In this document: positions 1 through 64,000 of the stretch, piece after piece | How positions within the stretch are numbered: position 1 is the stretch's first letter | Layout of the letters: each line of letters begins with the position of its first letter | Origin: Phycisphaerales bacterium | Lineage (GTDB): Bacteria > Planctomycetota > Phycisphaerae > Phycisphaerales > UBA1924 | Assembly: GCA_965228265.1 (NCBI GenBank) | Contig: OZ245804.1 | Location: 207,298-271,297 of the forward strand | Length of the DNA stretch: 64,000 nt | Reading direction: 5' to 3' | The notes under the pieces: model-generated | What the model was told of the DNA's origin: nothing | What the model saw: the letters and a program-made list of their open reading frames with translations, nothing else | Database searches by the model: none | Position numbers and translations under genes: made by a program

Positions 1-402
1 GGCTTCGTCAAAGGACATGCTCTCGGGGATGGGTTCGATGAGTCCGTCCGCGGAGATGGCGATGAGCTGGGCGTGGGTGCCGGCGGGCTTTGAGAAGGAG
101 GCCATGCCGAACACGCGATCGCCAGGGACAAAGCGTGTGACATCCGGTGCGGTTGACTCGACGACGCCGGCGAACTCGGTCCCGAGCACACGGCGTCGCG
201 GGCGGAAGATGCCGAGGGCGAGCTTTGCGGGCAACCAGAAGATGCCGGGGACGTTGAAGCCTCGGACGCGCGCGTCGCCCGACGAAACGGTGGTGGCACG
301 GATGCGCACGAGCACTTCGCCCGGTGCGGTGGCGGGGTCGGGTAGCTCGGTGAAGCGGATGACATCGGGGGAGCCGTAGCGGGAGACGATCGCGGCTTTC
401 AT
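1..402 (-). CDS. Zinc-binding/MDR-family NAD(P)H:quinone oxidoreductase, N-terminal part (gene continues beyond window start)
   Basis: Reverse-complement translation starting at ATG 402..400 reads MKAAIVSRYGSPDVIRFTELPDPATAPGEVLVRIRATTVSSGDARVRGFNVPG...GDRVFGMASF. This is typical of the N-terminal GroES-like domain of MDR quinone reductases. The listed 8..751 ORF is an Arg-rich antisense artefact. Confidence 0.7.
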   Translation of the reverse strand, partial: MKAAIVSRYGSPDVIRFTELPDPATAPGEVLVRIRATTVSSGDARVRGFNVPGIFWLPAKLALGIFRPRRRVLGTEFAGVVESTAPDVTRFVPGDRVFGMASFSKPAGTHAQLIAISADGLIEPIPESMSFDEA

Positions 403-441
403 GGGGAGGGGAGTCCTTGGGATGGTTGGCGGGGAGATTGC

Positions 442-1023
442 TTAGGCCTGATCGAGCAACCGCTCGGCCATGAGCCTTGCGCGGCGTGCGGCGACGCCGG
501 GGTTGTTGCCGCTGTCGGTGACCTGGCCGACGACGCGAGCCGTCACGATAGCACCTTCGAGGAGGATGTTGAGTTGCTCTGCGAGTTCGGCGGGATCGGC
601 GAAGTCGGCGGCCTCGCACAGTTCTTTGAGGTAGCGGACGATTTCCAGTTTGTGCTCGGCGGCGAGTCGGCGGGGCGCGGAGTCGGCGGAGGAGAACTCG
701 GCGGCGGCGTTGATGAACATGCAGCCGCAGAACTCGTTGCCGGTGAACCACTCCTCGTGGAAATCGAAGACGGCCAGGATTTGCTCGCGTGGGGTCTTGG
801 CCTGGGCGCCCACGAACTTCATGAGTTTGTTTCGGAAGATCTCGTCGCGACGGCGCATGGCGGCGACGACGAGCTCGTCTTTGGACTTGAAGTGGTTGTA
901 GAGCGTCATGCGGCTGATGCCGCCCTCTTTCTGGATGTCATCCAGGCTCGAGGCGTGGAAGCCGTGCTTGTAGAAGACGCGCATGGCTGCGTCGATCAGA
1001 TCGTCTCGTCGGCTGGGGGGCAT
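442..1023 (-). CDS. TetR/AcrR family transcriptional regulator
   Basis: N-terminal HTH reads AAMRVFYKHGFHASSLDDIQKEGGISRMTLYNHFKSKDEL. About 190 aa with a ligand-binding C-terminal domain. Confidence 0.85.
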   Translation of the reverse strand: MPPSRRDDLIDAAMRVFYKHGFHASSLDDIQKEGGISRMTLYNHFKSKDELVVAAMRRRDEIFRNKLMKFVGAQAKTPREQILAVFDFHEEWFTGNEFCGCMFINAAAEFSSADSAPRRLAAEHKLEIVRYLKELCEAADFADPAELAEQLNILLEGAIVTARVVGQVTDSGNNPGVAARRARLMAERLLDQA

Positions 1024-1364
1024 GGGTTCCCTCTGGTGAACAGGTCCTGTACTGACTCAACAGTACGCATGAAGAGGTCTTGCAGATCTCTTTCGTGAGA
1101 ATTTGCCTGGTCAGAATAGGAATTATCGGGGGTTTTGAACGCAGAATGCGGTTTCTATGGCGATTTTGCGAGAAACTCTGGAATGGGAGTTGAAGTATAC
1201 TGATTAGTCAGTATAGTTACGACACAAGGCCCGTTCCTCCCGGTGTTGGCGGGGCGCAGGGCTTTGAGGCAATCCGGCGCGAGGAGCGCCCACATCACCG
1301 CGATGGCCGAGCCCGGCGAGCGTTTCGCTGGGATGGGTATCGCATGGCCTGAAGGAGGCACACC

Positions 1365-1934
1365 ATGTCCCGTTTCCCGATTCACACCGCAGAGACCGCA
1401 CCCGCAGCCAAGTCGCTCATTTCGAACGCTGAGCAGGCGTTCGGCTTTCTTCCGAACCTGCTGGCCGTGATGGCCGAGGCCCCGGCGCTGCTCGAGGGGT
1501 ACATGACGCTGGCGTCGATCTTTGACAAGAGCGACCTCTCGCCGACCGAGCGTCAGATTGTGTTGATGGTGAACAACCGTCTGAACGGCTGCACGTACTG
1601 CATGGCGGCTCACTCGGGGATCGCCAAGGCGCAGGGTGTTTCCGACGATGTCATCTCGGCGCTCCGCGACGGGTCGGAGCTTGCAGACCCGAAGCTCGAG
1701 GCGCTGCGTGTGTTTGCGGTGAAGATCAACGAGAGCCGCGGCTGGCCTGAGGAGAGTGATATCGAGGCGCTGCTCGGCGCGGGGTATACGGCGCGGACGG
1801 TGCTCGAGGTGATTCTCGGCACGGCGGTGAAGGTGATGTCCAACTACACGAACCACATCGCAGGCACGCCGCTGGACAAGGCCTTTGCCGCGGTGGCGTG
1901 GTCGCCCGACGAGGCCTGCGCGACGCGCGGCTGA
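1365..1934 (+). CDS. Carboxymuconolactone decarboxylase (AhpD-like) family protein
   Basis: CMD-family motif region NNRLNGCTYCMAAHS. About 189 aa. Confidence 0.8.
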   Translation: MSRFPIHTAETAPAAKSLISNAEQAFGFLPNLLAVMAEAPALLEGYMTLASIFDKSDLSPTERQIVLMVNNRLNGCTYCMAAHSGIAKAQGVSDDVISALRDGSELADPKLEALRVFAVKINESRGWPEESDIEALLGAGYTARTVLEVILGTAVKVMSNYTNHIAGTPLDKAFAAVAWSPDEACATRG

Positions 1935-1989
1935 TTCCACTGGCTGATGGCGGGCGCTGGCAGCGCGGAGCCGACGCAAGGAGTTTGAT

Positions 1990-2496
1990 ATGAGTTCTGA
2001 AACAGGACCGGGCGCTTCGGCGTCTGCGCGATCGCCGCGCCCGCTCGTCCCGCCGTTCACGCCTGAGACGGCGTTGGCGAAGGTGCGAGCCGCGGAGGAC
2101 GCCTGGAACAGCAGAGATCCGGAGCGCGTGTCCATGGCGTACTCGCCCGACAGCGAGTGGCGCAACCGCGATGTGTTTGTGCGGGGACGCGACGAGATCC
2201 GGGCGTTTCTCCGGGGCAAATGGGAGCGTGAGCTGGATTACCGGCTGACCAAGGCGCTCTGGGGCTTTCGTGAGAACCGCATAGCCGTGCGGTTTCAGTA
2301 CGAATGGCACGACGCGGATGGGCGGTGGTTCCGCAGCTACGGCAACGAGTTGTGGGAGTTCGATGCGCTCGGCCTGATGCGTCGGCGCGAGGCGAGCATC
2401 AACGACGTTGCGATCACCGAGGCGGAGCGGCGTTTCCTCTGGCCCGCGCCGGGGCCGAGACCTGTGGTGCACGCGGGCATACCCGACGTGCGGTAA
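1990..2496 (+). CDS. DUF1348 (NTF2-like fold) protein
   Basis: 168 aa with an [10 protein letters not shown]...WRNRDVF...YEWHD pattern typical of DUF1348/SnoaL-like proteins. Confidence 0.55.
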
Positions 2497-2566
2497 CGCA
2501 AGGGGCTGCCCGGCGGGACGGTCTTGCGCGGGCATGCAGTACGAGCTTTGAGATTGACGCCGAGCG

Positions 2567-3805
2567 ATGAGCCCGGTGAGAAAGGAACAGCAGATGAACC
2601 GGAACAGGATGACGATTGCAGCTCTGACGATGTGTGCCGCCTGGCCCGTGACGGCTGGGGCGCAGCCGGGGCATCCCGATGAGCACGCGGGGCACGATCA
2701 CGCGCATCACATTCACTACATCAACGGCCCGCGTGAGGACGCGCCGATCCCGAGGCCCGGGGTGGAGCTTGGCCGGGGCAGCTTTGCGCTCCTAGTTATC
2801 GATCCGCAGAATGACTTTCTGAGTCCGGAGGGCGTCACCTGGGGCGTGGTTGGCGAGAGCGTGACGGAGAACAACACGGTCGAGAATATCGAGCGGTTGT
2901 TTGCGGCGGCCAAGGACGCCGATGCGAGGGTCTTTGTGAGCCCCCACTATTACTACCCGCACGACCACACCTGGAAGTTTGAGGGCGCGCTCGAGACGCT
3001 GATGCACGACATCAACATGTTCGAGCGCGAAGGGCCGTTGGCGACCGAGGGCATCGAGGGCTCGGGCGCGGACTGGCTGGAGCGGTACAAGCCCTACATC
3101 AATGATGGCGAGACGGTTGTGGTCAGCCCGCACAAGGTGTACGGCTCCGATTCGAACGACCTGGCGCTGCAGCTGCGCAAGGCGGGGGTCGATCAGGTTG
3201 TGATCGCGGGGATGTCGGCGAATTTGTGCGTCGAGTCGCACATGCGGAACTTGATCGAGGAGGGTTTCGAGGTGGCGATTGTGTCGGACGCGACGGCGGC
3301 CGCCAAGCTGCCCGGGTACGACGGCTACGAGGCGGCGTTCGTCAACTACCGCATGATCGCCAGCGACGTGTGGAGCACGGACGAGGCGGTCGAGAAGATC
3401 GCGGGGGCAAGGGGGAACCTCGTGAATGTTTCGGGCGCCAGCAGGATCGGGCTCGACGGGTTTGATCCGGTGAGTTTCTTCGAGGGCCGTTCGCCAGTGA
3501 ACGGGTCGCCGATGATTCGGGCCGAGCACGCGGGGGCGACGTACCTCTTTGCGAGCGAGCGGAGCCGGACGAAGTTCCTGGCCGACCCCGACCGGTTTGC
3601 GCCGCAGTACGGCGGGTTCTGCTCCTACGGGGTATCGATCAACATCCTGCTGCCGGTGGATATCACCACCGCGCAGGTGCGGAACGACAAGCTGTACCTG
3701 AACGTGAACGCGGACATCCTCGAGAAGTTCAACGCGGATTTCGAGGGCAGTGTCTCGCGTGCCGAAACGAACTGGCCGGGACTGTTCGAAGAGCACGCCG
3801 AGTGA
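2567..3805 (+). CDS. Secreted isochorismatase-family (cysteine hydrolase) protein with C-terminal YHS-like domain
   Basis: Signal-peptide-like N-terminus (alternative start 2594 MNRNRMTIAALTMCAAWPVTAGA). Isochorismatase core reads LLVIDPQNDF...VVIAGMSANLCVESHMRNL. C-terminus GLDGFDPVSFFEG...YGGFCSYGVS resembles a YHS/TRASH-type metal-binding module. Confidence 0.65.
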   Translation: MSPVRKEQQMNRNRMTIAALTMCAAWPVTAGAQPGHPDEHAGHDHAHHIHYINGPREDAPIPRPGVELGRGSFALLVIDPQNDFLSPEGVTWGVVGESVTENNTVENIERLFAAAKDADARVFVSPHYYYPHDHTWKFEGALETLMHDINMFEREGPLATEGIEGSGADWLERYKPYINDGETVVVSPHKVYGSDSNDLALQLRKAGVDQVVIAGMSANLCVESHMRNLIEEGFEVAIVSDATAAAKLPGYDGYEAAFVNYRMIASDVWSTDEAVEKIAGARGNLVNVSGASRIGLDGFDPVSFFEGRSPVNGSPMIRAEHAGATYLFASERSRTKFLADPDRFAPQYGGFCSYGVSINILLPVDITTAQVRNDKLYLNVNADILEKFNADFEGSVSRAETNWPGLFEEHAE

Positions 3806-3985
3806 GCGTCAGACCGCAGACAGACCGGTGACTGACCAAGCCAGACCCCCACATTCCCCGCCCGCTCGGCATCGATCGCCGGCGGGCGGGTTGTTTGCTG
3901 GGGCATGAGGAGATCTGTGTCAGTGATGTTCGAGACACTCACGGCACGGCAAGTGCAGGAGTGCGGGAGTGCATTCGCGCGGGCA

Positions 3986-4705
3986 TCAGTATGCTTCGTC
4001 AGTCATCGCCTCGAGTCGTTTGTAGACCAGTGAGACCATGCGATCGCAGCGTTCACCATCGAACGCAAGCTGGCGGCGGATCTCGTCGGCGCCGGCACCT
4101 TTGAGGGCTTGTGCCATCTTGGGTTTGGTCCTGAGAAGACAGACTTTCACGTTGCTTTCTGTCATGCCGAGACTTGCGGCGGTTTCGCGTGTGCTGAGTC
4201 CCTGCACGATGCGGAGCATGACGACCCCCCGCTCACGTTCGGAGAGCGCATCCAGGGCGTCGTCGAACATCTGCATCCTTTCTTGACTATCCATGCTTTG
4301 CCCTGAATCTCGGGTGCGGGGCGTGGTCTGTTCGTACGACTCGACGGACTGTTCGCGCAGCCGCTGCTTCGCCCGGCGTGAACGGAAACGCAGGGCTTCA
4401 TTGAACACGATGCGTGTCATCCATGTGACGAGCCTGGAGCGTTCAGCGAATTCGGGGAGCCCCTTGTAGATGCGGATGTATGACTCTTGCAGGACGTCCT
4501 GTGCGTCGGTGTCGTTGGTCAGCACGGATCGAGCAGTGCGGAAGAGGCGTTCGTTGTGTCGCCGCATGAGCAGTTCGAATGCGCCGACATCGCCGGATAT
4601 CACACGCGAGGCCACTTCGGCGTCGTCCATCGGGGCCAGTGTATCGAGTTTATTCAGATACGTTCGCATCGTGCGCTCGTGAGGATTGTACGGGTGCTTT
4701 CTCAT
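3986..4705 (-). CDS. ECF-type RNA polymerase sigma-70 factor with C-terminal extension
   Basis: Sigma-70 region 2 (DAQDVLQESYIRIYKGLPEF) and region 4 (LSERERGVVMLRIVQGLSTRETAASLGMTESNVKVCLLR). About 50-aa C-terminal tail. Confidence 0.8.
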   Translation of the reverse strand: MRKHPYNPHERTMRTYLNKLDTLAPMDDAEVASRVISGDVGAFELLMRRHNERLFRTARSVLTNDTDAQDVLQESYIRIYKGLPEFAERSRLVTWMTRIVFNEALRFRSRRAKQRLREQSVESYEQTTPRTRDSGQSMDSQERMQMFDDALDALSERERGVVMLRIVQGLSTRETAASLGMTESNVKVCLLRTKPKMAQALKGAGADEIRRQLAFDGERCDRMVSLVYKRLEAMTDEAY

Positions 4706-5133
4706 GATGCGTACGTCGAGGTCGTGCGATGCGACACGCCGACGCCGGGGATGAGCTGCTCGCCGCGATACGCCGCCAGCCCGGAGAGTGTGTACGCCCC
4801 GAGCGCCATGACCAGGTCTCGCACGGCGATATCGAGGTAGCCGGCCAGTGCGACGTTGATTGCGATGAGCACAAGCCAGGCGGCTACGACGTATCCGCCC
4901 AGTCTTGTGAGTTTGGTCAGGACCGCGAGCCCCGCGACAATCTCGATCACGCCCACGATCATCATGAAGACGGCGGGCTTGAACGGGAGAAGATCGCCAG
5001 CGAATTGGGGCAGGTATTGCGACCAGTCGGTGAGCAGGTTTGTGAACTTATCGGCACCCGCGACGATCGGCACCAGGCCGTAGCAGAGGCGGAGCGGGAT
5101 ATACAGGTGATCGAGCCGGTTGTTGCTTTCCAT
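4702..5133 (-). CDS. DoxX family membrane protein
   Basis: 143 aa with four predicted TM segments and a DoxX-like profile. Overlaps the start of the downstream sigma factor by 4 nt, so the two genes form an operon. Confidence 0.7.
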   Translation of the reverse strand: MESNNRLDHLYIPLRLCYGLVPIVAGADKFTNLLTDWSQYLPQFAGDLLPFKPAVFMMIVGVIEIVAGLAVLTKLTRLGGYVVAAWLVLIAINVALAGYLDIAVRDLVMALGAYTLSGLAAYRGEQLIPGVGVSHRTTSTYAS

Positions 5134-5156
5134 GGTGGGTCCTTCCTTTCAGGAAG

Positions 5157-6041
5157 TCAGACCCGGGCTTCAGCGGCGCGGTTACACGGCCTTTCTGCTC
5201 GTTGCGATTTCACCTGTTTCGCCGGCCGGGGATGTTCGCCGGGCGGCGGCGTGCCCAGCCCCGCCCGCGAGGACGAGAAGGGCGTACCCAGCATCCCCCG
5301 CAGCGATTCGATTTCTTCGGGCTTGAATCCATCAAGACCAACCGGGATGGCTTCTGGATCGGAGCGAGCCGACGCGGTCCCAAAGATTCTGTCCCAGATG
5401 GAGAGTACCGCGCCGTAGTTGCTGTCGGTCAGCGGCTGCCATCGCGCGTGGTGCAAGCGATGCGAGCCCGGCGTGATGATGAACACGCGGAGCACCCGTT
5501 CAAGTTGACGTGGCAGGCGAATATTGGCGTGATGAAAGACGCTCATCGGGATGACGATCGCGTTGTACAGAGCCAGGTCGTGGATGCGGAATCCGAAGAT
5601 GAGAAGCAGCGGGATGAGCATGAGCCCGTGCGCCACGACTTCCAGCGTGTGGAACCGAAAGGCCGTCGTGCTCTCGACATGTTCGGCGTGATGATGGACC
5701 GCGTGCATCCTCCAGAGGAATGGCACCTTGTGCATCACCACATGACTCGTGTACTGGCAGAGATCAAGAATGAGGAACGCGGCGAGTGCGGCACCCCACA
5801 CCGGGAGATCCAAGAGCTTGAGCAGCCCGATGCCGTTCCTGGTGGCGTATGTGTCCATGATGCCCAGCAGCGAAGCAATCCCGATCGTCGGGATCGCGTT
5901 GATCGCTCCGAGCACGAGATGCCTGCACCGAACTGCCCTCGAGTCCGTTCTGGCCATCTGGACAGCGGGCACGACGAGTTCGCACGCCCAGCACCCCGCA
6001 AGAAAGACAACAACCGCCAACGTCTGAATCTCATACAACAT
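5157..6041 (-). CDS. Fatty-acid hydroxylase / sterol desaturase superfamily membrane protein
   Basis: Histidine boxes HVVMHK, HAVHHH, HRLHH and the WDRIFGT motif. Confidence 0.75.
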   Translation of the reverse strand: MLYEIQTLAVVVFLAGCWACELVVPAVQMARTDSRAVRCRHLVLGAINAIPTIGIASLLGIMDTYATRNGIGLLKLLDLPVWGAALAAFLILDLCQYTSHVVMHKVPFLWRMHAVHHHAEHVESTTAFRFHTLEVVAHGLMLIPLLLIFGFRIHDLALYNAIVIPMSVFHHANIRLPRQLERVLRVFIITPGSHRLHHARWQPLTDSNYGAVLSIWDRIFGTASARSDPEAIPVGLDGFKPEEIESLRGMLGTPFSSSRAGLGTPPPGEHPRPAKQVKSQRAERPCNRAAEARV

Positions 6042-6189
6042 GTCTGGGGTCGCGCCTCCATGGTTGATGACCCAGCACAGGCGATGTTGGTTACATCCAG
6101 TTCAATGTATGCCTTTCATTATTTGTCGGTAACCGATCGGATGCAAGAAGGGTCTTGTCTGCCGCACCTCTCGCGGTGATCGCGAAGAA

Positions 6190-6560
6190 AGGACAGACAG
6201 CACATGAAATTGAGTGGTTCAATCAACCCCTGTTTCCGAGCCCGACTGAGAGCCATACTGATGTGATCATTTGCGGGAACTTCAAGAGGCGCGTCAGTGA
6301 ATCTGTGAGCGCACACCACGCACAGCCCGATCGGCTCGTAAAGCTGCTCGAAATCGCCCGTTTGATGGGGAATTCCCGTCGTCGGAGCGCCGTGTTCTCG
6401 AGTCGATGCTGTCGCGCGTTCTGTCAGAGGAGGATGTCAAGCGGTGAGCATCATTCGACGCTGCGGATCAGGTCGCGTTCTCAGGTCGACTCAGTCCAGA
6501 TCCGCTCTTCGATCCCGCATTGCTCGCATGCTCGCGATCCTCCCCAAGCGTCACCCCCAC
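6190..6560. repeat. Decayed copy of tRNA-Lys att fragment plus ~320-bp island-end repeat (copy A)
   Basis: About 75% nucleotide identity to 8700-9060. For example, both contain gagcccgactga..., ...cagcc[cg]gatcg[ga]ctcg[ta]aa...gtcgaaatcgcccg..., and ...ggatc[at]ggtc[ga]cg[tc]tctcaggtcgactc[ac]gtccagatccgctcttcgatcccgcattgctcgcatgctcg. Confidence 0.5.
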
Positions 6561-6648
6561 CGCGAGCACACCCCCACTTTCTCCGCCCATTCGGCGCAGA
6601 ATGCCGGCGGGCGGGGTAGAAGTTGGGGCGTGCGGATGTTTGCAGCGA

Positions 6649-7506
6649 TCAGGACTGAACGCTGTGTTCGGCCTTGATGACACCACCGGCGACAGCTCGG
6701 GCCGCGAACTCTCTGAAGCTGCGCGGCGGTCGGCCGAGCGCGCGTTCGATGCCGTCGGAGAGGTGCGCGTTGACGCCCGACTTCGTGATGTCGAAGAGAT
6801 ACCGCAGCAGGTCGGCGTACGCCGAGGGGACACCTGCCTGTGCCATGCCATCGAAGAACTGCTCGTCGCTGACGGGGATGTATCGGATCTCGCGTCCCGT
6901 CGCTTCGCTGAGGAGCGTTGCGATGTCGGCGTAGGTCAGCAGCTCTGGGCCTGAGACCTCGTAGATCTCGCCGGTGTGCCGGGGATCGAGCAGCGACTCG
7001 ACCACAACCTCGGCGATGTCATCGACATCGACGAACGGCTCGCGCACATCGGGGTTCGGGAGCGTGATCGCGCCATCGGCGATCGTGCCGGCGAATTCGC
7101 CTTCGCTGAAGTTCTGGTTGAACCACGCGGCGCGGACAATGGTGAAAGCGAGCCCCGAGTGTTCGACAATCTGCTCGCAAGCCCGGGCTTCGGGCTCGCC
7201 CCGACCCGAGAGCAGGACGATCTTGCGTACGCCGCGTTCTTTGGCGATCTCGACGAATCGGCGGAGGTCCTGATCGGCACCCGGGACGGCAAGGTCCGGG
7301 GTGTACACGACGTAGGCCGCGTCCATGCTTTCCAGCGCGGGCCCCCAAGTCGTGGGCTCGGCCCAATCGAACGCGGGCGTGCCCGATCTGGATCCACGGC
7401 GGACGGTCACGCCGCGCGACTCGAGCTGCCGGGCCACGCGCCGGCCAGTCTTGCCGTTGGCGGCGATGACGAGGATGTTCTGGGGTTGGTGTTGCTGGCT
7501 TGCCAT
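6649..7506 (-). CDS. NmrA-family NAD(P)-binding oxidoreductase
   Basis: N-terminal Rossmann motif ILVIAANGKTGRRVARQL. About 285 aa with an NmrA-like profile. Confidence 0.8.
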   Translation of the reverse strand: MASQQHQPQNILVIAANGKTGRRVARQLESRGVTVRRGSRSGTPAFDWAEPTTWGPALESMDAAYVVYTPDLAVPGADQDLRRFVEIAKERGVRKIVLLSGRGEPEARACEQIVEHSGLAFTIVRAAWFNQNFSEGEFAGTIADGAITLPNPDVREPFVDVDDIAEVVVESLLDPRHTGEIYEVSGPELLTYADIATLLSEATGREIRYIPVSDEQFFDGMAQAGVPSAYADLLRYLFDITKSGVNAHLSDGIERALGRPPRSFREFAARAVAGGVIKAEHSVQS

Positions 7507-7639
7507 GGGTTGCTCCGATCATGGATGCGGGCGGCCTCACTCTGCCGCCCCGGTTCATGTATCCATCATCAGACCTATCCACAAGACTCTCAATGATCGT
7601 TTTTCTGTTTTTCTTGCTCATTCGTCCAGTATCGTGGCG

Positions 7640-8677
7640 ATGGAGTGCGACGCGTCTCTATCATGCCGCATGCCAACGACGACGAGGACAAGTCAAACTA
7701 AACCGCCCGCGGATGCGTGGGAGTCGACGGATCCTCTGGGGGAGACGCTTCACTCGTTTCGCCTGGAGGGGGTGGTGTACGCCCGGTCACGCCTGACCGC
7801 ACCGTGGGGTATCGCCATGCCTCCGATGCCCGGTTGTCTGATGTTTCACATCGTGACGGCAGGCTCGTGCAGACTTGAGTTCGCTGATCAAGAAGCCGCG
7901 ACCATCCGCCCCGGCGAGTTCGCTCTGATGCCCCGTGGCGAGGGGCATGCGATCAAGTATGACGAGGGGGTGGCTGCTGAGCCCTTCTTCGACCTGCCCA
8001 TCCAGCGGATCACGCCTCGCTACGAGCTGCTCGACTACGGGGGCGGCGGCGAGGAAACCACGCTGATCTGCGGCGCGGTCCGCTTCGACCATCCGGCTGC
8101 TGGCGACTTGATCGAGCTGCTGCCGAGCTTGATTCATATCAGAACATGGAACTCGACTTCCGGGAATTCGGCTCACGCCGAGTGGATGCACAGCACGCTG
8201 CGGCTCATGGCGGCGGAGGCGAGCACACGTCAACCCGGCGGCGAGACGGTGGTGACAAGACTGGCCGACATCCTGGTGATACAGGCGATCCGTTCGTGGC
8301 TTCTGGAGAATCCGGCCTCGCGTCGCGGCTGGCTTGGTGCGCTTGATGACAAACGCATCGGGCCCGCGATCCTGCAGATTCACCGCGAACCGACGAAGGA
8401 CTGGACCGTCGCAACTCTCGCCCAATCGGTCTCGATGTCCCGCTCGGCGTTTTCGGCCCGTTTCACCGAGCTCGTCGGCGAATCCGCGATGCAGTATCTC
8501 ACACGATGGCGCATGCACCTGGCGGGATCGTGGCTGCGCGATGGCGACATCACAGCAGCCGAGTGCGGGGCACGTCTCGGTTACAACTCCGAGGCGGCAT
8601 TCAGCCGGGCATTTAAAAGAGTGATGGGCCAGCCGCCGGGAGCCTGGCAGTCCTCGGAGCAGCCCCCGGGAGCATGA
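7640..8677 (+). CDS. AraC-family transcriptional regulator (cupin-like N-domain + AraC HTH)
   Basis: C-terminal double HTH reads WTVATLAQSVSMSRSAFSARFTELVGESAMQYLTRWRMHLAGSWL...AAECGARLGYNSEAAFSRAFKRVMG. Start chosen at ATG 7640 (alternative 7670). The longer 7325 ORF would overlap the convergent NmrA gene. Confidence 0.8.
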   Translation: MECDASLSCRMPTTTRTSQTKPPADAWESTDPLGETLHSFRLEGVVYARSRLTAPWGIAMPPMPGCLMFHIVTAGSCRLEFADQEAATIRPGEFALMPRGEGHAIKYDEGVAAEPFFDLPIQRITPRYELLDYGGGGEETTLICGAVRFDHPAAGDLIELLPSLIHIRTWNSTSGNSAHAEWMHSTLRLMAAEASTRQPGGETVVTRLADILVIQAIRSWLLENPASRRGWLGALDDKRIGPAILQIHREPTKDWTVATLAQSVSMSRSAFSARFTELVGESAMQYLTRWRMHLAGSWLRDGDITAAECGARLGYNSEAAFSRAFKRVMGQPPGAWQSSEQPPGA

Positions 8678-8708
8678 ACGTCGCCGGACTCAAGAAGCCG
8701 AACAGAAG

Positions 8709-8750
8709 TACCCCCCGAAGGACTCGAACCTTCAACCCGCTGATTAAGAG
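8709..8750 (-). repeat. Direct repeat DR1: 42-bp copy of the 3' half (anticodon loop to discriminator) of tRNA-Lys(CTT) - left att site
   Basis: Sequence ta ccccccgaag gactcgaacc ttcaacccgc tgattaagag at 8709-8750 is identical to 47929-47970 inside the intact tRNA-Lys gene. Confidence 0.85.
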
Positions 8751-9060
8751 CCCGACTGAAAACCGCACTGACGCGATCAGAAGCGGGAGTTTCGATGAGC
8801 GCGGAAGTGGATCTGTGGGCGAACGCGACGCACAGCCGGATCGACTCGAAATGCTGGTCGAAATCGCCCGCGTGATCAGCCGGCTTCCGCCGGCGGAACG
8901 CCATGTTCTTGGGTCGATGCTATCGCTTGTCTTGCCTGACGGTGACGCTTCGCGGTGAGCATCTCTCGATGCTGCGGATCTGGTCACGCTCTCAAGTCGA
9001 CTCCGTCCAGATCCGCTCTTCGATCCCGCATTGCTCGCATGCTCGTAGGTATTTAGGGCC
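8751..9060. repeat. Island-end ~320-bp repeat (copy B) abutting DR1
   Basis: Homologous to 6250-6560 (see copy A). Confidence 0.5.
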
Positions 9061-10068
9061 TTCTTTGCGAATCCGAACGACCTTGCCGCGGTGTCCCTCC
9101 GCCCCGCACGCTGAGCAGTTCGTCGGCATCGAGGCGTTGGTCCCGCAGCTCTGGCACTTCCAGTAGTAGCCGTACTTACCCCAATGGGCGGATAGATCGG
9201 TGCCGCCGCAGCCTTTGCATGCCGCACCAGCCGCAGGGACCGCGGCCGGCTCTGACTTCGGTGCGGGCGGTGGAATTTCAACCGCGACGGTTGCTGCGGT
9301 TTGCGTGTCAAGCTTTGGTCGGACATTGGCCTCATGGCGTGCCGCGAGGAACTCCGCAACAAGCGTGACTTCCTCGGATTTCATGGACCACAATCCATAA
9401 TCGCCGGTTGACATATTCGTCAGCTTGCTTGCCGCCTTGTGCTTTCTGAATTCCTCTCTGATCTTGGTTGGGACGAGATCGGCCTTGCTGACATATGTGT
9501 GGAACGGCTTTTGGGGTTCTTTCCAATGGTTGATCCGGCGGATCTTTCCCCGATCCGAGATCGCCACGATGATCTGGATGGGCATGTTGCCAAAGCCACG
9601 GTGCTCTGTGCCGGCCATGATTTTGGCGAGTGTTCGGAAGCCGGGCGGCATTTTGCCGAGCAACTCTTCTCGGTGCCGCTGGAGAAACACGCGCAGGAAC
9701 TCCCCCTGGCGGCGTGCCTGTTGGATCGGCGACGGAAAACCCAGCTCCTGACCACGGTACCGACGCGTCCACTCATCACCGCCTGCTCCGTCGTCGCGTA
9801 CGGCCACTTCGTCCGTGACGGACTTACTCTCCACGATGAATGCACCCCACCGGTGAAGGATGAGGTGATCGATCTGACAGACACCTGGCCGGTCGTCGAG
9901 CTCGGGCTGATCCGGATCGACGAGACGCAGGTCGTTGAGGACGAGCAAGCCTGCCTCGGAAGCGAAATCTCGGTGCAGATAGAAGGCCATCTGCCGCTCA
10001 GCCTCGACGCCCGCGCGAAGCTTCGGATCTGACGACACTGACTGCGATTGGGTTTGCTTGACGATCAT
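8992..10068 (-). CDS. NERD (nuclease-related domain) protein with C-terminal Cys-rich zinc-ribbon region
   Basis: NERD core reads GVEAERQMAFYLHRDF...LVLNDLRLVD...QIDHLILHRWGAFIVESK. C-terminus has multiple CxxC pairs (CKGCGG...CQSCG...CSACG...CEQCG). Start taken at MIVKQ (10068), conserved in the paralogous fragment at 42608. Confidence 0.7.
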   Translation of the reverse strand: MIVKQTQSQSVSSDPKLRAGVEAERQMAFYLHRDFASEAGLLVLNDLRLVDPDQPELDDRPGVCQIDHLILHRWGAFIVESKSVTDEVAVRDDGAGGDEWTRRYRGQELGFPSPIQQARRQGEFLRVFLQRHREELLGKMPPGFRTLAKIMAGTEHRGFGNMPIQIIVAISDRGKIRRINHWKEPQKPFHTYVSKADLVPTKIREEFRKHKAASKLTNMSTGDYGLWSMKSEEVTLVAEFLAARHEANVRPKLDTQTAATVAVEIPPPAPKSEPAAVPAAGAACKGCGGTDLSAHWGKYGYYWKCQSCGTNASMPTNCSACGAEGHRGKVVRIRKEGPKYLRACEQCGIEERIWTEST

Positions 10069-10116
10069 CACATCTTCCCGGTTGTGAGTCACTACAAGTC
10101 CGTGTTCGTATACATT

Positions 10117-13100
10117 ATGACGATGACCGGCTCTGAGAAAAGACAACCGGAGGTGCCGCAAGGTCTCTATGACCATCTCGTCGACACCGCTCTCAAGGCG
10201 ACACTTGACGGCATGGGTGACTCTCGACTTGCGGAACTCGCCGAGGTCGATGCGGAGGACGCCCACGCCGCGATCGCCCAGTACCTCGAACGGCTTCTAG
10301 CGAAATCCATGTCCACCCTCCGCGGGCGAGAGGCCGCCGATCGCCAGCGTCGGCTTGTCGATCGGGTGATCGAGGCCCTCGTTGCCGAACTCGGCGACGA
10401 CTGGGCCGACCGCTTCAACCTCACCAGCCCGCTGCGTCGCCTGCTCGCCGTCCACGCCGAGCCCCGGGACACGGGCGCGTCGCGCCCCGACACGCCGCTC
10501 GCACGCTCGGCCCTGCTCACCGGCACCCGGCTGGACCCATCCCTCGCCTCGCAGCTCTCCAAGGAGTTTGCGGCGGCCGACCGAGTCGACATCCTCTGCT
10601 CGTTCATCAAATGGAGCGGCATCCGCCTGCTGATGGACGCGCTTCGCGAGCTCACCGCCACGCCCCACCCGGACGGCCCTCGACTCCGCGTCATCTCCAC
10701 GAGCTACATGGGCGCGACCGACTCCAAAGCAATCGAGGCCCTGCGTGATCTGCCCAACACTGAGGTCAAGGTGTCCTACGACACCGAGCGCACGCGGCTC
10801 CACGCCAAGGCCTATCTCGTCCATCGCGCGACCGGTTTCGGCAGCGCCTACATCGGCTCGGCCAACGTCTCCCGGGCCGCACTCTCTGAAGGTCTTGAAT
10901 GGACGAGCAAGATCAGCCAGTACGAGCTCCCGCACCTCTGGCAGAAGATCGTTGCGACCTTTGACTCGTATTGGAACGATGACGAGTTCGAGCATTTTGA
11001 TGGTGACGCGGCGCCGAGACTTCGCGAGGCGATCAGCCGCGAGCGAACGCGCGGCTCCGTCGAGATCGGCGAGCTACCGACCTTCGACCTTCGTCCCTAT
11101 GCGTTCCAACAGGAGATCCTCGACGCGATGGCGGCCGAGCGAGAGGTGCAAGACAAGCACCGTCACCTCGTCGTGGCTGCGACCGGCACCGGCAAAACGA
11201 TGATCGCGGCATTCGATTACAAGCGATGGTCAGGTACTCGCAAGCCGTCGTTGCTCTTCATCGCCCACCGGGAGGAGATCCTTCGCCAAGCACTCGGCAC
11301 CTACCGGGCCGTGCTCCGCGATCAGAACTTTGGCGATGTACTCGTTGGCGGCACGGCCCCCGGGCAACAAGACCACCTGTTCTGCTCGATCCAGAGCTAC
11401 AACAGCCGGGGGCTGCACAAGCTCCCATCGGATCTGTTCGACTACATCGTGGTTGATGAGTTTCATCACGCCGCGGCGCCGAGCTATCGGCGTCTGCTCG
11501 ATACCGCCCAGCCGAAGATACTTTTGGGCCTGACCGCGACGCCTGAACGAGCCGACGGTCTCGACGTACTCACACCGTTTGGCGGTGAACCGACCGCCGA
11601 GGTGCGATTGCCCGATGCGATCAGCCGGCGCCTGCTCTGTCCGTTCCAGTACTTCGGCGTTGCCGACAGCGTCGACCTCGACGGCCTGACGTGGCAGCGC
11701 GGCGGCTACCGCATCGAAGACCTCGACGCAGTCTACACCGGTAACGACGTTCGCGCCGGCCTCGTGCTCGACAAGGTGCACGAAAACCTGCTCGACCCGC
11801 TCCACGCCCGCGGCCTGGGCTTCTGCGTCAGCGTCGCCCACGCGAACTTCATGGCCCGCTTCTTCACTGAGCACGGCATCCCCGCGATCGCGCTCTCCGC
11901 CGAGACGCCCGCCGAAGAACGTCGCGCGGCCAAGGAACGTCTCATCCGCCGCGAGATCAACTTCATTTTCGTCGTCGATCTCTACAACGAAGGCGTCGAC
12001 ATTCCCGAGGTCGACACGGTCTTGTTCCTCCGCCCGACGGAGAGCCTGACCGTCTATCTCCAGCAGCTCGGACGTGGCCTCCGCCTGCATGACGAGAAGG
12101 AGTGCCTGACTGTCCTCGACTTCATCGGGGCTCAGCACCGGCAGTTCCGTTTTGCGTCTCGGTTCCGAGCACTGAGCACCGACCCCACTGGCCGCCTCGA
12201 ACGCGAGATCGAGTCCGGCTTCCCGCACCTCCCTGCCGGCTGCTTCATCCGGTTGGAGCGAGTTGCTCAACAACGCGTGCTGGAGAACGTGCGCCAATCA
12301 CTGACGCTGCGGCGCCCGCAGATGGTCGGTGACATACGCGAGCTCGGCCGTCACCTCGGCCGCGCTCCGAGCATCCGTGAGACGCTCGAGTACCTCGACA
12401 CCACGCTCGATGAGCTTCTCAAGCGAGGCCTCTGGAGCCGGCTTCTGAGCGATGCGGGCCTCACCGACGCACCCACCGGCGAAGACGAAGACCGGCTCGC
12501 GAAAGGCATTCGCCGTCTGGTCCACATCGACGACCCGCAACAACTCCGCTTTCTCCTCGCACACCTCGACGGCCAAGCGCCGCAAGACCCCCTCGCCGAA
12601 CGACGCCGAGCCATTTTGCATGTGACCCTGTGGGGTGCCGACGGCGTCTCCATGTCACCCGATGAAGCCGATGCCCGCCTTCGGGAGAATCCGAATGCGC
12701 TCGATGATCTCCGGGCCGTGCTCGATTACCGACTCCACCACACCCGCACCCGCCCGAGGGACCTGCTCCCCGACCTCGCCGGCCCGCTCGCCCTCCATGC
12801 CGAGTACACCCGAGACGAGGCCCTCATCGGCCTCGGCCACTGGGACTTGGATCGTCGCCCGGATTTTCGCGAGGGCGTCCTCCACATCCCGGACCGTAAG
12901 ATCGACGCCTTCTTTGTGACGCTGCACAAGACAGAGGAGGCGTACTCGCCGACGACGATGTACGAGGACTACGCGATCAGCGACCAGCTCTTCCATTGGC
13001 AGTCGCAGAGCACCACCTCGGCCGACTCGAAGACCGGGCAGAGGTACATCCACCACCGGGCGCAAGGCTACACCCCGCTGCTGTTCGTCCGCGAGCGCAA

Positions 13101-13245
13101 ATCACTCCCCGGCGGCCTCGCCGCCCCATACGCCTTCCTCGGCCCAGCTGACTACGTGTCCCACGAGGGCAGCCGCCCGGTGAGCATCATCTGGCGCCTG
13201 CGGACGCGGATGCCGACGCGGATTGCCCGGGTTGCGGTGGGATAG
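10117..13245 (+). CDS. PLD-family nuclease / SF2 (DEAH) helicase / DUF3427-like C-terminal domain fusion protein
   Basis: HKD motif RLHAKAYLVHRATGFGSAYIGSANVS. Helicase motif I VVAATGTGKT. Motif II IVVDEFHH. Motif III LGLTATPER. Motif VI LQQLGRGLR. About 300-aa conserved C-terminal domain. Confidence 0.8.
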   Translation: MTMTGSEKRQPEVPQGLYDHLVDTALKATLDGMGDSRLAELAEVDAEDAHAAIAQYLERLLAKSMSTLRGREAADRQRRLVDRVIEALVAELGDDWADRFNLTSPLRRLLAVHAEPRDTGASRPDTPLARSALLTGTRLDPSLASQLSKEFAAADRVDILCSFIKWSGIRLLMDALRELTATPHPDGPRLRVISTSYMGATDSKAIEALRDLPNTEVKVSYDTERTRLHAKAYLVHRATGFGSAYIGSANVSRAALSEGLEWTSKISQYELPHLWQKIVATFDSYWNDDEFEHFDGDAAPRLREAISRERTRGSVEIGELPTFDLRPYAFQQEILDAMAAEREVQDKHRHLVVAATGTGKTMIAAFDYKRWSGTRKPSLLFIAHREEILRQALGTYRAVLRDQNFGDVLVGGTAPGQQDHLFCSIQSYNSRGLHKLPSDLFDYIVVDEFHHAAAPSYRRLLDTAQPKILLGLTATPERADGLDVLTPFGGEPTAEVRLPDAISRRLLCPFQYFGVADSVDLDGLTWQRGGYRIEDLDAVYTGNDVRAGLVLDKVHENLLDPLHARGLGFCVSVAHANFMARFFTEHGIPAIALSAETPAEERRAAKERLIRREINFIFVVDLYNEGVDIPEVDTVLFLRPTESLTVYLQQLGRGLRLHDEKECLTVLDFIGAQHRQFRFASRFRALSTDPTGRLEREIESGFPHLPAGCFIRLERVAQQRVLENVRQSLTLRRPQMVGDIRELGRHLGRAPSIRETLEYLDTTLDELLKRGLWSRLLSDAGLTDAPTGEDEDRLAKGIRRLVHIDDPQQLRFLLAHLDGQAPQDPLAERRRAILHVTLWGADGVSMSPDEADARLRENPNALDDLRAVLDYRLHHTRTRPRDLLPDLAGPLALHAEYTRDEALIGLGHWDLDRRPDFREGVLHIPDRKIDAFFVTLHKTEEAYSPTTMYEDYAISDQLFHWQSQSTTSADSKTGQRYIHHRAQGYTPLLFVRERKSLPGGLAAPYAFLGPADYVSHEGSRPVSIIWRLRTRMPTRIARVAVG

Positions 13246-13350
13246 CGGGCGAGTGGATCCAAGCCATCTGAATCTCTGACATCGTGTCCACACTGAACGG
13301 TAATCTGGTGAACCCAACCGGTCGTATCATTTGCTAGAGAAAGGTACCGC

Positions 13351-15117
13351 ATGGCGAATCTAACTGGCTGTCCTGAAATTCGCTACGAAGCTCTTCGTCG
13401 CGTTAGGGAGACCGCTCTGGTCGATTTTGGTAGTCTCTTCACACCGGATCGGAAGATTTGGACAGCCCGCAATCTCCAACGGCACCACGAGATGGTCGTT
13501 CAGCGATTCGACGAAGGCGAGGGGAACTTCCTCAGCAAGTACCAGCACCAACTTGGCGGCGCGGACGACGACACGATCCAGCTTGCTGCCGAGCTCGTAT
13601 ACGTCCAGCAGATTTTCACCACGGTCACCGGTCCCAAGAAGAAGATAGCGAATGTTCAAGAGATCTTGACATGGTGCGATCGAGCCGTCGACGTCCCGGA
13701 GTGGGCGATCGACGGCGCTGCCGGACATGCTGGAGACCAGAGCTTCAACCAGCACCGACCGTGGCACCTGGCATGGATCAACGAGTATCTTCTCCACTGG
13801 CATGAGCTGCCCGAGTCGCTTAGGACGGAGATCCTTGCCGATCCGTGGACATTTCGAGAGAACGTGTTCGGACACAAGACCTCCTTGAAAGCATTCCAAC
13901 CGATGCGGGAGGCATGGCTCTACATCGCGTTTCCCGACACATTTGAGAACATCTCGTCCCGCAAGGACAAGAAGGCGATCAGAAGCGGCTTCGAGAGTCT
14001 CTTGCCCAACGGCGCGACCGACAACATCGATCGCGATCTCCTAGCTATTCGCGAAGCGCTCGGCAAGGACGCAGAGCCGGGCTTCCACTTCTATCGGAAG
14101 CCATACCTACAGCAGTGGAAGGAGCCCAAGGAGCCGAAGCCGAAGAAGCAGGCTGGTGCAGGCGCGGGGAATACCGTGACACCGAGCCCCGGTCTGTCCA
14201 TGAGCAATGCACCAGCACTGATCGAGTCGCTTGATGATCTCGCAGTATCACTGATGCTGGAACCCACCGACACTCTGTCGCGATGGGCGGCGCTGCTCGT
14301 AGAGAAGGGCCAGGTCATACTCCAAGGACCGCCCGGCACCGGGAAGACCTTCCTCGCTCGCAAGATGGCGGAGTCGCTCGCGGGTTCCGCGGATCGCGTG
14401 ACGGTCGTCCAGTTCCATCCCTCGTATGCATACGAGGACTTCGTTGAGGGCTTCCGCCCTGCCGGTCCCAATCACTTCGAAGTTAAGGACGGTCCGCTCA
14501 AGCGGCTGGCGACCCGAGCGGCGGCCGATCCCGGCGCACGCTTTGTACTGATTATTGACGAGATCAACCGAGGCAACATCGCAAAGGTGTTCGGCGAGCT
14601 GCTCTACCTACTCGAGTACCGCGATGAGGCCATCACCCTGCAGTATTCCGAGGCCCCATTCCGTCTGCCGCGGAATCTCTTGATCATCGGGACGATGAAC
14701 ACCGCCGATAGATCGATCGCTTTGCTCGACATGGCACTGCGGCGGCGGTTCCGGTTCCTCGACCTTGTCCCCGGCGAGGCGCCGATCGATGGGTTGCTTG
14801 AGAGGTTCTTGGAATCGAACGCTCCGGACATGGTATATCTCGCCGGCATGATCGATGTCGTCAACGAGATTGTGGGCGACCGGCACGTGATGGTTGGACC
14901 GAGCCATTTTATCACCGATGACCCGCGAGCCCTTACCGAGGAGTGGGCGAAGCAGATCTGGGAGCATTCGGTCATTCCCGCTTTGGCGGACCGCTTCTTC
15001 AACAACCCCAGCGAGATGAGTCAGTTCCTCTACGACACCGTTAGAGACCAGGTCACCTCCGACAATATTGTGGCCGACCAATCGGAGGACGAGGATGCGT
15101 CGGCTGACGCTGACTGA
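13351..15117 (+). CDS. mcrB: McrB-like AAA+ GTPase (5-methylcytosine restriction system B) with non-canonical N-terminal domain
   Basis: Walker A ILQGPPGTGKTF. McrB-specific region FVLIIDEINRGNIAKVFGELLYLLEYR...LLIIGTMNTADRSIALLDMALRRRFRF. Confidence 0.85.
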   Translation: MANLTGCPEIRYEALRRVRETALVDFGSLFTPDRKIWTARNLQRHHEMVVQRFDEGEGNFLSKYQHQLGGADDDTIQLAAELVYVQQIFTTVTGPKKKIANVQEILTWCDRAVDVPEWAIDGAAGHAGDQSFNQHRPWHLAWINEYLLHWHELPESLRTEILADPWTFRENVFGHKTSLKAFQPMREAWLYIAFPDTFENISSRKDKKAIRSGFESLLPNGATDNIDRDLLAIREALGKDAEPGFHFYRKPYLQQWKEPKEPKPKKQAGAGAGNTVTPSPGLSMSNAPALIESLDDLAVSLMLEPTDTLSRWAALLVEKGQVILQGPPGTGKTFLARKMAESLAGSADRVTVVQFHPSYAYEDFVEGFRPAGPNHFEVKDGPLKRLATRAAADPGARFVLIIDEINRGNIAKVFGELLYLLEYRDEAITLQYSEAPFRLPRNLLIIGTMNTADRSIALLDMALRRRFRFLDLVPGEAPIDGLLERFLESNAPDMVYLAGMIDVVNEIVGDRHVMVGPSHFITDDPRALTEEWAKQIWEHSVIPALADRFFNNPSEMSQFLYDTVRDQVTSDNIVADQSEDEDASADAD

Positions 15118-16318
15118 GTACAGCACGACGAGCGGAGTCGCTCTCGATGCTGCCGAGCTCGCGATGCTCCGCGGTGTTCATCCAACACTGCGGATCGAGC
15201 CCGCGATAGGCCTGCCGGGTCGATTCGACTTGACCCCCAATCAGCACATCGGTCTAGTTCAACTGCCCACTATCGCCATCGAGATTCAACCCAAGATGCC
15301 GATTTCGTCCGTTGTCTTCCTCGTCTCTTACGCAGCTGACCGCATGAGCTGGTCACGTATGCAGACGGCGTGGCAGGATGACGCGACGCTTGTCGATCTG
15401 ATCGCGACCGTGCTGTGTCGATCCATCGAACGCTCGACCCGAGAAGGACTTCTCGCGGGATATCGCTCCCACGAGGAGTCGTTGTCGGCGCCACGGGGCC
15501 GGATTCGGTTCCCCGAGCACATCAGCAAGCGACTCGGACAAGCTCCGCCAATCGAGATCGAGCATGACCTGTTCACGACGGACATCATCGAAAATCGAGT
15601 CTTGCTCAGCGCCCTCTCACAGCTGCGCCGCCTCCCGTTGCGATCGATGACGATCAACCACGAGATCGGACGCGCTGCGCGGCTCTTTGGCGGCGTGGAA
15701 CTCGTTCACTATCCGAAACACAGCATTCCAGATCCAGTCATCACGCAGCTCAATCGGCACTATGAACCGGCGCTTCGAATCGCTCAGCTCGTGCTCCGGT
15801 CGTCTTCCGTCGACGTCGGGTCGGGAGCCCGGCGAGCGGACGCGTTTCTCGTCGACATGAATGCCGTCTTCGAACTGTTTCTCCGCACGGCGTTACGAGA
15901 GTCGCTCCGGTGTCCCCTGAGCGCATTCCCTGATCGGCCGCCACGACTTCGCTTGGATGCCGCGGAGTGCATCCCGCTCAAGCCGGACCTTTGCTTGATC
16001 GCGAGCGGGAGAATCGTCTGGGTTGGTGATGCAAAGTACAAGCGCCTCAGCCCGGCCGGCTATCAGAACGCCGACGTGTACCAGATGCTCGCGTATCTGA
16101 CAGCCACCGGGTTGCCATCGGGTATGTTGATCTACGCTGCCGACGCAGGTTTGGCTTCGACGACGCACGTTATCGAGGGCGCGACTCGAGAGGTACGGAT
16201 ACGCACCCTCGATCTAAGAAAGCCGCCGTCTGGCATCCTGCGGGAGGTCGCGCTGATCGCAGACGAGATCCAGTCGGGGCAGAACTCGCCCGAAGTAAGC
16301 GAGCACTCTGTTGACTAG
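15095..16318 (+). CDS. mcrC: McrC-like PD-(D/E)xK nuclease subunit
   Basis: Overlaps the mcrB 3' end. C-terminal nuclease motif DLCLIASGRIVWVGDAKYKRL. Confidence 0.75.
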   Translation: MRRLTLTEYSTTSGVALDAAELAMLRGVHPTLRIEPAIGLPGRFDLTPNQHIGLVQLPTIAIEIQPKMPISSVVFLVSYAADRMSWSRMQTAWQDDATLVDLIATVLCRSIERSTREGLLAGYRSHEESLSAPRGRIRFPEHISKRLGQAPPIEIEHDLFTTDIIENRVLLSALSQLRRLPLRSMTINHEIGRAARLFGGVELVHYPKHSIPDPVITQLNRHYEPALRIAQLVLRSSSVDVGSGARRADAFLVDMNAVFELFLRTALRESLRCPLSAFPDRPPRLRLDAAECIPLKPDLCLIASGRIVWVGDAKYKRLSPAGYQNADVYQMLAYLTATGLPSGMLIYAADAGLASTTHVIEGATREVRIRTLDLRKPPSGILREVALIADEIQSGQNSPEVSEHSVD

Positions 16319-16783
16319 GCCGGGTCGGCATTCCGGCGTACCGGAGAGTGAGTTTGCATGTCTGTTCAGGCGGATCCCGAGACAGAGCACGGGCGTCAGT
16401 GTCAGCAGATGTGTAGTTGTTGCCTAGCGGAGAGGGGGGGACTGTTTCGGCCGGGCACGACCCACGAGTTGCAAATGCGACCGATGCTGATAAATGCTTG
16501 TCTGACAATTGATTGCGTCGATTGATCCCAAATTATCCGATGCGATTCGAATCGCTTTGGATTGGCGGATCAAGGCCAGTTCTAGGCCACTACAAACTCT
16601 ACAGATCCGGCTCTTCGCGACGCCAGCACCCCGATCTAGCCCCCGAATGAGAGCTAGATCGTACGTCATACTACACCGTACTAAACCCATACCTCGTGGG
16701 AAAAAAGCCGCTGAGCTGGGCCCCATTCAGCCGAATCATTCGACCAATTCAGAAAATTGTAGTCAGGCTACAGGACGGTGTTC

Positions 16784-16811
16784 TTGACAATGACTCACGA
16801 AATTATATACT
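16784..16811 (+). promoter_or_regulatory. Candidate sigma70-like promoter (TTGACA-N16-TATACT) upstream of hsd operon
   Basis: TTGACA at 16784-16789 and TATACT at 16806-16811, in an AT-rich 520-bp intergenic region about 25 nt upstream of the 16837 start codon. Confidence 0.3.
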
Positions 16812-16836
16812 TGTAGCGTAGCTACTGTTTTAGAAC

Positions 16837-17484
16837 ATGGCGACTAATCCGAACACAGTTGCTGACGGCAAGGCATTCATGACCACACGAACAGCTCAAC
16901 TCGACCAGATCGCCGAGGTCTTCAGCGGTCACTATGAGAAGGGTGCCGCCAAGGACGAGCCGTCCGGCACACACCGCCTCGTGTTCATCGGGTCCATCGA
17001 TCCGGAGCCCGGCCATCGCTTGCTCCGCGACCGTTGCCCGAGATTCACACCGGTCAAGGGCCCCGGCGATGCCGTGCTCCGGCGCGGCGACCTCATTATC
17101 CCCGCCCGGGGCGAGCGGCTCGACATCGCGATGATCGATGAGCTGCCGGACAGCCGGCCTCTCGTGGCCGCGTCGTTCCTTCATGTCATCCGCGTGAACA
17201 CCGACGACGCCAATCCCGGATATCTCGCCTGGTGGCTCAACCAGCCGCAGGCCCAGGCTGCCCTCCGTGACCGCGTCCGCGGCACAAAGATCCCGTTCCT
17301 TTCTTTGAAGGCAACGCGTGCGTTGGAGGTCCACCTTCCGCCGCTCGACATCCAGCGTCGCATCTCTGAGTTCCACACCCTCGCCGTCCGTGAATCCCAG
17401 ATCATGACCGACCTGCGTGATACGAGATCACAACTGAACAACGCCCTCGCACTCCAGGTCGCCACAGGAGCCGTCCACGCATGA
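16837..17484 (+). CDS. hsdS: Type I restriction-modification specificity subunit, half-size (single target-recognition domain)
   Basis: N-terminal LDQIAEVFSGHYEKG and the HsdS conserved coiled region HLPPLDIQRRISEFHTLAVRESQI. Stop overlaps the hsdM start (ATGA). Confidence 0.6.
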   Translation: MATNPNTVADGKAFMTTRTAQLDQIAEVFSGHYEKGAAKDEPSGTHRLVFIGSIDPEPGHRLLRDRCPRFTPVKGPGDAVLRRGDLIIPARGERLDIAMIDELPDSRPLVAASFLHVIRVNTDDANPGYLAWWLNQPQAQAALRDRVRGTKIPFLSLKATRALEVHLPPLDIQRRISEFHTLAVRESQIMTDLRDTRSQLNNALALQVATGAVHA

Positions 17485-18992
17485 GCCAGACCAAGCACAC
17501 CACCAAGCAGATCGCCGACGCCGTCTGGGCCGCGTGCGACACTTTCCGCGGGGCCGTCGACCCGGCCAACTACAAGAACTACGCCCTCACGATGCTCTTC
17601 CTGAAGTACCTGTCCGACATGATGGTCGATCGGCGGGAGGAGCTCAGCAAGAAGTACAAGGGCGACGAGACCCGCGTCGAGCGTGCCCTCCGCAACGAGC
17701 GGTTCGTCCTCCCCGAGGGCTCCGACTTCCGCGACCTCTACATCAAGCGTGACGCCGACAACATCGGCGAGCTGATCAACATCGCCCTCGTCAACCTTGA
17801 GGACAACAACAAATCCAAGCTGGAGAATGTCTTCAGCAACATCGACTTCAACAGCGAGGCTGAGCTCGGCGAGACGCGCGACCGCAACGCCCGCCTAAAG
17901 AACTTGCTCGAAGACTTCAACAAGATCGACTGCCGCCCGTCGCACCTCGCCGGTCGCGATACGATCGGCGACGCATACGAACGGCTCATCGGCTGGTTCG
18001 CCGCGGGTGCCGGCAAGAAGGCCGGCGAGTTCTACACCCCGCCCGAGGTCTCCGAGCTGCTCGCCAAGCTGCTCCGGCCCGAGGAAGGTGCCCGCATCCT
18101 CGACCCCGCCTGCGGCTCGGGCTCGCTGCTCATCAAGGTCGCCCGCGAGGTCGGCTCGGACAACTTCGCAGTGTTCGGCCAGGAGTCCAACGGCTCCACC
18201 TGGGCCCTCTGCAAGCAGAACATGTTCCTGCACCAGATGGACCAGGCCCGCATCGAGCGGTGCGATACGCTCCGCTCGCCCAAGCTGCTCGACAACGACG
18301 AACTCATGCGGTTCGACATCGTCACCGCCAATCCCCCGTTCAGCCTCGACAAGTGGGGACAGGAAGACGCCGAGAAGGACCGCTTCAACCGCTTCTGGCG
18401 GGGCGTGCCGCCCAAGAGCCGCGGCGACTACGCCTTCATCAGCCACATGATCGAGACCGCCCTGGAGGGGCACGGCCGCGTCGGCGTCATCGTGCCTCAC
18501 GGCGTGCTCTTCCGCTCGGGGGCCGAGGGCCGCATCCGCCGCAAGCTCATCGAAGACAACCTGCTCGAACTTGTCGTCGGCTTGCCGCCCAACCTCTTCT
18601 ACGGCACCGGAATCCCCGCCGCGATCCTCATCTTCGACAAGTCGCGGAAGGGCGACACCAAGCGGGACACGGTGCTCTTCATCGACGCCAGCCGCGAGTT
18701 CGAGCAGGGCACCAACCAGAACCGCCTGACTGAGGACAACATCAAGAAGATCCTCGCGACCTACAAGGCGTACGAGAGCGTCGAGAAATACGCCCACGCC
18801 GCGACGGCCGAGGAGCTCGCCGAGAACGACTTCAACCTGAACATCCCGCGGTACGTCGACACCTTCGAGGACGAGGAGGAGATCGATATCGAGGAGACGC
18901 AGGCCGAGATCGATCGGCTTGAAATCGAGCTCGCCGAGGTCCGCGGCAAGATGGCGGCAACGCTGAAGGAGCTCGGCGTTGCGACATCCTGA
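17481..18992 (+). CDS. hsdM: Type I R-M N6-adenine DNA methyltransferase subunit
   Basis: HsdM N-domain, SAM-binding ILDPACGSGSLL, catalytic IVTANPPFS. Confidence 0.9.
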   Translation: MSQTKHTTKQIADAVWAACDTFRGAVDPANYKNYALTMLFLKYLSDMMVDRREELSKKYKGDETRVERALRNERFVLPEGSDFRDLYIKRDADNIGELINIALVNLEDNNKSKLENVFSNIDFNSEAELGETRDRNARLKNLLEDFNKIDCRPSHLAGRDTIGDAYERLIGWFAAGAGKKAGEFYTPPEVSELLAKLLRPEEGARILDPACGSGSLLIKVAREVGSDNFAVFGQESNGSTWALCKQNMFLHQMDQARIERCDTLRSPKLLDNDELMRFDIVTANPPFSLDKWGQEDAEKDRFNRFWRGVPPKSRGDYAFISHMIETALEGHGRVGVIVPHGVLFRSGAEGRIRRKLIEDNLLELVVGLPPNLFYGTGIPAAILIFDKSRKGDTKRDTVLFIDASREFEQGTNQNRLTEDNIKKILATYKAYESVEKYAHAATAEELAENDFNLNIPRYVDTFEDEEEIDIEETQAEIDRLEIELAEVRGKMAATLKELGVATS

Positions 18993-19002
18993 ATGGCCCA
19001 TC

Positions 19003-20220
19003 ATGAAGCTTGGCAAGCTGTGCAAGACTCAGTACGGGACATCAGCTGCTACAACATCTGACGGTGAACAGCACGTTCTCGGGATGTCGAATATCGGGGA
19101 CGGCCGTGTAGACCTCGCGGGCCTGTCGCGTCTGTCCTTGTCTGAACGGGAGGCGAGCACGCTTCGTCTCCACAAGTACGATGTGCTTTTCAACCGCACT
19201 AATAGCAGGGCTCTGGTTGGCAAAGTCGGCATCCTTATGGAGGAGCCGGAGACGCCAACAGTCTTTGCTTCATACCTCGTCCGATTGATCCCGAACGAAC
19301 GGGTGAGGCCGCAGTGGCTTGCCTATGCGATGAGCTCCGGGATCACCGGGCGATCGATCGTTCGCCTGATCACACTCGGGGTGAGCCAGGCGAACATCAA
19401 TCCGTCCGAGCTGTTGAAGTGGGTGGCTATTCCGGTGCCTCCGATCGAGGTTCAGGACCACTTGATCGACCGATTCGGCGATTTCGACAACGCTGCTGAC
19501 AAGCTGCGATATCATATTGAGTTCGCCAAGCATCGCCTCCACGGCCTGATGCAACAGCTCCTGACCGGCCGCCGCCGCCTGCCGGCGTTCGCGGGCGAGG
19601 CGTGGGAGGAGGTGCCATTCGGCGATCTCCTTGATCAGGTCGACCGATATGTCGAGTGGTCCGACGACGAGGTGTACCGACTCGTCTCCGTGCGACGCCG
19701 GTCGGGTGGCTTCTTCGACCGGGAACGCAAGCCCGGGAGCGAGATTCTCACCAAGACACTGAAGACCACGCGGACAGGTGACTTTGTGATCGCGAAGATG
19801 CAGGTCCTTCACGGTGCGATGACAGTCACGCCGCCGGAGTTCGACGGCTCGCATGTGTCCGACTCCTATCTCACGTTCGTGCCCAAGGACCAGGCCCGGC
19901 TCCACATGCCGTTCCTCGGCTGGCTCTCGAAGACACCTCGCATGTACTACAAGGCCTTCAGGTCGAGCTACGGCGTCGCGATCGAGAAGATGACCTTCCA
20001 TCTGCCCTGGTTCATGCAGGAAACCATCTCGCTGCCCACGAGCATCGACGAGCAGCGTGCCATCGCCGACATCCTCGACACCGCCCAACGCGAGATCGAG
20101 CTGCTCGAACAGCTCCGCGAGCAGATCCAGCTCCAGAAGCGTGGGCTGATGCAGAAGCTGCTGACCGGCGAGATCCGCGTGCCCGGGGACGAGCCTGTCG
20201 CTGAGGAGGTGTCGACATGA
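19003..20220 (+). CDS. hsdS: Type I R-M specificity subunit (two TRDs)
   Basis: MKLGKLCKTQYG start. Two TRDs separated by the conserved LLTGRRRLP region. C-terminal conserved LPTSIDEQRAIADILDTAQREIELLEQL. Confidence 0.85.
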   Translation: MKLGKLCKTQYGTSAATTSDGEQHVLGMSNIGDGRVDLAGLSRLSLSEREASTLRLHKYDVLFNRTNSRALVGKVGILMEEPETPTVFASYLVRLIPNERVRPQWLAYAMSSGITGRSIVRLITLGVSQANINPSELLKWVAIPVPPIEVQDHLIDRFGDFDNAADKLRYHIEFAKHRLHGLMQQLLTGRRRLPAFAGEAWEEVPFGDLLDQVDRYVEWSDDEVYRLVSVRRRSGGFFDRERKPGSEILTKTLKTTRTGDFVIAKMQVLHGAMTVTPPEFDGSHVSDSYLTFVPKDQARLHMPFLGWLSKTPRMYYKAFRSSYGVAIEKMTFHLPWFMQETISLPTSIDEQRAIADILDTAQREIELLEQLREQIQLQKRGLMQKLLTGEIRVPGDEPVAEEVST

Positions 20221-21287
20221 CGACACCAGAGCTGCTCAACTTCAATGACGCCATCTCGCGTTGCATCAAAGCCCCCCATGTGTTGTTGGGCAATGGTTTC
20301 AGCGTGGCGTGCCGGCCCAACCTGTTCAATTACAGCCGCCTCCTGGATCAGGCGAACCTCTCCGGCCGCCCGCAGGCACGTGAGGCGTTCGATCGTCTCG
20401 GTACGACGGACTTCGAGATTGTCATGAACGGCCTCTCCCGGGCCGCTGAGCTTGCAGACGTGTACGGCACCTCTGATGGCTCACTCGCCGACCGATTCCG
20501 CGAGGATGCCGAAGCCCTGAAAGAGGTCCTCGTTCAGACGATTGCCGGGACGCACCCTGACCTGCCCAAGGCGATTACCGATGATGAGTGTGCCGCGGCG
20601 AAGCGATTCCTGTCGCACTTCAGAGGCCGCCGCGACCAGAAGATCTACCTCTTGAACTACGACCTGCTGACCTATTGGGCTCTGATGCGGTCTGATGTTG
20701 AGCCGCAGATTGAGTTCGACGATGGGTTCCGGCAGCCGGAGGACGGACCCGAAGACTGGGTCGTGTGGGAATCGAACCGCCACATCCAGAACCTGTTCTA
20801 CCTTCACGGCGGTTTGCACATCTACCAGTCCGGCCCCGAGATCCGGAAGTTCACATGGTGCAACACCGGTCTGCCGCTGATGGATCAGATCCGGGCTGCT
20901 CTCGACGAGAACCGGTTTCCGCTCTATGTCGCTGAGGGCACCTGGCAGGACAAGATGACGCGGATCCGCCGCAGCGATTTCCTCGGCCGCGGTCGAAGGA
21001 GTTTCCGTCAGATCGGCGGCTCGCTGTTCATCTACGGAATGTCACTGAGCGACAACGACGACCACATCCTGCGAGCGATCGCGAGTGGCAGTGTCGAGCA
21101 GCTCTTCGTGTCCGTGTATGGGGGCATGGAGACCGATGCGAATCGCGAGCTCTGTGAGCGAGCCCTTGCCCTTACCGAGAGGCGGCAAGGAATCGGCGGG
21201 CGGAACCCTAAGCCGCTCAATGTCCAGTTCTTCGACGCCGAGTCGGCGAACGTGTGGGCGGCAGGTGCACCAGGGGAGAAGGCGTGA
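20217..21287 (+). CDS. SIR2-like (DUF4917-type) protein embedded in hsd operon
   Basis: N-terminal HVLLGNGFSVA (GAGxS-like) and KIYLLNYDLLTYWAL (TNYDxLLE-like) motifs characteristic of SIR2_2/ThsA-type NADase domains. ATGA overlap with hsdS. Confidence 0.6.
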   Translation: MTTPELLNFNDAISRCIKAPHVLLGNGFSVACRPNLFNYSRLLDQANLSGRPQAREAFDRLGTTDFEIVMNGLSRAAELADVYGTSDGSLADRFREDAEALKEVLVQTIAGTHPDLPKAITDDECAAAKRFLSHFRGRRDQKIYLLNYDLLTYWALMRSDVEPQIEFDDGFRQPEDGPEDWVVWESNRHIQNLFYLHGGLHIYQSGPEIRKFTWCNTGLPLMDQIRAALDENRFPLYVAEGTWQDKMTRIRRSDFLGRGRRSFRQIGGSLFIYGMSLSDNDDHILRAIASGSVEQLFVSVYGGMETDANRELCERALALTERRQGIGGRNPKPLNVQFFDAESANVWAAGAPGEKA

Positions 21288-22996
21288 TGACGATGGCAAG
21301 CAACGCGACCGGCCCGACACTCACTCGTCCCGTCGTGATCCGACCGGGACGACCCAACTTGCGGACGACCTTCCAGCTTTCGGCGGCACTGCTCCCGGAT
21401 GAGGGGCAGGCTGTTGACGAACTGTTCGACGCCGCGAGGTCGACAGCTCTGAAGTGGCTGCAGGACAAGTTCCCCGAGCGGCTTCCTGCTCCGGCCCTCG
21501 CCGGCGAGTCGTTCGACATCGACCTGCACGGCCAGAGCATGGCGGCGGTCGAGCTGTCCTCCGAGGGGCTGTGGACGGTCCGGCTCGTGCAGCCCGACGC
21601 CCCCTTTGGCGACCGGAAGGCGGTGCCGGGACGTTCGTGGACCACCGAGATCGCCTTCGCGAAGGACACCGGGCAGGTCCGCTTCGGTATCCGCGTGCTC
21701 TGTGCGTCCCTTGAGTTTGCGACCGAGCCGATCGCACTCACCCGACCCCGCATTGTGGTTGAGCTGTCCAATCGGTTCCGCATGCAGATCTCGGCACCGA
21801 TCTCCGGCCAGGCGTGGGAGCCGCAGGATGACGCGGACCTCGCTCGGCTGCGTGACCTGCTGATCGACCCGCGTCGCGAGCTGCCCGTCTATCTCCTGTC
21901 GGTGCCCGACAAGAACCAGCTCGGCATCAACCCGGCTCCGTATCTGCTGAACCATGAGCGACTCGCTCACAAGTGCCAGGGCATCGCCCATGTGGTGACG
22001 ATGCCGTGGAGCCTGGGGTACGCGTGGACCGATATGGTCGGCAAGCAGTGGTCGGCGTTCCTCGGTGCGGTCCGGACATACCGCCCGGGTTTGAACTTTG
22101 ACGAGGACAGCCCGTCCGACCATCCGCGTGCCTTTGCCGAACGCATCCTCGGCTTCTACTACAACGGGCAAACGATGGAAAGGGCCTTCGAGGACTTCCT
22201 CATCGACAAGGCCTACGAGCACGCGGCGACCAAGCGGATGGAGTGGGGATCGCTGATCTTCCTCGCCGACGCCCGAACGCGAGCCGCGGCCCTCGCGCGC
22301 GAGAGCACGACCGATGAGGGGGAGTGGCGTGAGCTCTACGAGACTGAGATCAAGTCGCTCAAAGAGAAGATCAAAGAGCTGGAAGGTGAATCTGAGGGTT
22401 ATCTCGATGTCGCGACTGCAGCCGAGCAGGAGCGAGACCAGGCGACTGAAGAAAACCGGAAGCTCCGCACACAGATCGATTCGCTCCGCACGGCACTCCA
22501 GGCAAAGACCGGCGAGAACCCGGACACAACGATTCAGATGCCCGCCTCCTATGACGAACTGCCTGAGTGGGTCGAGGCAAACCTGGCCGGCCGTCTCACG
22601 CTGCACAACAGAGCGGTGAGTCGGGGCCTGAAGAAGCCAGAGTTCGAGGATGTGGAGCAGGTGGCCCGCGTGCTGCTGCTCTTGGCCGGAGAGTACCGCA
22701 CGATGCGAATGGGTCACGATGGCGGCAAAGATGCCTTCGACCGGAAAGTTACAGAGATGTCTCTCCGGTACGACGGGTCCATTTCCGAAGAGCGAGCTGG
22801 ACAAGAGGGTGAGACGTACTTTGTGAAGTGGCCGTATCCCACTTCAAGTCGGCGATTCCTCAAGTGGCACATTCGATCCGGCGGAAACACTCGCGATCCC
22901 AAGCGGTGCCTTGCGGTGTACTTCTTCTGGGATGACGACACCCAGCAGGTCGTCGTGGGCTGGCTCCCGAGCCACTTGAACAACAGGCTGACCTGA
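21287..22996 (+). CDS. Uncharacterised ~570-aa protein with central coiled coil, partner of SIR2-like gene
   Basis: No recognisable P-loop or nuclease motif by eye. Coiled-coil segment EWRELYETEIKSLKEKIKELEGESEGYLDVATAAEQERDQATEENRKLRTQIDSLRTALQAK. Start overlaps the SIR2-like stop and its stop overlaps the hsdR start. Confidence 0.5.
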   Translation: MTMASNATGPTLTRPVVIRPGRPNLRTTFQLSAALLPDEGQAVDELFDAARSTALKWLQDKFPERLPAPALAGESFDIDLHGQSMAAVELSSEGLWTVRLVQPDAPFGDRKAVPGRSWTTEIAFAKDTGQVRFGIRVLCASLEFATEPIALTRPRIVVELSNRFRMQISAPISGQAWEPQDDADLARLRDLLIDPRRELPVYLLSVPDKNQLGINPAPYLLNHERLAHKCQGIAHVVTMPWSLGYAWTDMVGKQWSAFLGAVRTYRPGLNFDEDSPSDHPRAFAERILGFYYNGQTMERAFEDFLIDKAYEHAATKRMEWGSLIFLADARTRAAALARESTTDEGEWRELYETEIKSLKEKIKELEGESEGYLDVATAAEQERDQATEENRKLRTQIDSLRTALQAKTGENPDTTIQMPASYDELPEWVEANLAGRLTLHNRAVSRGLKKPEFEDVEQVARVLLLLAGEYRTMRMGHDGGKDAFDRKVTEMSLRYDGSISEERAGQEGETYFVKWPYPTSSRRFLKWHIRSGGNTRDPKRCLAVYFFWDDDTQQVVVGWLPSHLNNRLT

Positions 22997-25900
22997 TGGA
23001 CATGAATGAGCGAATCACGCCGCGTTCTGACGAGGACGCGACCAGTCAGCTTCCCGCACTCAAGGTGCTGATCAACCTCGGCTGGAAGTACCTGACGCAG
23101 GAGGATGCTTTGTCGCTGCGAGGCGGGAGAACCTCCGAGGTCTTACTCTACGGGGTCCTCGAAGACTGGCTCCGAGAGAACAACCGCATCGAGTATCGCG
23201 GCGAGTCAGTGCCCTTCACCGAGGCCAACATCGCGTCGGCAATCGCCACGCTCCGCGACGAACAAGACGACGGCCTCGTCCGCACAAATGAGAAGCTCTA
23301 CGACCATCTTCTGCTCGGCAAGTCGCTCAAGCAAACGGTGCTCGGAGACAGCAAGAGCTTCCAGCTTAAATACATCGACTGGGATGCTCCCGAGAACAAC
23401 GTCTATCACGTGACGGAGGAGTTTGCCGTCGACCGCTCAGGATCGGATAAGACGTACCGCCCGGACTTGGTGCTCTTTGTCAATGGCATCCCTTTGGGCG
23501 TCATCGAGTGCAAGCGGAGCGATCTCGGGCCCAGCAAACCCGCCCCCGTGATTCAGGCCATCGAACAGCACGTCCGCAATCAGAAGCCCGATGGGATTCC
23601 GAAGCTCTATTGGTACTCACAGGTTATTGGGGCACTCTCGCCTGCCGGTGCTCCTTCTGGAGAGGTAGTCACGGACGAGTACGAGTCCGAAGCCAAGCTC
23701 CCCGCCCGGTACGCGACCACAGGTACACCGAAGAAGTTCTGGGCAAGTTGGCGTGAGTCAGCGATCGTCAACGGTGAGTATGAGGTGGCCGACGCCTCTG
23801 TCGATGCGGCGGTCAACGATCGGCTCGGCCAAGCCGATGTTGAGCGACTACTTAAGAACCGAACGGCTTCTGTCAAGGCCGACTTTCACGCGGCAGAAGA
23901 CCAGGGACGCCTCGCGACCGAGCAGGACCGGCTCCTGTGCCGCGTGTTTTCTCCGGAACGCTTGCTTCGATTGTCGCACCGTTACATCGTGTTTGATGCT
24001 GGTGTGAAGAAGATCGCTCGATACCAGCAGTATTTCTGTGTCGAGAAGATCCGCCGTCGCATTCGTGACCTTGGACCGGATGGGATGCGTCGGGGAGGTG
24101 TCGTCTGGCACACCCAGGGCTCAGGGAAGAGCCTCACGATGGTCATGCTCGCGAAGGCCATCGCAATGGACCGGCACCGGGGCGACCTTCTCGGCGGTGA
24201 GGGGGGTGAGCGAATCGTCTTGGTCACCGACCGAGTCGATCTTGATGACCAGATCTACAAGACATTCAAGCACTGCGGCCTGAAGGCTGTTCAGGCGAAT
24301 AAAGGAAGCGATCTGGTCCGGCTTCTCAAGGACACTGAAGCCAAGATCGCGACCACGGTGATTAACAAGTTCGATGCCGCACTCGGCAAAGAACAGATCA
24401 GCGTGGACGATCCCAATGTGATCGTGCTGGTTGACGAGGGGCACAGGACCCAGTTCGGCATTCGTCACTCAACGATGAGACGCGTGCTTCCGAACGCGTG
24501 CTACATCGGTTTCACCGGTACGCCCGTCCGGCGGAAAGACCGGAGCACTGTTGAGAAGTTTGGCGGCATGATCGACTCGTACACAATCAAGCAAGCTGAG
24601 CAGGACCGGGCGGTGCTGCCGATCGTCTACGAGGGAAGGCACGTCATCAAGGACGTCAACCAGGCCGAGATCGACGATTGGTTCGACAAGTACACCGAGG
24701 GCCTCTCCGATGAGCAGAAGCAGGACCTGCGTCGGAAGGTGAGTACCGAAGACCAGATCATGCAGGCCGACCCGGTCATTCGACGGATTGCCCGCGATGT
24801 CTCGGAGCACTACCGCAACTTCCTGCAGGGGACCGGCCTCAAGGCCCAGCTCGTCGCACCATCGAAGGCTGCTGCGATCCGCTACAAGCACTGGCTCGAC
24901 GACCTGGGCGAAGTTCGTTCCGAGGTCTTGATCTCCCCGCCGGACGACCGAGAGGGCGACGAGGACATCTACAAGCCAAACCGTGAGCTCGTCAATCGAT
25001 TTTGGGTCGGCGTGCTGCAGAGATTCGGGACAGATGTTCAGTACGCCAAGCAACTCATCAACTCCTTCAAGCACGGCGACACCGCTGATCCAGAGAGCGA
25101 TGCTCCCGAGATCATGATCGTTGTGGACAAGCTCTTGACCGGCTTTGACGCCCCAGAGAACACGGTGCTCTATTTGGGCCGAAAGCTCAGGGAGCACAAT
25201 CTCCTGCAGGCCATCGCTCGTGTGAACCGGTTGGCGACCGGCAAAGAGCGTGGATACGTCTTGGACTATCGAGGCGTCCTCGAAGAGCTCGACGATGCGT
25301 TCGCCATGTATTCCCGAGATCCTGATGACCCGGAATCGGCTGACCTTGGCTTCGTTGAATCCCTCGCGAGTATCGACAAGGCATGGGATGACCTCCCTCA
25401 GCGACACTCTCTATTGTGGGACACGTTCAAGGATCTTGCCGGCAGCCGCGACCGGGAGGCATACGAGCAGCACCTTGCTGACGAAGCCTTGCGAATCCGG
25501 TTCTACGAACGCTACGCCGCCTTCGCTCGGGTGCTCGATGTCGCGTTGTCATCCCACACATTCCTCAACGCGACACCCAATGCGACAGTCGCGAAGTATC
25601 GCGAAGACCTGAAGTTCTTTGGAGAACTGCGGCGTGCGGTGCGGATCCGCTACGCTGAAGTCGTCGACTTCTCTGAGTATGAGCCGAAGATTCGGAAGCT
25701 GCTCGATCAGTACATCAGTGCGAGCGGTGTCGAGAGCATCACCGGAAAGATCGACCTCTACGATCGGGACCAGCGAGCCGCCGCCCTTGAAGCCGCAGGC
25801 TCCGCATCATCGAAGGCTGAAACAATCGCCAGCAACGTGAGCCGGGTACTGGAAGAGCGTGTCCGCGAGGAAGACCCAGCAACATATCGCAGGCTGTCTG

Positions 25901-26298
25901 CAATGCTCCGGGACATCATGGAGCGGATGCGTACTGGTTGGCTGGCTGCTGCTGAAGCTCTTGCCCAGGTCGAGGATATCGAAAGCGAGGTCATTCGTCC
26001 GACAGCCGACGACGTGCCCGAGTCACTAAGAGACTCGCGGCTCGGTGCCATCATCTTCCGGAATATCAAAGAAGAGCTCGGCGACGCTAGTGAGCAGGCT
26101 GCAGTGTCGATTGAATCAATCATCCGAAACCGGGCGATTGTTGGGTGGCGGAATAATGTCGACTGTCAGAAGTCGATGCGTCAGGCAATCGATGATTTCC
26201 TCTTTGAGCTTGGTGATGCCGTCGGTGCTACTTGGACTCTCGAAACAATCGACAAAGTAGTTGACATGTCTATTGAGCGGGCGAGGGCTGTTTTGTGA
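22996..26298 (+). CDS. hsdR: Type I restriction enzyme R (helicase-endonuclease) subunit
   Basis: Motif I HTQGSGKSLTM, motif II VLVDEGHRTQ, motif III GFTGTP, motif VI LQAIARVNR. 1100 aa. Confidence 0.9.
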   Translation: MDMNERITPRSDEDATSQLPALKVLINLGWKYLTQEDALSLRGGRTSEVLLYGVLEDWLRENNRIEYRGESVPFTEANIASAIATLRDEQDDGLVRTNEKLYDHLLLGKSLKQTVLGDSKSFQLKYIDWDAPENNVYHVTEEFAVDRSGSDKTYRPDLVLFVNGIPLGVIECKRSDLGPSKPAPVIQAIEQHVRNQKPDGIPKLYWYSQVIGALSPAGAPSGEVVTDEYESEAKLPARYATTGTPKKFWASWRESAIVNGEYEVADASVDAAVNDRLGQADVERLLKNRTASVKADFHAAEDQGRLATEQDRLLCRVFSPERLLRLSHRYIVFDAGVKKIARYQQYFCVEKIRRRIRDLGPDGMRRGGVVWHTQGSGKSLTMVMLAKAIAMDRHRGDLLGGEGGERIVLVTDRVDLDDQIYKTFKHCGLKAVQANKGSDLVRLLKDTEAKIATTVINKFDAALGKEQISVDDPNVIVLVDEGHRTQFGIRHSTMRRVLPNACYIGFTGTPVRRKDRSTVEKFGGMIDSYTIKQAEQDRAVLPIVYEGRHVIKDVNQAEIDDWFDKYTEGLSDEQKQDLRRKVSTEDQIMQADPVIRRIARDVSEHYRNFLQGTGLKAQLVAPSKAAAIRYKHWLDDLGEVRSEVLISPPDDREGDEDIYKPNRELVNRFWVGVLQRFGTDVQYAKQLINSFKHGDTADPESDAPEIMIVVDKLLTGFDAPENTVLYLGRKLREHNLLQAIARVNRLATGKERGYVLDYRGVLEELDDAFAMYSRDPDDPESADLGFVESLASIDKAWDDLPQRHSLLWDTFKDLAGSRDREAYEQHLADEALRIRFYERYAAFARVLDVALSSHTFLNATPNATVAKYREDLKFFGELRRAVRIRYAEVVDFSEYEPKIRKLLDQYISASGVESITGKIDLYDRDQRAAALEAAGSASSKAETIASNVSRVLEERVREEDPATYRRLSAMLRDIMERMRTGWLAAAEALAQVEDIESEVIRPTADDVPESLRDSRLGAIIFRNIKEELGDASEQAAVSIESIIRNRAIVGWRNNVDCQKSMRQAIDDFLFELGDAVGATWTLETIDKVVDMSIERARAVL

Positions 26299-27026
26299 CT
26301 GGAGAGCCCAAGCAACGAAGCATCATGGTTGGCTCGGAGAAACTTCCGTACGTGGTTGTTCGGACATCCGGTAACTCAGCTCGACTCGTCGTTGCTCCCT
26401 CTGGAGCCGTCGAGGCCAGGGTGCCGGACGGCCGCTCCGACAAATCTATCGAACAGTTCGTCCGCAGCAAGGCACGGTGGATCATCCGGCAGCAAGACTA
26501 CTTCGCGTCATTTAGGCCACGTGATCCACGGCGTCAGTATGTCAGTGGCGAGACCATTCGGTACCTGGGGCGTCAGTACCGACTGAAGGTCAGCCCGTCG
26601 GAACAGCAATCCGCGAAGTTGCTCGGAAAGCACCTTGTCGTCGGGATCCAAGCGGGCAGCGACAGTGGTGAAGTACGACGCATTGTCCTCGATTGGTATC
26701 GCGTGCGTGCGGCCGAGGTGTTTCGCCAGCAAGCAGACAACCTGCACGAGAGGCTGGCGGCACACGGCGTTGGTGAGGCACAGATCAGCGTGCGTTGGAT
26801 GACACGACGCTGGGGCAGTTGCACACCGACAAATCAGATCATTTTGAATCCGCTTCTCGTGATCAATCCAATTGACTGCGTCGCATATGTCGTCGCCCAC
26901 GAGTTGTGTCACCTCAAGGTGCCAAACCATGGGGACGCGTTCTACCAACTGCTCTCGACAGTCATGCCAGACTGGCGGAAGCGACGCGAACGACTTGGGC
27001 GGTCAGGGGCTCACCTTGACCTTTGA
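26295..27026 (+). CDS. YgjP-like M48-family zinc metallopeptidase (DUF45)
   Basis: HELCHLKVPNHGDAFYQLL (HExxH). GTGA overlap with the hsdR stop. Usual accessory of type I R-M loci. Confidence 0.8.
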   Translation: MTGEPKQRSIMVGSEKLPYVVVRTSGNSARLVVAPSGAVEARVPDGRSDKSIEQFVRSKARWIIRQQDYFASFRPRDPRRQYVSGETIRYLGRQYRLKVSPSEQQSAKLLGKHLVVGIQAGSDSGEVRRIVLDWYRVRAAEVFRQQADNLHERLAAHGVGEAQISVRWMTRRWGSCTPTNQIILNPLLVINPIDCVAYVVAHELCHLKVPNHGDAFYQLLSTVMPDWRKRRERLGRSGAHLDL

Positions 27027-27138
27027 GCTCAACGACCTGCAGCATCGACGAATCCAGCTAGCCCAAGGCGGGCTTCTGGTCATTTCGAGGGGTCGTTCCC
27101 GGGAGTTTGCAACCGTATCGAGTCAGCAGATGAAGCTG

Positions 27139-27384
27139 TCACGCCGCAGGTCCGGTTGATCGCCACGCTTCGGCGAGGAAGCCGGCGACACCTCTCCCCG
27201 CGTCCGTCAGCCGCCAAGTCTGCCCCGACTTCCGCTCGATGAGCCCCTGCTTAGAGAGCATCCCTGTGATCCGCTTCCAGCCGGGTCGCCCCGTGGGCGT
27301 CGTTTTTGCTGGATTTTGCCACGGCAGTCTCTTGTAGTACCGGTCTGCGATCTGCCAGGTCCATTTCCGCTCCCGCAGCATCAC
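27139..27384 (-). CDS. Small putative winged-helix DNA-binding protein (Mrr N-terminal-like)
   Basis: 81-aa basic protein ...ITGMLSKQGLIERKSGQTWRLTDAGRG. Weak. Confidence 0.3.
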   Translation of the reverse strand: MMLRERKWTWQIADRYYKRLPWQNPAKTTPTGRPGWKRITGMLSKQGLIERKSGQTWRLTDAGRGVAGFLAEAWRSTGPAA

Positions 27385-27452
27385 GATCAGCGTGAGGTCA
27401 GCGGCGAGTGCCCACGCGGGCGACGCCTAGGAGCCATCCCACTCTCGCTTGA

Positions 27453-27764
27453 TTAACCGGCGTCGTACTTTGGGGCGATGTCTTCATGGTGAACGCCCAC
27501 GCCGTCGATGACGACGAGCGGCGGGCGGAACAAGACATCGTCCGAGGTGACCGAGTTGCCAGGGTCAAACACCGCATCGAGGCCTTCGTCGTCAATGAGC
27601 TTGAGGAACCTCTCCACCTCCTCGTCGGTCATCTTCTTGGCAGGGTAGTGAGCGGCCCGGCTCGGACGGACCATCGGTCCTCGCTTCGGCCGCGGTCGCC
27701 GCGGGGCGAGCGGCTTCGAAGGCTTCAGGTCCACGGTCGTCGGATTGCCCATGAGCTGCATCAA
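27453..27764 (-). CDS. Hypothetical protein
   Basis: ORF only; start uncertain. Confidence 0.2.
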   Translation of the reverse strand: MMQLMGNPTTVDLKPSKPLAPRRPRPKRGPMVRPSRAAHYPAKKMTDEEVERFLKLIDDEGLDAVFDPGNSVTSDDVLFRPPLVVIDGVGVHHEDIAPKYDAG

Positions 27765-28045
27765 CCGGCTGCACGGTCTCCTGAGCGCGGGGCCGGTTCA
27801 ATAGGTCGGACGGGACTCGAAACCGCACGAGGTTTCCCCCACGACCTTGTCGGTGGCACCCAGCAGGTGCCACCGGGAAAAACCGCGCGTCTGCCATTCC
27901 GCCACCGACCCGAAGCTACAGCCCGGACAGTTCACTTTGAACCGCCGGAGCAACAGATGTTCTGTATGGAACCGGCGCGGAACCGAGCACCGTGGCACCC
28001 TAACGGTTCGGGCTCTGTCCACGAAATACGGCCCTCACGGGCCGT

Positions 28046-28071
28046 GAAAATACCCCCCGAAGAACTCGAAC
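28046..28071 (-). repeat. Direct repeat DR2: 26/27-nt copy of the tRNA-Lys 3' terminus plus flank (internal att remnant)
   Basis: gaaaataccccccgaagAactcgaac versus the tRNA locus gaaaataccccccgaagGactcgaac (47924-47949). Confidence 0.6.
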
Positions 28072-28367
28072 AAGGGCGTGTTTTACCGAGAAATACGCCT
28101 GTTTGTGATACAGGCGGCATCAAATCCGGCAGCATCCAGGCCCCCTTGGTAGCTCAGTCCCGAGCTGAAACCACTTCATTATCGCCTGATCCAGAGTTGG
28201 CGGCGGAAGTCGCGGCATGGGCCGATCTGCCCGCGGCGATCCGGGCGGGGATTCTGGCCATGATCGAGGCGAGCTATCCGCAGTGAAGACTCTGACCGCT
28301 CTCACCGGTTGAATTCGGAATGATAGTGCTCCAGGTGCCAAACTTACTTCGCAGGTATCAGTGACTT

Positions 28368-29387
28368 TCAAGTGAACACCGAGACAGTCGTCAGATCACC
28401 CTCACCGACTTTCTGGTGAACCCGGTGGTGCCCGAATGATGCGATCACCTGAGCATTCGTCATTGCGTGGTCGCTGAGTGAACCAGTGAGGAACGCCCCA
28501 CCGCCGGCAAGGGCGAGCGGCAACATCAGCTGGTCGGCCAGATGCTCCCAGACGGGGACGCCAGCGGCGAGGTATTTCTGGACCTCCTTCGCCGCGTTAG
28601 ACGCGACTCGCTCGGCGGAAACGCCGCGCTCCCCGAAGCCCGTGAATACCTCGGTGATGTCCTCCCGCTGAACGATGAGGCTCAGGGTGTTGCCGGGGCC
28701 GGCGCTCTCCTGAACCTGCTCGATCTGGAGACAGTCATCCTCCCAGCCGAGCATCGTGTTGATCGTGTTCAGCTCGCGCTTGGCGATTGCTCCATCGAGA
28801 GCGGCGATCGTGGCGACTGCTCGGCGCGCGACAACCGGTCTCACCTCGACGAGTTCAATCGGTGACAGGCGCTCGGCCGGTTCAATGTCGACGCGGATCT
28901 GCCCGCCGCCACCGGGGTAGAAGCCGTGGCGGTCGAGATGGATGCGGACCCTCGGCCCCATCCGTTCCAAGAGCGGAAGAAACGCATGAGTAAGATAGGT
29001 AACACTTGGCGCAAACAAGTTGTGTGTCCCGCCTGTGATGGTGAGCGTTGAGGGTTCCTTTGCAAGCATGAGCGCCGGAAGCACGGTCTGTAGGACGAGC
29101 GTTGTGCTTCCCGCTGTGCCGATCGCAAAGCTGTACACCCCACCGCGAACGGGACCAGGTCTGAACTCAAGGGCAATCGATCCGATCTCGGCGCCGATAG
29201 CGCTGGCGCCGCACACCTCTGCCGCAGCGAGCGTGGAGGTCAGATGCTGCCGAAGCAAGCCCGGCTTTGGCCGATTGACGCGGATGTTCTCGATGCGAAA
29301 GGGTTGGCCCGTGACCATGGACAGGGCGAGAGCAGTCCGCAGGATCTGCCCGCCGCCCTCGCCCTGGCTGCCGTCGATCTTAATCAT
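28368..29387 (-). CDS. rtcA: RNA 3'-terminal phosphate cyclase
   Basis: MIKIDGSQGEGGGQILRTALALSMVTGQPFRIENIR...HLTST. 339 aa. Confidence 0.9.
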   Translation of the reverse strand: MIKIDGSQGEGGGQILRTALALSMVTGQPFRIENIRVNRPKPGLLRQHLTSTLAAAEVCGASAIGAEIGSIALEFRPGPVRGGVYSFAIGTAGSTTLVLQTVLPALMLAKEPSTLTITGGTHNLFAPSVTYLTHAFLPLLERMGPRVRIHLDRHGFYPGGGGQIRVDIEPAERLSPIELVEVRPVVARRAVATIAALDGAIAKRELNTINTMLGWEDDCLQIEQVQESAGPGNTLSLIVQREDITEVFTGFGERGVSAERVASNAAKEVQKYLAAGVPVWEHLADQLMLPLALAGGGAFLTGSLSDHAMTNAQVIASFGHHRVHQKVGEGDLTTVSVFT

Positions 29388-30877
29388 CGGCCTTGTCCCC
29401 GTCCTTGATCACGAAGCGTGCTTCGAGGCGTGCAATCTCGGTCGCGAGATCTGCTTCCTCGACGGAGCGCAGCACCTCGTCGAAGTCCTTGTACGCCGCG
29501 GGAGCCTCATCGATCGGATAGTTCCGGCAATTCGTGAGGATGTCACGCTCCTTGAATGACGCGTCGATCGCGCCCTGGTCGAGCGCCTTGGCGGCGGCTC
29601 GGCGACCGAGCGCTCGGCCTGCGCCGTGATTCACGCTGTAGCACGACTTGACGGCACCCTCGTTTGCGACCATGACGGACGAGCCCGCCTGCGGATTGCC
29701 CGGGAGAAGAATGGGGTGGCCCGTCTTCTCGAATAGTGTGCCCTTGAGCGCGTGGTGGCCCCCGGGAAACGCGCGAGTCGCGCCCTTGCGGTGCACCCAG
29801 TGCGGCTTGTTGTCCAATATCTCCTGGCGCGCGATGTTATGGCTGATGAAATACACCAGGCGACCCGTCACGCCAGGCAGAACCTCCTGAAATGCTTCGA
29901 GCACGAGCGCGTTGATGAGAAGATGGTTCACGGTCGCGAAGTTGGCACCGAGCGCCATGTCGTCAAGGTAGGCATTGGCTTGGTCGCTCCCCAGCGGCGC
30001 GTGCACGAGCTGGCGATCGTTGCCCGGCAGCGGGATGCCCCAGGTCGCAAAGTGCTGCTCAAGTGACTTGAACTGACTTGACGCGAGATCGTGCCCGAGA
30101 CCGCGTGAGCCGCAGTGCGAGAGGAACGCCACGCCACCATCGCGGAGACCGAAGACTTCGGCAGCTTGGTGCGCACGCTCGCCCTCGCGGACGCGCACGA
30201 CCTCGCACTCGCCGAAGTGGTTGCCCCCGCCGTAGGAGCCGAGCTGGCGGATCTTGCCCGGGAGCTTGTTGCGGAATCGGCCCTCCTGCTTGAGGAATTC
30301 AAGGCGTGCAAGAAGGCCCTCGGTCGAGCCTTCGTGCGCGAAGTGGGCGCTGTCTTCGCAGCGGTCGGCCCATTCGGGCGGGATACCGAGTTCATTGCAC
30401 ACACCGGCGGACGCGCCCTCGGTAATCACGCGCTCGCCGATTGCGTCATCAACGAGACGCGACTTGGATGCATGGCGCTGGCCTCGGCCTGCGCCGGTAG
30501 GCGTGCGCTCGCAGATGGCATCAATGATCGCCCGGCGCGTGCGTACATCACGGACAGCGTCCTCGTCGATGTCGATCGCAAGAAGACTCATCGAACACTT
30601 GATGTCGACACCGACGGGGCCGGGGTAGATATGCGTTGGGCTTGCCATGACGCAGCCGACCGGGGTGCCGTAGCCCACGTGCGCGTCCGGGTTGAGCACA
30701 AGGTGCGACACACCCGGCGCGGTGGCGGAATTGATGGCCTGCTGGATGCACTGCTCGTCGAACGTCTCGCGGATAGCGGGAGTTCCGATGACGGTGACGG
30801 GCTTCTGGTTGGTCGGGAGCGGCAGCATCGCGGTAGCCTCGCCGGTCTCGATGAATGGATTTGTTGACTCGGACATG
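29380..30877 (-). CDS. rtcB: RNA-splicing ligase RtcB
   Basis: Motifs NPDAHVGYG, YGGGNHFGE, NHAGAGR. Start set at MSESTNPF (ATG 30877) because the longer ORF would run into the tRNA-His gene. Confidence 0.9.
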
Positions 30878-30935
30878 ATTGATCTCCGTACAGAGTGGAG
30901 TGCTACAGGAATGGAAATTGATGATACTGAACAAG

Positions 30936-31010
30936 GGTGAACGAAGGGGCTCGAACTCTCAACCCCCGGGCTCACAACCCGGTGCTCTGCCCAATTGAGC
31001 TACGCTCACC
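30936..31010 (-). tRNA. tRNA-His (anticodon GTG) with encoded G-1
   Basis: Folded by hand: G-1, acceptor GTGAGCG/CGTTCAC, D arm GCTCAATTGGGCAGAGC, anticodon arm CCGGG-TTGTGAG-CCCGG, T loop TTCGAGC, discriminator C. Confidence 0.8.
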
Positions 31011-31022
31011 ATCGCAACGAAA

Positions 31023-31098
31023 CAGCCTCGGCAGGACTCGAACCTGCGACCCCCGCATTCGTAGTGCGGCGCTCTGATTCCGACTGAGCTACGAGGCT
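31023..31098 (-). tRNA. tRNA-Arg (anticodon ACG)
   Basis: Acceptor AGCCTCG/CGAGGCT, anticodon arm CCGCA-CTACGAA-TGCGG, T arm GCAGG-TTCGAGT-CCTGC. Confidence 0.8.
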
Positions 31099-31115
31099 TC
31101 GAACTTGTTTGTCAA

Positions 31116-31189
31116 TCTGGGTGAGAGGACTCGAACCTCTGGCCTCGTGCTTCCAAGGCACGCGCTCTGCCAAGCTGAGCTACACCCAG
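31116..31189 (-). tRNA. tRNA-Pro (anticodon TGG)
   Basis: C1:G72 acceptor CTGGGTG/CACCCAG, D arm GCTCAGCTTGGCAGAGC, anticodon arm CGTGC-CTTGGAA-GCACG, T arm AGAGG-TTCGAGT-CCTCT, discriminator A. Confidence 0.8.
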
Positions 31190-31215
31190 TCGATTGCTTT
31201 CGTTCACGAATCGAA

Positions 31216-31289
31216 TAGCTCCGGCAGGAGTCGAACCTGCAACGAACGGTTTCTAAGACCGCCGCCTCTACCAATTGGGCTACGGAGCC
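31216..31289 (-). tRNA. Atypical tRNA: anticodon UAG (nominally Leu) but class-I (5-nt variable loop) architecture
   Basis: Acceptor GGCTCCG/CGGAGCT (G1-U72 wobble), weak D stem, anticodon arm GCGGT-CTTAGAA-ACCGT, T arm GCAGG-TTCGACT-CCTGC. No long variable arm. Confidence 0.5.
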
Positions 31290-31334
31290 GAGTCTTTGAA
31301 TCGTGACCGCACGCTTTCGCGCGGGGTCACGGGG

Positions 31335-32666
31335 TTAGGGGTTTGCGTTGGCCTGCTTCTGGCGGATCAGCGAGCCGATCTGCTCGGACAGGTCGCCCGA
31401 GCCGAGCACGAAGGTTGCGTTGGCTCCCTTCATGATCTCCTGCAGCGCCTCGAGTTCCTTCATGCGAGCGAGCACGGGGTTCTCCGCGAGCAGCTTGGCG
31501 GTGTTCGCCTGGCTGCGCGCGGCCGCGGTCTCCTCGCGACGACGGATGAGGTTGGCCTCGGCCTGCTTCTGGGCGATGATGACCTCGTTGAGGATGGTCT
31601 TCATGTCGCCCGGCAGGATGAGGTCCCGCAGGCCGACACCGGAAACAGCGACACCGAATGCGTTTGCCTTCGGCGAGATCGTGTTGGCGATCTCGGAAGA
31701 TACCTCGTCCTTGTCGGCGAGGAGCCTCTCGAGGGTCCGCCCCCCCACCGCGGTGCGGAGCGCGAGCTGCGCCTCGCGGTAGAGCGCCTGCTTCCACTCG
31801 GTGACCTCCGTCACCGCCTTGAGCGGATCGATCACACGGAAGGTCACCACGAGGTTGACCCGCAGCGAGACCTTGTCCGAGGTCAGGATCTCCTGACCCT
31901 GGATGTCCTCGATCTGCTCGCGCAGATCCACGGACTTCCAGGTGATGTTCGAGCCGCCCTTCCAGTAGACGTAGAGACCTGCGCCGACCTGGTCGATGAG
32001 CTCGCCATCACGGAAGATCAGGACGGTCTCGTGCGATTCGGCCCTGATGCCGGTGAAGGCGTTTGCCGAACCCGGCAGAAGAAGGACGGGCTCGATCTTT
32101 GGGTGATCGAAGCGGACATCGTTGACGGTGTACCGCTCGACCTTGATCGAGACGCCCTCGTTCCAGTAGGCGTGGATGCCCTTGGCGAGGACGGCGTTCA
32201 GGCGGCCGTCCACCCAAACGAGCGCACGCTCATCATCCTTAAGGTCGATTACTGTGAGTCTCGACGCGAGTCGCTCGTCCTCGATGAGAGTGCGGAGCCT
32301 TGCGTGCGTGAATCTCGGCTCGCAGATGTCGATGACCTCGACGTTGGCCGAGCCCGCCCAGAAGGCGTGACGCCCCTCATCGATAACTTCCTCGAGACAA
32401 TTGTCCACCCACACGAGCGCGATCTCGCGCTTGCGGAGGTTGATGACCTCGAGCAGATCCGACAACAGGTGGTTCTGAGTCAACGCCTTGAGCTGGTCGT
32501 GTTCGAACCTTGGCATGAGAGTGTCGACCACTTCGATGCGGTCCCTGGATGACCAGGGCCAGACGCGAGGCAGACGACGCACGCCATGACCGACGACCTT
32601 GTAGAGGTCGTTATGACGGAACCAAAGCCCGAGTTCGTTGTTTCTGATGCGGTATGTGTTCCACAT
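31335..32666 (-). CDS. SPFH/band-7 (slipin-like) protein with N-terminal repeat region
   Basis: C-terminal SPFH domain ...ILTSDKVSLRVNLVVTFRVIDPLKAV...QALYREAQLALRTAVGGRTLERLLADKDEVS...AQKQAEANLIRRRE. N-terminus has about three ~60-aa repeats (ALVWVD...HAFWAG / HAYWNEG). Start at MWNTYRIR (32666). Confidence 0.7.
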   Translation of the reverse strand: MWNTYRIRNNELGLWFRHNDLYKVVGHGVRRLPRVWPWSSRDRIEVVDTLMPRFEHDQLKALTQNHLLSDLLEVINLRKREIALVWVDNCLEEVIDEGRHAFWAGSANVEVIDICEPRFTHARLRTLIEDERLASRLTVIDLKDDERALVWVDGRLNAVLAKGIHAYWNEGVSIKVERYTVNDVRFDHPKIEPVLLLPGSANAFTGIRAESHETVLIFRDGELIDQVGAGLYVYWKGGSNITWKSVDLREQIEDIQGQEILTSDKVSLRVNLVVTFRVIDPLKAVTEVTEWKQALYREAQLALRTAVGGRTLERLLADKDEVSSEIANTISPKANAFGVAVSGVGLRDLILPGDMKTILNEVIIAQKQAEANLIRRREETAAARSQANTAKLLAENPVLARMKELEALQEIMKGANATFVLGSGDLSEQIGSLIRQKQANANP

Positions 32667-33032
32667 GGGACGGCTCCTTTCTTTGAAGCTCAAGGGGATT
32701 GAAACGAAACGGAAACGTTTGTTGAAATGCGAGCAGAGAGGTCCTTCCGAGCCAGCGCCCCGGTTGGCGGCGGGGATCGGCTTGAGAACCGGCAGTGAGC
32801 GTGCGGCAGACGGAACTCGGGAGCGATCCGCACGCCTCCTTCGGGAGACGATCTGGAACGCCCGGTCGTGCCGGGCCGCGTTGCTTTGTCGGTTCGGTAT
32901 CCGCGGATCCGCGAGCCGCGTCGCGGGTGCCTGGCCGTCGATGCGTCGGCGCTGGGCGCCTTGCATCGCACGGGTCGGCTGCGCTCGGGTGGATGGCTAC
33001 CCCTCGACTCGCTCATGTGCTTGCCCTTAACC

Positions 33033-33082
33033 GGAGCGAGCGGGGGGAGTCGAACCCCAGTCTTTTTGAAGACTTACCAGTT
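33033..33082 (-). pseudogene. tRNA 3'-half remnant (T arm TGGGG-TTCGACT-CCCCC + acceptor CGCTCGC), no 5' half
   Basis: Canonical T loop and acceptor 3' strand, but no matching 5' acceptor or D arm upstream. Confidence 0.4.
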
Positions 33083-33155
33083 GTAACGAGACCGGATTTG
33101 AACCGGCTACCGTCGAGTTCTCAACTCGATGCTCTACCAAATGAGCTACTCGTGA
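33083..33155 (-). tRNA. tRNA-like gene, anticodon GAG, class-I architecture with C2-U71 mismatch (possible pseudo-tRNA)
   Basis: D arm GCTCATTTGGTAGAGC, anticodon arm TCGAG-TTGAGAA-CTCGA, T arm GCCGG-TTCAAAT-CCGGT, acceptor TCACGAG/CTCGTTA. Confidence 0.4.
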
Positions 33156-33240
33156 TGCTTTGCCCCGCCGACAGAACCCTGAGTCGCGAGACACGGGGCG
33201 CCGATCGGCACCGCGTCGCAGGACGACGGGGCGCCACAAA

Positions 33241-33313
33241 TGGATGCCGAGGGAATCGAACCCTTTCCCGGCGGGGGACAAATCTCCCCGCCGGGGCCGC
33301 CTGGCAGCGATCC
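33241..33313 (-). other. tRNA-like element with canonical T arm (GGGTTCGATTCCC) but over-long anticodon-region stem and 2 acceptor mismatches
   Basis: GGATCGC...CGGCGGGGAGATTTGTCCCCCGCCG...AGGGTTCGATTCCCTCGGCATCCA. Confidence 0.3.
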
Positions 33314-33521
33314 GTACATGAACGTGTGCAAACCCCGGGTTGTCAGAGAGGCGAGGAGCCGTGCGGCTCGACATGACATATGCAGAAAGCGTGCCAGTTC
33401 GAAGAGACATTCAAAATATGCCCTGATGGCGCCAGAACGCCGTTTTAAAGATTCATGTACAAATGATGCTTGGCAAAGTATGATCTGCCCATATCGCTTT
33501 TGATATATATGGATCATCTCT

Positions 33522-35138
33522 ATGCCCAACCCGAAATCGCCACCTCGCAAAAAAACCGTCGTCATCGGCATCCTCGGAACCACCCTCGATGCGGGCAAGG
33601 GGGCCAAGCGATGGGAACGCTGGCGGCCCACCGTCTCGCTCTGCCAACACGAGGACCTGCTCGTCGACAGACTCGATCTGCTGCATGACAGACGGTCAAC
33701 ATCTCTTGCCAACACGATCATCGAAGACATCGCCAGTGTGTCTCCCGAGACAAAGGTTGTTGAGCACGACGTCGAGATGCTCGATCCGTGGGACTTTGAG
33801 GAGGTCTACGGCCTACTTCACGAGTTTGCTTCGGGCTATCCCTTTGACACAGAGCTTGAGGAATACCTCGTTCATATCACGACCGGCTCACACGTGGCGC
33901 AGATCTGTAACTTTCTACTCACGGAGGCACGGTACTTCCCCGCGAGGCTCATTCAGTCGAGCCCGGCGCGCAAAGCAGAAGAACGGGCCGGCAACTACAG
34001 CATTATCGATCTGGATCTCTCGAAGTACGACCGTCTCGCGTCACGCTTTGAGCGCGAGCACACGGACGCCATCGCCTCACTGAAAGGAGGCATCGCGACC
34101 CGCAACCCCGCGTTTAACAGCCTGATCGAGAGGATCGAGCACGTTTCCGCCCGCACCACCGACCCGCTCCTGATCACAGGGCCCACCGGCGCCGGGAAAT
34201 CACGGCTCGCAGGGAGGATCTTTGAGCTCCGCAGGCACCGTCGACTCGTGGAAGGGAAGCTCGTTGAGGTCAACTGCGCCACATTGCGAGGCGACGGCGC
34301 GATGTCGACACTCTTTGGACACAAGAAAGGAGCCTTCACGGGCGCCATGGCCGATCGTCCCGGGCTTCTCCGCTCGGCGGACGGTGGGATGCTGTTTCTC
34401 GATGAGATCGGTGAACTCGGGCTCGACGAGCAAGCGATGCTTTTACGCGCGATCGAAGAGAAGCGGTTTCTCCCTCTCGGGGCCGACACGGAGGTACGGA
34501 GTGATTTCCAGCTCATCGCGGGCACGAACCGCGACCTGGGCGCCCGGGTGCACGAGGGGCTCTTCCGTGAGGACCTGCTCGCACGGATCAACCTCTGGAC
34601 GTTCTGTCTGCCGAGCCTTCGCGAACGGCCCGAGGACATCGAACCGAACCTTGAGTTCGAACTCGAGCGTTTCGCACGGGAACGTGGCCGACTCATCCGG
34701 TTCAGCGCCGAGGCGAGAGAGCGATTCCTAGCCTTTGCGATCCGATCCGATTCGAGCTGGAAGGGTAACTTCCGCGATCTCGGTGCGGCACTCACGCGGA
34801 TGGCGACGCTCGCGCCCGGGGGGAGGATATCGAGCGATATCGTCGACGAAGAGATATCAAGGCTCAGAATTCAATGGCAGAGCCATGAATCGCAATCCGA
34901 TGACGCGGAGCTTCTGGGTTACTTTGATGCCGATCGGCTTGCCGAGATCGACTTGTTCGACAGGGTGCAGCTCGCTGCGGTGCTCCGGGTGTGCCGGGAT
35001 TCGGCCTCGCTCTCAGACGCGGGGCGTAAGCTCTTTGGAGCCTCGAGAGAGAAACGCTCAACGGTCAACGACTCCGATCGTGTCCGGAAGTACTTGGCGA
35101 AGTTTCGGCTGAGCTGGGACCGGTTGCACGGTACCTGA
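33522..35138 (+). CDS. rtcR: Sigma-54-dependent transcriptional regulator RtcR (N-terminal CARF, AAA+ sigma54-activator domain, C-terminal HTH)
   Basis: Walker A ITGPTGAGKS. Sigma54-activator GAFTGA motif (GHKKGAFTGAMADRPGLL). Arg-finger region LFREDLLARINLW. RtcR-type CARF N-domain. Confidence 0.85.
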   Translation: MPNPKSPPRKKTVVIGILGTTLDAGKGAKRWERWRPTVSLCQHEDLLVDRLDLLHDRRSTSLANTIIEDIASVSPETKVVEHDVEMLDPWDFEEVYGLLHEFASGYPFDTELEEYLVHITTGSHVAQICNFLLTEARYFPARLIQSSPARKAEERAGNYSIIDLDLSKYDRLASRFEREHTDAIASLKGGIATRNPAFNSLIERIEHVSARTTDPLLITGPTGAGKSRLAGRIFELRRHRRLVEGKLVEVNCATLRGDGAMSTLFGHKKGAFTGAMADRPGLLRSADGGMLFLDEIGELGLDEQAMLLRAIEEKRFLPLGADTEVRSDFQLIAGTNRDLGARVHEGLFREDLLARINLWTFCLPSLRERPEDIEPNLEFELERFARERGRLIRFSAEARERFLAFAIRSDSSWKGNFRDLGAALTRMATLAPGGRISSDIVDEEISRLRIQWQSHESQSDDAELLGYFDADRLAEIDLFDRVQLAAVLRVCRDSASLSDAGRKLFGASREKRSTVNDSDRVRKYLAKFRLSWDRLHGT

Positions 35139-35287
35139 GACTCTTTCTTGCTGGCGGTGCTGATGTCCAGTGCGTGTACTCTGAAGCCTGAGTTCTATTG
35201 GCGAGTGGATTCGAGAGCCTTGACGCTTTCTAGAGCGAGCCGCGGTGTGGAACAGTTATACAACCCATCCGTAGAGACCCGTTAGAG

Positions 35288-36607
35288 ATGCCACACGTTG
35301 CTTTCGTCTCGATGTCGGGCTTTCGGGTGCATGAGGCATCACTGGCGGAACTCGGCATGACCCTTCCCGGGCTGGCCGGGCGGGCCAGAGCGATCACGGC
35401 TCTTCCCCCGCTTGGCCTGCTCACCCTCGCAGGGCTCACGCCGGGCTCTTGGGATGTGAGCCTGTTTGAATCGCCGACTGTGACGGACGACCTTGTCGAA
35501 CGTATCGCCGGTAAGCGCCCGACGCTCGTCGCCATCTCCGCCTTGACGGCCTCGATTCTGGAGGCGTATTCGCTGGCCGATACGCTGCGTGCCCTCGGGA
35601 TCGCGGTTGTCCTTGGAGGTTTGCATGTCACGGCGTGCCCGATCGAGGCGGGTCGTCACGCGGATGCGATCGTGATCGGTGAGGGCGAGCCAGTCTGGGC
35701 GTCACTCCTTCGGGACGCGGAGCGAGGGAAGCTCAGGCCCGAATACCGGGCCAGGGCTCCGTTTGATCTGGCTCTGGCACCGCTTCCAAGGTTTGATCTG
35801 CTCGGCAAGGATGAACGTCCGCGCTACACGCTGCAGGCGACCCGCGGCTGCCCGTTTGCCTGTGATTTCTGCGCGGCGAGCAGGCTTCTTGGCCCGTTCC
35901 GAACGAAACCTCCCGAGCGGATCGCCGCGGAGCTCGACGCGATCAGAGCCATGGATGCGCGTCCGTTTCTTGAACTCGCCGACGACAACACCTTTGCACA
36001 GGGCGGCCCGCACGACGAACTGCTTGAAGTCATGGGGTCATCGGGTGCGCGGTGGTTTACCGAATCGGACTGGCGTGTCGGGGAGAATGCCGCGTTGCTC
36101 GGGAAGCTCGCCGATGCTGGGTGTGTTCAGCTGCTCATCGGTCTCGAATCCCTTGTCCACGAGCACCGAGGCATGGGAGCCAAGCGAACTTCGATGGATC
36201 GCATGATGGACGCCGTGGAGAGCATCCAGCACGCAGGGATCGCGGTGATCGGGTGCTACATAGTCGGCAGCGACGGCGAAACCCCCAAGACAATCGATCG
36301 CCTTCGCTGTTTCCTCGATTCGGACCCGTGCGCGGACGCCCAGATCACGCTTCAGACACCATTCCCGGGGACCGCCCTTCGCAAGCGATTGCACGCCGAG
36401 AGTCGCTTGCTCCGTGACAGGGATTGGTCGCACTGCACGCTCTTCGATGTCACCTACCAACCAGACAAGATGTCAGTCAGCGATCTGGAGCACGGCTTTC
36501 GGCAGCTCCTGATCGATGCGTTTGGCTTTACTCCGACACGCCGCCGGAGAGAGATTCGTCGCACCACATGGGCTCGGAATCCCTCGCTTGCAAGAGGAGC
36601 GTTCTGA
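35288..36607 (+). CDS. B12-binding-domain radical SAM protein
   Basis: N-terminal cobalamin-binding-like domain (AISALTASILEAY...VVLGGLHVT) followed by radical SAM CxxxCxxC (TRGCPFACDFCA). Confidence 0.8.
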   Translation: MPHVAFVSMSGFRVHEASLAELGMTLPGLAGRARAITALPPLGLLTLAGLTPGSWDVSLFESPTVTDDLVERIAGKRPTLVAISALTASILEAYSLADTLRALGIAVVLGGLHVTACPIEAGRHADAIVIGEGEPVWASLLRDAERGKLRPEYRARAPFDLALAPLPRFDLLGKDERPRYTLQATRGCPFACDFCAASRLLGPFRTKPPERIAAELDAIRAMDARPFLELADDNTFAQGGPHDELLEVMGSSGARWFTESDWRVGENAALLGKLADAGCVQLLIGLESLVHEHRGMGAKRTSMDRMMDAVESIQHAGIAVIGCYIVGSDGETPKTIDRLRCFLDSDPCADAQITLQTPFPGTALRKRLHAESRLLRDRDWSHCTLFDVTYQPDKMSVSDLEHGFRQLLIDAFGFTPTRRRREIRRTTWARNPSLARGAF

Positions 36608-37896
36608 TGAATGCGTCGGTCCTCCCAAAGTATCTTCTGGGTTCGAAGAGCGCCATACTCGAAGTTGCCAATTCACCCATGTCATTCATCATCGGCCTGG
36701 TGTTTGTCATTTCGGCCGGACTGGCCCGCGAGTACGACGGCGAGGATCTCATCCACCAGCCCTGGCACGCACTCCGTCCGTTGGGCGCGTCGCTGGTCTC
36801 GGGGACAATTCTGTTTCTTGTGATCCATCTTGCCGCCCTGCTCAACAAGCACAGACCACCGTCATATTTCGGTGCCTGGCGATCGTTCATGGGGCTCTTC
36901 TGGATGACCGCCCCGATGGCATGGCTTTATGCAATCCCTTACGAGCACATGATGACACCGGTCGGTGCTGTCTCGCTGAATCTGTGGACGCTCGCAATTG
37001 TAGCCGCCTGGCGCGTGTGGCTGATTGCAAGGGTGATCAGCGTCGTGTACGGCATAGGAGGATTGTCATCGTTCTTTCTCGTCATGTTCTTTGCGGACGC
37101 TGTTACATTCACCGTGGTGACCCTGGCGCCCACGCCAGTGATCGATGTCATGGGCGGCATCCGCCACACTGATCGAGATGCGTTAATCGCCGAGGTCACC
37201 TTCTCGGTGACCATCCTCTCGGTAATGACCGCTCCAGTTTGGCTCATTGGGGCTCTGATTGCTACCGCCAGATTGAAACCCCAATGGCCTGAACCGAACA
37301 CTCACCCAGCTGAACGCGGATCTCGCGGACTTCTCAGAGTCGCGGTTCTTGCGGTGGTCGCATTCATTCCCTTGCTCATTCTGAGCCAGCCGGAACAGAT
37401 CAACAAGCACAGAGTGGAGACACTCTTCAAGCAGGGCAGAGTGGATGAAGCGCTCGACAGAATGTCTGCCCTGCAGCCGAATGACTACCCGTCACACTGG
37501 GATCCACCTCCACGGCTCGGATACAGGGAGAACAAGCCGGATCTCGACCGAATACGAGACGCGATGGCTACAAAGTGGCCTGCTGACTGGGTAGCCGATC
37601 TCTACCTTGCGAAGATTGGGCGCAAGCTCAAACAAAGCGTGCTGTATTATTGGGCTGATGCAAGCTGGTCCCAGATCGTCGATGAGATCCAGGAATACGC
37701 CCAATACTACTCGAATGGATCCACCTCAAGAGTGTCTGTGGAGCAAGCTCGGACCGCTCGTTTTCTTCTCGATTACGATGACTCACTGGGTGAGAATGAT
37801 CGCCGCGCACTTGAGAGACTCATCGCGATCGCAACACCCACTGAATTAGAATCGATCGATGAATCAGACCAGATATTCCAAGACATTCCGGATTGA
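36607..37896 (+). CDS. Polytopic membrane protein of unknown function, translationally coupled to radical SAM gene
   Basis: TGATG overlap. About 8 predicted TM helices followed by a ~150-aa soluble C-terminal domain. Confidence 0.55.
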   Translation: MNASVLPKYLLGSKSAILEVANSPMSFIIGLVFVISAGLAREYDGEDLIHQPWHALRPLGASLVSGTILFLVIHLAALLNKHRPPSYFGAWRSFMGLFWMTAPMAWLYAIPYEHMMTPVGAVSLNLWTLAIVAAWRVWLIARVISVVYGIGGLSSFFLVMFFADAVTFTVVTLAPTPVIDVMGGIRHTDRDALIAEVTFSVTILSVMTAPVWLIGALIATARLKPQWPEPNTHPAERGSRGLLRVAVLAVVAFIPLLILSQPEQINKHRVETLFKQGRVDEALDRMSALQPNDYPSHWDPPPRLGYRENKPDLDRIRDAMATKWPADWVADLYLAKIGRKLKQSVLYYWADASWSQIVDEIQEYAQYYSNGSTSRVSVEQARTARFLLDYDDSLGENDRRALERLIAIATPTELESIDESDQIFQDIPD

Positions 37897-38285
37897 GTCG
37901 AGTGTTCATATTGGCTATTCTCCCACCCTTCCCACCTGCAACATGCCAATACTAATGCAAGGGGCTTCGCCAGCTGAGATGCTCATGCCTGGTCGCATAC
38001 GCCCAGTCAATGCACCTGTGTGACTCACGGGCTAACCTAGCAGAACGTTGCATCTCGGCACGTATTGATACCTGATCCATACCCGTGACATGGGGCTTGA
38101 TCCAGTTCTCGGCACGGATACCGAGAATGGCTCCACTGAGCACCAACACCATCAACTGCAGCTTCCTGTTCATCTCGTGCTCCTTTCTTTCGGGGGATTC
38201 AGGCCCCATGAGCACAAGCGAGACCGGGCGGAGTCAGCTGCCACGTTCTAGATCATCTGAATCCTGGCCGAGTTATGATCCAGCC

Positions 38286-38867
38286 ATGGACGACCCATCA
38301 GCCGCGATCACCCTCCTGCTCGCCAATCAGCACGACTCACCCGATGCGGCCAAGGAACTCCTGCCTCTCGTATACGAACAGCTCCGCAGGTCCGCCCAGC
38401 TCGCCCTGCTCGACGAGGCCTCCGGGCACACACTTGAGCCCACTGCGCTCGTCCATGAGGCATACGTTAAGCTCGCGGGCCCGCGTGAAATTCCATGGGC
38501 CAACCGGGGGCACTACTACGCCGCGGCAGCTCAGGCGATGCGACGGATCCTGATCGACCACGCCCGCTCCAAGGGTGCCCGCATGGCCCGGGAAGCCGCG
38601 ATCAAAGGGCTCTCCGATGTGGCTTCGCTGGCTCGCCAGGAACCTGGCACAATCCTGGCAGTCGACGAGGCTCTGTCTCGCTTGGAGGTTGAGGACCCCG
38701 AGGCGGCCGCCATTGTTCGGCTGCGTTTCTTTGCGGGCCTCAGCGTGGAACAGGCGGCGCTGGCGATGGGGACCTCCCCGCGCACCGCGGCCCGCCTCTG
38801 GTCGCTCGCCCGCGCCAGGCTCCACGTCTTCCTGACCCAGCCGGGCGCCGGAGAGGCCAATGACTGA
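38286..38867 (+). CDS. Planctomycete-type ECF sigma factor (Sigma70_ECF family)
   Basis: LLPLVYEQLRRSAQL... region 2 and IVRLRFFAGLSVEQAALAMGTSPRTAARLWSLARARL region 4. Overlaps the kinase start. Confidence 0.75.
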   Translation: MDDPSAAITLLLANQHDSPDAAKELLPLVYEQLRRSAQLALLDEASGHTLEPTALVHEAYVKLAGPREIPWANRGHYYAAAAQAMRRILIDHARSKGARMAREAAIKGLSDVASLARQEPGTILAVDEALSRLEVEDPEAAAIVRLRFFAGLSVEQAALAMGTSPRTAARLWSLARARLHVFLTQPGAGEAND

Positions 38868-41800
38868 CCACATTGCTAAGCGTGCCCGCGAAATCTACTT
38901 GCAGCTCTCGACACTCGACCAGAGCGCCCTAGAAGCCGAGCTGGATCGCCTGTCTGGTGGCGACGCGAAACTTAAGGACGCGGTCGTCAGCCTAATCGAC
39001 GCCCAAGCGCACGCTGACCAAGACGACTTCATGTCGAGCCCCACCGCCGGCACGACCGCAATGAGTGCAACCATCACCGAGTCCGCGGGCTCGGCCATCG
39101 GCCCATACAAACTCCTGCAGCTCATCGGCGAGGGCGGCTTCGGTTCAGTCTTCCTTGCCGAGCAGGCGAGACCCGTTCGCAGACGTGCCGCGCTCAAGAT
39201 CATCAAGCTGGGTATGGACACCAAGCAGGTCATCGCCCGCTTCGAGGCCGAGCGCCAGGCGCTGGCGATGATGGACCACCCGCACATCGCGCGGGTCTAT
39301 GACGCCGGCGCAACGGATACAGGCCGCCCTTACTTTGCGATGGAATACGTCGTTGGCGACGCGATCACCAAGTTCGCCGACGCCCACAAACTCGACATCC
39401 CATCGCGTCTGGCGCTCTTTGCGCAGGCCTGCTCTGCTGTCCAGCACGCGCACACCAAGGGCGTCATCCACCGAGACCTCAAGCCCGCAAACGTGCTCGT
39501 CAGCATGGTCGACGGCAAGCCGTACGCCAAGGTCATTGACTTCGGCATCGCGAAGGCCACCGCCTCGCCGCTCACCGAGAAAACGCTCTTCACCGAGCAC
39601 CGCCAGCTCATCGGCACGCCCGAGTACATGAGCCCCGAGCAGGCCGAGGGCTCGCCCGACATCGACACACGCACCGACGTGTACGCGCTGGGCGTCTTGC
39701 TCTATGAGCTCCTGACGGGCGTGACGCCCTTCGACGCCAAACGCTTGCGCTCGGCCGCGTTCGGGGAGATGCAGCGCATCATCAAGGAAGAAGACCCCCC
39801 CGCTCCCAGCCTGCGCCTGACACGCAACCTCGAAAGCCTCGCCAAGACTGCGATGGACCGCAAGGTTGAGCCGACTAAGCTCAGCAACGCCGTGCGCGGC
39901 GAGCTGGACTGGATCGTCATGAAATCTCTCGACAAGGACCGGGCCCGGCGGTACGAGAGCGCCGCCCAGCTGGCGACAGACATCGGCAACCACCTGGCGG
40001 GCGATGCAGTCGTCGCCGCACCGCCGAGCCGGGGGTATCGGTTGCGGAAGTTTGTGCGCCGGAATAGGGGGGCGGTGATCGCGGGGAGCGCCGTGTCCGC
40101 GGCAATCCTGCTTGGGCTGGCTGGTACGGCTTGGGGATGGAACGCGGCCAGGCAGTCGAACAAGGATCTCTCACAGAATCTCTCCATTGCGCGTGAATCT
40201 CTTCTGAGCAGCATCGTTCAGACCGTTGAGTTTGACGAAGGAGAGCGACTAGCGCTGATGGATGAGATGGGGATCACTGAGAGCCAGGCGCGGCGTGAGC
40301 AAGCCAATGCTTTTGTCGAAGGTATCCGCCAAGCTCGCAAGCATCTTGCCGCAGAAGAAGGCCGCACTGTCGATCCCACAGAACTCAATGACATCGCAAT
40401 GCTCTCATTTGTTTCCACCATGAGCGTCGAAGAGATCGTCAAGCTGCGCGACAAGCTGCGAAACCAGGCCGACATCGCCCGCAACGGCTTGGACGAGATG
40501 AGCCGGATTCTCAACGATTACGATCCCCAGGAATCGCCGCAAGTCGGCGAGGTCGCCCTATCCACATGGAACTCCCACAACAGCGACCAATTCCCAGGCG
40601 AATCCCCGGACGAACTCAGGCTCCGGGCACTCATGGCGTATGCGACAGGCAATGCGAAGAAGCTCGTTGCAGAATCTAATCGATCAAGCCGAATAGCCCA
40701 GGCCGTAGCCATGATGGGCGATGTCCAGAATGAGTACGTTGCCAATATGTACAGCAGTTACAGCGGTAACCTTGCGGACGGTTCTGAGAAATCGAGTTTG
40801 CAATATCTTATGGAGGCTCTAGATGAAGGCCTGCTCGCCGACGCACCGGAAGCCGAGTTTCCGATCCGTTCCGCGCTCAGTTCGCTCCTGGAAACCTCAA
40901 CGAAATCGGACGCGATCGACTTTTGCCTGAAATCACTCCAGAAGGCCGAGCAACGACTGGGATCCGAGCATCCGATCTCGATCAGATTGCTGGTGAACCT
41001 CGTCAGGATGCATGACCAGAACTCTGCAAAGAAAGACGAGACGATTCTCGCCGAGGCACGAAGCTGGTACGGGCACCTCCGCCAGCGGCTCCACGCGGTT
41101 CGAGGCGACCTCCCCGAGCACGACACGCGCCAATGGGCCAGCGAGCTTATTTCATACAGCTCGCAGTACGACGATACCAACTGGACGGCAGCGATGGTGC
41201 TCGGCGAACCCGACGCGTTCAGCTACACGGACCATGAAGGCGCGTGGACGCCTGTAGCGAGCAGCAGGAAATTCGAGCACGTGACCGTTGGATTCGAACA
41301 GCCCGTCTTCGCGACGGGTGTCATGGTGCGACAGGTTCTCAATAACGGGTTCGTCAGGCTGATCGAAGTAATCGATCTGGGCGGCGAGCTGCACCCCGTA
41401 TGGGCGGGTGAAGATACGAGCGAGAGAGGTATGCCTTACGACTTCGTCGCACGGTTCGAACGCACACCATTTGCAGTTCAAGGAGTGCGCGTCACCATCG
41501 ACGCAAATCACGCGTCGACCTATGAAGAAGTCGACGCGATCGAGCTCATCGGCTTTGCCGTACGCCCCGACGAGATCCAGGCCGATCCGGAGGTCAGAGC
41601 CCTTGCAAGCACGCGTCATGAACAGGCCATGCGACTCGTCGGCCCCATCGTGCAGGAAGCCCTCGCCAACGCTCCCACACTGAAAGAAGCCGAGCAACGC
41701 GTAATGAACGCGCCCGATCTAGATACCGCCGAGCGAAACAAAGTCGCCTTGGCTTTCTCCAAGGCGAGCATGGAGGTTCGCGATCTGGCACGCACGCAGG

Positions 41801-42372
41801 GTGAGCAGTTCGTAGCCCAGTGCCTCACCCTCGACCGCAGCATTGCCAAACTCGATCGCACAGATGGTCTCACGCCCATCATGCGTGACGAAATCAGAAA
41901 GGAGCTCCAAACGCTTGCCCAGAACTCGATCTACGCGATCAACGAGCGGATCTGGAGAACTGTACACGTCCCGGGGGCTTCTAAAGAAACACTCGCCATC
42001 GCCCTCGAAGAGGCGCTCAAACTCACCGAGGCATACCCGGATTCCCCCAACTATCGATTTACACTCGGAGCCACGCAGTACAGACTCGGTGAATTCGAAA
42101 GTGCCCTTGCCTCGCTCACCGAATCACGCCGGTTGTACGGCAGCCGCGTGCTCACCTTGGATCACCTATTCCTGGCTATGGTCTACGCCAAACTCGGAAG
42201 AGACCAGGAGGCTCTCGATATCTTCCTGAACTGGGACATCGATCTTCGCTCGACAGATACAAACACCGAGAACGGCCGTATCTACACCGAGACGCTCGAA
42301 GTACTCGGACCAATCCTCAGGAACGCCGGCATCGACGCCTCCGAGCCGATCGCCCAGCCCCCCACACCCTGA
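38860..42372 (+). CDS. Hanks-type serine/threonine protein kinase with single TM segment and large C-terminal extracytoplasmic region
   Basis: GEGGFGSV, ALKIIK, HRDLKPANVL, DFGIAK, GTPEYMSPE. TM segment AVIAGSAVSAAILLGLAGTAWGW. About 750-aa C-terminal region. Confidence 0.85.
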   Translation: MTDHIAKRAREIYLQLSTLDQSALEAELDRLSGGDAKLKDAVVSLIDAQAHADQDDFMSSPTAGTTAMSATITESAGSAIGPYKLLQLIGEGGFGSVFLAEQARPVRRRAALKIIKLGMDTKQVIARFEAERQALAMMDHPHIARVYDAGATDTGRPYFAMEYVVGDAITKFADAHKLDIPSRLALFAQACSAVQHAHTKGVIHRDLKPANVLVSMVDGKPYAKVIDFGIAKATASPLTEKTLFTEHRQLIGTPEYMSPEQAEGSPDIDTRTDVYALGVLLYELLTGVTPFDAKRLRSAAFGEMQRIIKEEDPPAPSLRLTRNLESLAKTAMDRKVEPTKLSNAVRGELDWIVMKSLDKDRARRYESAAQLATDIGNHLAGDAVVAAPPSRGYRLRKFVRRNRGAVIAGSAVSAAILLGLAGTAWGWNAARQSNKDLSQNLSIARESLLSSIVQTVEFDEGERLALMDEMGITESQARREQANAFVEGIRQARKHLAAEEGRTVDPTELNDIAMLSFVSTMSVEEIVKLRDKLRNQADIARNGLDEMSRILNDYDPQESPQVGEVALSTWNSHNSDQFPGESPDELRLRALMAYATGNAKKLVAESNRSSRIAQAVAMMGDVQNEYVANMYSSYSGNLADGSEKSSLQYLMEALDEGLLADAPEAEFPIRSALSSLLETSTKSDAIDFCLKSLQKAEQRLGSEHPISIRLLVNLVRMHDQNSAKKDETILAEARSWYGHLRQRLHAVRGDLPEHDTRQWASELISYSSQYDDTNWTAAMVLGEPDAFSYTDHEGAWTPVASSRKFEHVTVGFEQPVFATGVMVRQVLNNGFVRLIEVIDLGGELHPVWAGEDTSERGMPYDFVARFERTPFAVQGVRVTIDANHASTYEEVDAIELIGFAVRPDEIQADPEVRALASTRHEQAMRLVGPIVQEALANAPTLKEAEQRVMNAPDLDTAERNKVALAFSKASMEVRDLARTQGEQFVAQCLTLDRSIAKLDRTDGLTPIMRDEIRKELQTLAQNSIYAINERIWRTVHVPGASKETLAIALEEALKLTEAYPDSPNYRFTLGATQYRLGEFESALASLTESRRLYGSRVLTLDHLFLAMVYAKLGRDQEALDIFLNWDIDLRSTDTNTENGRIYTETLEVLGPILRNAGIDASEPIAQPPTP

Positions 42373-42416
42373 GCCTCCTCGCACAACTAGCGCCGCTCCG
42401 GAGCTTGGTGGTATGC

Positions 42417-42716
42417 TCAGACACCAGGCTTGCCGTCGTGTTCAGGCTGCTCGAGGTCCACGAAACGGAGATCATTCAGCACGAGGACATCGGCATCGCC
42501 GGCAAAGTCTCGATGTAGATAGAAGGCCAACTGCCGCTCGGCCTCGATGCCGGCTCGGAGTTTCGGATCGGACGGGAGCGTGCTCGACTGAGATGGCTTC
42601 ACGATCATGTCCTTGCTCCTGCTCTGCGGCATGACTGGGGGCATTTCGCATTCATTAGAACCATGGCCACGCACAATGGAGACGAGCACGACATCCAGCA
42701 TGGTCTGTACGATCAC
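42417..42716 (-). pseudogene. Truncated NERD-domain gene (N-terminal ~75 aa only), paralogue of 8992-10068
   Basis: MIVKPSQSSTLPSDPKLRAGIEAERQLAFYLHRDFAGDADVLVLNDLRFVDLEQPEHDGKPGV. Ends where the kinase gene stops. Confidence 0.6.
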
Positions 42717-44261
42717 CTCGTGAGCCTGGCCCTCCAGGAACGACTATATTTGTATAATATCCTCGCCTCACTGAATACACCGAGCTCGATGCTGGGGAGG
42801 CCCACTCGGCTATTGCCCAGTATGTGGAGCGTCTACTGGCCGACTCGCTGTCGACACTCCGGGGCAAGGACTCCGCCGATAGGCAGCGTCGTCTCGTGGA
42901 CCAGCTCATCGGGACGCTCATCGCTGAGCTGGGTGACGATTGGGCAGACCGGTTCAATCTGGCTAGCCCAGTTCGTCGGCTGCTCGCGATGCACGCTGAG
43001 CCTCAGAAGCATCCGGCAACGCGCCCATATACGCTCTTGGCCCGTTCCGCATTGCTCACCGGTACGCGGCTTGATCCATCGCTGGCGTCGCAGCTTGCGA
43101 AAGAGTTTGCTAGTGCAGACCGGGTCGACATTCTGTGCTCATTCATCAAATGGAGCGGCATCCGCCTGCTGATGGACGCGATCCGCGAACTCACAGCCAC
43201 GCCTCATCCGGACGGCCCGCGACTTCGCGTCATCTCCACGAGTTACATTGGCGCGACGGATGCAAAGGCGATCGAAGTAATCCGCGACTTGCCGAACACC
43301 CAGGTCAAAATGTCCTACGACACCGAACGGACCCGCCTACACGCGAAGTCCTATGTAGTCCACCGCAACACTGGTTTCGGCAGCGCCTACATCGGTTCGG
43401 CCAACCTATCACGAGCAGCACTGTCCGAGGGCCTCGAATGGACCAGCAAGATAAGCCAGTACGAGTTGCCTCACCTGTGGCAGACAATCGTCGCTACCTT
43501 TGAGACCTACTGGAATGACGACGAGTTTGAAAGCTTTGATGGTGCCGCCTTACCCAAGCTCCGCGAGGCGCTCGATCGCGAACGCACACGCGGCTCTATT
43601 GATATTGGGGATCTCCCAACATTTGACCTCCGCCCCTACCCATTTCAGGAAGAGATCTTGGACGCAATGGCCGCCGAGCGGGAGGTGCAAGGGAAGCATC
43701 GCTACCTCATCGTAGCCGCGACGGGGACCGGCAAGACGATGATCGCCGCGTTCGACTACAAGCGATGGGCCGGCGGCCGGAAGCCGTCTCTGCTCTTTAT
43801 CGTCCACCGCGAAGAGATCCTCCGACAAGCTCTTGGTATGTACAGGGCCGTGCTTCGCGACCATAACTTCGGCGATGTACTCGTCGGGGGCAGCATCCCC
43901 GAGCAACGCGACCACCTGTTCTGCTCCATCCTGAGCAACAACCGCCGCAGCCTTCATGAACTCCCACCAGGCCAATTCGATGACATCGTGGTAGACGAGT
44001 TTCACCACGCCGCGGCTCAGAGCTACCGTCGACTTCTGGACATCGTGCAGCCGAAGATCCTGCTTGGGCTCACCGCGACCCCAGAACGCGCTGACGGCCT
44101 TGATGTCCTTGCCTTGTGGCGGCGAGCCAGCCGCCGAGGTCCGCTTATCCGCCGCGATCAGCCGACGACTGCTCTGCCCGTTCCAGTATTTCGGGGTCGC
44201 TGACAACGTCGACCTCGATGGGTTGACCTGGCAGCGCGGCGGCTACCGGATCGAAGACTGA
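42663..44261 (+). pseudogene. Decayed paralogue (~88% aa identity) of the PLD/helicase/DUF3427 gene; internal deletion, frameshift and truncation
   Basis: Frames 42663 and 42824 together reconstruct the N-terminus, PLD domain and helicase motifs I-III. A frameshift near 44100 and a stop at 44261 (...GGYRIED*) come just before the IS remnant. Confidence 0.7.
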
Positions 44262-44328
44262 CCTGCCCCCCAGAATCTGATCCATCTTGAGGCTGGTAGC
44301 CTCTGGTTTGAATCGAGGAGGATCTGGG

Positions 44329-44760
44329 ATGGCGAGGAACCGGTATTCGGCTGAGGAGACAGTCAACATTCTGCGGCAGGCTGAGGTCGAGCTGCCCAAG
44401 GGCTCGACGGTGGCCCAGGCGTGCAAGCAGATCGGGGTGGCTGATCAGACGTATTACAAGTGGTGACGCGAGTACGGCGGGCTCAAGACCGATCAGGCGA
44501 AGCGATTCAAGCAGCTCGAGCAGGAGAACGCGCGGCTGAAGATGCTGGTCGCGGACCTTTCGCTGGATAAGGCGATGCTGCAGGATGTCGCCCGGGGAAA
44601 CTATATAAGCCCGCGCAAGACGCGTCGGGCGGTCGGCGCGCTGCACGCCCGAGCCCCCGCCGCGCTCGGCCTCCGGGCTCGACGTATCCACGACCTACCT
44701 CGGCTCGCTGGGCTGAGGACCCGTGCTCCTTGGTGTCAGGGATGACACCTGCCCCGGCCG
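44329..44760 (+). mobile_element. IS3-family transposase OrfA remnant with in-frame TGA, truncated before OrfB
   Basis: MARNRYSAEETVNILRQAEVELPKGSTVAQACKQIGVADQTYYKW*REYGGLKTDQAKRFKQLEQENARLKMLVADLSLDKAMLQDVARGNY. HTH plus leucine zipper typical of IS3 OrfA. Confidence 0.65.
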
Positions 44761-45003
44761 GTCCTGCCATCTGGATCGGCCGGGGATCTAGTATCTGTCA
44801 CATTTCAGTGGCATTTGGGTCATTCTAAACCACAAGATGGTGCCCGCAGGCACTTAAGGGATCCAAACCTTACACATACCCGCCAAAGGTGCAAATCACA
44901 TCGTTACTGAACTGACTTACAACAATGCCGGGGTATTGCCCCGATACGCATAGATTCCAGTAGAATTACGGCGACACAGATCCAGATACGGACCGCCCTC
45001 GCC

Positions 45004-46131
45004 ATGGCTTTTGATGCTCAACTCATTGCTCACCGCCCCAGAGAAACCGCTGGGTCCCTAAGCGCAAATCGATTTGAGTTTCAACTCAATTGGGCGATTT
45101 GTCACTTGATTAAACTTCACAGAACTATAGACGAGTATGTCGTACTCATTGATTATCACGAGGACATAGTCGTTCTTAATGCGGAAACAAACCCGACGAG
45201 TGCAGAGTTTTTCCAGATCAAATCGAAGACGACGGGAAACTGGACAACGAAACAACTAATTAAACAGGAAAAGGGAAATTCTGGCAAGAAACTTTCAATT
45301 CTTGGAAAACTGTATCATTCGTATACTTTGTGGCCGAATTGCACTGCCGGACTCTACTTTGTCAGCAACGCACCACTCAAAGCAAAGGATCAAAAATCCC
45401 AAAGCACCATAAAACTTGCTACGATTCCTTTTTCTGCGCTTCTAAAGTCAGAGCAAGATGAGATCGTTAATTCTATCAACACAGAGCACAGCACGCAGGA
45501 CGCATCAACAGGCCTCAAGCTATTCACCTACAAGAAATGCAATCTCACCCCTAGCGGCCAGGCGGAAATGGCAATAGGAGTTGTAGCCAATTTTCTTGAA
45601 TCCATTCAGGGAGGCCAAACACTACCTGCACCGGCTTTCTACAGAGCACTCAAAGACGAGCTCCAGAGGAGATTTCGCACAGAGCAGATCCCAATTTCCT
45701 ACAATGAACTACGTGAGTTTAAGGGACTATCTGGATCACATTTTGCCAAGATGATCGAGGTTGCTGTTGCCGAGCCGTTGCGGCAAGACTTAGCAACGTT
45801 GATTGGCGGTCGCCTGAACAGTGAGGACGTGCCCTTCGCAGAAGTAAACCGGATTCGCAACGAGGTAAGTAAGATCCAGTTGAAATTGCTTGATAGTTCA
45901 AACCTGTTCATCACCGACTCCCTCTCGGTAGTCCGAGGTGTAGTCACTCAAGTGAAAAGACACTCCAGACTTTGGGACACCATTGAGGAAACCGCATCAC
46001 ATCCTGGCTTAAAAACACTTAAAAGGACATTGTCACACGATGTCGTTCGTGCTATGATAGGGATTTGTCTGCATGAGTCAAATGACACACTACCGGCTCC
46101 TGATCCGGATGCTCAGGAGAAAGCAACATGA
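45004..46131 (+). CDS. Lamassu LmuA-like protein (DUF4297/Cap4-type PD-(D/E)xK nuclease N-domain)
   Basis: N-terminal FEFQLNWAICHLIKLH...DEYVVLIDYHEDIVVLN...FFQIKSK (E...D...E.D...QxK pattern). AT-rich gene (~45% GC) in a ~67% GC genome. Confidence 0.55.
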   Translation: MAFDAQLIAHRPRETAGSLSANRFEFQLNWAICHLIKLHRTIDEYVVLIDYHEDIVVLNAETNPTSAEFFQIKSKTTGNWTTKQLIKQEKGNSGKKLSILGKLYHSYTLWPNCTAGLYFVSNAPLKAKDQKSQSTIKLATIPFSALLKSEQDEIVNSINTEHSTQDASTGLKLFTYKKCNLTPSGQAEMAIGVVANFLESIQGGQTLPAPAFYRALKDELQRRFRTEQIPISYNELREFKGLSGSHFAKMIEVAVAEPLRQDLATLIGGRLNSEDVPFAEVNRIRNEVSKIQLKLLDSSNLFITDSLSVVRGVVTQVKRHSRLWDTIEETASHPGLKTLKRTLSHDVVRAMIGICLHESNDTLPAPDPDAQEKAT

Positions 46132-47843
46132 AACGATTGCGATTCGACGAACTCATTCTCTTCTCACAGAAGGAAAGGAGCGCAAGAAGGCTCAGCCTCC
46201 ATCCGACCGCAACGGTAATCAAGGGCGACAATGACACTGGCAAATCTTCGCTGGTGAAATCGCTTTATTGGGCCCTCGGTGCCAAACCTCCAGTCATTCC
46301 TCCAAACTGGGAACAATCTGGAGTTGTCACCTCATTACGCTTTCGTGTGAGTGATGTTCAATACCGCGTGATACGTAATGGCGACCGATTTAGTTTCTTT
46401 GACGGCGACGACCAACTGATCGAATCCTTCGTGAGTATCACTCATGGTGTGAGTCCATTCATTGCAAAGTTGTTTGACTTTCGCTTGCAGCTACCGGGCA
46501 AAAGTGCAAGAGCAGAAACGCAAGCAACGCCTGCCTTCTTGTTCTTGCCGTTCTACATCGATCAGGATTCGGGATGGGGCAATGAGTGGCTTCGGTCCTT
46601 CTCCAGGCTGCAGCAGTTTCGATTCAGACGTGAAGATGTACTGAGGTTCCACTTTGGAATCAGACCATCGGATTACTATCTTGCAAAAATTCGGCTTGCC
46701 GAAATTGTGAGCAAGGCGAACGAGGTGCGACGTGAACGAGAGATTCTCGACGGCCTTTTGGAGGATCTGCACAAGGAACTCCGGGAAGTTGATTTTACTG
46801 TCGACATTGATTTCTTCAAGGAAGAAGTTACCCAACTCCTAGAACGTTCCAACCGGCTACAGCAGGAGGAAGAACAGCTACGCGATCGAATGGCGATCGC
46901 ATATGGCGATTTGTCAGCAGTGCGTGACCAATTACGCATCACGAAACACGCGCTAGCGGAACTTCAAGCCGACCGGAAGTTTGCGAGTGAGCTAGAGGGT
47001 GACTCAGTTCAATGCCCAACGTGTCATGCGGAGTATGCGAACGATTTTGCCGAGCGATTCTCGATCGCGGTGGACGAAGATCGTTGCCTCGGACTACTCA
47101 GTGAACTCGACCAGCAGAAACGCAAGGCGGAGGAAGCTTACCAGTCAGCTATGCAAATGACGTCCAGCCTTCGCGCGGAATCCGAAGAAGTAGAGGCCCT
47201 GCTGAGATCAAAGAAAGAGAACTTGGTTTTACACGATGTGATCAAGAGTGAAGGCCGACGAGAGATGCTTGGGCTGCTTCGTCGGCAACTGTCTGCACTT
47301 CATGAGCAACTCGGGGTACTCGATTCCAGAGAAGCCGAAACACGCAAGAAGATGAAGGAATACGACGACCCCAAGCGAAAGAAAGAGATCGTTGGCTACT
47401 ACAATAATCAAGCAGCGCGAATGCTCGATAAGCTTGACGTGAAAAACGTTCATGCTTCGGCATATAAATCGCTTGGAGCGCCGATTAAGGATTCTGGCAG
47501 CGACGTATCACGGGCGGTGCTCGCATTCGTTTTGGCTAGCCTCCGGACAATCGACAAATATTCTAAATGCGCTATGTGCCCACTCGTGATCGACTCGCCA
47601 AGACAGCATGATCAAGATGACCATAGCTTCAAGTTAATCCGCGAAGCAATCCGAGACGAGCGTCCGGATCAGTGCCAGTTAATCCTCGCGCTTACCGACG
47701 ATGAAGGAACGGACTTTGGCGGCGAAATTGTTGAGTTGGATAGGAAGCGGAAGGTGCTTGACACCGAAGAGTTCGCTGAGGTGTCAGAGGAAATTCGTCC
47801 TCTAATCGAGCGGTCCCTCATGTCTAACGAAGATGAAGATTAG
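46128..47843 (+). CDS. Lamassu LmuB-like SMC/Rad50-like ABC ATPase (DUF3732-type)
   Basis: Walker A GDNDTGKSSL, long coiled coil with a central CPTCH (CxxC hook-like), C-terminal LVIDSPRQHDQDD Walker B/D-loop-like. ATGA overlap with the upstream gene. Confidence 0.6.
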   Translation: MKRLRFDELILFSQKERSARRLSLHPTATVIKGDNDTGKSSLVKSLYWALGAKPPVIPPNWEQSGVVTSLRFRVSDVQYRVIRNGDRFSFFDGDDQLIESFVSITHGVSPFIAKLFDFRLQLPGKSARAETQATPAFLFLPFYIDQDSGWGNEWLRSFSRLQQFRFRREDVLRFHFGIRPSDYYLAKIRLAEIVSKANEVRREREILDGLLEDLHKELREVDFTVDIDFFKEEVTQLLERSNRLQQEEEQLRDRMAIAYGDLSAVRDQLRITKHALAELQADRKFASELEGDSVQCPTCHAEYANDFAERFSIAVDEDRCLGLLSELDQQKRKAEEAYQSAMQMTSSLRAESEEVEALLRSKKENLVLHDVIKSEGRREMLGLLRRQLSALHEQLGVLDSREAETRKKMKEYDDPKRKKEIVGYYNNQAARMLDKLDVKNVHASAYKSLGAPIKDSGSDVSRAVLAFVLASLRTIDKYSKCAMCPLVIDSPRQHDQDDHSFKLIREAIRDERPDQCQLILALTDDEGTDFGGEIVELDRKRKVLDTEEFAEVSEEIRPLIERSLMSNEDED

Positions 47844-47928
47844 AGCCGCTAACGAGTGGGGTGCCGTGACACAATCCGTTGGACCGGCGTTGGACAGTGC
47901 CTCGCAGTCCGGTAAAACCTTCTGAAAA

Positions 47929-48001
<73 letters not shown>

Positions 48002-48281
48002 ATTCCGGGGCCTCTCGGCCGCGGAGCGGACCGATCGTAGGTCGCTCTCGTCAAAGGGTCCACATACACCAGCCAAGCCGATTTTGGCTCGCTTGGGATT
48101 GGAATCCAGACACCCATCTGTTCGCATCCCGATCGGGTTTCGCGGGCTTGTGGTCCGTTGACCTATCTAGCCGCCCGCGCTAGTGTTGGGGCCCTCTGAA
48201 GAGGCCGATCCTCGGCCGAGAAGGGGCAACCGCTGCAGCCAAACCCGGGCCAGGGGCCCGTGTCAGAATCGAGGATCCATC

Positions 48282-48482
48282 ATGCTCCCCACGCAAAGAG
48301 TCAGCAAGGGCCGAAGCCGTCGTCGTCGTTCGCATGACGCGCTCACCGCGATCAAGCCGGCGATCTGCCCGGTCAGTGGCATGCCCAAGCGCAACCACCG
48401 CGCGTGCGCCGAGTCTGGCTACGTCCGTCCCGGGCTGACCATCAAGGTCCGCAAGCTCGGCATCGGCGTCGAGCGGGACTAA
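48282..48482 (+). CDS. rpmF: 50S ribosomal protein L32
   Basis: MLPTQRVSKGRSRRRRSHDALTAIKPAICPVSGMPKRNHRACAESGY. Confidence 0.8.
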   Translation: MLPTQRVSKGRSRRRRSHDALTAIKPAICPVSGMPKRNHRACAESGYVRPGLTIKVRKLGIGVERD

Positions 48483-48485
48483 ACG

Positions 48486-49529
48486 ATGCGCATCGCTGTT
48501 GACGTCATGGGCGGCGACAACGCCCCCGACGACATCCTTCGTGGCTGCATCGAGGGGCTCCAGCACCTCGCACCCGATGACAAGCTCGTTCTCTTCGGGA
48601 ACCAGCGTGATATCGACGAAGTGCTCGAAGAGGCTGGCGTCAGTGACGCGCGCCTTGAAGTCGTCGCGACGACGCAGGTCATCGAGATGGCCGAGGCGCC
48701 CTCGCTCGCGGTCAAGGGCAAGCCCGATTCCTCCATCGTCCAGATGTGCCGGTACAGCTCGCAACGCGAGCAGGACCCCGCCAAGCGCTGCGACGCGGCT
48801 CTCTCGGCGGGCAACACCGGCGCGTGCGTGGCTGCGGGCATCATGCAGATGAAGCGCCTGCCCGGCATCCACCGCCCGGGCATCTCGGTCGCCATGCCCA
48901 GCATGCACGGGCCCATGGTCCTGTGCGACGCCGGCGCCAACCCGGAACCGACGGCGACGCACCTCTGGCAATACGCGGTGATGGCCGACGTCGTGGCTCG
49001 CAAGCTGCTGCACATCGACAACCCGCGTGTCGCCGTGATGAACATCGGCGCCGAGGACTCCAAGGGCACGGGCACGATCAAGCAGGCCCGCGACATGATC
49101 AAGGCGACCCCGGGTCTGAACTACATCGGCTTCATCGAGGGACGCGAGTTCTTCGCCGGCGTGGCGGACGTGGTCGTGACCGACGGGCTCATGGGCAACG
49201 TCGTCCTCAAGACGGCCGAGGGCATCGCCAAGAGCATCTTCGAGGCGATCACCCAGGAGATCCTCGAGATCGACTCGGATCTGATGTCCCGCTTCGCTCC
49301 GGTGGCCAAATCCATCTGGAAGAAGAACGACTACCACGAGTACGGCGGGGCTCCGCTGATCGGCGTGAACGGAACGCTGTTCATCGCCCACGGCTCGAGC
49401 GAACCGCGTACCATCGCCAACGCGATCCGATCCTGCCGGGAGTACGTCTCGACCGGGATCAACGACGGCATCGTCGAGAGGATCGCCGAGGCAGAGGCCG
49501 CGGTGCTGCCGCAGACAGCCTCCGCCTGA
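48486..49529 (+). CDS. plsX: Phosphate acyltransferase PlsX
   Basis: MRIAVDVMGGDNAP... and a full-length PlsX profile. Confidence 0.9.
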   Translation: MRIAVDVMGGDNAPDDILRGCIEGLQHLAPDDKLVLFGNQRDIDEVLEEAGVSDARLEVVATTQVIEMAEAPSLAVKGKPDSSIVQMCRYSSQREQDPAKRCDAALSAGNTGACVAAGIMQMKRLPGIHRPGISVAMPSMHGPMVLCDAGANPEPTATHLWQYAVMADVVARKLLHIDNPRVAVMNIGAEDSKGTGTIKQARDMIKATPGLNYIGFIEGREFFAGVADVVVTDGLMGNVVLKTAEGIAKSIFEAITQEILEIDSDLMSRFAPVAKSIWKKNDYHEYGGAPLIGVNGTLFIAHGSSEPRTIANAIRSCREYVSTGINDGIVERIAEAEAAVLPQTASA

Positions 49530-49604
49530 TCCGCTTCAACGCGCCGCGATCCCTGTTGGACGCACGCGGGGCGAAGCCGCGACGGACAGGGAAGGACCGG
49601 GCTC

Positions 49605-50621
49605 ATGCCAAACCATGCTGACCGACAGTTCGGGATCGAGATCGTTGGCGTCGGCGCACACGCGCCCGAGAAAGTCCTGACCAACAAAGATCTCGAAGGC
49701 ATGATGGATACCTCCGACGAGTGGATCCAGCAGCGCACCGGGATCAAGCAGCGCCACAAGGCCGATCTCGAGAACGGCGAAACGGTGCTCCACCTCGCCA
49801 AGGGCGCACTCGAGAAAGCCCTGGCCGATGCCAAGACAGATGCGAGCGAGCTCGACCTCGTTCTCCTCGCCACGATGTCGTCCGAGATGACCTGCCCCCC
49901 CACCGCCTGCCGACTCACGTCGATGATCGGCGCGGGCAACGCGGGCGCTTGGGATATCTCCGCCGCCTGCTGCGGCTTCGTCTTCGCGATGAACACCGCC
50001 TACGGGCTCATGCAGACCGGCCCCTACAGAAACGTCGCTGTCATCGGCGCCGACACACTCACCAAATCCGTGGAGTTCAGCACCCGCGGCCGCGGCGCTG
50101 CGATACTCTTCGGCGATGCCGCCGCGGGCGTCATCCTCAAACGCACCGAGGACACATCCAAGGGCCTGATCGCGCAGGCGATGCACTCCGACGGCTCGCG
50201 TTGGAGCGACCTCTACATCCCCGAGACAAAGCACGACCTGACGGAAGATGACCGCCAGAGCAACGACCAGCTCTGCGTCCTGCACATGAACGGCGCGGGC
50301 GTCTTCCGCTTCGCGGTGGGCACCTTCCCGCAGGTGATCGGCCAGACCCTCGAAGCCGCGGGCATCACCGCCGACGAGGTCGACCACTTTGTCTGCCATC
50401 AATCCAACCAGCGAATCCTGCAGGCGGCCAAGGAACGCTTCGGCCTGCCCGATGAAAAACTGCACGTCAACATCGACCGCTTCGGCAACACCGTGGCCGC
50501 CAGCGTGCCGCTCGTCTTGAACGATCTCCGCGAGGCCGGCCGGGTCGAGAAGGGCCAGAAGGTCATGTTCGTCGGTTTCGGGGGCGGCCTCACCTGGGGC
50601 ACAAGCCTCTGGCAGATCTGA
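49605..50621 (+). CDS. fabH: 3-oxoacyl-ACP synthase III
   Basis: Active-site Cys region AACCGF, HQSNQRI, GNTVAASVP. Confidence 0.9.
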   Translation: MPNHADRQFGIEIVGVGAHAPEKVLTNKDLEGMMDTSDEWIQQRTGIKQRHKADLENGETVLHLAKGALEKALADAKTDASELDLVLLATMSSEMTCPPTACRLTSMIGAGNAGAWDISAACCGFVFAMNTAYGLMQTGPYRNVAVIGADTLTKSVEFSTRGRGAAILFGDAAAGVILKRTEDTSKGLIAQAMHSDGSRWSDLYIPETKHDLTEDDRQSNDQLCVLHMNGAGVFRFAVGTFPQVIGQTLEAAGITADEVDHFVCHQSNQRILQAAKERFGLPDEKLHVNIDRFGNTVAASVPLVLNDLREAGRVEKGQKVMFVGFGGGLTWGTSLWQI

Positions 50622-50663
50622 TTCACCGAATCATCCACCGAAATCGCCGATAGAAACAGAATC

Positions 50664-51296
50664 ATGCCCACCGATCGTCCAGCGCGATCAACACCCACCC
50701 CGCCCGTGCGCAAGGGTGCTGTCCCACGCCCCGTGCATCCGGAGGGCGCGGTCGTCGAATCCGTGCTGCCCATCGATCCGCTCGGACTCGGACAACTGAC
50801 CTTTCCCCTGCGTCGCCCCCGCACACGCCGGGTGCTGGAGCAGGAGTTCGGCCTGACACGCAGACAGGCTCACGCCGTCGCTGTCCGCCTCCAGACCCAC
50901 CGCGTCCTCAAGCGTCGGCAACTCCGCGCCCGCGTGCGGTTCTGGGGAGCTGTGGCGCTGGGCGTTCTGGTTCTGGGCGTGCTCGTCGGGCCGATCTCGG
51001 TCAGCGCCTACCTCGACTGGGCCGCGGGCAGGCCCGAGAGCCACCCGGCGAACCTGATCGTCTCGGTGTCCCTGGCCCTCTTGATTGCTCTGGCCGGCCC
51101 GCTGCTCTGGCTCATCGCCGAGCGTCATATCCAGGATCGACTCGTCGAGGACGAGCTGCGCCGGTGCTGGGGCGAGCAGGAGTGCATCTGGTGCGGGCGG
51201 GACATGGACGGCTGCGTGGTCGACCGCGAACGCTGGTCCCGGTGCCCGGAGTGCGGGCTGCGGTCGCCCATCGGCGCGCGAGCCTCTACCATCTGA
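50664..51296 (+). CDS. Hypothetical membrane protein with C-terminal Cys4 zinc ribbon
   Basis: Two TM helices, then CIWCG...CPECG. Confidence 0.45.
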   Translation: MPTDRPARSTPTPPVRKGAVPRPVHPEGAVVESVLPIDPLGLGQLTFPLRRPRTRRVLEQEFGLTRRQAHAVAVRLQTHRVLKRRQLRARVRFWGAVALGVLVLGVLVGPISVSAYLDWAAGRPESHPANLIVSVSLALLIALAGPLLWLIAERHIQDRLVEDELRRCWGEQECIWCGRDMDGCVVDRERWSRCPECGLRSPIGARASTI

Positions 51297-51299
51297 TCT

Positions 51300-52241
51300 A
51301 TGGCAGACCCCATGATCATCGTGTGCCCGGGACAGGGCGCTCAGGCCGTCGGCATGGGCAAAGTCTGGGCCGAGACCAGCCCGGAGGCCCAGGCCGTTTT
51401 CGACGAGGCCGACCAGGTCCTGGGCACCTCGCTCGGACAGACACTCAGCTCGATCTGTTTCGCCGGCCCCGCCGAGATGCTCAACCGCACCGACGTCAGC
51501 CAGCCCGCGCTCTACACCTGCGCGATCGCGAGCTGGCGGGGCATGTGCGCACAGATGGGCCTGAGCGAGAACGAAGCGCCGATCAAGGCCGCCGCGGGCC
51601 TGAGCCTGGGCGAGTACTCCGCGCTGCACGTCGCCGGTTCGTTCAGCTTCGCCGACGGGCTCCGGCTCGTCGCGCTGCGGGGCAAAGCGATGCAGAACGC
51701 AGCCGAAGCCGTGCCCAGCGGCATGGTCGCGCTCGTGGGCGCCGACGAAGACCAGGCCAACGCCGTGTGCGATGAAGCGCGCGAGTCGGGTGTTCTGGTC
51801 TGCGCCAACTTCAACGCTCCGGGGCAGGTCGTGCTCTCGGGCGACAAGGACGCCTGCGCCCGCGCGGAGAAAGTCGCCGCGGACAAGGGCCTCCGCGCTG
51901 TCGCGCTCGCCGTCGCCGGCGCGTTCCATTCTCCGATCATGCAGCCCGCGGCCGAGGCGCTGGGCGCCGCGCTCGCGGGTGTGAACATCGAAGCACCTCG
52001 CGTGCCCGTCTGGTCGAACGTGACGGCCGAGCCTCACGCCGATGACGCCGGCTCGATCCGGGCTCGCCTGGCCGAGCAGCTCACCTCGCCCGTCCGCTGG
52101 GCGCAGTCGTTCGCCGCGATCATCGAGCAGTTCCCAGAGACCCAGGTCCACGAACTGGCCCCGGGCAAGACCCTCGCGGGCATGGCCAAACGCATTTCCC
52201 GCTCCACCAAAGTCATCAGCCACGACGCACCGGAGATCTGA
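51300..52241 (+). CDS. fabD: Malonyl-CoA:ACP transacylase
   Basis: VCPGQGAQAVGMG and GLSLGEYSAL. Confidence 0.9.
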   Translation: MADPMIIVCPGQGAQAVGMGKVWAETSPEAQAVFDEADQVLGTSLGQTLSSICFAGPAEMLNRTDVSQPALYTCAIASWRGMCAQMGLSENEAPIKAAAGLSLGEYSALHVAGSFSFADGLRLVALRGKAMQNAAEAVPSGMVALVGADEDQANAVCDEARESGVLVCANFNAPGQVVLSGDKDACARAEKVAADKGLRAVALAVAGAFHSPIMQPAAEALGAALAGVNIEAPRVPVWSNVTAEPHADDAGSIRARLAEQLTSPVRWAQSFAAIIEQFPETQVHELAPGKTLAGMAKRISRSTKVISHDAPEI

Positions 52242-52243
52242 TC

Positions 52244-53230
52244 ATGCAGACCCGTTTGAAGCTTTCGTCCGCGCTCACGGGCGCTGTGATCGCGGCCCTT
52301 ATCGGTTGCAAGGAAGAGCCGCCACCCCCGCCTCCACCGCCGCCGCCACCGCCTGCGCCCAAAGCGCCGGACCCGGTGGACATCCAGAGCGTGCTCTCGG
52401 AGATGGACGCCGACGCGCGGATCACCTTCCCGCAGGAAGTCGCGCCGATCGACGCAGACCTGGCGCGCTCCGTCGTGAACTTCGCCGAGGCCTTCCTCGC
52501 AGGCGACGACGCCGAGGTCCGCTCCATGCTCGACCTGGCGGGTCAGTCCGTGCTCGACCGCCTGCTCATCACGGGCGGCTGGTACGACGCGACCGACGAA
52601 CTCGAAGCCGTCCGCGTGCTCGAACTCCGTGAAGCCGGCGCAGGCCAGGGCGGGAGCGTCGTCTACGCGCTCCAGACCCCCGGCTCGGCCTACACGCTCG
52701 CCTGGGGCATCGAACCAGGACCCGGCGGCGGGCTCGTCTTCACCGCTGAACCCACCGGCGACGAGGAACGCCCACGCGCCAGCGACTTTGCCGACCCCAA
52801 CTACGAAGCCACCGGCGGCTCGGCCAGCACAGTCGCCGCACCGGGCACGCCCTCGGCCGGCGACATGAGCAGCGCCCTGTCATCACTCGATCCGATGCTC
52901 ATTTATATGATCGTCGAACTGAATACAAAGATCCAAACGGATCTGGGCATCCCCGTCTCCGACAAGAGCCTTGTCTTTGCGGGCATCTCGCAGTCGATGG
53001 GCATCTCCGCCGAACAGGCCCAGACCATGTACGACCAGGGCAAGACCAAGTCCGACGCCGGCAGCAAACTGGCCGCCCCCTACGTCTCCGGGCTCATCCA
53101 GAGCATGACGACCATCACCGAAGTGCAGGGTCTGGACATCGACCGCGACCGCATCATCGAGCTCTACGCCGAGCTCTCAGGTCAGAGCGTCGATGACGTC
53201 CGCAGCATGGCCGACACCGGCGCCGGCTGA
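52244..53230 (+). CDS. Putative lipoprotein with poly-proline linker
   Basis: Lipobox-like LIGC followed by PPPPPPPPPPPPP. Confidence 0.5.
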   Translation: MQTRLKLSSALTGAVIAALIGCKEEPPPPPPPPPPPPAPKAPDPVDIQSVLSEMDADARITFPQEVAPIDADLARSVVNFAEAFLAGDDAEVRSMLDLAGQSVLDRLLITGGWYDATDELEAVRVLELREAGAGQGGSVVYALQTPGSAYTLAWGIEPGPGGGLVFTAEPTGDEERPRASDFADPNYEATGGSASTVAAPGTPSAGDMSSALSSLDPMLIYMIVELNTKIQTDLGIPVSDKSLVFAGISQSMGISAEQAQTMYDQGKTKSDAGSKLAAPYVSGLIQSMTTITEVQGLDIDRDRIIELYAELSGQSVDDVRSMADTGAG

Positions 53231-53258
53231 ACCGCAACACGATGACAAAGGATTCCTG

Positions 53259-53999
53259 ATGTCTGATACCCGTATCGCATTCGTCACCGGCGCCAGCCGA
53301 GGCATCGGCAAGGCCGTCGCACTCCGGCTCGCCAAAGAAGGTCGGCACGTCGTTCTGGCCAGCCGGAGCGAGGGCCCGCTCAGCGAGGTCAAAGCCGAGA
53401 TCGAAGCCGCCGGCGGCAAGGCGAGCGTCTGCGCCGTCGACATCTCCGACCGCAAGGCCTTCGCCGAGGCGATCGAGGGCGTCATCGCCGAGCACGGCAG
53501 GCTCGACATCCTCGTCAACAACGCCGGCATCACGCGCGACAACCTCCTGCTCCGCATGTCCGACGAGGAATGGGACGCGGTCATCGAGACGAACCTCACC
53601 AGCGCGTTCGTCGCCATGCGGGCCGCCGCCCGCGCGATGATGAAGGGCAAGTTCGGCCGCATCGTCAACATCGCCTCGACCAGCGGGCTGGTGGGCAACT
53701 CGGGGCAGGCCAACTACGCCGCCAGCAAGAGCGGCCTCGTCGGCATGACGCGCACCGTCGCCCGTGAGATCGGCGGCAAGGGCATCACCGCCAACGTCGT
53801 CGCGCCGGGCTTCATCCAGACCGACATGACCGCCAACCTCCCTGAGAGCGTCCTCGACTCCGTCAAGGGCCTCATCCAGGTCAAGCGTCTCGGCACGCCC
53901 GAGGACATCGCCGCCGCGGTCGCATACTGCACGAGCGACGACGCCGGCTTCCTCACGGGCCAGGTCATCACCGTCGACGGCGGCATGACGATGTGCTGA
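53259..53999 (+). CDS. fabG: 3-oxoacyl-ACP reductase
   Basis: TGASRGIGKA, NNAGI, and YAASKSGL (catalytic Y-x3-K). Confidence 0.9.
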   Translation: MSDTRIAFVTGASRGIGKAVALRLAKEGRHVVLASRSEGPLSEVKAEIEAAGGKASVCAVDISDRKAFAEAIEGVIAEHGRLDILVNNAGITRDNLLLRMSDEEWDAVIETNLTSAFVAMRAAARAMMKGKFGRIVNIASTSGLVGNSGQANYAASKSGLVGMTRTVAREIGGKGITANVVAPGFIQTDMTANLPESVLDSVKGLIQVKRLGTPEDIAAAVAYCTSDDAGFLTGQVITVDGGMTMC

Positions 54000-54095
54000 T
54001 TGGCGACCCCCTTGCGCAAGCTCAGGGTCGCACAAGCTCACACTTGCATCAAACACACGGGCCCCTCGCTTACGCGGGGGGCTTGTCTTTTTGAG

Positions 54096-55355
54096 TCACG
54101 ACGACTCGGCAAGCTCGCAGGTCAGCGTGATCTCGCACGGCGCGGGCGGGTGGTCGATCGCGGCCCGGTAGCACCGGTAGCCGTTGAGATCGCCCAGCTT
54201 GCCGCGAGAGATCGCCTCGGAAACAAGCCCCGTGTAATCGATCGGCATCGCGGATGATCGCAGCGAGCCGGGCGTCACCGCGTCGGCGGGCTTGATCGGG
54301 AAGAGCTCGCGCCCCGCGGCTTTCTCGCTCGAGATCCGCTCTTCCAGATTGCCCGTCACCGTCACCGTGGGCCAGCGGAAGTTGACCAGGTCCGGGTGCA
54401 GCAACAGATCAAACTGCACATACTCCACTGGCGTGCGCACGGTCAGGATGTACCGACCTTCGGTGTTGTCCTCGCTGCGATACCTTGGCAGGGCCGCGTG
54501 GTAGCGCTCGCCCGCGATGACCGTCACCGCGCCCTTGCGCCCCACATCGCCCGGCGCGAGCTCGTCATAGAGCCACCCCGTCTGCCCCACGCGTTGGCGG
54601 ATCTCGGGCAGGGGCTTGGAGCAGTACGAGGTCATCAGACTCAGCGGGCGGTCCGCGCCCTCCAGCTTGCTCGCGCCCTCGGGGTCGAGCGGCTCGCGCT
54701 CGAAGGGGCCCGAGGATGAGCCGTCGTCCTCATGCACGCGAAGTCGTCGAATCACCCAGGGCAGATCCGGTCGCAGCCGCTCGAGATCGACGAACCCCGA
54801 GACCTGCACACAGTCGAGCTTGCCCGGGTCACGCGCTGAAGGCGCCAGCGCGAGCGTCAGGATCTGCGCCTTGGCGCGCACACCCCAGATCGCGCTGCCC
54901 GCCTTGAAGAACGCCTTGCGTTCCTCGGCCTCGGTCTGCGGATCGGGCCGAGCGCCGGCGAGCATCGCCTCGAACGTCCGCCGATCCCCCGCGTGCTTGC
55001 GCACAAACCCGCGCAGATCGCGGTCGGCCTTGCGCACCGCGTCGAGCCGATCGGGCGTGACGCCCAGATTGCCCGCCGCCTTGACGACAATTTCGACGCC
55101 CCCCTGCCCGGGCAGGTGCTTGAAGGCCGAGCACGGGTCGGACTGATCCGTAAACCGTGCGAGCTTCCAGGCCAGGGTCTTGTCGAGTTTGAGCGTCCGG
55201 GCCAGATCCACCGCCCGCACACCCTCGAGGCCGGCTTCGGTGATGAGATCCGAAAGAGCCGCCTGAGCCTCACGGATCGCACGCTCGGCCTCCGAACCAA
55301 AGGCCCCGGGCAACGCCTCGGCTGTGGAATCGGGTTTCGTCGCGGCTCGGGCCAT
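54096..55355 (-). CDS. Hypothetical protein (419 aa)
   Basis: ORF only; no recognisable motif. Confidence 0.45.
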   Translation of the reverse strand: MARAATKPDSTAEALPGAFGSEAERAIREAQAALSDLITEAGLEGVRAVDLARTLKLDKTLAWKLARFTDQSDPCSAFKHLPGQGGVEIVVKAAGNLGVTPDRLDAVRKADRDLRGFVRKHAGDRRTFEAMLAGARPDPQTEAEERKAFFKAGSAIWGVRAKAQILTLALAPSARDPGKLDCVQVSGFVDLERLRPDLPWVIRRLRVHEDDGSSSGPFEREPLDPEGASKLEGADRPLSLMTSYCSKPLPEIRQRVGQTGWLYDELAPGDVGRKGAVTVIAGERYHAALPRYRSEDNTEGRYILTVRTPVEYVQFDLLLHPDLVNFRWPTVTVTGNLEERISSEKAAGRELFPIKPADAVTPGSLRSSAMPIDYTGLVSEAISRGKLGDLNGYRCYRAAIDHPPAPCEITLTCELAESS

Positions 55356-55533
55356 GCGAGCATCCTACAGCAGATTCCGGGGTGTATGCAGCACCTTGGA
55401 AAAATCTCTGGAGATTTTTTAGATAATCTCTTGGCGCTGGTCCCATCTCCCGGTACCTTCGGATCCAAAGGCCCACACGGGGGCCACGCACACATGGATT
55501 TGGCCCCGGATGGGCGGGGCAGGGAGACGACAG

Positions 55534-56292
55534 ATGAAGACCACCGTTGCACTGATCGCGGCTCTGGCCGCCGGGGCTGCCTCGGCGCAGACCGTGACGC
55601 AAGTCATCCCGTTCGATTACGACGTCGCCATCGACGTGGCGTTCCCCGAGTTCCAGCTCTTCGACACGATGGGCGGCACGCGCGAGTTGATCGGCGTCAC
55701 CCTCAGCTACGACCAGAGCATCTCGATCACGTCGCGATTCGAGCAGAACTCGCCGATCTCGATCGCGGCCGACAACTTCTACGCCGAGATCAGCTACATC
55801 TCGATCCACCAGCTCGGGCTCGTCGACGACAACCCCAACCCGCCCTTCCTCGGACCGGGCGCGGGCGGCGCTTCGATCTCCGTCCCCGAACTCGGCCCGA
55901 GCGACGGCTACAACGGCTCGGGGCCCGACACCTACGTCGAAACCGTCGACACGGGCATGTTCAACTTCACCGCTGCCTATGACCACAACGATCAGGACTT
56001 CCTCGACGTCTTCACCGGGCAGGGCACGCTCACCACGCTGCTCGGCGGGTTCTCCGAGATCTTCGCCGGCTACAACTCAGACCCCGGCTTCCCCGCCGTG
56101 GATCCCAACAACCCGCCCGACGGCCCCTTCTTCCCGTTCCAGGATCCGTTCTACGGCGTCTTCGTTGAGCTCCCCAGCATCCGCCACCAGGGCACCATCA
56201 CCGCGACCTTCGAGTACCGCAACGTCCCCGCCCCCGCGTCGCTGGCGCTCCTAGGCATGAGTGCGCTCGGCGCCGCTCGACGTCGGCGCTAA
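55534..56292 (+). CDS. Secreted protein with PEP-CTERM-like C-terminal sorting signal
   Basis: Signal peptide MKTTVALIAALAAGAASAQ. C-terminal VPAPASLALLGMSALGAARRRR. Confidence 0.5.
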   Translation: MKTTVALIAALAAGAASAQTVTQVIPFDYDVAIDVAFPEFQLFDTMGGTRELIGVTLSYDQSISITSRFEQNSPISIAADNFYAEISYISIHQLGLVDDNPNPPFLGPGAGGASISVPELGPSDGYNGSGPDTYVETVDTGMFNFTAAYDHNDQDFLDVFTGQGTLTTLLGGFSEIFAGYNSDPGFPAVDPNNPPDGPFFPFQDPFYGVFVELPSIRHQGTITATFEYRNVPAPASLALLGMSALGAARRRR

Positions 56293-56311
56293 ACGATCAC
56301 AATCCAGGTAC

Positions 56312-56818
56312 TCACTCCACTGACGCGGCGCTCGGGTTCACACTCGGCGCCGTGTTTTTCTGCGCACCCGATGCTGTAGCCAGGACGATCACACCCGCGA
56401 TGATCAGCGCCACGCCGCCGGCCTTGCGCCAGTCGAAGGACTCGTGCAGGAACAGCACTCCCAGCATCACCGCGATCGCCGGGGCGAGCGAGAACGCGAT
56501 GGGTTTGACGCGGCTGACATCGCCGAAGCTGAGCGCGAGATAGAAGCAGAGCATCCCGCCCGCGCCGGCGATGAGTCCCGAGCCGAAGATGAGTTTGAGC
56601 AGCGTTGCGGTCTCGGCCTGCCAGAACTTCACGGGCTCCATCTTGCGGCCGGCGACCAGGGCCGCCCAGACGGCCCACATGACGGGCAGGGCCACGGTCG
56701 AGCGCACCGCGATAGCCGTGATCGGCCCGATCGCTTTGGTGTGCAAGACGCTCTTGGTGAAGACCTCCCCGACACCCCAGCACAGCCCCGCCAGCACGGC
56801 GAAGACGATCGCGACCAT
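56312..56818 (-). CDS. EamA/DMT-family small transporter
   Basis: About 169 aa with four or five TM helices. Confidence 0.6.
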   Translation of the reverse strand: MVAIVFAVLAGLCWGVGEVFTKSVLHTKAIGPITAIAVRSTVALPVMWAVWAALVAGRKMEPVKFWQAETATLLKLIFGSGLIAGAGGMLCFYLALSFGDVSRVKPIAFSLAPAIAVMLGVLFLHESFDWRKAGGVALIIAGVIVLATASGAQKNTAPSVNPSAASVE

Positions 56819-56829
56819 CGGCACGCTCC

Positions 56830-57324
56830 TTAATGATTGACAGAGATGAACGACAGATGCATCGCGCTGTGGCTGCGGTTGATCGTGATCCACTGCTCGC
56901 GCGTGAGCTCTCCAAAGAGCGGGCTGGCGGGGATGTAGGCGTCGCCATTGCGCGTGCGCTCGATGCATGTGCGGAGCGCTTCCATGCCCTGCTCGAATGT
57001 CACGCCCTGTCGCGGCATGAAGGCGTCCATCTTTGCAGGGATCTTGAAACCGGGCGGGGGCGGGCTGCCGCTGACCGCTTTCTTCTTGAAGAGCACCTGC
57101 GCCATGATCCGGATCGGCATAGGGACCTTGCCGGGCGGGAAGCCGTCGAGCGAGCACGTCCAGAAGTTGGCGATGTGATCGAGGATCTCTGCGGGCGTCC
57201 AGTTGCCGGTGTGCCCGAGGTTCCCGGCGGCATTGGCGGCCTCAAGGCGATCAAGCTCGGCGCTGAGTTCATCGAGCGAGCCGAAACTCAGCTCACGACG
57301 GGGGGCGGTTTTGGTGTTGACCAT
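56830..57324 (-). CDS. Hypothetical protein (164 aa)
   Basis: ORF only. Confidence 0.4.
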   Translation of the reverse strand: MVNTKTAPRRELSFGSLDELSAELDRLEAANAAGNLGHTGNWTPAEILDHIANFWTCSLDGFPPGKVPMPIRIMAQVLFKKKAVSGSPPPPGFKIPAKMDAFMPRQGVTFEQGMEALRTCIERTRNGDAYIPASPLFGELTREQWITINRSHSAMHLSFISVNH

Positions 57325-57352
57325 CTCAGTCCTCTTGCTCGCGGCGTGCTGA

Positions 57353-57817
57353 TTATTCTATGTTGGAACTGGAAGCCGAATGGGGCCTGAGCACATCGAA
57401 CGATCTCATCGGCAGATTTCGTAGCACCCAGAATGACAGTACCACGGCAAGCACCGCCCAACCGACCCACCCGGGTACATTCCAGCGCGTTCGGCTCTCC
57501 GGGCGGAAACATCGATAGACGACCCACGCTGCAGCCGGCACACCGAGCACAAGGACGAGCGAGTTCTGACCCAGGCTTGCGACAATATCGCCCCGAACAA
57601 GTATGTGTGTCGCCCGCGTTGACCCGCACCCGGCGCAGTACCACCCGGTGGTCGAATGGAAAAGGCATCGGTACCACGAGGGATACTCGGCAGGCTTGAC
57701 GAACAGAGCCGCCACGACCCATCCGATCAGAAATAGAGCCGGAACCAATCTCAGTCCGAGGGCCGGTATACTCTGCCGGCTGCCTCTCTGGATTTGATCA
57801 GGAGCCCGAGCGTCCAT
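57353..57817 (-). CDS. DUF2752-like membrane protein
   Basis: WYCAGCGSTRA motif within TM segments. Confidence 0.45.
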   Translation of the reverse strand: MDARAPDQIQRGSRQSIPALGLRLVPALFLIGWVVAALFVKPAEYPSWYRCLFHSTTGWYCAGCGSTRATHILVRGDIVASLGQNSLVLVLGVPAAAWVVYRCFRPESRTRWNVPGWVGWAVLAVVLSFWVLRNLPMRSFDVLRPHSASSSNIE

Positions 57818-58166
57818 GTACTGCCCCAACTGCGGCCAACAACAGCCAGATACCGGTGTGAACTGTAGCTCCTGCGGCTCGGCGCTCCCAAGACTAGCTC
57901 CTCCACCCATCCCGAGTTTCGCCGACGAGGCGGGCATGCTGATCCCCGTGAACGTTGAGCCGTTCAGCATGATCGCCGGGTATCTGGGTATTTTCGGCTT
58001 CTTCTTCGCGGGGCTCCCGGGCCTCTTCGCGGTGGCTTCCGGGATCATTGGCCTCAAGCAGTTGAAACTGAAACCAGAAAGCAAAGGCGTCGCCCGTGCC
58101 TGGACCGGCATTATCCTCGGAACGGTTCAATGTATCCTGCTCACATGGCTCATCTTCCTGTTGTAA
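57816..58166 (+). CDS. Zinc-ribbon + DUF4190-like small membrane protein
   Basis: MYCPNCG...CSSCG, then two TM helices. Confidence 0.5.
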   Translation: MYCPNCGQQQPDTGVNCSSCGSALPRLAPPPIPSFADEAGMLIPVNVEPFSMIAGYLGIFGFFFAGLPGLFAVASGIIGLKQLKLKPESKGVARAWTGIILGTVQCILLTWLIFLL

Positions 58167-58214
58167 GCTGACGACGGATCAGGTCTCACACGTAAGACAA
58201 GCGAGCAACAAGCC

Positions 58215-58574
58215 ATGTACTGCGCGAAATGTGGTTCACTCAACGACGACAATAACTTCCGTTGCATGCAGTGCGGCGAGCAACTACTCAGAGCCGGCGG
58301 ACACGGCGGGGTCGCCAACGACGGGCTGGGGCCGGCACCGTCGGGCCTGGCGACGGCCATCATCGTGACCATTCTTTGCTGCTGGCCCTTTGGAATCCCG
58401 GCGATCGTCTTCGCGGCACAGACTATGGGGCACAACTCAGCCGGGCGATTCCAGGAAGCACACCAGACTTCTCAACAATCCAAGAAGTGGAGCTGGATTG
58501 CCTTCGGAATCGGGCTCGTTACCGGGCTGATCTATACGGCCATCACCATCCTGAGCGCGACAGCCACTCCCTGA
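58215..58574 (+). CDS. Zinc-ribbon + CD225/dispanin-family small membrane protein
   Basis: MYCAKCG...CMQCG, then IVTILCCWPFGIPAIVFAAQ. Confidence 0.5.
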   Translation: MYCAKCGSLNDDNNFRCMQCGEQLLRAGGHGGVANDGLGPAPSGLATAIIVTILCCWPFGIPAIVFAAQTMGHNSAGRFQEAHQTSQQSKKWSWIAFGIGLVTGLIYTAITILSATATP

Positions 58575-58665
58575 TTCCGTTGCCAGAAAGCGTTCATGCC
58601 GGCCTACCAAAGAAACAGCCCCGCACATGGCGGGGCTGCTCGGGTGGATCGGGGTGACGCCGGGA

Positions 58666-60273
<1,608 letters not shown>

Positions 60274-60330
60274 CTATCTGAAACCAGCTCCCGTTAGACT
60301 CCGGACAGTCACCATCTCTCCGGAGCAAGT

Positions 60331-61698
60331 ATGCCCAAACTCACCGACACAGGCCTGTACTTTCTTGCGTGGCTCGCCGCTGCTGGGGCCCTGCCGACCA
60401 TGGGCCAGATCCTCAACGAGGACCGCAAACTCATCGCGTCTGATGGGGTGCTCTTTGACCTCTTCGGTCATTCCATCGCCATCGACGGCGGGATCGTTGC
60501 GGTCGGTGCCTCCCAGAATGATGACTATGGCTTTTCTTCGGGGGCGGCATATCTCTTCGATGCCACCACGGGCAGCGAACTCCACAAGCTCCTTCCGGAC
60601 GATGGAGCCGCGGACGATAACTTCGGCATTTCGATCGGCATCGACGGCGGCATCGTCGTCGTCGGGACATTCATCGCCGTTTCTGGCGCCGTGAACCCGT
60701 ACGCGGCGTATCTCTTTGATGCAAATACCGGAGCACAGCTCCACAAGCTCCTCCCGGAGGACGGCCAGACTGGGAGACTCTTCGGCTTCGCCGTGGCGAT
60801 CGACAGCGGCGTCGTTGTCGTGGGTGCGTGGGGAGACTCAAGCACGCTCCCTCAACAGGGTTCGGCCTATCTCTTCGACGCGGCTACGGGTGAGCAACTC
60901 TTCAAACTCAAACCCGGCACCGAGAGCGGCGGGGATAACTTCGGCTTCGCCGTCGACATCGATGACGGGATTGTCGCCATCGGGGCATACCGGGACGATG
61001 ATCTCGGCTTTGATGCTGGTGCTGCGTATCTTTTCGATGCCGTCACGGGCAGCTTGCTCTACAAGCTTCTCCCCGACGACGGGGCCGCGGGCGATGAGTT
61101 CGGGCGCTCCATCGCCATCGACAACGGCGTTGTTGCTGTTGGCGCAATTCGAGACGACGACGACGGCACGGACTCCGGGTCGGTCTATCTCTTCGATGCC
61201 GCAACAGGCACACAGCTATGGAAGCTCCTCGCTGACGATGGCGCGGAGTTCAAGCATCTGGGGTATTCCGTCGCTATCAATCACGGCACCGTTGCCGCGG
61301 GCGCCTGGATCTCGAATGATAACGGCAGCGGTTCAGGTTCGGCGTATCTGTTCGATGCCGCTGCCGGCACGCAGCTCGCCAAGCTGCTCCCGAGCGATGG
61401 AACGACAGATGAGCGTTTCGGCACGTCCGTCGCCGTTGGTGGTGATTTGGCTACGGTCGGTGCTTACTTCGGCAACACCGTTCACGGCAGCCAGACCGGT
61501 TCTGCGTTCGTCTTTACCGCCCCAGCAGCACCCTGCATCGCCGATGTGAATGGCGACGGTGTACTGTCACCTGCCGACTTCTCCGCCTGGGTCGCCGCGT
61601 TCAATGCCGGCACGCCCGCGTGCGATCAGAACGGCGACGGTTCTTGCACGCCGGCTGACTTCTCCGCCTGGGTCGCCAACTACAACGCCGGATGCTGA
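60331..61698 (+). CDS. FG-GAP repeat (integrin-alpha-like beta-propeller) protein with two C-terminal DxNGDG dockerin/EF-hand-like repeats
   Basis: Seven or more repeats FG.S[IV]AIDGG.VVVGA....D.....G.AYLFDA.TG.QL.KL. C-terminal DVNGDGVLSPADFSAWVAAFNAG / DQNGDGSCTPADFSAWVANYNAG. Confidence 0.7.
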   Translation: MPKLTDTGLYFLAWLAAAGALPTMGQILNEDRKLIASDGVLFDLFGHSIAIDGGIVAVGASQNDDYGFSSGAAYLFDATTGSELHKLLPDDGAADDNFGISIGIDGGIVVVGTFIAVSGAVNPYAAYLFDANTGAQLHKLLPEDGQTGRLFGFAVAIDSGVVVVGAWGDSSTLPQQGSAYLFDAATGEQLFKLKPGTESGGDNFGFAVDIDDGIVAIGAYRDDDLGFDAGAAYLFDAVTGSLLYKLLPDDGAAGDEFGRSIAIDNGVVAVGAIRDDDDGTDSGSVYLFDAATGTQLWKLLADDGAEFKHLGYSVAINHGTVAAGAWISNDNGSGSGSAYLFDAAAGTQLAKLLPSDGTTDERFGTSVAVGGDLATVGAYFGNTVHGSQTGSAFVFTAPAAPCIADVNGDGVLSPADFSAWVAAFNAGTPACDQNGDGSCTPADFSAWVANYNAGC

Positions 61699-61705
61699 CG
61701 TCGGG

Positions 61706-62590
61706 TCAGGGCCCGTACGCCCGGCGCCAGGCGTCGGGCGAGCGGTGCTTGCGCGGGTCCACGTAGAACGTGTACTGGCTCGTGTCCGCGCCGCTCTCCA
61801 TGCGCTCGGACCGGACCGACCCGTCCAGGAAGGCCAGATGACCCTCGCGCGGGCCATACCAGAAGCCCTCGACCGCCAGAGCGGTCTGGAGCTCGGCGTC
61901 AGAATACCGCCCCGCTTCCATCTGCCCCGCCCCGCCCACGACGACGAAACGCCACGGGTCCGCGGTCACGTTCCTCGGGCCCAGACGCGTCGTGTACGCG
62001 CTGCCCGGGCCGCCCTGGTTGTGGAAACCGATCGCCGCTCCCGGCTGGCACCACATCCACTCGTTGGCGAAGTAGCTCGTCCCGAGGGCCAGGAACGACG
62101 TCTCGGCGATGTGGGCGTCGGTCTCCAGACCCAGTCGCTCCCACACCGGCTCCTCCGGGATCGACAGGTAGTAGAGCCCGTCATCGGCCGGCGAGTGGTA
62201 CACCTCGCTCAGGGCCGTGGTGTTGGCCGCCATGTCCAGATAGGTGTTCAGCGGGCGGGGCAGGTCGGCGACCGGGTCGTCCGAGCCGCTGGGCAGGGTG
62301 TTCACCCCGCCGAAGGACCAGCGGACCCGGCGGTAGGCCTCGGGCAGGCGGTCGGCGGAAGGGAAGTTCCGCTCGGCGTCGGTGTACATCGTGAACCCCA
62401 GCCCGATCTGGCGGAGGTTCGAGAGGCTCTTCAACGACTGGGCGCTCGTCTTGGCCTTGGCCGCCACGGGCACGATGATCCCCATCAGCACCCCGATGAT
62501 CGCGATGACGACCAGGAGCTCGATGAGTGTGAATGCTCGGCCTCGGCTACGCCCCCGCCGAAGATGTGAGGTCGATGTGGTCTCGTTCAT
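61706..62590 (-). CDS. DUF1559 protein with prepilin-type N-terminal methylation motif (Planctomycete H-x9-DG family)
   Basis: GRAFTLIELLVVIAIIGVL and HLAFLDGSVR. Confidence 0.8.
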   Translation of the reverse strand: MNETTSTSHLRRGRSRGRAFTLIELLVVIAIIGVLMGIIVPVAAKAKTSAQSLKSLSNLRQIGLGFTMYTDAERNFPSADRLPEAYRRVRWSFGGVNTLPSGSDDPVADLPRPLNTYLDMAANTTALSEVYHSPADDGLYYLSIPEEPVWERLGLETDAHIAETSFLALGTSYFANEWMWCQPGAAIGFHNQGGPGSAYTTRLGPRNVTADPWRFVVVGGAGQMEAGRYSDAELQTALAVEGFWYGPREGHLAFLDGSVRSERMESGADTSQYTFYVDPRKHRSPDAWRRAYGP

Positions 62591-62832
62591 GCCCCCCGGT
62601 TTCGGATGGCTCGAACGGGGGAGAGAGTCGAACCCCCGTGCCCTGCCCCACTTTCCCAGCCGGAAAGCTCGGCATCCGTCTCAACCGCGTCGTCTGGCCC
62701 GCAGATCCACTTTTTCGCGCCGATCCGCTTGCAACCACAATCCGACCATCCCCATCCGAATCCAAACCGCACCCCACTCGCAGGCCCGAGAACGCGGGTG
62801 TAGGATCGCTGACCATCTATCAGGAGCCCGAG

Positions 62833-64000
62833 ATGAAGATCCACGAATACCAGGCCCGTGAACTGCTCTCCAACGCCGGCGTCCCCGTCCCCGCGGGCAC
62901 GCTGCTCGAATCTGTCGAAGCCGCCGCCGGAACCTACAAAGACATCGCGGGCCAGTCGGGCACGGACCTCGCCGTCATCAAGGCCCAGGTCCACGCGGGC
63001 GGCCGGGGCAAGGCGGGCTTCGTCAAGCTCGTGCGCTCACCCGAGGAAACCACCGAAGCCGCACGCTTCATGCTCAGCAACAAGATGGTCAGCAACCAGA
63101 CCGGGCCCGAGGGGCTCGAGGTCAAGAAGCTGCTCGTCGCCGCGGGCGTCGACATCGCGCACGAGTACTACCTCGCCATCACCGTCGATCGCACGCGTCG
63201 GCGGAACATCCTGATCGCCTCGCGCGAGGGCGGCGTCGAGATCGAGAAAGTCGCGGAAGAAAACCCCGACGCCATCATCAAGCAGGAACTCCACCCCCTG
63301 CTCGGGCTCCAGCCATACGCCGCGCGCAACATCGCCTTCCAGCTCGGCTTCACGGGCAAGCAGGTCGGGCAGGCCGTCAAGGTCATGACCAACCTCGCCA
63401 AGCTCTTCGTTGAGAAGGACTGCTCGCTCGCCGAGATCAACCCGCTCATCGTCACCCCGCCCAGCGACAAGCACCCCGACGGCGAGGTCCTCGCCATCGA
63501 CGCCAAGTTCAACTTCGACGACAACGGCCTCTTCCGTCACAAGGAGATCCAGGCCCTCTTCGACCCCACCGAAGAAAACCCCGCCGAGATGCGCGCCAGC
63601 CGAATGGGCCTGAGCTACATCGCACTCGACGGCAACATCGGCTGCCTCGTCAACGGCGCGGGCCTGGCCATGGCGACCATGGACACCATCAAGCTCCACG
63701 GCGGGGAGCCGGCCAACTTCCTCGACGTCGGCGGCGGCGCGAGCGAGGAAGCCGTCACCGAAGCCTTCAGCATCATCCTCTCCGACGACGCCGTGAAGGG
63801 CATCCTCGTCAACATCTTCGGTGGGATCATGGACTGCGCCGTGATCGCCCAGGGCATCGTCAACGCGGCCAAGAGCATCGGCTTCAAGGTGCCGCTGGTT
63901 GTGAGGCTCGAGGGCACGAACGTGGACGCGGGTCGCGAGATCCTCAAGAAGGCCGCGGGCGATCTGCCGACGCTTCAGGCGGCGAGTGATCTTGGGGATG
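62833..64000 (+). CDS. sucC: Succinate--CoA ligase (ADP-forming) beta subunit, 3' end outside window
   Basis: [12 protein letters not shown]...[17 protein letters not shown]...INPL and [18 protein letters not shown]. Confidence 0.9.

Follow-up and report, generated by a model that had tools for sequence, protein, structure and literature searches.

The window, a stretch of 64,000 nucleotides, carries two divergent genes at the edge of a defence island. On the minus strand lies a NERD-family nuclease gene (8992..10068, 358 aa), and on the plus strand a gene joining PLD nuclease, SF2 helicase, and DUF3427 domains (10117..13245, 1042 aa), assigned by sequence to the SauUSI family of type IV (modification-dependent, ATP-dependent) restriction endonucleases. 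Both ORFs were confirmed, and the intergenic region common to them is 48 bp long (10069..10116). The pair is adjoined by an McrB-like AAA_5 gene (13351-15117) and an McrC gene (15068-16318), and a type I R-M operon of HsdM, HsdS, and HsdR occupies 17481-26298. An earlier note on this DNA had described the divergent ORFs as about 50 bp apart, with these neighbours and this island-edge position, and the layout was upheld, with a gap of 48 bp after the starts were corrected. The fused protein had been given as 1065 aa. An ORF of that length does exist from TTG 10048; since the homologues are 1040-1042 aa and their alignment starts at ATG 10117, the protein was corrected to 1042 aa. Upstream of the NERD start the frame stays open as far as GTG 10266, and because all 32 aligned homologues begin at MIVK, corresponding to ATG 10068, this protein was set at 358 aa.

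Domain architecture and catalytic residues of the fused enzyme

Pfam searches of the enzyme returned PLDc_2 (27.1 bits, with a cut-off of 27), RE_NgoFVII PLD (7e-6), ResIII (1.8e-32), Helicase_C (3.6e-12), and DUF3427 (8.7e-23), so that every domain named in the earlier note, NERD included, was recovered; the motifs quoted there (HAKAYLVHR, GSAN, ATGTGKT, DEFH, and TATPER) are all present in the translation. The PADLOC family mREase_IV, a model of methyl-directed type IV restriction, matched the enzyme over its full length (PDLC03659, E 2.9e-237), with residues 118-1035 covering profile positions 11-934 of 945. This sister profile fitted far better (788 bits) than the other mREase_IV profile, PDLC03658 (246 bits), whose 953 positions equal the length of SauUSI. 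The restriction-like defence role proposed earlier was correct. The fused architecture had been thought not to belong to a named system, whereas the fusion of PLD, helicase, and DUF3427 domains is what defines SauUSI, a modification-dependent enzyme of type IV (PMC3141236; PMC7913695, PDB 7CLG). The analogy with DISARM and Mokosh found no backing, since neither a Drm nor an Mko model was among the enzyme's best 25 of 26 PADLOC families. The closest solved relative is SauUSI (7clg_A, E 1.1e-74), and 7CLG was also the top Foldseek match of the AlphaFold2 model (E 2e-21), a poor model with a mean pLDDT of 58.7; identity to SauUSI is low, about 20% over the Foldseek alignment.

The PLD (HKD) nuclease domain, detected by PLDc_2 and RE_NgoFVII, spans 10564..11016 on the plus strand (about aa 150-300). 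Its residues H229, K231, N250, and E261 align with H119, K121, N139, and E150 of SauUSI, the four residues whose mutation abolishes cleavage (PMC3141236), and are invariant in 15 aligned enzyme homologues. The SF2 helicase-like ATPase (ResIII and Helicase_C) follows at 11092..12156 (about aa 326-680), with Walker A GTGKT (357-361), DEFH (447-450), and TATP (473-476) invariant in the same homologues. The DUF3427 domain (12685..13224, aa 857-1036), a predicted SRA-like target-recognition domain, resembles the SauUSI recognition domain at just 21 bits; residues 931-1015 align with SauUSI 839-918, and D951 and W961, which align with the 5mC-pocket residues D858 and W868, are again invariant in the 15 homologues. 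In this part of the model, block-mean pLDDT lies at 66-94 for the most part and drops in one loop, 939-950. Judged by its sequence, the enzyme is an ordinary member of the SauUSI family of single-polypeptide type IV restriction enzymes, a well-studied group that cleaves foreign DNA carrying methylation.

By homology to SauUSI, the enzyme would dimerise through its PLD nuclease domains, and the SRA-like DUF3427 domain would flip a modified cytosine of the 5mC or 5hmC class out of incoming DNA. Such recognition would switch on the SF2 ATPase, the motor would translocate on DNA, and the PLD active site would cut both strands; neither a methyltransferase nor a partner protein should be required.

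The NERD-zinc-ribbon protein

The NERD domain (Pfam, 5.5e-14) forms an N-terminal PD-(D/E)xK domain with invariant D67, E80, and K82, followed by a helical middle region and a disordered linker (aa 251-279). The C-terminal tail carries two predicted C4 zinc ribbons, C284/C287/C305/C308 and C318/C321/C344/C347. These eight cysteines make up four CxxC pairs and do not vary among 32 homologues, in agreement with the Cys-rich tail described earlier. The family gave 735 matches and reaches identities of at least 50% across six or more phyla.

Neighbours of the family are heterogeneous. Upstream, the single commonest neighbour family at 69 loci was SauUSI-like (mREase_IV), present at seven (about 10%); the others included PDC-S68, PDC-S11, PDC-S05, HerA, SoFic, AbiEii, HKD+Snf2, and housekeeping genes. 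Downstream, they had nothing in common (SecA, EPSP synthase, integrase, and others), and none of the 25 most frequent families matched more than 2 of 66 members. The NERD family is a horizontally spread and uncharacterised one. The most likely role of the gene is in defence or conflict, as a stand-alone factor directed at nucleic acids, with an activity presumed from its domains; as a separate PD-(D/E)xK nuclease with two zinc ribbons, it would act by itself, as does ZwsA, a reported NERD defence nuclease (bioRxiv 10.64898/2026.04.06.716636).

A role outside defence was weighed against this, in which the protein would process DNA for mobile elements or in repair, for example at island junctions, and would adjoin the enzyme merely through a common tRNA-Lys integration hotspot. 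Signs of such a hotspot are present. A 45-bp att-like copy of the 3' half of tRNA-Lys(CTT) (8706..8750, minus strand, 44/45 identical) lies about 240 bp beyond the NERD stop, as it does in L001 and L003-L006, where an integrase or its remnant likewise accompanies it; the intact tRNA-Lys(CTT) gene is at 47928-48002. The fragment of the window is contained in an integrase C-terminus remnant (8674..8958, plus strand), which is convergent with the NERD gene and shares 63% identity with the C-terminal 83 aa encoded by the Phage_integrase gene of L001 (11102-12214). Beyond the NERD stop of L007, matching integrase-remnant sequence was found and an exact tRNA fragment was not. L014 has an intact tRNA-Lys some 280 bp beyond the 3' end of its enzyme gene, and tRNA genes adjoin the NERD gene in L013, L014, and L015. 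Some NERD neighbours encode a T4SS coupling protein, ArdC, or a topoisomerase, and PADLOC gave the NERD protein one marginal CARF match and nothing else, with no Mokosh or Nhi model among its matches. Against this role, the integrase, first in the downstream set, is not recurrent and is absent from the 25 most frequent families (66 members); known or candidate defence proteins make up about a fifth of the upstream neighbours; and many loci have plain housekeeping flanks free of mobile-element genes. We consider a non-defence role improbable.

Co-occurrence of the two gene families

The earlier note had treated the pair as a module, and co-occurrence was counted from both sides. A NERD homologue adjoined 1 of 80 metagenomic enzyme relatives (42-87% identical), in a survey reaching up to 6 kb per side where the contig allowed, several loci having little upstream DNA. 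None of the four close enzyme relatives (73-86% identical) had a NERD neighbour by gene calls. The divergent pair recurs at six loci whose flanks bear no relation to those of the window: L007, L009, L012, L014, L016, and L017. Measured against the window, enzyme and NERD identities drop in parallel across these loci (enzyme/NERD 94/79, 92/78, 87/69, 86/70, 75/59, and 74/61%). At least three arrangements of adjacent SauUSI-like and NERD families exist: divergent in Phycisphaerales and, in two distant lineages, tandem in L043 (Acidimicrobiales; gap of 268 bp, enzyme just 35% identical) and tandem in L119 (gap of 41 bp, identities of 51% for the enzyme and about 35-42% for the NERD protein). In L018 it is a different helicase, PLD + SNF2, that lies divergently beside the NERD gene. 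In the L001-L006 lineage the NERD gene is intact (78% identical) and adjoins a type III R-M system and a PDC-S68 helicase, and the nearby SauUSI-like gene of L003-L005 is reduced to a 35-aa remnant.

The 46-48 bp spacing is kept in L007, L009, L012, L014, and the window's own degraded copy of the pair, and so is TTCGCATACATTATGACGATG before the enzyme start. A scan for sigma-70 consensus promoters, to which the search was confined, found none in 10069-10116. The shared region suggests co-regulation of both genes.

The degraded copy (42420..44258) was located by tblastn and blastn. Only the 63 codons at the 5' end of NERD' remain (42608 to 42420, minus strand; 71% identity by tblastn). SauUSI', on the plus strand, covers aa 1-535 (82-90%), has a frameshift near 44110, and stops where a low-GC Lamassu cassette begins. 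Over 1853 nt the degraded and intact pairs are 74% identical by blastn, and the ORF at 42824-44203 retains only PLD and ResIII (Pfam). A decayed pair in the same window could mean that the adjacency is biologically meaningless and that one or both genes are decaying. We find this hardly credible for the copy under study, whose ORFs are full-length with every catalytic residue intact, and whose enzyme and NERD protein share 94% and 79% identity, respectively, with orthologues that are themselves intact.

Another reading is a two-component type IV system in the true sense, with the NERD-zinc-ribbon nuclease as functional partner of the SauUSI-like motor. The NERD protein could be a second effector nuclease, as McrC is for McrB, or a back-up if the enzyme is inhibited, and both genes would be co-regulated from the 48-bp region. 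Consistent with this are the co-inheritance and parallel divergence at six loci with unrelated flanks, the kept spacing, the breakage of both genes together in the degraded copy, the independent tandem adjacencies in L043 and L119, the different PLD-helicase in L018, and the leading place of mREase_IV upstream of NERD genes. However, 79 of the 80 metagenomic relatives and all four close ones showed no NERD neighbour in the stretches surveyed, and the enzyme is absent from about 90% of NERD loci. The PLD catalytic site of the enzyme is intact and SauUSI is self-sufficient; the NERD gene persists intact in L003-L005 beside the 35-aa remnant; and six of the seven NERD-side adjacencies trace to one ancestral event. 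A functional partnership is accordingly unlikely, though it is the most serious rival.

The enzyme is regarded as autonomous because nearly all of the relatives surveyed do without a NERD neighbour and SauUSI needs no partner (PMC3141236). The same view is taken of the NERD gene because its family is broad, its neighbours are heterogeneous, it persists intact in L001-L006, and ZwsA offers a precedent. The association is facultative, not obligatory. The six loci with unrelated flanks, the parallel identities, the kept spacing, and the degraded second copy together indicate that one lineage of marine Phycisphaerales inherits the pair as a small cassette. This cassette is placed at an integration hotspot of tRNA-Lys. 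Weak support for the module proposed earlier comes from co-inheritance in this one lineage and from two other arrangements elsewhere; against it, most relatives of either gene lack the other. The best reading is of two autonomous nucleases travelling together, one known and one uncharacterised; its observed part comprises family membership, domain content, catalytic motifs, and co-occurrence statistics. Taken whole, a SauUSI-family enzyme and a separate autonomous NERD nuclease in a facultative, co-inherited cassette is the explanation that we consider probable.

Comparison with known systems

Like SauUSI of Staphylococcus aureus, the window enzyme is one chain running from PLD nuclease through SF2 ATPase and helical coupler to a DUF3427/SRA-like domain. 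Conserved between the two are the catalytic HxK, N, and E, the motifs of the ATPase, and the 5mC-pocket D and W; no cognate methyltransferase is adjacent, and the context is one of defence. It differs in an extra helical N-terminal region of about 117 aa, outside both PADLOC profiles and 7CLG, and in a His (H236) at E126 of HxK(x)4E; its recognition domain is weakly similar and its specificity may differ. Pairing with a divergent NERD gene is a further difference, found in the window lineage.

With McrBC, both the neighbouring system and that of E. coli, the enzyme would share modification-dependent, NTP-driven translocating restriction. McrB, however, is a GTP-dependent AAA+ ring lacking its own nuclease and strictly dependent on McrC, whereas the window enzyme joins an SF2 ATPase motor to a PLD nuclease in one chain, and most relatives dispense with the PD-(D/E)xK gene.

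The NERD protein shares the NERD PD-(D/E)xK domain, the D...ExK signature, and the defence-island association with type I Mokosh, Nhi-like proteins, and ZwsA, the last an example of a NERD protein as a stand-alone effector. Unlike Nhi and Mokosh MkoA it is not fused to a helicase, unlike ZwsA it lacks VHS, DUF647, and S4 domains, and its double zinc-ribbon tail is distinctive.

[quoted passage not shown] In CglI/NgoAVII these are separate R and H subunits and in DISARM they belong to an operon of five genes that includes a methyltransferase, in contrast to the one fused chain of the window enzyme, and where those systems have a B3 or no recognition domain, the window enzyme has an SRA-like one.

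Gene models and domain content of the divergent pair

Two open reading frames were found in the window, one at 8992-10266 on the minus strand and one at 10048-13245 on the plus strand, and the starts of both needed correction. The minus-strand gene (gene A) was assigned to ATG 10068, giving a protein of 358 aa (8992-10068), with MIVK as the first residues in 32 of 32 aligned homologues. The plus-strand gene (gene B) was assigned to ATG 10117, giving an enzyme of 1042 aa (10117-13245) whose homologues were 1040-1042 aa long and aligned from there. With the corrected starts, the genes are divergent and separated by a gap of 48 bp. When this gap was scanned for promoters of the sigma-70 type, to which the scan was limited, none was found. 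The divergent pair of a NERD gene and a PLD-helicase-DUF3427 gene claimed in the earlier note was real, and Pfam recovered all of the domains named there: NERD in gene A (5.5e-14), and PLDc_2 (27.1 bits against a cut-off of 27), the PLD family RE_NgoFVII (7e-6), ResIII (1.8e-32), Helicase_C (3.6e-12) and DUF3427 (8.7e-23) in gene B. The proposed neighbourhood of McrBC and type I restriction-modification (R-M) was likewise confirmed by a McrB-like AAA_5 protein, McrC and a type I R-M operon. NCBIfam named neither protein, every match falling far under its cut-off. No paper mentioning NERD together with DUF3427 was found in a literature search, and the exact 1042-aa sequence was absent from the protein collection searched. 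Likewise, a contig look-up with the exact sequence of the gene A protein gave no record.

The large gene as a SauUSI-type enzyme

Gene B matched the PADLOC model PDLC03659 ('Type IV methyl-directed restriction enzyme', mREase_IV) with an E-value of 2.9e-237; residues 118-1035 aligned with profile positions 11-934 of 945, which covered 918 of the 1042 residues and 924 of the 945 positions. By sequence, the nearest solved structure was 7CLG (E 1.1e-74), that of SauUSI. SauUSI, from S. aureus, is a type IV restriction endonuclease that depends on ATP and in which a PLD nuclease is joined to an SF2 helicase-like ATPase, a helical coupler and an SRA-fold DUF3427 domain that recognises 5mC and 5hmC (PMC3141236; PMC7913695). 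Residues H119, K121, N139 and E150, each needed for cleavage by SauUSI (PMC3141236), aligned by HMMER with H229, K231, N250 and E261 of gene B. The ATPase motifs were present as Walker A GTGKT (357-361), DEFH (447-450) and motif III TATP (473-476), and the 5mC-pocket residues D858 and W868 of SauUSI aligned with D951 and W961. Gene B has the domain architecture of this family with catalytic, ATPase and pocket residues intact, and these residues and motifs were invariant in an alignment of 15 homologues at 68-89% identity. An AlphaFold2 model of the whole enzyme, for which the input alignment consisted of 15 close sequences, was poor (mean pLDDT 58.7), with a good PLD core and a mostly good C-terminal third. 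Its top Foldseek match was again 7CLG (E 2e-21, about 970 columns), with TM-scores that were low because the whole-protein model was poor; for the same reason the match is supportive only, and at the level of fold the model gave weak support to the putative recognition domain.

The small gene encodes a NERD nuclease-like protein with a double zinc ribbon

Gene A was placed in the NERD family (PF08378; PD-(D/E)xK superfamily) by its profile match, its D...(D/E)xK signature, formed by the invariant residues D67, E80 and K82, and its restriction-endonuclease-like fold. The tail contained eight invariant cysteines in four CxxC pairs, from which two C4 zinc ribbons are predicted. Pfam searches with the isolated Cys-rich tail gave sub-threshold rubredoxin-like matches only and no Zn_ribbon_Top1, a PDB sequence search with the whole protein gave only a chance match to the MDM2 zinc finger, and PADLOC returned a single marginal CARF match (E 0.0076). 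The family had 735 detectable members with a typical length of about 357 aa. Its members were 50-57% identical among metagenome-assembled genomes (MAGs) of Planctomycetota, Acidimicrobiales, Alpha-, Gamma- and Deltaproteobacteria, Binatia, Dehalococcoidia and Acidobacteriota, and homologues with the double zinc ribbon (loci L022-L086) came from at least six phyla. These MAGs were mostly marine, and names such as Candidatus Poriferisocius suggest that some are sponge-associated. Such identity across so many phyla indicates that the family spread horizontally, by implication recently. The NERD-zinc-ribbon family may be an unrecognised stand-alone defence gene spread in this way through at least six phyla of marine and sponge-associated bacteria. 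As an uncharacterised, strongly conserved family that lacks a PADLOC model and appears to have been transferred between phyla, it is of modest interest.

The pair lies at a rearranged tRNA-Lys hotspot

About 240 bp past the stop of the NERD gene we found an att-like 45-bp copy of the 3' half of tRNA-Lys(CTT) (8706-8750; 44/45 identical), enclosed in the remnant of an integrase C-terminus (8674-8958). The intact tRNA-Lys(CTT) gene was located at 47928-48002. The junction was also present as an older relic 2.5 kb away (6223-6534; 78% identical), which retained the final 17 codons of a NERD gene; an AraC/NmrA gene pair lay between the two junction copies. In related genomes, the same tRNA fragment or an intact tRNA-Lys gene was beside the NERD gene or the pair. 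Adjoining the intact tRNA-Lys gene of the window was a decayed second copy of the divergent pair (42420-44258), in which only the first 63 codons of the NERD gene and aa 1-535 of the SauUSI-like gene, frameshifted and truncated, were left. This copy had 74% nucleotide identity to the intact pair and is therefore not a recent duplicate. It was cut off by a low-GC Lamassu cassette (44300-47900; GC 0.51-0.54), inserted between the truncated SauUSI-like gene and tRNA-Lys(CTT). The genes of the cassette (45004-46131 and 46128-47843) encoded LmuA with a Cap4-type nuclease domain (PADLOC 8e-78) and LmuB (3e-181).

Two restriction systems, McrBC and the type I R-M operon, were located between the two copies of the pair, and so were RtcBA/R, a Band 7 protein, a Ser/Thr kinase and five tRNAs. 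Embedded in the type I R-M operon (region 16837-27026), with hsdS on one side and hsdR on the other, were the candidate defence genes PDC-S21/DUF4917 (20217-21287) and HEC-07 (21254-22996). The same region had an additional hsdS of half size (16837-17484) and a gene for a YgjP-like metallopeptidase (26295-27026). The RtcA/RtcB RNA-repair operon with its sigma-54 activator RtcR (28368-35138) flanked the five tRNA genes (His, Arg, Pro, Leu, Leu). The stretch from 8.7 to 48 kb could be read as a single island bounded by the tRNA-Lys repeat. This simple reading was rejected in view of the core-like genes inside the interval (RtcB, RtcA, RtcR, the five tRNAs, Band 7 and the Ser/Thr kinase), and an integration hotspot that underwent several insertions and rearrangements is the better fit. 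The locus illustrates turnover at such a tRNA-Lys hotspot: its two ends carry an intact cassette and a decayed copy, the latter with Lamassu inserted into it.

Co-occurrence of the two genes

The NERD family was surveyed by scanning one genome per species, which gave 80 loci and 69 dereplicated upstream neighbours. Genes were called in these neighbourhoods by a crude longest-ORF caller on high-GC DNA, whose spurious ORFs depress the counts and create no false family matches. A SauUSI-like gene was directly upstream of and divergent from NERD at six loci, all from Phycisphaerales. The identities of enzyme and NERD protein to those of the window were 94% and 79% in L007, 92% and 78% in L009, 87% and 69% in L014, 86% and 70% in L012, 75% and 59% in L016, and 74% and 61% in L017, dropping in parallel across the six. 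The intergenic spacing of 46-48 bp and part of its sequence were conserved, and the flanks of the six loci shared with the window only a small integrase-remnant sequence (o94). The parallel identities, the kept spacing and the decayed second copy argue that the pair was inherited as a unit in this Phycisphaerales lineage. Moreover, the longest contig of 10 of the top 120 enzyme clusters was equal in size to that of a top NERD cluster, which suggests that further enzyme/NERD pairs exist.

Beyond these six loci, a SauUSI-like gene of 35% identity was upstream of and in tandem with NERD in an Acidimicrobiales genome (L043), and a different protein with PLD and SNF2 helicase domains was encoded upstream and divergently at L018. 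The mREase_IV family made up 7 of the 69 upstream neighbours. The others included PDC-S68, PDC-S11, PDC-S05, HerA, SoFic, AbiEii, RhuM and ArdC, together with a T4SS coupling protein, topoisomerase and housekeeping genes. Defence genes amounted to about a fifth of the upstream neighbours; among downstream neighbours no recurrent family was found. A NERD gene 78% identical to that of the window was unchanged on at least 24 contigs, where it followed a type III R-M system and a PDC-S68 helicase. At three loci, L003-L005, all that was left of a SauUSI-like recognition domain was a stretch of 35 aa (91% identical; about 13156-13260, in L005 11995-12099, in locus coordinates), overlapping the beginning of an ORF for an rve transposase. 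An intact NERD gene lay 2 kb away, which is evidence of enzyme loss with NERD retained.

Seen from the enzyme side, the association was rare. Among 80 metagenomic loci with full-length relatives (42-87% identity), a NERD-zinc-ribbon gene was found at one, and since several of these loci have little upstream DNA, a divergent NERD gene could not have shown in a few of them. The sole positive (L119) had NERD in tandem after the enzyme, with a gap of 41 bp and all catalytic and Cys residues kept. Gene calls around four close enzyme relatives (73-86% identity) gave no NERD neighbour, and none was present beside the three closest metagenomic relatives (86-87%). Most enzyme relatives were solitary genes. 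Co-occurrence at 1/80, 0/4 and 7/69 contradicted an obligate two-gene system of NERD and a SauUSI-like enzyme; as a module, the pair held up in one Phycisphaerales lineage and two sporadic cases, and failed in most relatives. The partnership is facultative, and the pairing is a lineage-restricted cassette of putative functional meaning. The two families became adjacent independently about three or four times, which exceeds chance for two arbitrary genes and is within reach of defence-island clustering; we consider true functional coupling of the two genes unlikely. The recurrence of NERD beside PLD-helicase restriction enzymes may hint at a role as accessory or back-up. It is similarly doubtful that the NERD nuclease is a dedicated accessory of SauUSI-type or other PLD-helicase enzymes, either an additional nuclease that the translocating motor loads or a guard set off by phage inhibition of the enzyme. 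Were this so, the pair would be a two-gene type IV restriction variant with independent origins of its divergent and tandem forms.

Other neighbours recurred beside the enzyme. Relatives at 42-47% identity, of which many came from metagenomes of gut or fermentation samples, had an ORF of 122-133 aa directly 3' of the enzyme at 15 or more of the 80 loci (L133, 9160-9561; also, for example, L135, L141-L145, L155, L158, L160, L162 and L165). One such ORF was tested and was a NUDIX hydrolase (4e-18); in this subfamily the small ORF looks like a more consistent partner of the enzyme than NERD. A long tandem ORF preceded the enzyme in three metagenomic relatives of 86-87% identity, complete in L087 and partial in L088 and L089. 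The ORF of L087 (2093-6004; 1303 aa) contained HIT, ResIII/Helicase_C and Peptidase_S24 domains and itself matched mREase_IV (2e-76), and judged by these matches the arrangement would be a two-helicase operon.

Predicted activity and comparison with known systems

By analogy with SauUSI, the enzyme would dimerise via its PLD domains, and its SRA-like domain would flip the modified cytosine out (PMC7913695; bioRxiv 10.1101/2025.10.16.682607). Base flipping, again as in SauUSI, would turn on ATP hydrolysis and directional translocation, and the DNA would be cut or shredded. The predicted activity is ATP-dependent cleavage restricted to modified DNA, perhaps with 5mC or 5hmC as the modification recognised, as in the SauUSI family. 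No methyltransferase adjoined gene B; the nearest was HsdM of the separate type I operon, about 4 kb off, which as an N6-adenine methylase should create no self-targets. The NERD protein may carry out metal-dependent cleavage of DNA or RNA at D67/E80/K82, with its zinc ribbons probably binding the substrate. The NERD domain of ZwsA is able to cleave RNA (bioRxiv 10.64898/2026.04.06.716636).

The comparisons with DISARM and Mokosh drawn in the earlier note lacked PADLOC support. No Drm, Mko or Nhi model was present among the best 25 of the 26 PADLOC families matched by gene B. Against DISARM, the neighbours were McrBC and type I R-M, with no DUF1998 (DrmB) gene present, and for the NERD protein PADLOC gave the one marginal CARF match and no Mokosh type I or Nhi model. 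The earlier interpretation was partly supported overall: its domain calls stood, the gene pair as a module was weakly supported, and the statement that the fused architecture is not a named system was wrong, since SauUSI is defined by exactly this architecture, the PADLOC model matches gene B over its full length, and the family has more than 8000 matches, mostly annotated 'DUF3427 domain-containing protein'. Gene B nevertheless differed from SauUSI in several respects. Overall identity was low, about 20% over the Foldseek alignment, and PDLC03659 (788 bits) fitted better than PDLC03658 (246 bits), the mREase_IV profile with the length of SauUSI. E126 of SauUSI was replaced by His (H236), and gene B began with about 117 additional helical residues that SauUSI lacks. 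This N-terminal extension (aa 1-117; 10117-10467) was conserved, lay outside the PADLOC profile coverage, and occurred in enzyme relatives both with and without a NERD neighbour. Judged from its sequence, gene B is a further member of the known SauUSI / mREase_IV family. It adds little to that family, as SauUSI-type enzymes are known, widespread and already included in defence-annotation tools, and one in a Phycisphaerales defence island is expected.

Follow-up and report, generated by a model that had tools for sequence, protein, structure and literature searches.

DUF4917/PDC-S21 and HEC-07 Genes between hsdS and hsdR of a Planctomycete Type I Restriction–Modification Operon: A Probable Cargo Slot for Single-Gene Defence Cassettes

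Organization of the Locus

In the 64,000-nucleotide stretch of Phycisphaerales DNA analysed here (the window), two open reading frames, ORF1 (20217–21287, 356 aa) and ORF2 (21287–22996, 569 aa), lie between the hsdS and hsdR genes of a type I restriction–modification (R-M) operon. The relevant features of the region are the following.

10048–13245, + strand: type IV methyl-directed restriction enzyme, same island (PADLOC mREase_IV, 3.2e-237)
13351–15117 and 15068–16318, + strand: McrB/McrC, same island (Pfam AAA_5, McrBC 3e-53)
16837–17484, + strand: HsdS-like gene of 215 aa with a single domain, first in the operon (PADLOC Specificity_I 5.5e-17; weak Pfam Methylase_S)
17481–18992, + strand: hsdM, methyltransferase subunit (Pfam N6_Mtase 7.2e-102 and HsdM_N; TIGR00497 2e-84, above cut-off)
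18979–20220, + strand: hsdS, specificity subunit, two target-recognition domains (PADLOC Specificity_I 3.9e-43, residues 5–401; Pfam Methylase_S)
20217–21287, + strand: ORF1, cassette 1, DUF4917/PDC-S21, stand-alone SIR2-like protein and putative NAD+-consuming effector (Pfam, PADLOC, AlphaFold2, Foldseek, motifs)
21287–22996, + strand: ORF2, cassette 2, HEC-07 family, a family of single-gene anti-phage systems (PADLOC HEC-07)
22996–26298, + strand: hsdR, restriction/translocase subunit (Pfam HSDR_N, SWI2_SNF2, T1R_D3-like; TIGR00348 3e-126)
26295–27026, + strand: gene for a YgjP-like metallopeptidase, in overlap with the hsdR stop (Pfam YgjP-like 3.7e-55)

The host operon is intact: hsdM, hsdS, and hsdR are all present, with the TIGR00497 and TIGR00348 matches above their cut-offs and both target-recognition domains in the specificity subunit. 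Stop and start codons overlap at all three junctions involving the inserted genes. The hsdS stop and the ORF1 start are joined by ATGA (20217–20220), the ORF1 stop and the ORF2 ATG (21287) by TGATG (21285–21289), and the ORF2 stop and the hsdR start by another TGATG (22994–22998). The wedged position and the overlapping codons, which an initial annotation made from the sequence alone had described, are thus confirmed both in their coordinates and at every junction, and the two genes are almost certainly co-transcribed with the R-M operon. The ends of the operon are also characteristic of its type. A homologue of the 215-aa HsdS-like gene precedes hsdM in the related loci L004, L005, L010, L011, L161–L163, L166, and L168, and the YgjP-like gene is a conserved last gene, found 3′ of hsdR in these same loci and additionally in L032, L139, and L159. 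Together with the type IV enzyme and McrB/McrC encoded upstream, the operon and its two cassettes form part of a larger defence island.

ORF1, a DUF4917 Protein with a Predicted SIR2 Fold

ORF1 is a full-length DUF4917 protein (PF16263, E 1.6e-69, 235 bits where the curated cut-off is 28, profile positions 1–311 of 311) and also matches the PADLOC model PDC-S21 (PDLC04960) over its full length, with an E-value of 2.3e-111. The AlphaFold2 model (pLDDT 87.4) was compared with the PDB using Foldseek, and the best match was the SIR2 subunit of SIR2-HerA/Nezha (8sub, E 1.8e-10), which heads a group that includes 8j4u and 8w9l (E 1.8e-10 to 2.8e-7, TM about 0.5). FAM118B (9.5e-4) and then SIRT2 (6e-3) follow, with Hst2 also among the weaker matches. 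The identity to the solved SIR2 structures is 14–16%, and searching the PDB with a profile of the DUF4917 alignment yielded spurious matches only; the SIR2 relationship of the modelled protein is accordingly visible by fold and not by such a profile search. The 45 homologues compared show no variation at G25-N-G-F-S29, Y148, D149, or H197-G198, and conservation of at least 90% at N147. The Pfam SIR2_2 profile matches 37 of the 45 weakly, aligning to residues 146–200, and the AbiH profile gives a weak match as well, while the classical SIR2 family gives none.

The predicted structure thus supports the assignment of ORF1 as a SIR2-like protein with a Rossmann-type SIR2 fold, and the SIR2 character and motifs attributed to it by the initial annotation are borne out by the fold match, the SIR2_2 profile, and the conserved residues. 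The GNGFS, NYD, and HG residues are probably the counterparts of the SIR2 catalytic residues, and by analogy with defensive SIR2 proteins ORF1 may be an NADase. PDC-S21 is a catalogued single-gene defence candidate, and nothing sets ORF1 apart from the DUF4917/PDC-S21 family. A literature search for PDC-S21 by name returned no report and no experiment on it, and the defence role of the family is a catalogued, putative one.

ORF2, a Member of the HEC-07 Family

ORF2 matches the PADLOC HEC-07 model PDLC04161 with an E-value of 2.6e-125, its residues 17–569 aligning to profile positions 13–553 of 553, and three further HEC-07 models also match. A Pfam search of ORF2 gave no domain above threshold, and an exact-match look-up returned no contig on record. 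HEC-07 is the Hma-embedded candidate 07 of Payne, Hughes, Fineran, and Jackson (bioRxiv 10.1101/2024.01.29.577857); the protein tested there, WP_033943166.1 from P. aeruginosa NCTC13717, was anti-phage when expressed alone in E. coli MG1655 ΔRM, and seven of the nine members of the HEC panel were protective, the failures being HEC-01 and HEC-09. In a BLASTP comparison, ORF2 is 29% identical (E 2e-37) to the N-terminal part of this protein given in Table S2 (399 aa), and the 549-aa homologues P0098–P0101 show 27–29% identity to ORF2 at 92% coverage.

The predicted architecture agrees with this assignment. The first two domains of ORF2 are modelled as an N-terminal AdoMetDC/TBP-like fold and a thioredoxin-like fold without CxxC, and the fold comparison leads to PDB entries 3vfi and 3c6k, the same entries that are cited in the HEC-07 preprint (10.1101/2024.01.29.577857). 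The AlphaFold2 model contains a single long helix (residues 344–408), which fits the central coiled coil noted in the initial annotation. H563 is invariant in 51 sequences and lies within a C-terminal LPxHL motif; H543 of P0098–P0101 occupies the same LPxHL position, and H543 is the conserved C-terminal histidine of the tested protein (bioRxiv 10.1101/2024.01.29.577857). Structure comparison in the same preprint described the C-terminal domain of HEC-07 as a RelE-like RNase. The earlier statement that ORF2 carries no nuclease motif therefore holds by eye and by sequence search, but not at the level of the family, to which the literature assigns this domain. Judged by its sequence, ORF2 is a full-length member of the HEC-07 family, of which the P. 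aeruginosa representative alone has reported anti-phage activity, and it may share the putative RNase activity. Its proposed role as an unknown sensor partner is superseded by its membership of a reported single-gene system.

Gene Co-occurrence and Variable Cargo at the Junction

DUF4917 is present in one of the 66 HEC-07 loci having at least 1.1 kb of upstream sequence, and HEC-07 adjoins DUF4917 in none of the 30 DUF4917 loci having at least 1.7 kb of downstream sequence. A constant association of the two, which the initial annotation had raised as a question, is therefore not what the survey found. Besides the window, the genes occur together in a Phycisphaerales MAG that is near-identical (with consecutive accessions), in L162 (92%/77% identity), and in the distant L005 (45%/49%). 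The pair is thus seen in type I R-M loci elsewhere, in L162 and L005; its absence there would, according to the initial annotation, have spoken against the proposed module. Close relatives of each gene are also found without the other on the same operon backbone. ORF1 and ORF2 are not an obligate pair; they co-occur occasionally in a slot that is open to other cargo.

The genes found between hsdS and hsdR illustrate this variability. In the loci marked as close backbone, hsdM is 90–96% and hsdR 81–96% identical to the genes of the window; the others listed are operons of this type that are more distantly related.

L162 (close backbone): DUF4917 + HEC-07
L163 (close backbone): two unknown genes + HEC-07
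L161 (close backbone): HEC-07 alone
L166/L167 (close backbone): PDC-S54 + DUF4917
L011 (more distant): PDC-S54 + HEC-07
L159 (more distant): DUF4917 + PycTM + PycC (Pycsar) + Schlafen-like gene
L139 and L168 (more distant): DUF4917 alone

Near-identical hsdM and hsdR genes thus flank at least four distinct cargo sets. Besides the window, L005, L136, L139, L159, L162, L166, and L168 also have DUF4917 as an embedded gene in a locus of the type I R-M, BREX, or DISARM kind, and HsdS is its neighbour in nine cases (108 neighbours scanned). The upstream neighbour of HEC-07 is HmaA in 9 of 61 cases, and its downstream neighbours include HmaB and HsdR, each in 6 of 71. Most homologues of either gene do not lie beside type I R-M genes. 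The 207-aa gene of L163 was also compared with the HEPN_RiboL-PSP gene of L164, likewise 207 aa and upstream of HEC-07, and the two proved unrelated.

Because there is no obligate pairing and the cargo varies on a near-identical backbone, we interpret the hsdS–hsdR junction as a variable cargo slot. In the window, this slot contains a stack of two defence cassettes, each a single gene independent of the other, in translational coupling with the hsd genes. We assign this reading a probability of roughly 0.78.

Proposed Mechanism and Alternative Explanations

For the two independent cassettes, the following mechanism can be envisaged. By analogy with defensive SIR2 proteins, ORF1 would most likely consume NAD+ once triggered by infection, which would abort the infection. 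ORF2 would act as an autonomous sensor–effector protein, in which infection is presumably detected through the N-terminal AdoMetDC/TBP-like and thioredoxin-like domains, and the C-terminal domain, reported as RelE-like and carrying the invariant histidine, presumably cuts RNA to arrest translation. We infer the triggers and the abortive outcome for both cassettes. The proposal of the initial annotation that restriction and abortive infection are combined in one operon is reasonable for genes embedded in an intact R-M system, its abortive half being of this conjectural kind.

It was also considered that ORF1 and ORF2 might be the obligate halves of a single system, the 569-aa protein acting as sensor for a DUF4917 effector that is SIR2-like and depletes NAD+. 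Their adjacency with a TGATG overlap and their recurrence in L162, L005, and the near-identical MAG are consistent with such a system. However, the informative loci, where both genes are present together in 1 of 66 and in 0 of 30, the near relatives that lack the other gene on the same backbone, the reported protection by HEC-07 as a single gene (10.1101/2024.01.29.577857), and the separate single-gene entries in PADLOC make it highly improbable. Because the pair does recur in the MAG, L162, and L005, a looser functional link keeps a small share of the probability: NAD+ depletion and RNA cleavage might act in synergy, or one or both proteins might be guards of the PrrC kind, triggered once phage anti-restriction proteins disable the type I enzyme. 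We regard such a link as unlikely; if it were real, the locus would be an integrated three-layer system instead of a simple stack.

The R-M enzyme that hosts PrrC keeps it latent, and a phage inhibitor ends this latency. In a similar way, the Hsd complex could bind ORF1, ORF2, or both in a latent state, from which they would be freed or activated once restriction is disabled by an anti-restriction protein of the phage. The translational coupling of ORF1 and ORF2 to the hsd genes, the repeated location of DUF4917 just 3′ of hsdS (nine neighbours), and the description of PrrC as almost exclusively type I R-M-embedded (bioRxiv 10.1101/2024.01.29.577857) favour this idea, which is nevertheless improbable given that most homologues of both genes lie away from type I R-M genes, that HEC-07 is active in E. 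coli without R-M (10.1101/2024.01.29.577857), and that it also occurs in Hma systems, whose subunits differ. A further alternative concerns ORF1 itself, which might be a protein deacylase or ADP-ribosyltransferase of the classical sirtuin type that modifies a protein target without depleting NAD+. C. jejuni SliP, which is the one DUF4917 protein to have been characterised, is reported to be a secreted deacetylase with canonical sirtuin activity, not an NADase, and SIRT2 and Hst2 are among the weaker fold matches of ORF1. However, the defensive, NADase-type SIR2 of SIR2-HerA is the best match by at least six orders of magnitude in E-value, with FAM118B next; the weak Pfam matches are to SIR2_2 and AbiH and not to the classical SIR2 family; and the gene is situated in a defence island. 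We therefore consider a sirtuin-type activity doubtful.

The main value of the cargo-slot reading is corrective. What seemed to be an undescribed SIR2-plus-sensor effector module does not stand as such, because ORF1 (PDC-S21) and ORF2 (HEC-07) are both catalogued single-gene cassettes and not an obligate pair. The locus is at the same time a clean natural case of mix-and-match cargo at one type I R-M junction. The finding of at least four cargo sets on a near-identical backbone supports searching such slots for more defence genes, the two unannotated genes of L163 being immediate candidates.

Comparison with Known Systems

ORF2 shares with HEC-07 the full-length HMM match, the first two predicted folds, the lack of CxxC, and the C-terminal histidine in LPxHL, and both are single genes embedded in a multi-gene restriction-type system. 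They differ in setting, the tested protein coming from a Hma system of Pseudomonas and ORF2, 29% identical to its first 399 aa, from a planctomycete operon for type I R-M. BREX, DISARM, and type I R-M systems, with the genes embedded in them, were the source of the PDC candidates (bioRxiv 10.1101/2024.01.29.577857), so that the context of ORF1 is one from which these candidates came.

With the SIR2 of SIR2-HerA/Nezha, ThsA, DSR1/DSR2, and AbiH, ORF1 has in common the predicted Rossmann-type SIR2 fold and the GxG, N-x-D, and H-G motifs. It differs from the defensive SIR2 systems in having no fused or adjacent HerA, ThsB/TIR, SLOG, pAgo, or large DSR-type sensor domain. Lactococcal AbiH is a stand-alone, single-gene SIR2-like abortive-infection gene. 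Thoeris, SIR2-HerA, and SIR2-pAgo were considered and set aside, as PADLOC and Pfam gave no partner or SLOG match in ORF1, ORF2, or the flanking genes, in line with the earlier remark that ORF2 is not a HerA, ThsB, or pAgo partner.

PrrC is an ATPase–anticodon nuclease whose function is coupled to the R-M system that hosts it. No match to an ATPase, an anticodon nuclease, or PrrC was obtained for either ORF, and identity with PrrC was rejected, the embedded position being all that is common. TgvAB of V. cholerae VPI-2 is a two-protein GmrSD-like type IV system within a type I R-M operon. Both PrrC (EcoprrI locus) and TgvAB belong to families unrelated to ORF1 and ORF2, but their effector genes lie inside a type I R-M operon, as here, and together with the PDC candidates they already provide a precedent for defence genes in this position.

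Operon organization and surroundings

Two genes, ORF1 and ORF2, occupy the junction between hsdS and hsdR of a type I restriction-modification (R-M) operon from a Phycisphaerales (Planctomycetota) genome. All genes of the operon run in one direction, and it is part of a defence island.

Genes of the hsd operon and neighbours in the defence island (window positions)
10048-13245, + strand: type IV methyl-directed restriction enzyme (PLD + helicase + DUF3427; PADLOC 3.2e-237)
13351-16318: McrBC
16837-17484: short HsdS-like gene, head of the operon
17481-18992: hsdM
18979-20220: hsdS
20217-21287: ORF1 (356 aa), between hsdS and ORF2
21287-22996: ORF2 (569 aa from the ATG at 21287), between ORF1 and hsdR
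22996-26298: hsdR
26295-27026: YgjP-like metallopeptidase gene, last of the operon

The overlapping stop/start junctions described in the initial annotation are confirmed (ATGA at 20217-20220, TGATG at 21285-21289 and TGATG at 22994-22998), and a Shine-Dalgarno-like GAGGAGG lies upstream of the ORF1 start. A near-identical protein trio, consisting of a DUF4917 family protein, a hypothetical protein and HsdR, is deposited for 'Phycisphaerales bacterium JB058'.

The short HsdS-like gene, which encodes a single-domain protein of 215 aa and overlaps the hsdM start, stands alongside the full-length, two-domain hsdS, and nearly every related operon has a counterpart of it (27-94% identity). The YgjP-like (SprT/WLM-type) gene overlaps the hsdR stop codon and closes the operon in every related locus that reaches far enough. 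Some 1.3 kb past the end of the operon, rtcA (28368-29387) and rtcB (29380-30975) occupy the minus strand, followed by four clustered tRNA genes (His, Arg, Pro, Leu; whole region 28368-31289); it may be a coincidence that an RNA-repair ligase neighbours an island containing a putative RNase effector. On the other side, a minus-strand NERD-domain ORF (8992-10266) overlaps the type IV enzyme's predicted TTG start by ~220 nt; for one of these two genes the start codon was probably called too early.

Identity of ORF1 and ORF2

ORF1 belongs to the DUF4917 family over its full length (PF16263, E 1.6e-69), and PADLOC matches it to PDC-S21 (E 2.3e-111). Among 45 homologues (46-92% identity), GNGFS (residues 25-29), Y148, D149 and H197-G198 are invariant, and the conservation of N147 reaches 90% or more. 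AlphaFold2 predicts the structure with confidence (pLDDT 87.4, pTM 0.87). Compared with the PDB, the predicted fold comes closest to SIR2 subunits from the SIR2-HerA/Nezha anti-phage complexes (E 1.8e-10 to 2.8e-7, TM ~0.5); human FAM118B (E 9.5e-4) and classical sirtuins (E 6e-3 or weaker) follow. The Pfam SIR2_2 profile matches 37 of the 45 members below threshold, aligning in ORF1 to residues 146-200, i.e., the NYD...HG segment, and AbiH gives weak matches in nine. The proposed SIR2-like nature of ORF1 is therefore supported. Pfam and PADLOC also uphold the absence of a HerA or Argonaute partner, TIR and SLOG being likewise absent. We found no experimental test of PDC-S21 in the literature.

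The Pfam scan of ORF2 returned no domain; all four PADLOC models of the HEC-07 family match it, the best over its full length at E 2.6e-125, so that ORF2 is not the unknown partner it had been taken for. The HEC-07 family goes back to Payne, Hughes, Fineran and Jackson, who described it as a single-gene 'Hma-embedded candidate' (bioRxiv 10.1101/2024.01.29.577857). They expressed representatives of the HEC systems in E. coli MG1655 deltaRM, where 7 of 9 systems cut plaquing; the two that failed were HEC-01 and HEC-09, and HEC-07 thus protected by itself. ORF2 is 29% identical to the tested HEC-07 protein (E 2e-37) over the latter's 399 available N-terminal residues.

The same preprint describes an AdoMetDC-like N-terminal domain (3C6K), a thioredoxin-like second domain (3VFI) devoid of CxxC and, at the C-terminus, a domain that it assigns as RelE-like (4LTT), with a conserved H543. 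ORF2, the model of which is confident (pLDDT 87.5), also lacks CxxC, and its H563, invariant among aligned homologues, lies six residues before the C-terminus within an LPxHL motif, corresponding to position 543 of 549-aa homologues. The central coiled coil noted previously appears in the predicted model as a single 65-residue helix (344-408).

Cargo of the hsdS-hsdR slot

The initial annotation regarded ORF1 and ORF2 as one two-gene module, which is not what the surveys show. A genome-wide scan yielded 80 HEC-07 loci spread over many phyla. Upstream sequence of 1.1 kb or more was present in 66 of these, and tblastn and profile HMM searches of the complete fetched loci detected a DUF4917 gene in one of the 66 only (L005). 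Conversely, of 80 DUF4917 loci from a metagenome scan, 30 extended 1.7 kb or more downstream, and none of these 30 had an adjacent HEC-07; in one locus (L108), HEC-07 lies 7 kb upstream of DUF4917. Each gene is also found in other settings: HEC-07 is often flanked by HmaA upstream (9/61 neighbours) and HmaB downstream (6/71), or precedes HsdR (6/71), and a type I specificity subunit stands beside DUF4917 in 9 cases (108 neighbours scanned). One member of the 90%-identity cluster of ORF1 is directly followed by HsdR, as judged by consecutive accession numbers.

The closest relatives of the window operon, with hsdM 90-96% and hsdR 81-96% identical, are decisive against pairing.

Slot contents in related operons (L numbers denote comparison loci)
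L162, close relative: DUF4917 + HEC-07
L163, close relative: two unannotated genes + HEC-07
L161, close relative: HEC-07 alone
L166/L167, close relatives: PDC-S54 + DUF4917
L011, more distant, same architecture: PDC-S54 + HEC-07
L004 and L010, more distant, same architecture: HEC-07 alone
L139 and L168, more distant, same architecture: DUF4917 alone
L159, more distant (9995-14661, before hsdR): DUF4917, PycTM (Pycsar effector), PycC (Pycsar cyclase, E 3.3e-153), Schlafen/AlbA_2 + HATPase_c_4

A ~437-aa protein without a Pfam domain, matching PDC-S54 at E ~1e-125, accompanies HEC-07 in L011 (8667-9977) and DUF4917 in L166 (6688-8004), and the cargo is therefore combinatorial: the junction is a hotspot rather than the site of a conserved two-gene system.

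In L163, where hsdM and hsdR share 96% identity with those of the window, the genes upstream of HEC-07 encode proteins of 325 aa (6196-7173) and 207 aa (7173-7796), neither with a Pfam match; their sole PADLOC match is a marginal one of the 207-aa protein to a 2TM effector (E 4.5e-4). These two genes are possibly uncatalogued defence cargo. At the equivalent position in L164, a HEPN_RiboL-PSP gene (431-1054) runs into the 5' end of a HEC-07 gene 73% identical to ORF2, with no hsdR after it; the HEPN gene and the 207-aa gene were compared and are unrelated. In L032, which carries HEC-07 in the hsdS-hsdR slot, a 789-aa PLD-like protein and a 573-aa protein without matches are encoded between hsdM and hsdS (4754-8748), pointing to a possible second insertion point in this operon type. 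Serine recombinase genes lie beside several closely related operons (L161:1568-3004, L163:14732-16669, L166:243-2171), which suggests that the whole operon is carried on a mobile island.

Proposed mechanism and relation to known systems

We consider it likely, with a probability of about 0.78, that the slot holds two independent stacked cassettes; they would act autonomously and be expressed together with the restriction enzyme through translational coupling. The pair recurs in a few lineages, so that synergy between the two proteins, or a PrrC-like guard function tied to the R-M enzyme, is kept in play but judged improbable.

The specific biochemical activities are put forward with less confidence than the stacked arrangement. 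By analogy with the SIR2 subunits of SIR2-HerA, ThsA, DSR proteins and the stand-alone SIR2-like AbiH, DUF4917 may consume NAD+ upon infection. A rival explanation is that it acts as a sirtuin-type protein deacylase rather than an NAD+ consumer, deacylation having been claimed for C. jejuni SliP, the sole DUF4917 protein studied. For HEC-07, the N-terminal AdoMetDC/TBP-like and thioredoxin-like domains could serve as the sensor, after which the C-terminal domain would cleave RNA; ribosome-dependent mRNA cleavage would be expected if this domain is truly RelE-like.

The clean mix-and-match series at one junction marks unannotated cargo, such as the two L163 genes, as further candidates. The suggestion of an undescribed effector module does not hold, as the DUF4917/PDC-S21 and HEC-07 families are both already in PADLOC-DB v2 and embedded defence genes have precedents. 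The nesting of defence genes in type I R-M operons is indeed established: PrrC is labelled almost exclusively type I R-M-embedded and 145 PDC candidates were derived from embedded genes (10.1101/2024.01.29.577857), and TgvAB of V. cholerae VPI-2 represents further defence genes nested in a type I R-M operon.

Follow-up and report, generated by a model that had tools for sequence, protein, structure and literature searches.

In our opinion, the region from rtcA to rtcR is most probably a single, stress-inducible RNA-repair operon under the control of RtcR and sigma-54, of the class that includes an SPFH (Band-7) gene and a tRNA-like RNA, and the module in its entirety is carried as mobile cargo by a tRNA-Lys defence island. 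The window analysed is a 64-kb stretch of a Phycisphaerales genome. Judged from its sequence, the operon is intact and not broken by foreign genes. The SPFH gene together with the tRNA-like RNA represents the predicted Band-7/"b7a-tRNA" form of the Rtc operon, an alternative to the Rsr/Y-RNA form (Table 1).

Table 1. Features of the rtc operon and its island context (positions in the window).
Feature	Position	Strand	Basis
tRNA-Lys 3'-end relic, 27 nt, att-like repeat	28045-28071		blastn, 96% identity to 47923-47949
Terminator-like hairpin, then T-rich tail; likely operon end	28096-28116	-	consensus scan
rtcA, RNA 3'-terminal phosphate cyclase	28368-29387	-	Pfam RTC 1.4e-77, RTC_insert
rtcB, RNA 3'-phosphate/2',3'-cyclic-phosphate ligase, archaeal/human type	29380-30876	-	Pfam RtcB 3.4e-101
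tRNA-His (GUG) including encoded G-1 (31010), C73	30935-31010	-	ARAGORN/Rfam
tRNA-Arg (ACG)	31023-31098	-	Rfam 64.2 bits
tRNA-Pro (UGG)	31116-31189	-	Rfam 68.4 bits
tRNA-Leu-like (UAG), 74 nt	31216-31289	-	ARAGORN; Rfam 61 bits
SPFH/Band-7 ("slipin") gene, 443 aa	31335-32666	-	Pfam Band_7 2.3e-26
Structured leader RNA, ~670 nt	32700-33372	-	conserved in 12 loci (nhmmer, alignments)
Leader module E	32700-33035	-	
Leader module D: hairpin and third T-arm	33036-33082	-	
Leader module C: Band-7-associated (b7a) tRNA-like element, called tRNA-"Leu" GAG	33083-33155	-	ARAGORN; Rfam tRNA 57.5 bits
Leader module B	33160-33237	-	
Leader module A: acceptor/T-arm minihelix and long hairpin	33238-33318	-	
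Sigma-54 promoter TGGCACGCTTTCTGCA (-24/-12)	33381-33396	-	consensus scan, 0 mismatches
Candidate upstream activating sequence for RtcR (CGATA-N6-GATCA inverted repeat)	33481-33496		motif comparison
rtcR: CARF (RtcR domain), sigma-54 AAA+ activator, lid domain	33522-35138	+	Pfam
tRNA-Lys (CUU) gene	47928-48002	-	

Pfam confirms all four protein families (RtcA, RtcB, SPFH and RtcR) and upholds the identity of the RNA-repair module. The sequence-only reading had placed rtcA, rtcB and rtcR where the Pfam domains agree with them, and the rtcB-rtcR gap that it put at ~2.6 kb measures 2,645 bp. RtcR (Pfam RtcR/CARF 2.8e-84, Sigma54_activat 2.3e-46) is 60-82% identical to RtcR proteins of many phyla, and the nearest solved structures to RtcB are those of P. 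horikoshii RtcB and human RTCB. The rtcB gene starts at ATG 30876, with a GGAGA ribosome-binding site ahead; the longer reading frame from the GTG at 30975, which overlaps tRNA-His, was rejected. The rtcB stop and the rtcA start share an 8-nt overlap.

The only perfect sigma-54 match in the window (scanned with the strict consensus TGGCAC-N5-YTGCW, at most one mismatch allowed) lies 142 bp from rtcR and is directed away from it, toward the leader, SPFH, the tRNAs and rtcBA. Of 80 RtcR loci, most carry an equivalent element ~95-175 bp from the rtcR start, and its offset does not depend on the cargo that comes next. The sequence-only reading had instead suggested looking for such a promoter around 30880-30940 and 31300-31340; neither interval contains a match at this stringency, the looser GG-N10-GC pattern having been inspected there by eye only. 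The window shares with 11 related loci a motif, CGATA-N6-(T/G)ATC(G/A), placed ~95-110 bp upstream of the -24 box; it is a conserved inverted repeat (CGATA-N6-TATCG), to which RtcR presumably binds. The contents of the rtcB-rtcR gap, namely the SPFH gene and five tRNA-type genes, are all on the rtcBA strand; spacers between the operon tRNAs are 12-26 nt long, and the last tRNA is 58 nt from rtcB. Consensus scans found no sigma-70-like promoter on this strand in the operon interior and no terminator-like site on the minus strand from 33372 to 28368. Thus, the leader, SPFH, tRNAs, rtcB and rtcA are probably co-transcribed, although the tRNAs could have promoters of their own that depart from the simple consensus.

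The covarying leader RNA holds three T-arm modules and is recognisable by sequence at its full extent in only 12 loci (nhmmer). RNAalifold predicts 46 pairs in modules A and B, of which 15 show compensatory changes. Pair cells are paired in 93.7% of cases, compared with 40-51% in a control with the partners slid, the MFE z-score is -3.6, and Rfam recognises no family in the leader beyond tRNA. Module C, located between SPFH and rtcR, is a 73-nt element with a short variable arm and one acceptor-stem mismatch. Its counterparts in relatives, which occupy the same position, have 6-7-nt "anticodon" loops that are not conserved (GAU, GUU, GCA, "ac"). This element, which lies closest to rtcR, is a tRNA mimic that does not decode, and is no spare tRNA. 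It also corrects the tally of four tRNA genes in the gap, since ARAGORN and Rfam agree on five tRNA-type genes, of which it is the fifth. Of 105 SPFH loci, 65 have a tRNA-like element upstream of SPFH, the median distance being 411 nt.

The four tRNAs between SPFH and rtcB are near-canonical: the aminoacylation marks are kept, and either the anticodon loop (A37) or the arm structure deviates. The Leu-like tRNA lacks the long variable arm of class II, has A73 and A37, and retains a D-arm of tRNA-Leu type (GCC-CAAUUGGUAGA-GGC), which we take to resemble that of E. coli tRNA-Leu(CAG). Loci L002, L003, L081-L084, L086, L092 and L096 also have this short-arm CAG/UAG type. All but one of the 12 listed CAG/UAG "Leu" genes have A73, and the 11 array copies have a common GCC/GGC D-stem and D-loop, presumably also of tRNA-Leu type. 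The tRNA-Pro combines C1-G72 and A73 with A37 in place of the usual G37; C1-G72/A73 is found in all 11 Pro-UGG genes compared, which divide into six with A37 and five with G37. Arg-ACG is the commonest array member, and G-1, part of the conserved "atg" leader, is retained in 9/11 His-GUG genes. Conserved features of the array tRNAs include the anticodons (UGG, ACG, GUG, YAG), the "atg" and "ga" leaders and the U-rich trailers. In this clade, 81% of them read CNN codons (G36). Array content differs among near relatives: L083 and L084 are without His, L082 has Asp for Arg, and L087 has Arg only.

We lean toward the view that the four operon tRNAs are spare tRNAs active in decoding, although decoding might be harmed, and not protected, by the A37 of tRNA-Pro and tRNA-Leu. 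A connection with tRNA damage and the idea of spare tRNAs, both put forward in the sequence-only reading, are reasonable and fit ideas published for related systems (PMC7790460; PMC8421152), except that the element nearest rtcR is no spare. In Anabaena, stress-induced operonic tRNAs are co-regulated with rtcB and have been observed cleaved, and a sponge role was proposed for them (PMC8421152). The four tRNAs here may likewise be decoys (sponges) or baits, which anticodon nucleases would cut instead of housekeeping tRNAs or which would supply cyclic-phosphate fragments that sustain RtcR activation. Conserved anticodons and the G36 bias would be expected if the target set of a nuclease matters, and neither A37 nor the lack of the Leu arm is usual in working tRNAs. 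However, the acceptor-end identity marks (G-1/C73, C1-G72/A73, A73) are conserved and would be unneeded in a pure anticodon-loop decoy, and decoy and decoding roles can coexist. We therefore regard the decoy explanation as possible but rather unlikely, and a sponge role as compatible with decoding spare tRNAs.

Less likely still is a reading in which the tRNA-shaped elements act chiefly as punctuation for RNase P/RNase Z, dividing the long sigma-54 transcript into individually stable parts, and the RNAs themselves have no role. Such elements do lie exactly at the leader/SPFH and SPFH/rtcB junctions, two further acceptor/T-arm minihelices in the leader are RNase P-type substrates, and the conserved leaders and U-rich trailers agree with processing. 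Nevertheless, a single element per junction would suffice, a need exceeded by arrays of 3-11 tRNAs with conserved anticodons and identity marks and by ~400 nt of further conserved leader structure. The tRNAs could also form an ordinary housekeeping Arg-His-Leu-Pro operon that has its own promoter and merely neighbours the rtc genes. The E. coli argX-hisR-leuT-proM operon encodes the same amino-acid set; Rfam scores are normal for tRNAs (54-68 bits), and no CCA is encoded, as in the housekeeping tRNA-Lys of the window. What makes this explanation very improbable is the "Leu" without a class-II arm, A37 in Pro and Leu, the lack of a sigma-70-like promoter within 45 bp after the SPFH stop, and the fact that the tRNA genes travel with the module into differing genomic contexts. 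Moreover, array content varies among close relatives (L082, L083, L084, L087) and is therefore incompatible with sole essential tRNA copies; coverage of the genome is this 64-kb window, and other copies of Pro-UGG, Arg-ACG and His-GUG are inferred from that variation.

Comparison of loci supports the single-operon interpretation. In a set of 62 RtcR loci whose rtcB is divergent, the two genes are adjacent (<400 bp) in 6 and separated by 1.5-3 kb of cargo in 42. The rule that RtcR normally adjoins rtcBA divergently is thus true for E. coli, where rtcB lies directly beside rtcR, but not in general. The stretch from the rtcR-proximal sigma-54 promoter to rtcB holds SPFH and tRNA-type genes in Phycisphaerales, Pseudomonas, Myxococcota and Desulfobacterales. 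In Phycisphaerales the order rtcR, tRNA-like element, SPFH, tRNAs, rtcB, rtcA recurs; in Pseudomonas it is tRNA-like pair, SPFH, rtcB; Myxococcota and Desulfobacterales have the same parts in a different order. In loci without SPFH, a YrlA Y RNA occupies the same slot. The module is retained in the four closest loci, where SPFH is 81-94% identical, but no flanking genes are shared. Core-genome synteny, which the sequence-only reading had named as the finding that would contradict it, agrees with an arrangement conserved in distant relatives but not with flanks that differ in every locus; accordingly, the module travels as one piece. Nor is the module "split", as had been proposed, the cargo consisting of conserved, co-oriented parts between the rtcR-proximal promoter and rtcB. 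That a canonical divergent rtcR-rtcBA unit was split when a tRNA cluster and an SPFH gene, both unrelated to it, were inserted during island assembly, so that RtcR regulation may be disturbed, is hardly credible: adjacency of the E. coli type exists, and the mosaic island contains att relics as well as a diverged duplication, but the same cargo, in the same order and orientation, is found in different phyla as well as in the closest relatives, amid unrelated flanks, the sigma-54 promoter adjoins rtcR upstream of the cargo with none beside rtcB, and a Y RNA can fill the slot. In addition, bioRxiv 10.1101/312249 credits Burroughs and Aravind 2016 with predicting Band-7 and a b7a-tRNA beside RtcB, and describes the b7a-tRNA prediction as never experimentally validated. 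In the literature searched, we found no earlier description of the covarying leader with its three T-arm modules, of four near-canonical tRNAs between SPFH and rtcB, of the CNN bias of the array tRNAs, of an anchor-less SPFH protein, or of SPFH homologues beside tRNA arrays, the 36-tRNA array on a viral contig included.

Placement in a defence island with tRNA-Lys-derived repeats at its bounds, as the sequence-only reading had it, is borne out. The 3' 42-45 nt of tRNA-Lys(CUU) are repeated at 8706-8750 (blastn), and the 27-nt relic directly beyond rtcA bounds a sub-island carrying the rtc module. To the left lie a type IV restriction enzyme, McrBC and a type I restriction-modification system with embedded PDC-S21 and HEC-07, and to the right the Lamassu genes LmuA/LmuB (45004-47843). 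No integrase was found in the island context. Overall, the RNA-repair module, the island and the tRNA link of that reading stand, and its adjacency rule, split, promoter sites and tRNA count do not.

These features suggest how the operon may work. RtcR would bind the conserved inverted repeat ~100 bp upstream of the promoter. Damaged tRNAs activate RtcR (PMC7790460), and by analogy with Salmonella its CARF domain would be switched on by tRNA fragments terminating in a 2',3'-cyclic phosphate. Activation of the sigma-54 promoter by RtcR would yield one long minus-strand transcript comprising the leader (the tRNA mimic plus a further two T-arm modules), SPFH, the four tRNAs, rtcB and rtcA. RNase P and RNase Z may cut the tRNA-shaped elements, releasing leader RNAs, four tRNAs and separate SPFH and rtcBA messages. 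Cleaved tRNAs would be healed and resealed by RtcA and RtcB, in keeping with the established biochemistry of both families, and the four operon tRNAs may top up the CNN-decoding pool and/or soak up anticodon nucleases.

The weakest step concerns SPFH, whose pairing with the tRNA-like leader RNA as scaffold and cofactor we propose only tentatively, by analogy with Rsr and Y RNA. The gene starts at ATG 32666, after AAAGGAG; the 543-aa open reading frame was rejected in favour of this start. The protein consists of three N-terminal beta repeats of ~65 aa, the SPFH domain and long C-terminal helices, and its AlphaFold model (pLDDT 83) matches stomatin, HflK/C, QmcA, prohibitin and MVP in Foldseek. 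Its hydropathy maximum is 1.14 and it therefore has no transmembrane segment, and no membrane anchor; like other SPFH proteins, it may assemble a ring or cage. The P. aeruginosa SPFH protein PaFlo8 is located within an rtc locus (PMC13086221), and its deletion gave no phenotype in standard assays. SPFH has >5,000 homologues. The SPFH-tRNA association appears to exist independently of RtcB: in metagenomes, SPFH homologues are flanked by arrays of 5-11 tRNA genes, and on a viral contig a 36-tRNA array abuts an SPFH homologue.

Judged by its gene content and order, the rtc module belongs to the Band-7/b7a-tRNA class that has been predicted among Rtc operons, and it appears to be a clade-specific variant of that class, distinguished by a large structured leader RNA and by putatively inducible, slightly aberrant, CNN-biased tRNAs. 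The features of an RtcBA operon are present: rtcB and rtcA lie in tandem with an 8-nt overlap, the divergently encoded regulator combines CARF and sigma-54 AAA+ domains, and there is a sigma-54 promoter. The features of the Band-7/b7a class are present as well, since an SPFH gene is located in the rtcB operon and a gene for a tRNA-like ncRNA (the Band-7-associated tRNA-like RNA, or b7a element) adjoins the SPFH gene. All four proteins that had been recognized from the sequence, RtcR, RtcB, RtcA and SPFH, were confirmed by Pfam.

Features of the rtc module and of its surroundings (positions in the window)
Feature	Position	Strand	Evidence or remark
Repeat of the tRNA-Lys(CUU) 3' end	8706-8750		3' 42-45 nt of the gene
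Full type IV restriction enzyme	10048-13245
Type I RM operon	17481-26298		hsdM, hsdS, hsdR
PDC-S21/DUF4917	20217-21287		between hsdS and hsdR
HEC-07	21254-22996		between hsdS and hsdR
YgjP-like metallopeptidase	26295-27026		after type I RM operon
tRNA-Lys(CUU) piece	28045-28071		27 nt; just past operon terminator
Likely operon terminator	28096-28116		hairpin with T-rich tail, after rtcA
rtcA	28368-29387	-	Pfam RTC 1.4e-77
rtcB	29380-30876	-	Pfam RtcB 3.4e-101
tRNA-His GUG	30935-31009	-	ARAGORN, Rfam; encoded G-1 at 31010
tRNA-Arg ACG	31023-31098	-	ARAGORN, Rfam
tRNA-Pro UGG	31116-31189	-	ARAGORN, Rfam
'Leu' UAG	31216-31289	-	ARAGORN, Rfam
GC-rich hairpin	31303-31330		GTGACC...GGTCAC
SPFH/Band-7, 443 aa	31335-32666	-	Pfam Band_7 2.3e-26
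Leader	33372-32700	-	promoter to SPFH start
Leader module D	33036-33082	-	hairpin and third GGGGUUCGAnUCCCC T-arm
'Leu' GAG (b7a element, module C)	33083-33155	-	ARAGORN, Rfam; rtcR side of SPFH
Leader module B	33160-33237	-
Leader module A	33238-33318	-	acceptor/T-arm minihelix; 10-bp hairpin replacing D and anticodon arms
Sigma-54 promoter	33381-33396	-	TGGCACGCTTTCTGCA
Inverted repeat (candidate RtcR site)	33481-33496		CGATA-N6-(T/G)ATC(G/A)
rtcR, CARF + sigma-54 AAA+	33522-35138	+	PF06956 2.8e-84, PF00158 2.3e-46
Radical-SAM and membrane protein genes	35288-37896	+	directly downstream of rtcR
Diverged duplication, 1.85 kb	42418-44258		74% identical to 9878-11721
Truncated PLD-helicase ORF	42824-44203		copy of N-terminal half of the type IV enzyme
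tRNA-Lys(CUU) gene	47928-48002		original copy of the repeat at 47926-47970
Internal tandem repeats	60463-61400		coding region

The direction in which the module is read is settled by the sigma-54 promoter, which adjoins rtcR and lies upstream of all cargo. This element is the sole perfect match to TGGCAC-N5-YTGCW in the 64-kb window and is separated from the rtcR start by 142 bp. The same element is found 95–175 bp from rtcR in most of 80 loci encoding close RtcR relatives, drawn from 185,579 species genomes, regardless of which gene follows downstream. The sequence-only reading had pointed to 30880–30940 and 31300–31340, upstream of rtcB, for such a promoter; neither interval contains TGGCAC-N5-YTGCW with one mismatch or fewer, nor, on inspection by eye, the looser GG-N10-GC. 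About 100 bp upstream of the promoter, between it and the rtcR start, lies an inverted repeat that is kept in the window and in 11 related loci. Because this is where the site of an enhancer-binding protein is expected, we infer that the repeat is a candidate binding site for RtcR.

The best reading of the rtcBA strand is a predicted single operon comprising promoter, leader, SPFH, four tRNAs, rtcB and rtcA. The evidence for this reading is the upstream position of the promoter, the common orientation of the five parts that follow it, the short spacers (12–26 nt between tRNAs and 58 nt between tRNA-His and rtcB), and a scan of the minus strand from the promoter to the terminator hairpin, in which no sigma-70-like promoter or terminator-like site was found. 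A 531-aa ORF for RtcB is too long, as it overlaps tRNA-His; the actual start is the ATG at 30876, which has the ribosome-binding site GGAGA ahead of it. The 543-aa ORF for SPFH is likewise too long, its N-terminal extension being arginine-rich non-coding sequence, and alignment of homologues sets the start at the ATG at 32666, after AAAGGAG. Between the SPFH stop codon and the first tRNA of the array lies a GC-rich hairpin with no T-run, which may be a processing or stability element. On the other side of the module, rtcR is directly followed on its own strand by genes for a B12-binding radical-SAM protein and for an unannotated 490-aa multi-pass membrane protein. Weak homologues of the former also occur near SPFH or rtcR in two loci of relatives, L099 and L024 (loci encoding RtcR or SPFH homologues are denoted by L and a number); these few cases hint at a possible further association.

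The sequence-only reading held that rtcR normally abuts rtcBA and that the module is here split by the SPFH gene and the tRNA cluster. Mapping of RtcB, RtcA, SPFH and tRNAs onto the 80 RtcR loci contradicts both statements. Of the 62 loci with a divergent rtcB, only 6 have it within 400 bp of rtcR, and in 42 the two are 1.5–3 kb apart. In 19 of 67 RtcR loci the rtcBA strand carries a gene for an SPFH homologue near rtcR, usually together with tRNA-like genes of 72–76 nt. SPFH and tRNA-type cargo recurs, and it is located downstream of an rtcR-proximal promoter. Motif proxies (GGATACCG and the like) were too crude for delimiting a distribution. Among eight SPFH-less loci checked, four (L025, L031, L056 and L059) contain, just upstream of rtcB, a YrlA Y RNA above the Rfam gathering score. 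The window does not have this Rsr/Y-RNA form: no Ro60/TROVE gene is found in its rtcB-rtcR gap, and the best YrlA match there, which spans two tRNAs, was rejected at 33.5 bits vs the gathering score of 69. In L004, which encodes RtcR and RtcB and no SPFH, a 184-nt stretch just upstream of rtcB (5620–5803; Rfam tRNA, 33.6 bits) may represent a tRNA-like element that is interrupted or elaborated. The four rtc modules closest to that of the window have wholly different surroundings, with a type I RM system next to one of them too, which indicates that the module is mobile as a unit.

The first part of the cargo is the leader, which extends for ~670 nt. Its conservation extends from the four closest loci to more distant ones whose SPFH proteins are 61–65% identical, and a profile search detected all leader modules in 12 loci. 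The full leader is not universal, as nhmmer finds modules A, D and E confined to the closest 12–16 loci, and only the tRNA-like module C is widespread. RNAalifold predicts 46 pairs in modules A and B, of which 15 have compensatory changes. In these modules 93.7% of cells are paired, compared with 40–51% when the partners are slid by 1–3 columns, and the covariation score is 0.33 vs 0.06–0.12 in the slid controls. For the leader as a whole, the MFE z-score is -3.6; the structure of modules D and E has weaker support. A comparison of the leader with Rfam 15 returned no family beyond tRNA, and the weak matches to tRNA-Sec and mascRNA (E~2) merely reflect the T-arm minihelix.

The gap had been credited with four tRNA genes; ARAGORN and Rfam both give five tRNA-type genes, which by their sequence features form two classes, namely a b7a-type mimic and four near-canonical tRNAs. 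In relatives, the counterparts of the b7a element at the same position have unrelated 'anticodons' (GAU, GUU, GCA) or 6-nt loops, and the Pseudomonas counterpart has a tetraloop hairpin in place of the anticodon arm. A tRNA-like element is present upstream of SPFH (median 411 nt) in 65 of 105 SPFH loci; 13 of these 65 elements have no 7-nt loop, and the 'anticodon' is not conserved.

The four genes between SPFH and rtcB resemble functional tRNAs but have unusual features. Across the compared loci, G-1 is conserved in 9 of 11 His genes, and C1-G72/A73 in all 11 Pro genes. Both 'Leu' genes of the window are short (74 nt for UAG and 73 nt for GAG, with variable loops of 4–5 nt) and lack the long variable arm of a class-II tRNA-Leu (~85 nt). 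The 'Leu' of the array retains A73 and a 3-bp GCC/GGC D-stem with a CAAUUGGUAGA D-loop, a D-arm of the tRNA-Leu type that matches the one in E. coli tRNA-Leu(CAG). The short-arm 'Leu' type is found in at least 9 related loci, and near SPFH genes the short form accounts for 19 of 20 'Leu' calls and all 7 'Ser' calls. Moreover, position 37 of tRNA-Pro(UGG) is A in the subclade of the window (6 genes) and G in the sister group (5 genes); A37 is unusual because bacterial tRNA-Pro and the tRNA-Leu species that read CUN have G37 there, the site of m1G37. The content of the array varies among close relatives, being Leu-Pro-Arg-His in the window and L081, Leu-Pro-Asp-His in L082, Leu-Pro-Arg in L083 and L084, and Arg alone in L087, and the range in the clade is 1–7 near-canonical tRNA genes between SPFH and rtcB. 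This variation suggests that the tRNAs would be accessory copies and not the sole genomic ones. G36, which reads CNN codons, is present in 43 of 53 array members of the clade (81%, a figure inflated by shared ancestry) and in 30% of those in more distant loci. Taken together, the missing Leu arm, A37 and the CNN bias hint at which tRNAs are under attack, and the theme of tRNA damage, already put forward in the sequence-only reading, is in our opinion right. A second array of seven tRNA genes is located beyond rtcR, on the rtcR strand, in L144 (68–982); its Ser genes are of the long-arm type (86 and 89 nt), but its 'Leu'-CAG is short, at 75 nt.

The SPFH protein belongs to a family of >5,000 proteins, most commonly annotated as 'slipin', in which two to five N-terminal repeats of ~65 aa precede the SPFH domain and the C-terminal helical segment is near-invariant. 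Its AlphaFold model (pLDDT 83) consists of three beta-repeat units, the SPFH domain and long helices. The three units make up the N-terminus, which contains no transmembrane or hairpin anchor (maximum 19-residue hydropathy 1.14). With Foldseek, the SPFH part matches stomatin, HflK/C, QmcA and prohibitin (E 5e-16 to 1e-10), and the full model matches the major vault protein (MVP) over ~500–600 columns (E 1e-11 to 1e-8). The eukaryotic vault particle contains MVP, with its SPFH-like shoulder, vault RNA and the TROVE-domain protein TEP1, and it resembles the present system in that a protein of SPFH fold, with beta repeats at its N-terminus and a long helix, is linked genetically to small structured RNAs. 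The N-terminal repeats of the window's protein differ in that they give no significant match to MVP repeats: a separate model of the N-terminal 205 residues (pLDDT 90.6) has no PDB match at E <= 0.001, with MVP outside the top 50. For this reason, the description of the repeats as 'vault-like' was abandoned and the vault analogy is only loose. The full-length MVP matches probably stem from the SPFH domain and helix, and in the models the repeats resemble N-terminal beta parts of SPFH domains that have been duplicated. Every solved SPFH protein in the Foldseek list is a ring or cage oligomer, and by analogy the protein may reasonably be expected to form a soluble cage.

Several known systems resemble the module in part. 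According to a 2018 preprint from the Wolin laboratory (bioRxiv 10.1101/312249), Burroughs and Aravind (2016) found RtcB encoded beside a Band-7 protein and a predicted ncRNA in certain bacteria. The preprint describes the ncRNA as closely tRNA-like and seemingly exchangeable with Rsr/YrlA, without experimental validation. As far as the class has been described, the window's module shares with it RtcB, the Band-7 protein, the tRNA-like ncRNA, RtcR control, lateral spread and the role of a stand-in for Rsr/Y RNA; unlike the class, which has one tRNA mimic, the clade of the window adds a covarying leader of ~670 nt, three T-arm modules and 1–7 tRNAs. The rsr-yrlBA-rtcBA operon of Salmonella Typhimurium is controlled by RtcR and activated by damaged tRNAs (PMC7790460; PMC4201824). 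It is similar in having a divergent rtcR, a sigma-54 promoter, and a cargo protein with tRNA-mimicking ncRNAs before rtcBA, but in the window the cargo protein is SPFH instead of Ro60/TROVE and the RNAs are tRNA-like elements and tRNAs instead of Y RNAs. The rtcR-rtcBA locus of E. coli encodes these three proteins too and follows the same sigma-54 logic, but it has no cargo between promoter and rtcB, which is the minority layout; its RtcB belongs to a shorter type, and RtcB of the E. coli/Pseudomonas type is ~27% identical to that of the window.

In P. aeruginosa, the SPFH protein PaFlo8 (PA14_60630/PA4582) is embedded in the rtc locus (PMC13086221, 2026). Its position between rtcR and rtcB and its patchy, HGT-like distribution are the same, whereas PaFlo8 is only 31–35% identical to the window's SPFH protein and the Pseudomonas locus has a tandem tRNA-mimic pair and no tRNA array. 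Deletion of PaFlo8 gave no phenotype in standard assays (PMC13086221). In cyanobacteria with long tRNA arrays, such as the trn operon of Anabaena, extra tRNA genes are neighbours of rtcB or co-regulated with it, and the TrcR regulon also includes a slipin (SPFH) gene, alr0740; these tRNA genes are silent until translational stress (PMC8421152, PMC10272220), and in a trcR mutant of Anabaena a long tRNA array, rtcB and a slipin gene are de-repressed together (PMC10272220). The cyanobacterial arrays consist of 20–43 tRNAs in separate loci behind a TrcR-repressed sigma-70-type promoter (PMC8421152, PMC10272220), in contrast to the 4–5 tRNA genes of the window, whose array lies within the predicted rtcB operon itself, downstream of the RtcR/sigma-54 promoter. 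Operonic tRNAs have been proposed to support the tRNA pool or to act as sponges for toxin RNases (PMC8421152).

The link between SPFH and tRNAs extends beyond RtcB. Metagenome relatives were sought with an SPFH alignment, a query with a single SPFH protein having confirmed none. In 80 metagenomic loci with the same SPFH subfamily, SPFH is flanked by tRNA-type arrays of up to 11 genes (10 upstream and 1 downstream in L097, 8 in L140 and 7 in L095), and three IMG/VR viral contigs encode SPFH homologues. One of these, L165 (IMGVR_UViG_3300007072_000340, region 902–7098), is a 94-kb viral contig with an array of 36 tRNAs that ends ~430 bp upstream of a gene for an SPFH homologue 42% identical to that of the operon; behind it come genes for an HNH-AP2 homing endonuclease and a thioredoxin, and the contig has no Rtc genes. 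With four clustered genes and one more, the window is below the threshold of ~20 tRNAs for tRNA array units or L-arrays. The shared SPFH partner connects two bodies of literature, that on Rtc repair operons and that on stress-induced or phage tRNA arrays.

A more far-reaching reading, which we regard as unlikely, is that a soluble, vault-like SPFH cage and the multi-T-arm leader RNA would form a tRNA-handling particle that captures broken tRNAs or presents them to RtcB. The operon tRNAs (short-arm Leu, A37 Pro/Leu) would then evade nucleases and keep CNN codons readable, and phages with large arrays would reuse the SPFH-tRNA pairing as anti-defence. If true, this would define a new class of bacterial ribonucleoproteins and tie SPFH cages to tRNA homeostasis. 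If the tRNAs turn out to act as inducible spares or as sponges, the module would be a compact, transferable 'tRNA damage kit', with a bearing on toxin-antitoxin biology, phage defence and counter-defence. The sigma-54 promoter, the candidate RtcR site, the covarying leader, the well-modelled, predicted-soluble SPFH protein and the deviating tRNAs make this clade an unusually informative version of the system.

The setting in a defence island, noted from the sequence together with flanking tRNA-Lys-derived repeats, stands on both counts, with RM, McrBC, type IV and Lamassu genes around the module and with copies of the tRNA-Lys 3' end at two positions besides the gene itself. The three copies suggest two tandem islands of ~19–20 kb at the same tRNA. 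The left sub-island contains a type IV restriction enzyme, McrBC and a type I RM operon in which two candidate defence genes, PDC-S21 and HEC-07, are inserted. The right one contains, besides the rtc module, genes for the B12/radical-SAM protein, an ECF sigma factor and a Ser/Thr kinase, together with Lamassu LmuA/LmuB and a truncated version of the type IV enzyme, and the core genes rpmF, plsX, fabH and fabD come after tRNA-Lys. The tRNA 3'-end direct repeats and the defence cargo are those of a tRNA-targeted island; no integrase or recombinase domain was found in the ORFs adjoining the att sites, and the island is probably a fixed remnant. The truncated PLD-helicase ORF in the right sub-island is part of the diverged 1.85-kb duplication. 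Far from the rtc module, a coding region contains internal tandem repeats of ~160 bp that are 65–73% identical.

Follow-up and report, generated by a model that had tools for sequence, protein, structure and literature searches.

What is the low-GC, two-gene cassette that lies beside a tRNA-Lys gene in this Phycisphaerales bacterium, and how did it come to be there? The question arises within a stretch of 64,000 nucleotides, here called the window. An initial annotation proposed a horizontally acquired pair of type I Lamassu genes, lmuA and lmuB. The analysis described here leads to the same reading: with a probability of roughly 0.88, the pair is an intact type I Lamassu anti-phage and anti-plasmid system of the LmuC-less "short clade S", acquired horizontally, with its nearest relatives in other Planctomycetota. 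The original two-gene Lamassu was reportedly described in 2018. The two-gene layout without LmuC is known in the literature as type I Lamassu or as "clade S short Lamassu".

The two genes and the main parts of their products are the following.

45004-46131, plus strand: lmuA, open reading frame for the effector (375 aa), in which a predicted Cap4-type PD-(D/E)xK dsDNA nuclease domain at the N-terminus is followed by a helical C-terminal domain
45151-45222, plus strand: nuclease active-site stretch of LmuA, D50-x3-D54...Q71-I-K73, a D...QxK variant of PD-(D/E)xK
45673-46080, plus strand: C-terminal helical domain of LmuA (aa ~224-359), a helical bundle (H233-H358) in the AF2 model, through which the fold match to 9ux7_C runs
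46128-47843, plus strand: lmuB, open reading frame for a Rad50/SMC-like ABC ATPase (571 aa), by homology a DNA-end sensor and scaffold
46224-46250, plus strand: LmuB Walker A, GDNDTGKSS (aa 33-41); N35, G38, K39 and S40 invariant in 36 relatives
46548-46568, plus strand: LmuB Q-loop region, PFYIDQD (aa 141-147); P141, F142, Y143, D145 and Q146 invariant
46668-47363, plus strand: LmuB antiparallel coiled coil, by DSSP on the AF2 model running out over aa 181-288 and back over aa 307-412
47013-47024, plus strand: putative LmuB zinc-hook motif C296-P-T-C299 at the apex of the coiled coil; C296, P297 and C299 at least 90% conserved
47490-47525, plus strand: LmuB ABC signature-motif region DSGSDVSRAVLA (aa 455-466); G457 and S458 at least 90% conserved, R462 and L465 invariant
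47580-47618, plus strand: LmuB deviant Walker B and D-loop PLVIDSPRQHDQD, in which D489-S490 replaces the canonical D-E; P485, D489 and Q493 invariant

The two reading frames overlap by 4 nt in an ATGA start/stop, as first annotated. Both are recognized by the Lamassu models of PADLOC: LmuA matches PDLC00238 at 8.4e-78 (model positions 5-355 of 365), and LmuB matches PDLC00249 at 3.4e-181 along the whole model (1-565 of 565). In Pfam, the proposed DUF4297 domain was found under its present name, Cap4_nuclease (PF14130), at LmuA residues 16-223 (1.7e-35), and AAA_23 is matched by the pair as well. In NCBIfam nothing useful came up; the one match, to an archaeal SMC-related protein, lies far under the cutoff. 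Among 80 related loci in GTDB, lmuA stands immediately upstream of lmuB in 76, with gaps of -4 to 60 nt; in the remaining 4 the upstream sequence is missing. No third gene recurs in these loci, where each neighbouring family is found in at most 6 of the 80. The two-gene layout is conserved among relatives.

Structural comparison points to the same family. LmuB finds the LmuB of Bacillus cellulasensis (BcLmuB, 9ux7_A) at 2e-20 by sequence and 1e-45 by profile. Structure prediction used an alignment of 8 sequences. In the AF2 model of LmuB (pLDDT 87.6) the head is followed by a kinked coiled coil, an apical hairpin with the CxxC, and again the head, in parallel with BcLmuB; its fold matches rank 9ux7_A (2e-23) above type II LmuB, and these above SMC and Rad50 proteins. 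For LmuA, searches of the PDB with the single sequence and with a 29-sequence profile gave nothing significant, and BcLmuA was reached by fold search only: the AF2 model (pLDDT 83.9) matches 9ux7_C over 349 columns with an E-value of 4e-6. HamA and Cap4 nucleases are also matched by this model, and HamA (8zue_A) heads the list.

All catalytic and nucleotide-binding residues of both proteins are intact, and every motif named at the outset is present. In LmuA, IDYHEDIVVLN...QIKSK spans residues 49-75; D54, Q71 and K73 are invariant both in 62 and in 29 aligned relatives. The nuclease-dead mutants in the literature are altered at the lysine equivalent to K73, K59 in Bc and K57 in Vc. Conservation in LmuB was computed over 36 relatives. 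Walker A mutants of the Bacillus (K37A) and Vibrio cholerae (K40A) proteins lose both ATPase activity and defence. LVIDSP lies at LmuB residues 486-491, and for both BcLmuB and VcLmuB a "naturally deviant Walker B" has been reported.

The coiled coil of LmuB is short, about 230 aa. Its predicted breaks, near residues 221-226 and 366-367, match the kinks of BcLmuB at 210-225 and 351-357. CPTCH is found at residues 296-300; in the AF2 model, helices 227-288 and 307-365 are connected by a beta-hairpin (aa 293-304) that contains the CPTC, and the motif aligns with 285-CQYC-288 of BcLmuB. By its sequence and predicted position, this CxxC is a zinc hook, although zinc binding at the hook is unresolved even in published structures. 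The initial likening of the motif to the Rad50 hook therefore stands, whereas its value as a new lead for the mechanism of LmuB does not, since the hook was described, mutated and catalogued in papers of 2023-2025.

The composition of the cassette is foreign. Comparison with a sister strain places its borders at 44788 and 47923, almost exactly where they were first drawn (44780-47928). The GC content of 44788-47927 is 49.1%, compared with 61.1% for the remaining island, 62.8% and 65.4% for the core flanks, and 63-65% for the core genome. By gene it is 46.0% for lmuA and 50.5% for lmuB, with GC3 values of 0.47 and 0.54, respectively; GC3 of plsX is 0.90. Within the 64 kb this is the window of 3140 nt with the lowest GC, more than 5 standard deviations under the mean of the other windows (mean 0.623, sd 0.024, minimum 0.581), so composition is far from uniform. 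The sharp step that had been described, from about 67% to about 45%, is real, but the contrast, 49% against 61-65% for the surroundings, was somewhat overstated, especially on the left side.

Besides the GC anomaly, further observations support the proposed horizontal acquisition: the surrounding island is missing from sister strains, the nearest relatives are distant, and the two proteins are confined to one contig each. Among about 15 billion proteins, the closest relatives are 54% identical for LmuB and 48% for LmuA, and these adjoin integrases or recombinases. LmuA and LmuB each occur on one contig only; an identical PlsX is found on 24 contigs, and the host assignment draws on this identity. 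Exact-protein look-ups with LmuB, with its database twin (P0001) and with the ECF sigma factor of the island matched no contigs.

The sequences on either side of the genes, and the far end of the island, can be listed as follows.

8709-8750, plus strand: distal att repeat, a copy of the 3' 42 nt of tRNA-Lys at the far end of the island
44329-44640, plus strand: remnant of an IS3-family OrfA (HTH_Tnp_1, 2.1e-15), with an in-frame stop and truncated near 44640
44636-44787, no strand: GC-rich segment of 152 bp, candidate left anchor of a variable slot, separating the IS3 remnant from the cassette
44752-44785, no strand: hairpin I4 with a 13-bp stem, which terminates the GC-rich segment
44788-45003, plus strand: upstream non-coding leader, 216 nt with 49.5% GC, the presumed promoter region
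47928-48002, minus strand: tRNA-Lys (CTT), found by ARAGORN (Rfam, 67.9 bits)
47929-47970, within the tRNA gene: proximal att repeat, the 3' 42 nt of tRNA-Lys

The att site at the tRNA-Lys gene is real and adjacent, as annotated, but it belongs to an island of 39.2 kb (8751-47928) and not to the cassette alone. The direct repeat is perfect over 42 bp, with 0 such matches expected by chance, and four sister-strain contigs join 8750 straight to 47926, leaving an empty site. The direct repeat marks each border and relatives carry the site empty, which makes this a tRNA-integrated genomic island. Since 39 kb separate the two att copies, the cassette makes up the tRNA-proximal module of a composite defence island; sister strains lack this island. 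The other defence cargo comprises a type IV restriction enzyme, McrBC, and a type I restriction-modification system with embedded PDC-S21 and HEC-07 genes. Five tRNA genes accompany an Rtc RNA-repair module in the island, which also encodes an ECF sigma factor. Rfam detected tRNAs only.

Of the scanned island ORFs of at least 120 aa, none has a Phage_integrase or recombinase domain, a search that is weak for small fragments, and tblastn with integrases from related loci gave no match there. At the left border of the cassette there is no degenerate third copy of att (at most 3 mismatches, or by local alignment), so there is no support for a separate LmuAB element having been added in tandem at the tRNA; nor do meaningful repeats flank the cassette itself.

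The IS3 remnant that had been placed against the cassette was confirmed, but the two are not in direct contact, as the 152-bp segment intervenes. This segment is 96-97% identical to positions 1005-1158 of a contig of a sister MAG (L003), in which it is followed by AbiEi/AbiEii, not by LmuAB. The homology stops exactly at the start of the leader, 44788. Four sister-strain contigs are without the island, and a fifth has AbiE in the place of LmuAB. The cassette sits in a slot with swappable content, bounded by the conserved 152-bp segment and tRNA-Lys. The region from the 152-bp segment to the 3' end of tRNA-Lys might tentatively be regarded as a dedicated exchange slot of this Phycisphaerales population, in which unrelated defence cassettes of low GC swap by recombination at the two conserved anchors, independently of the island without an integrase, though we hold this to be somewhat less probable than its opposite. 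Scanning metagenomes for the 36-nt hairpin at the junction returned no match, so the slot hypothesis draws on one sister contig only. The immediate neighbourhood also contains a type IV restriction gene that is frameshifted and truncated, the second NERD/type IV REase copy.

Could the pair belong to another kind of system? One alternative is a type II, three-gene Lamassu (LmuA-LmuC-LmuB, DdmABC-like or ABC-3C), whose small LmuC was overlooked or is encoded elsewhere. LmuC is indeed present in most short Lamassu clades, and the next-best fold matches are the type II LmuB structures 9uxh, 9hqx and 9nyg. However, there is no ORF room for an lmuC on either side of the pair: the two genes overlap, the tRNA lies only 84 nt beyond the lmuB stop, and no ORF occurs in the 216-nt leader. 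The small gaps and the missing third family in the 80 related loci, together with a top sequence and fold match to the LmuC-less BcLmuAB, argue in the same direction, and this alternative, already largely refuted, is very improbable. Slightly less probable still is a different combination of nuclease and ATPase (Septu PtuAB, Hachiman, CBASS Cap4, or a PARIS/AbiE-like system) or an SbcCD/Rad50-Mre11 repair pair. Weak PADLOC matches to PtuA (1.4e-3), AriA (3.5e-4) and HamA (0.012), the HamA structure at the head of the LmuA fold list, and an LmuB profile that reaches Rad50 at 5e-6 could be cited for it. Yet these PADLOC scores fall behind the Lamassu scores by about 75 (HamA against LmuA) to 180 (PtuA and AriA against LmuB) orders of magnitude, so that the HMMs, to which the initial annotation had looked for a competing family such as Septu, leave the pair with Lamassu and already refute this alternative. 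The PtuA match (16 bits) covers only 34 P-loop residues. For a CBASS effector, the nuclease domain alone matches Cap4, and in place of SAVED the C-terminal domain forms a helical bundle. Next to the pair there is no SAVED domain or CD-NTase, HamB helicase, HNH PtuB, or Mre11/SbcD phosphoesterase, and the short coiled coil and deviant Walker B are as in Lamassu.

The pair might also be a relic, intact by chance and transcriptionally silent within a decaying defence island. The neighbourhood is in decay, with an interrupted IS3 remnant and a broken restriction gene as pseudogenized neighbours, so the cassette could be silent; the absence of an integrase from the island points the same way. No sigma-70-like promoter was seen in the 216-nt leader, with a scan not calibrated for Planctomycetota, and promoter and terminator scans did no better than on shuffled sequence. 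On the other hand, neither reading frame is shortened relative to the family models, every invariant residue of the family is kept, and the translationally coupled ATGA overlap is preserved. An open frame of 2.8 kb in AT-rich foreign DNA is unlikely without selection. A relic is therefore improbable, though of the alternatives weighed here it is the least so, and an intact type I Lamassu is the preferred reading.

The closest known counterpart of this type I Lamassu is BcLmuAB from Bacillus cellulasensis, a type I system with published structures (PDB 9ux7/9ux8; bioRxiv 10.1101/2025.06.23.660979). It is the best sequence and fold match overall, with LmuA contributing by fold only, behind HamA. 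The two systems share the gene order lmuA-lmuB without LmuC, an LmuA built from a Cap4/DUF4297 nuclease and a helical C-terminal domain, and an LmuB of about 565 aa. In the latter, a Walker A and a deviant Walker B (D-S) are combined with a short, kinked coiled coil that bears one CxxC hook at its apex. BcLmuAB is the only type I system studied biochemically, and structural alignment to it shows low identity: about 17% (LmuB) and 12% (LmuA). The pair here falls into another PADLOC sub-model clade (PDLC00238/PDLC00249), and its host belongs to the Planctomycetota, not the Bacillota. LmuA has 375 aa here and 304 aa in Bc; the extra 70 aa or so extend the C-terminal part, so details of docking and tetramerization may differ. 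After the Walker B, the conserved DSPxQQDQD of the clade here stands against DSFIKNE in BcLmuB. Given the longer C-terminal domain and this invariant motif, a secondary possibility is that the clade may work somewhat unlike BcLmuAB in ATP handling or docking.

Type II Lamassu structures are available for DdmABC of Vibrio cholerae (VcLmuACB) and for LmuACB of Salmonella enterica (PDB 9uxh, 9nyg, 9hqu/9hqx). LmuB matches these folds at 1e-12 to 1e-16. In type II, an LmuB dimer keeps LmuA, a Cap4 nuclease, sequestered in monomeric form, and LmuA is activated as a tetramer, dependent on ATP, when dsDNA ends are sensed; both features probably hold here as well. The type II systems differ in that they require LmuC, which is absent here, and in their longer LmuB (about 630-660 aa), with a second kink in one protomer. 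VcLmuB is without a CxxC hook, whereas the LmuB here has one.

Rad50-Mre11/SbcCD, the proposed evolutionary ancestor of Lamassu, shares with LmuB an ABC head, an antiparallel coiled coil, a CxxC zinc hook and, presumably, the recognition of DNA ends. The Rad50 reached by the LmuB profile is archaeal, and fold matches lie at 1e-8 to 1e-10. The pair differs in having no Mre11/SbcD partner, a far shorter coiled coil, and no catalytic glutamate in the Walker B. LmuB here would instead be partnered by a toxic Cap4 nuclease that attaches to the hook end, not to the heads.

A mechanism can be proposed after the Bacillus complex, with stoichiometry, trigger, activation and outcome taken from homologues. 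Two LmuB protomers would pair via their coiled coils and the CPTC zinc hook, and with its helical C-terminal domain one LmuA monomer would be bound to the coiled coils at the end near the hook, a role assigned to this domain from the literature. Docked on LmuB, the nuclease domain would stay inactive as a monomer. Once a free dsDNA end, for instance from phage replication, is encountered by an LmuB head, binding and hydrolysis of ATP would set LmuA free. The freed LmuA would then tetramerize via the C-terminal domains, so that two nuclease domains could form an active site and degrade DNA indiscriminately, thereby aborting the infection.

Publications with structures already cover the Lamassu family, its two-gene type I form and the activation by tetramerization, with reports on the zinc hook, the deviant Walker B and the sensing of DNA ends in 2025. 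The Lamassu aspect of this locus thus adds little. Its value is in the context: in a marine Phycisphaerales bacterium, a divergent type I Lamassu occupies the tip of a clearly bounded defence island of 39 kb. With AbiE in the same slot of a sister strain, the locus offers, for an uncultured marine lineage, a clean natural example of how defence cassettes turn over at a tRNA hotspot.

The gene pair beside tRNA-Lys is a type I Lamassu, a divergent new member of the family in which nothing points to a new mechanism. The pair and its immediate neighbours are as follows.

44329 to near 44640: IS3 OrfA fragment (HTH_Tnp_1, 2e-15), with an in-frame stop and truncated at its end
45004-46131, plus strand: lmuA, an ORF of 375 aa
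46128-47843, plus strand: lmuB, an ORF of 571 aa, co-directional with lmuA
47928-48002, minus strand: tRNA-Lys(CTT), 84 nt past the lmuB stop codon

The initial annotation described two overlapping genes with a set of nuclease and ATPase motifs, next to an IS3 remnant. The ORFs, their ATGA stop/start overlap and every motif lie where it placed them, and the remnant is the OrfA fragment listed here.

The assignment to Lamassu rests on profile matches over nearly the full length of both proteins. LmuA matches PADLOC PDLC00238 at 8.4e-78, with residues 5-355 covering model positions 7-360 of 365, and LmuB matches PDLC00249 at 3.4e-181 (residues 1-565 on model positions 1-563 of 565). Residues 16-223 of LmuA form a Pfam Cap4_nuclease domain (PF14130, formerly DUF4297; 1.7e-35), and LmuB matches AAA_23. 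Septu PtuA, named in the initial annotation as a rival family, AriA and HamA together span just 1e-2 to 1e-4 in PADLOC.

The closest solved system is BcLmuAB, the type I Lamassu of Bacillus cellulasensis (PDB 9ux7; bioRxiv 10.1101/2025.06.23.660979). A single-sequence search with LmuB finds the LmuB chain of that structure (9ux7_A, "Lamassu protein LmuB") at 2e-20; a profile of 36 sequences finds it at 1e-45 and extends to archaeal Rad50 at 5e-6. A sequence-level search of the PDB found no relative of LmuA. Its AlphaFold2 model (pLDDT 83.9) aligns with BcLmuA (9ux7_C) over 349 columns at an E of 4e-6; the HamA and Cap4 nuclease domains are further matches. The LmuB model (pLDDT 87.6) has N- and C-terminal heads separated by helices 181-220, 227-288, 307-365 and 368-412, with breaks between the first two and between the last two. 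In this predicted structure C296-P-T-C299 lies within a beta-hairpin (293-304) between helices 227-288 and 307-365. The fold matches BcLmuB best (2e-23), followed by type II LmuB and then by SMC and Rad50 proteins.

The two-gene layout points the same way. Relatives are encoded by 418 genomes of the GTDB species collection. Among the best 80 loci, an LmuA homologue stands directly upstream of LmuB in 76, the remaining four having no upstream sequence, and the gap between the genes ranges from -4 nt, seen in 16 loci, up to about 60 nt. Clustering of 952 neighbouring ORFs found no recurrent third gene, each family being confined to 6 of the 80 loci or fewer, and neither the 216-nt leader nor the 84-nt trailer of the cassette holds an ORF. 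In the literature such a layout is type I Lamassu, or "clade S" short Lamassu, in which LmuC has been lost. With the profile matches, this LmuC-less arrangement bears out the type I reading of the initial annotation.

Both proteins are intact. Counting residues as conserved when invariant or at least 90% identical across 36 LmuB relatives, LmuB keeps the conserved positions of Walker A (N35, G38, K39, S40), Q-loop (D145, Q146), hook (C296, P297, C299), signature motif (G457, S458, R462) and Walker B (D489). In LmuA, G17, Q27, D54, Q71 and K73, a set that includes the D...QxK nuclease triad, are invariant in 62 and in 29 relatives, and all are kept. The Walker B of LmuB reads VIDSP, with D-S replacing D-E. 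A "naturally deviant Walker B" is published for BcLmuB and for the type II LmuB of Vibrio cholerae, both of which still hydrolyse ATP. The earlier remark on a zinc hook is right, but the hook is already published.

A mechanism can be proposed by analogy with cryo-EM and biochemistry of BcLmuAB and type II systems. LmuB and LmuA would form a 2:1 complex, in which the LmuB protomers would pair via their coiled coils and a zinc hook. The single LmuA would be held by its own C-terminal domain at the hook-distal end, leaving its nuclease domain monomeric and inactive. An LmuB head would bind a dsDNA end, and with ATP and Mg the LmuA would be released to form a tetramer, with two nuclease domains making up an active site. 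In the published work, mutants of the hook, Walker A and nuclease lose defence. The sequence of LmuAB holds nothing that speaks against such a mechanism. Two differences from BcLmuAB may carry weight: LmuA is about 70 aa longer, and the clade of this LmuB has an invariant DSPxQQDQD after Walker B.

The cassette stands out in base composition. Its GC content (44788-47927) is 49.1%, with 46.0% in lmuA and 50.5% in lmuB (GC3 0.47 and 0.54), compared with 61.1% in the remainder of the island and 62.8% and 65.4% in the core flanks; the neighbouring plsX has a GC3 of 0.90. No other 3.1-kb window of the 64 kb has so low a GC content, and the cassette lies over 5 sd beneath the rest. The step the initial annotation reported is real, but its fall from 67% to 45% is somewhat too strong, mainly on the left flank.

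An att site at tRNA-Lys had also been proposed. It exists as a perfect 42-bp direct repeat (8709-8750 and 47929-47970; none expected by chance) consisting of the 3' 42 nt of the tRNA, but what it bounds is a 39.2-kb island. Contigs with an identical PlsX protein number 24 and come from marine metagenomes and from MAGs under the name Phycisphaerales bacterium. Four of these, sister-strain contigs 96-98% identical in DNA, run from window position 8750 straight into 47926. The repeat and these joined flanks make 8751-47928 an island inserted at tRNA-Lys. No integrase gene was found within it. Besides the IS3 remnant and LmuAB, it contains:

9878-11721: stretch of the divergent gene pair of a NERD protein and a type IV restriction enzyme to which the degraded second copy corresponds
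10048-27026: dense defence-gene block with the type IV methyl-directed restriction enzyme (PLD-helicase-DUF3427; PADLOC 3e-237), McrBC and type I R-M (hsdM/hsdS/hsdR)
13351-16318: McrBC
20217-21287: PDC-S21 (DUF4917), candidate defence gene between hsdS and hsdR
21254-22996: HEC-07, candidate defence gene between hsdS and hsdR
28368-35138: RNA-repair module of RtcA and RtcB (both minus strand) with RtcR, a sigma-54 activator
38085-42372: planctomycete-type ECF sigma factor (PF07638) and Ser/Thr kinase, about 59% GC
42418-44258: second, degraded copy of the NERD/type IV pair, 74% identical in DNA to the first

A YgjP-like metallopeptidase follows in the defence block. Five tRNA genes (His, Arg, Pro, Leu-TAG, Leu-GAG) are bracketed by the RNA-repair module, together with an SPFH/Band-7 gene; such an island-borne tRNA set beside Rtc genes might serve to counter anticodon nucleases. 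The ECF sigma factor overlaps the start of the kinase, which has 1170 aa and TPR repeats. The second NERD/type IV copy has a frameshift near 42824, and the IS3 remnant cuts it short at 44203.

Outside the island, a 2.5-kb segment (4197-6692) encoding an ECF sigma factor, DoxX and a fatty-acid hydroxylase is unlike the sister strains, which hold DUF1569 and Anthrone_oxy genes there. Within it, a 315-nt stretch (6223-6534) is 78% identical to the left end of the island (8732-9045), a match that takes in the final 19 nt of the att repeat. This stretch may have been left behind by an earlier insertion. Self-comparison also reveals diverged tandem repeats at 60463-61400 (period about 159 nt, 65-73% identity), probably within a repeat-domain protein gene.

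A fifth contig, from a sister-strain MAG (L003), shares with the cassette region just the tRNA and a 152-bp segment (44636-44787; L003 1005-1158; 96-97% identical), which is GC-rich and ends in a GC hairpin with a 13-bp stem. Between these anchors L003 carries AbiEi/AbiEii (1159-3521; 52.7% GC) in place of LmuAB. Since the anchors flank a different cassette, the borders of the LmuAB cassette can be set at 44788 and 47923. The comparison also suggests that cassettes replace one another in a fixed slot, although scanning metagenomes for the junction hairpin gave no further examples.

In a set of about 15 billion proteins, neither LmuA nor LmuB is present on more than one contig. Their closest relatives are 48% and 54% identical, respectively, and the top genome matches are Planctomycetota MAGs at 40-48% identity. 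The two closest relatives on long contigs adjoin integrases, a serine recombinase and a terminase, and both cassettes have a GC content below that of their flanks. The simplest reading is horizontal acquisition of LmuAB on a mobile element, probably from within the phylum. More informative than the Lamassu itself are the 39-kb defence island, with its exact borders, and the alternation of LmuAB and AbiE at tRNA-Lys.
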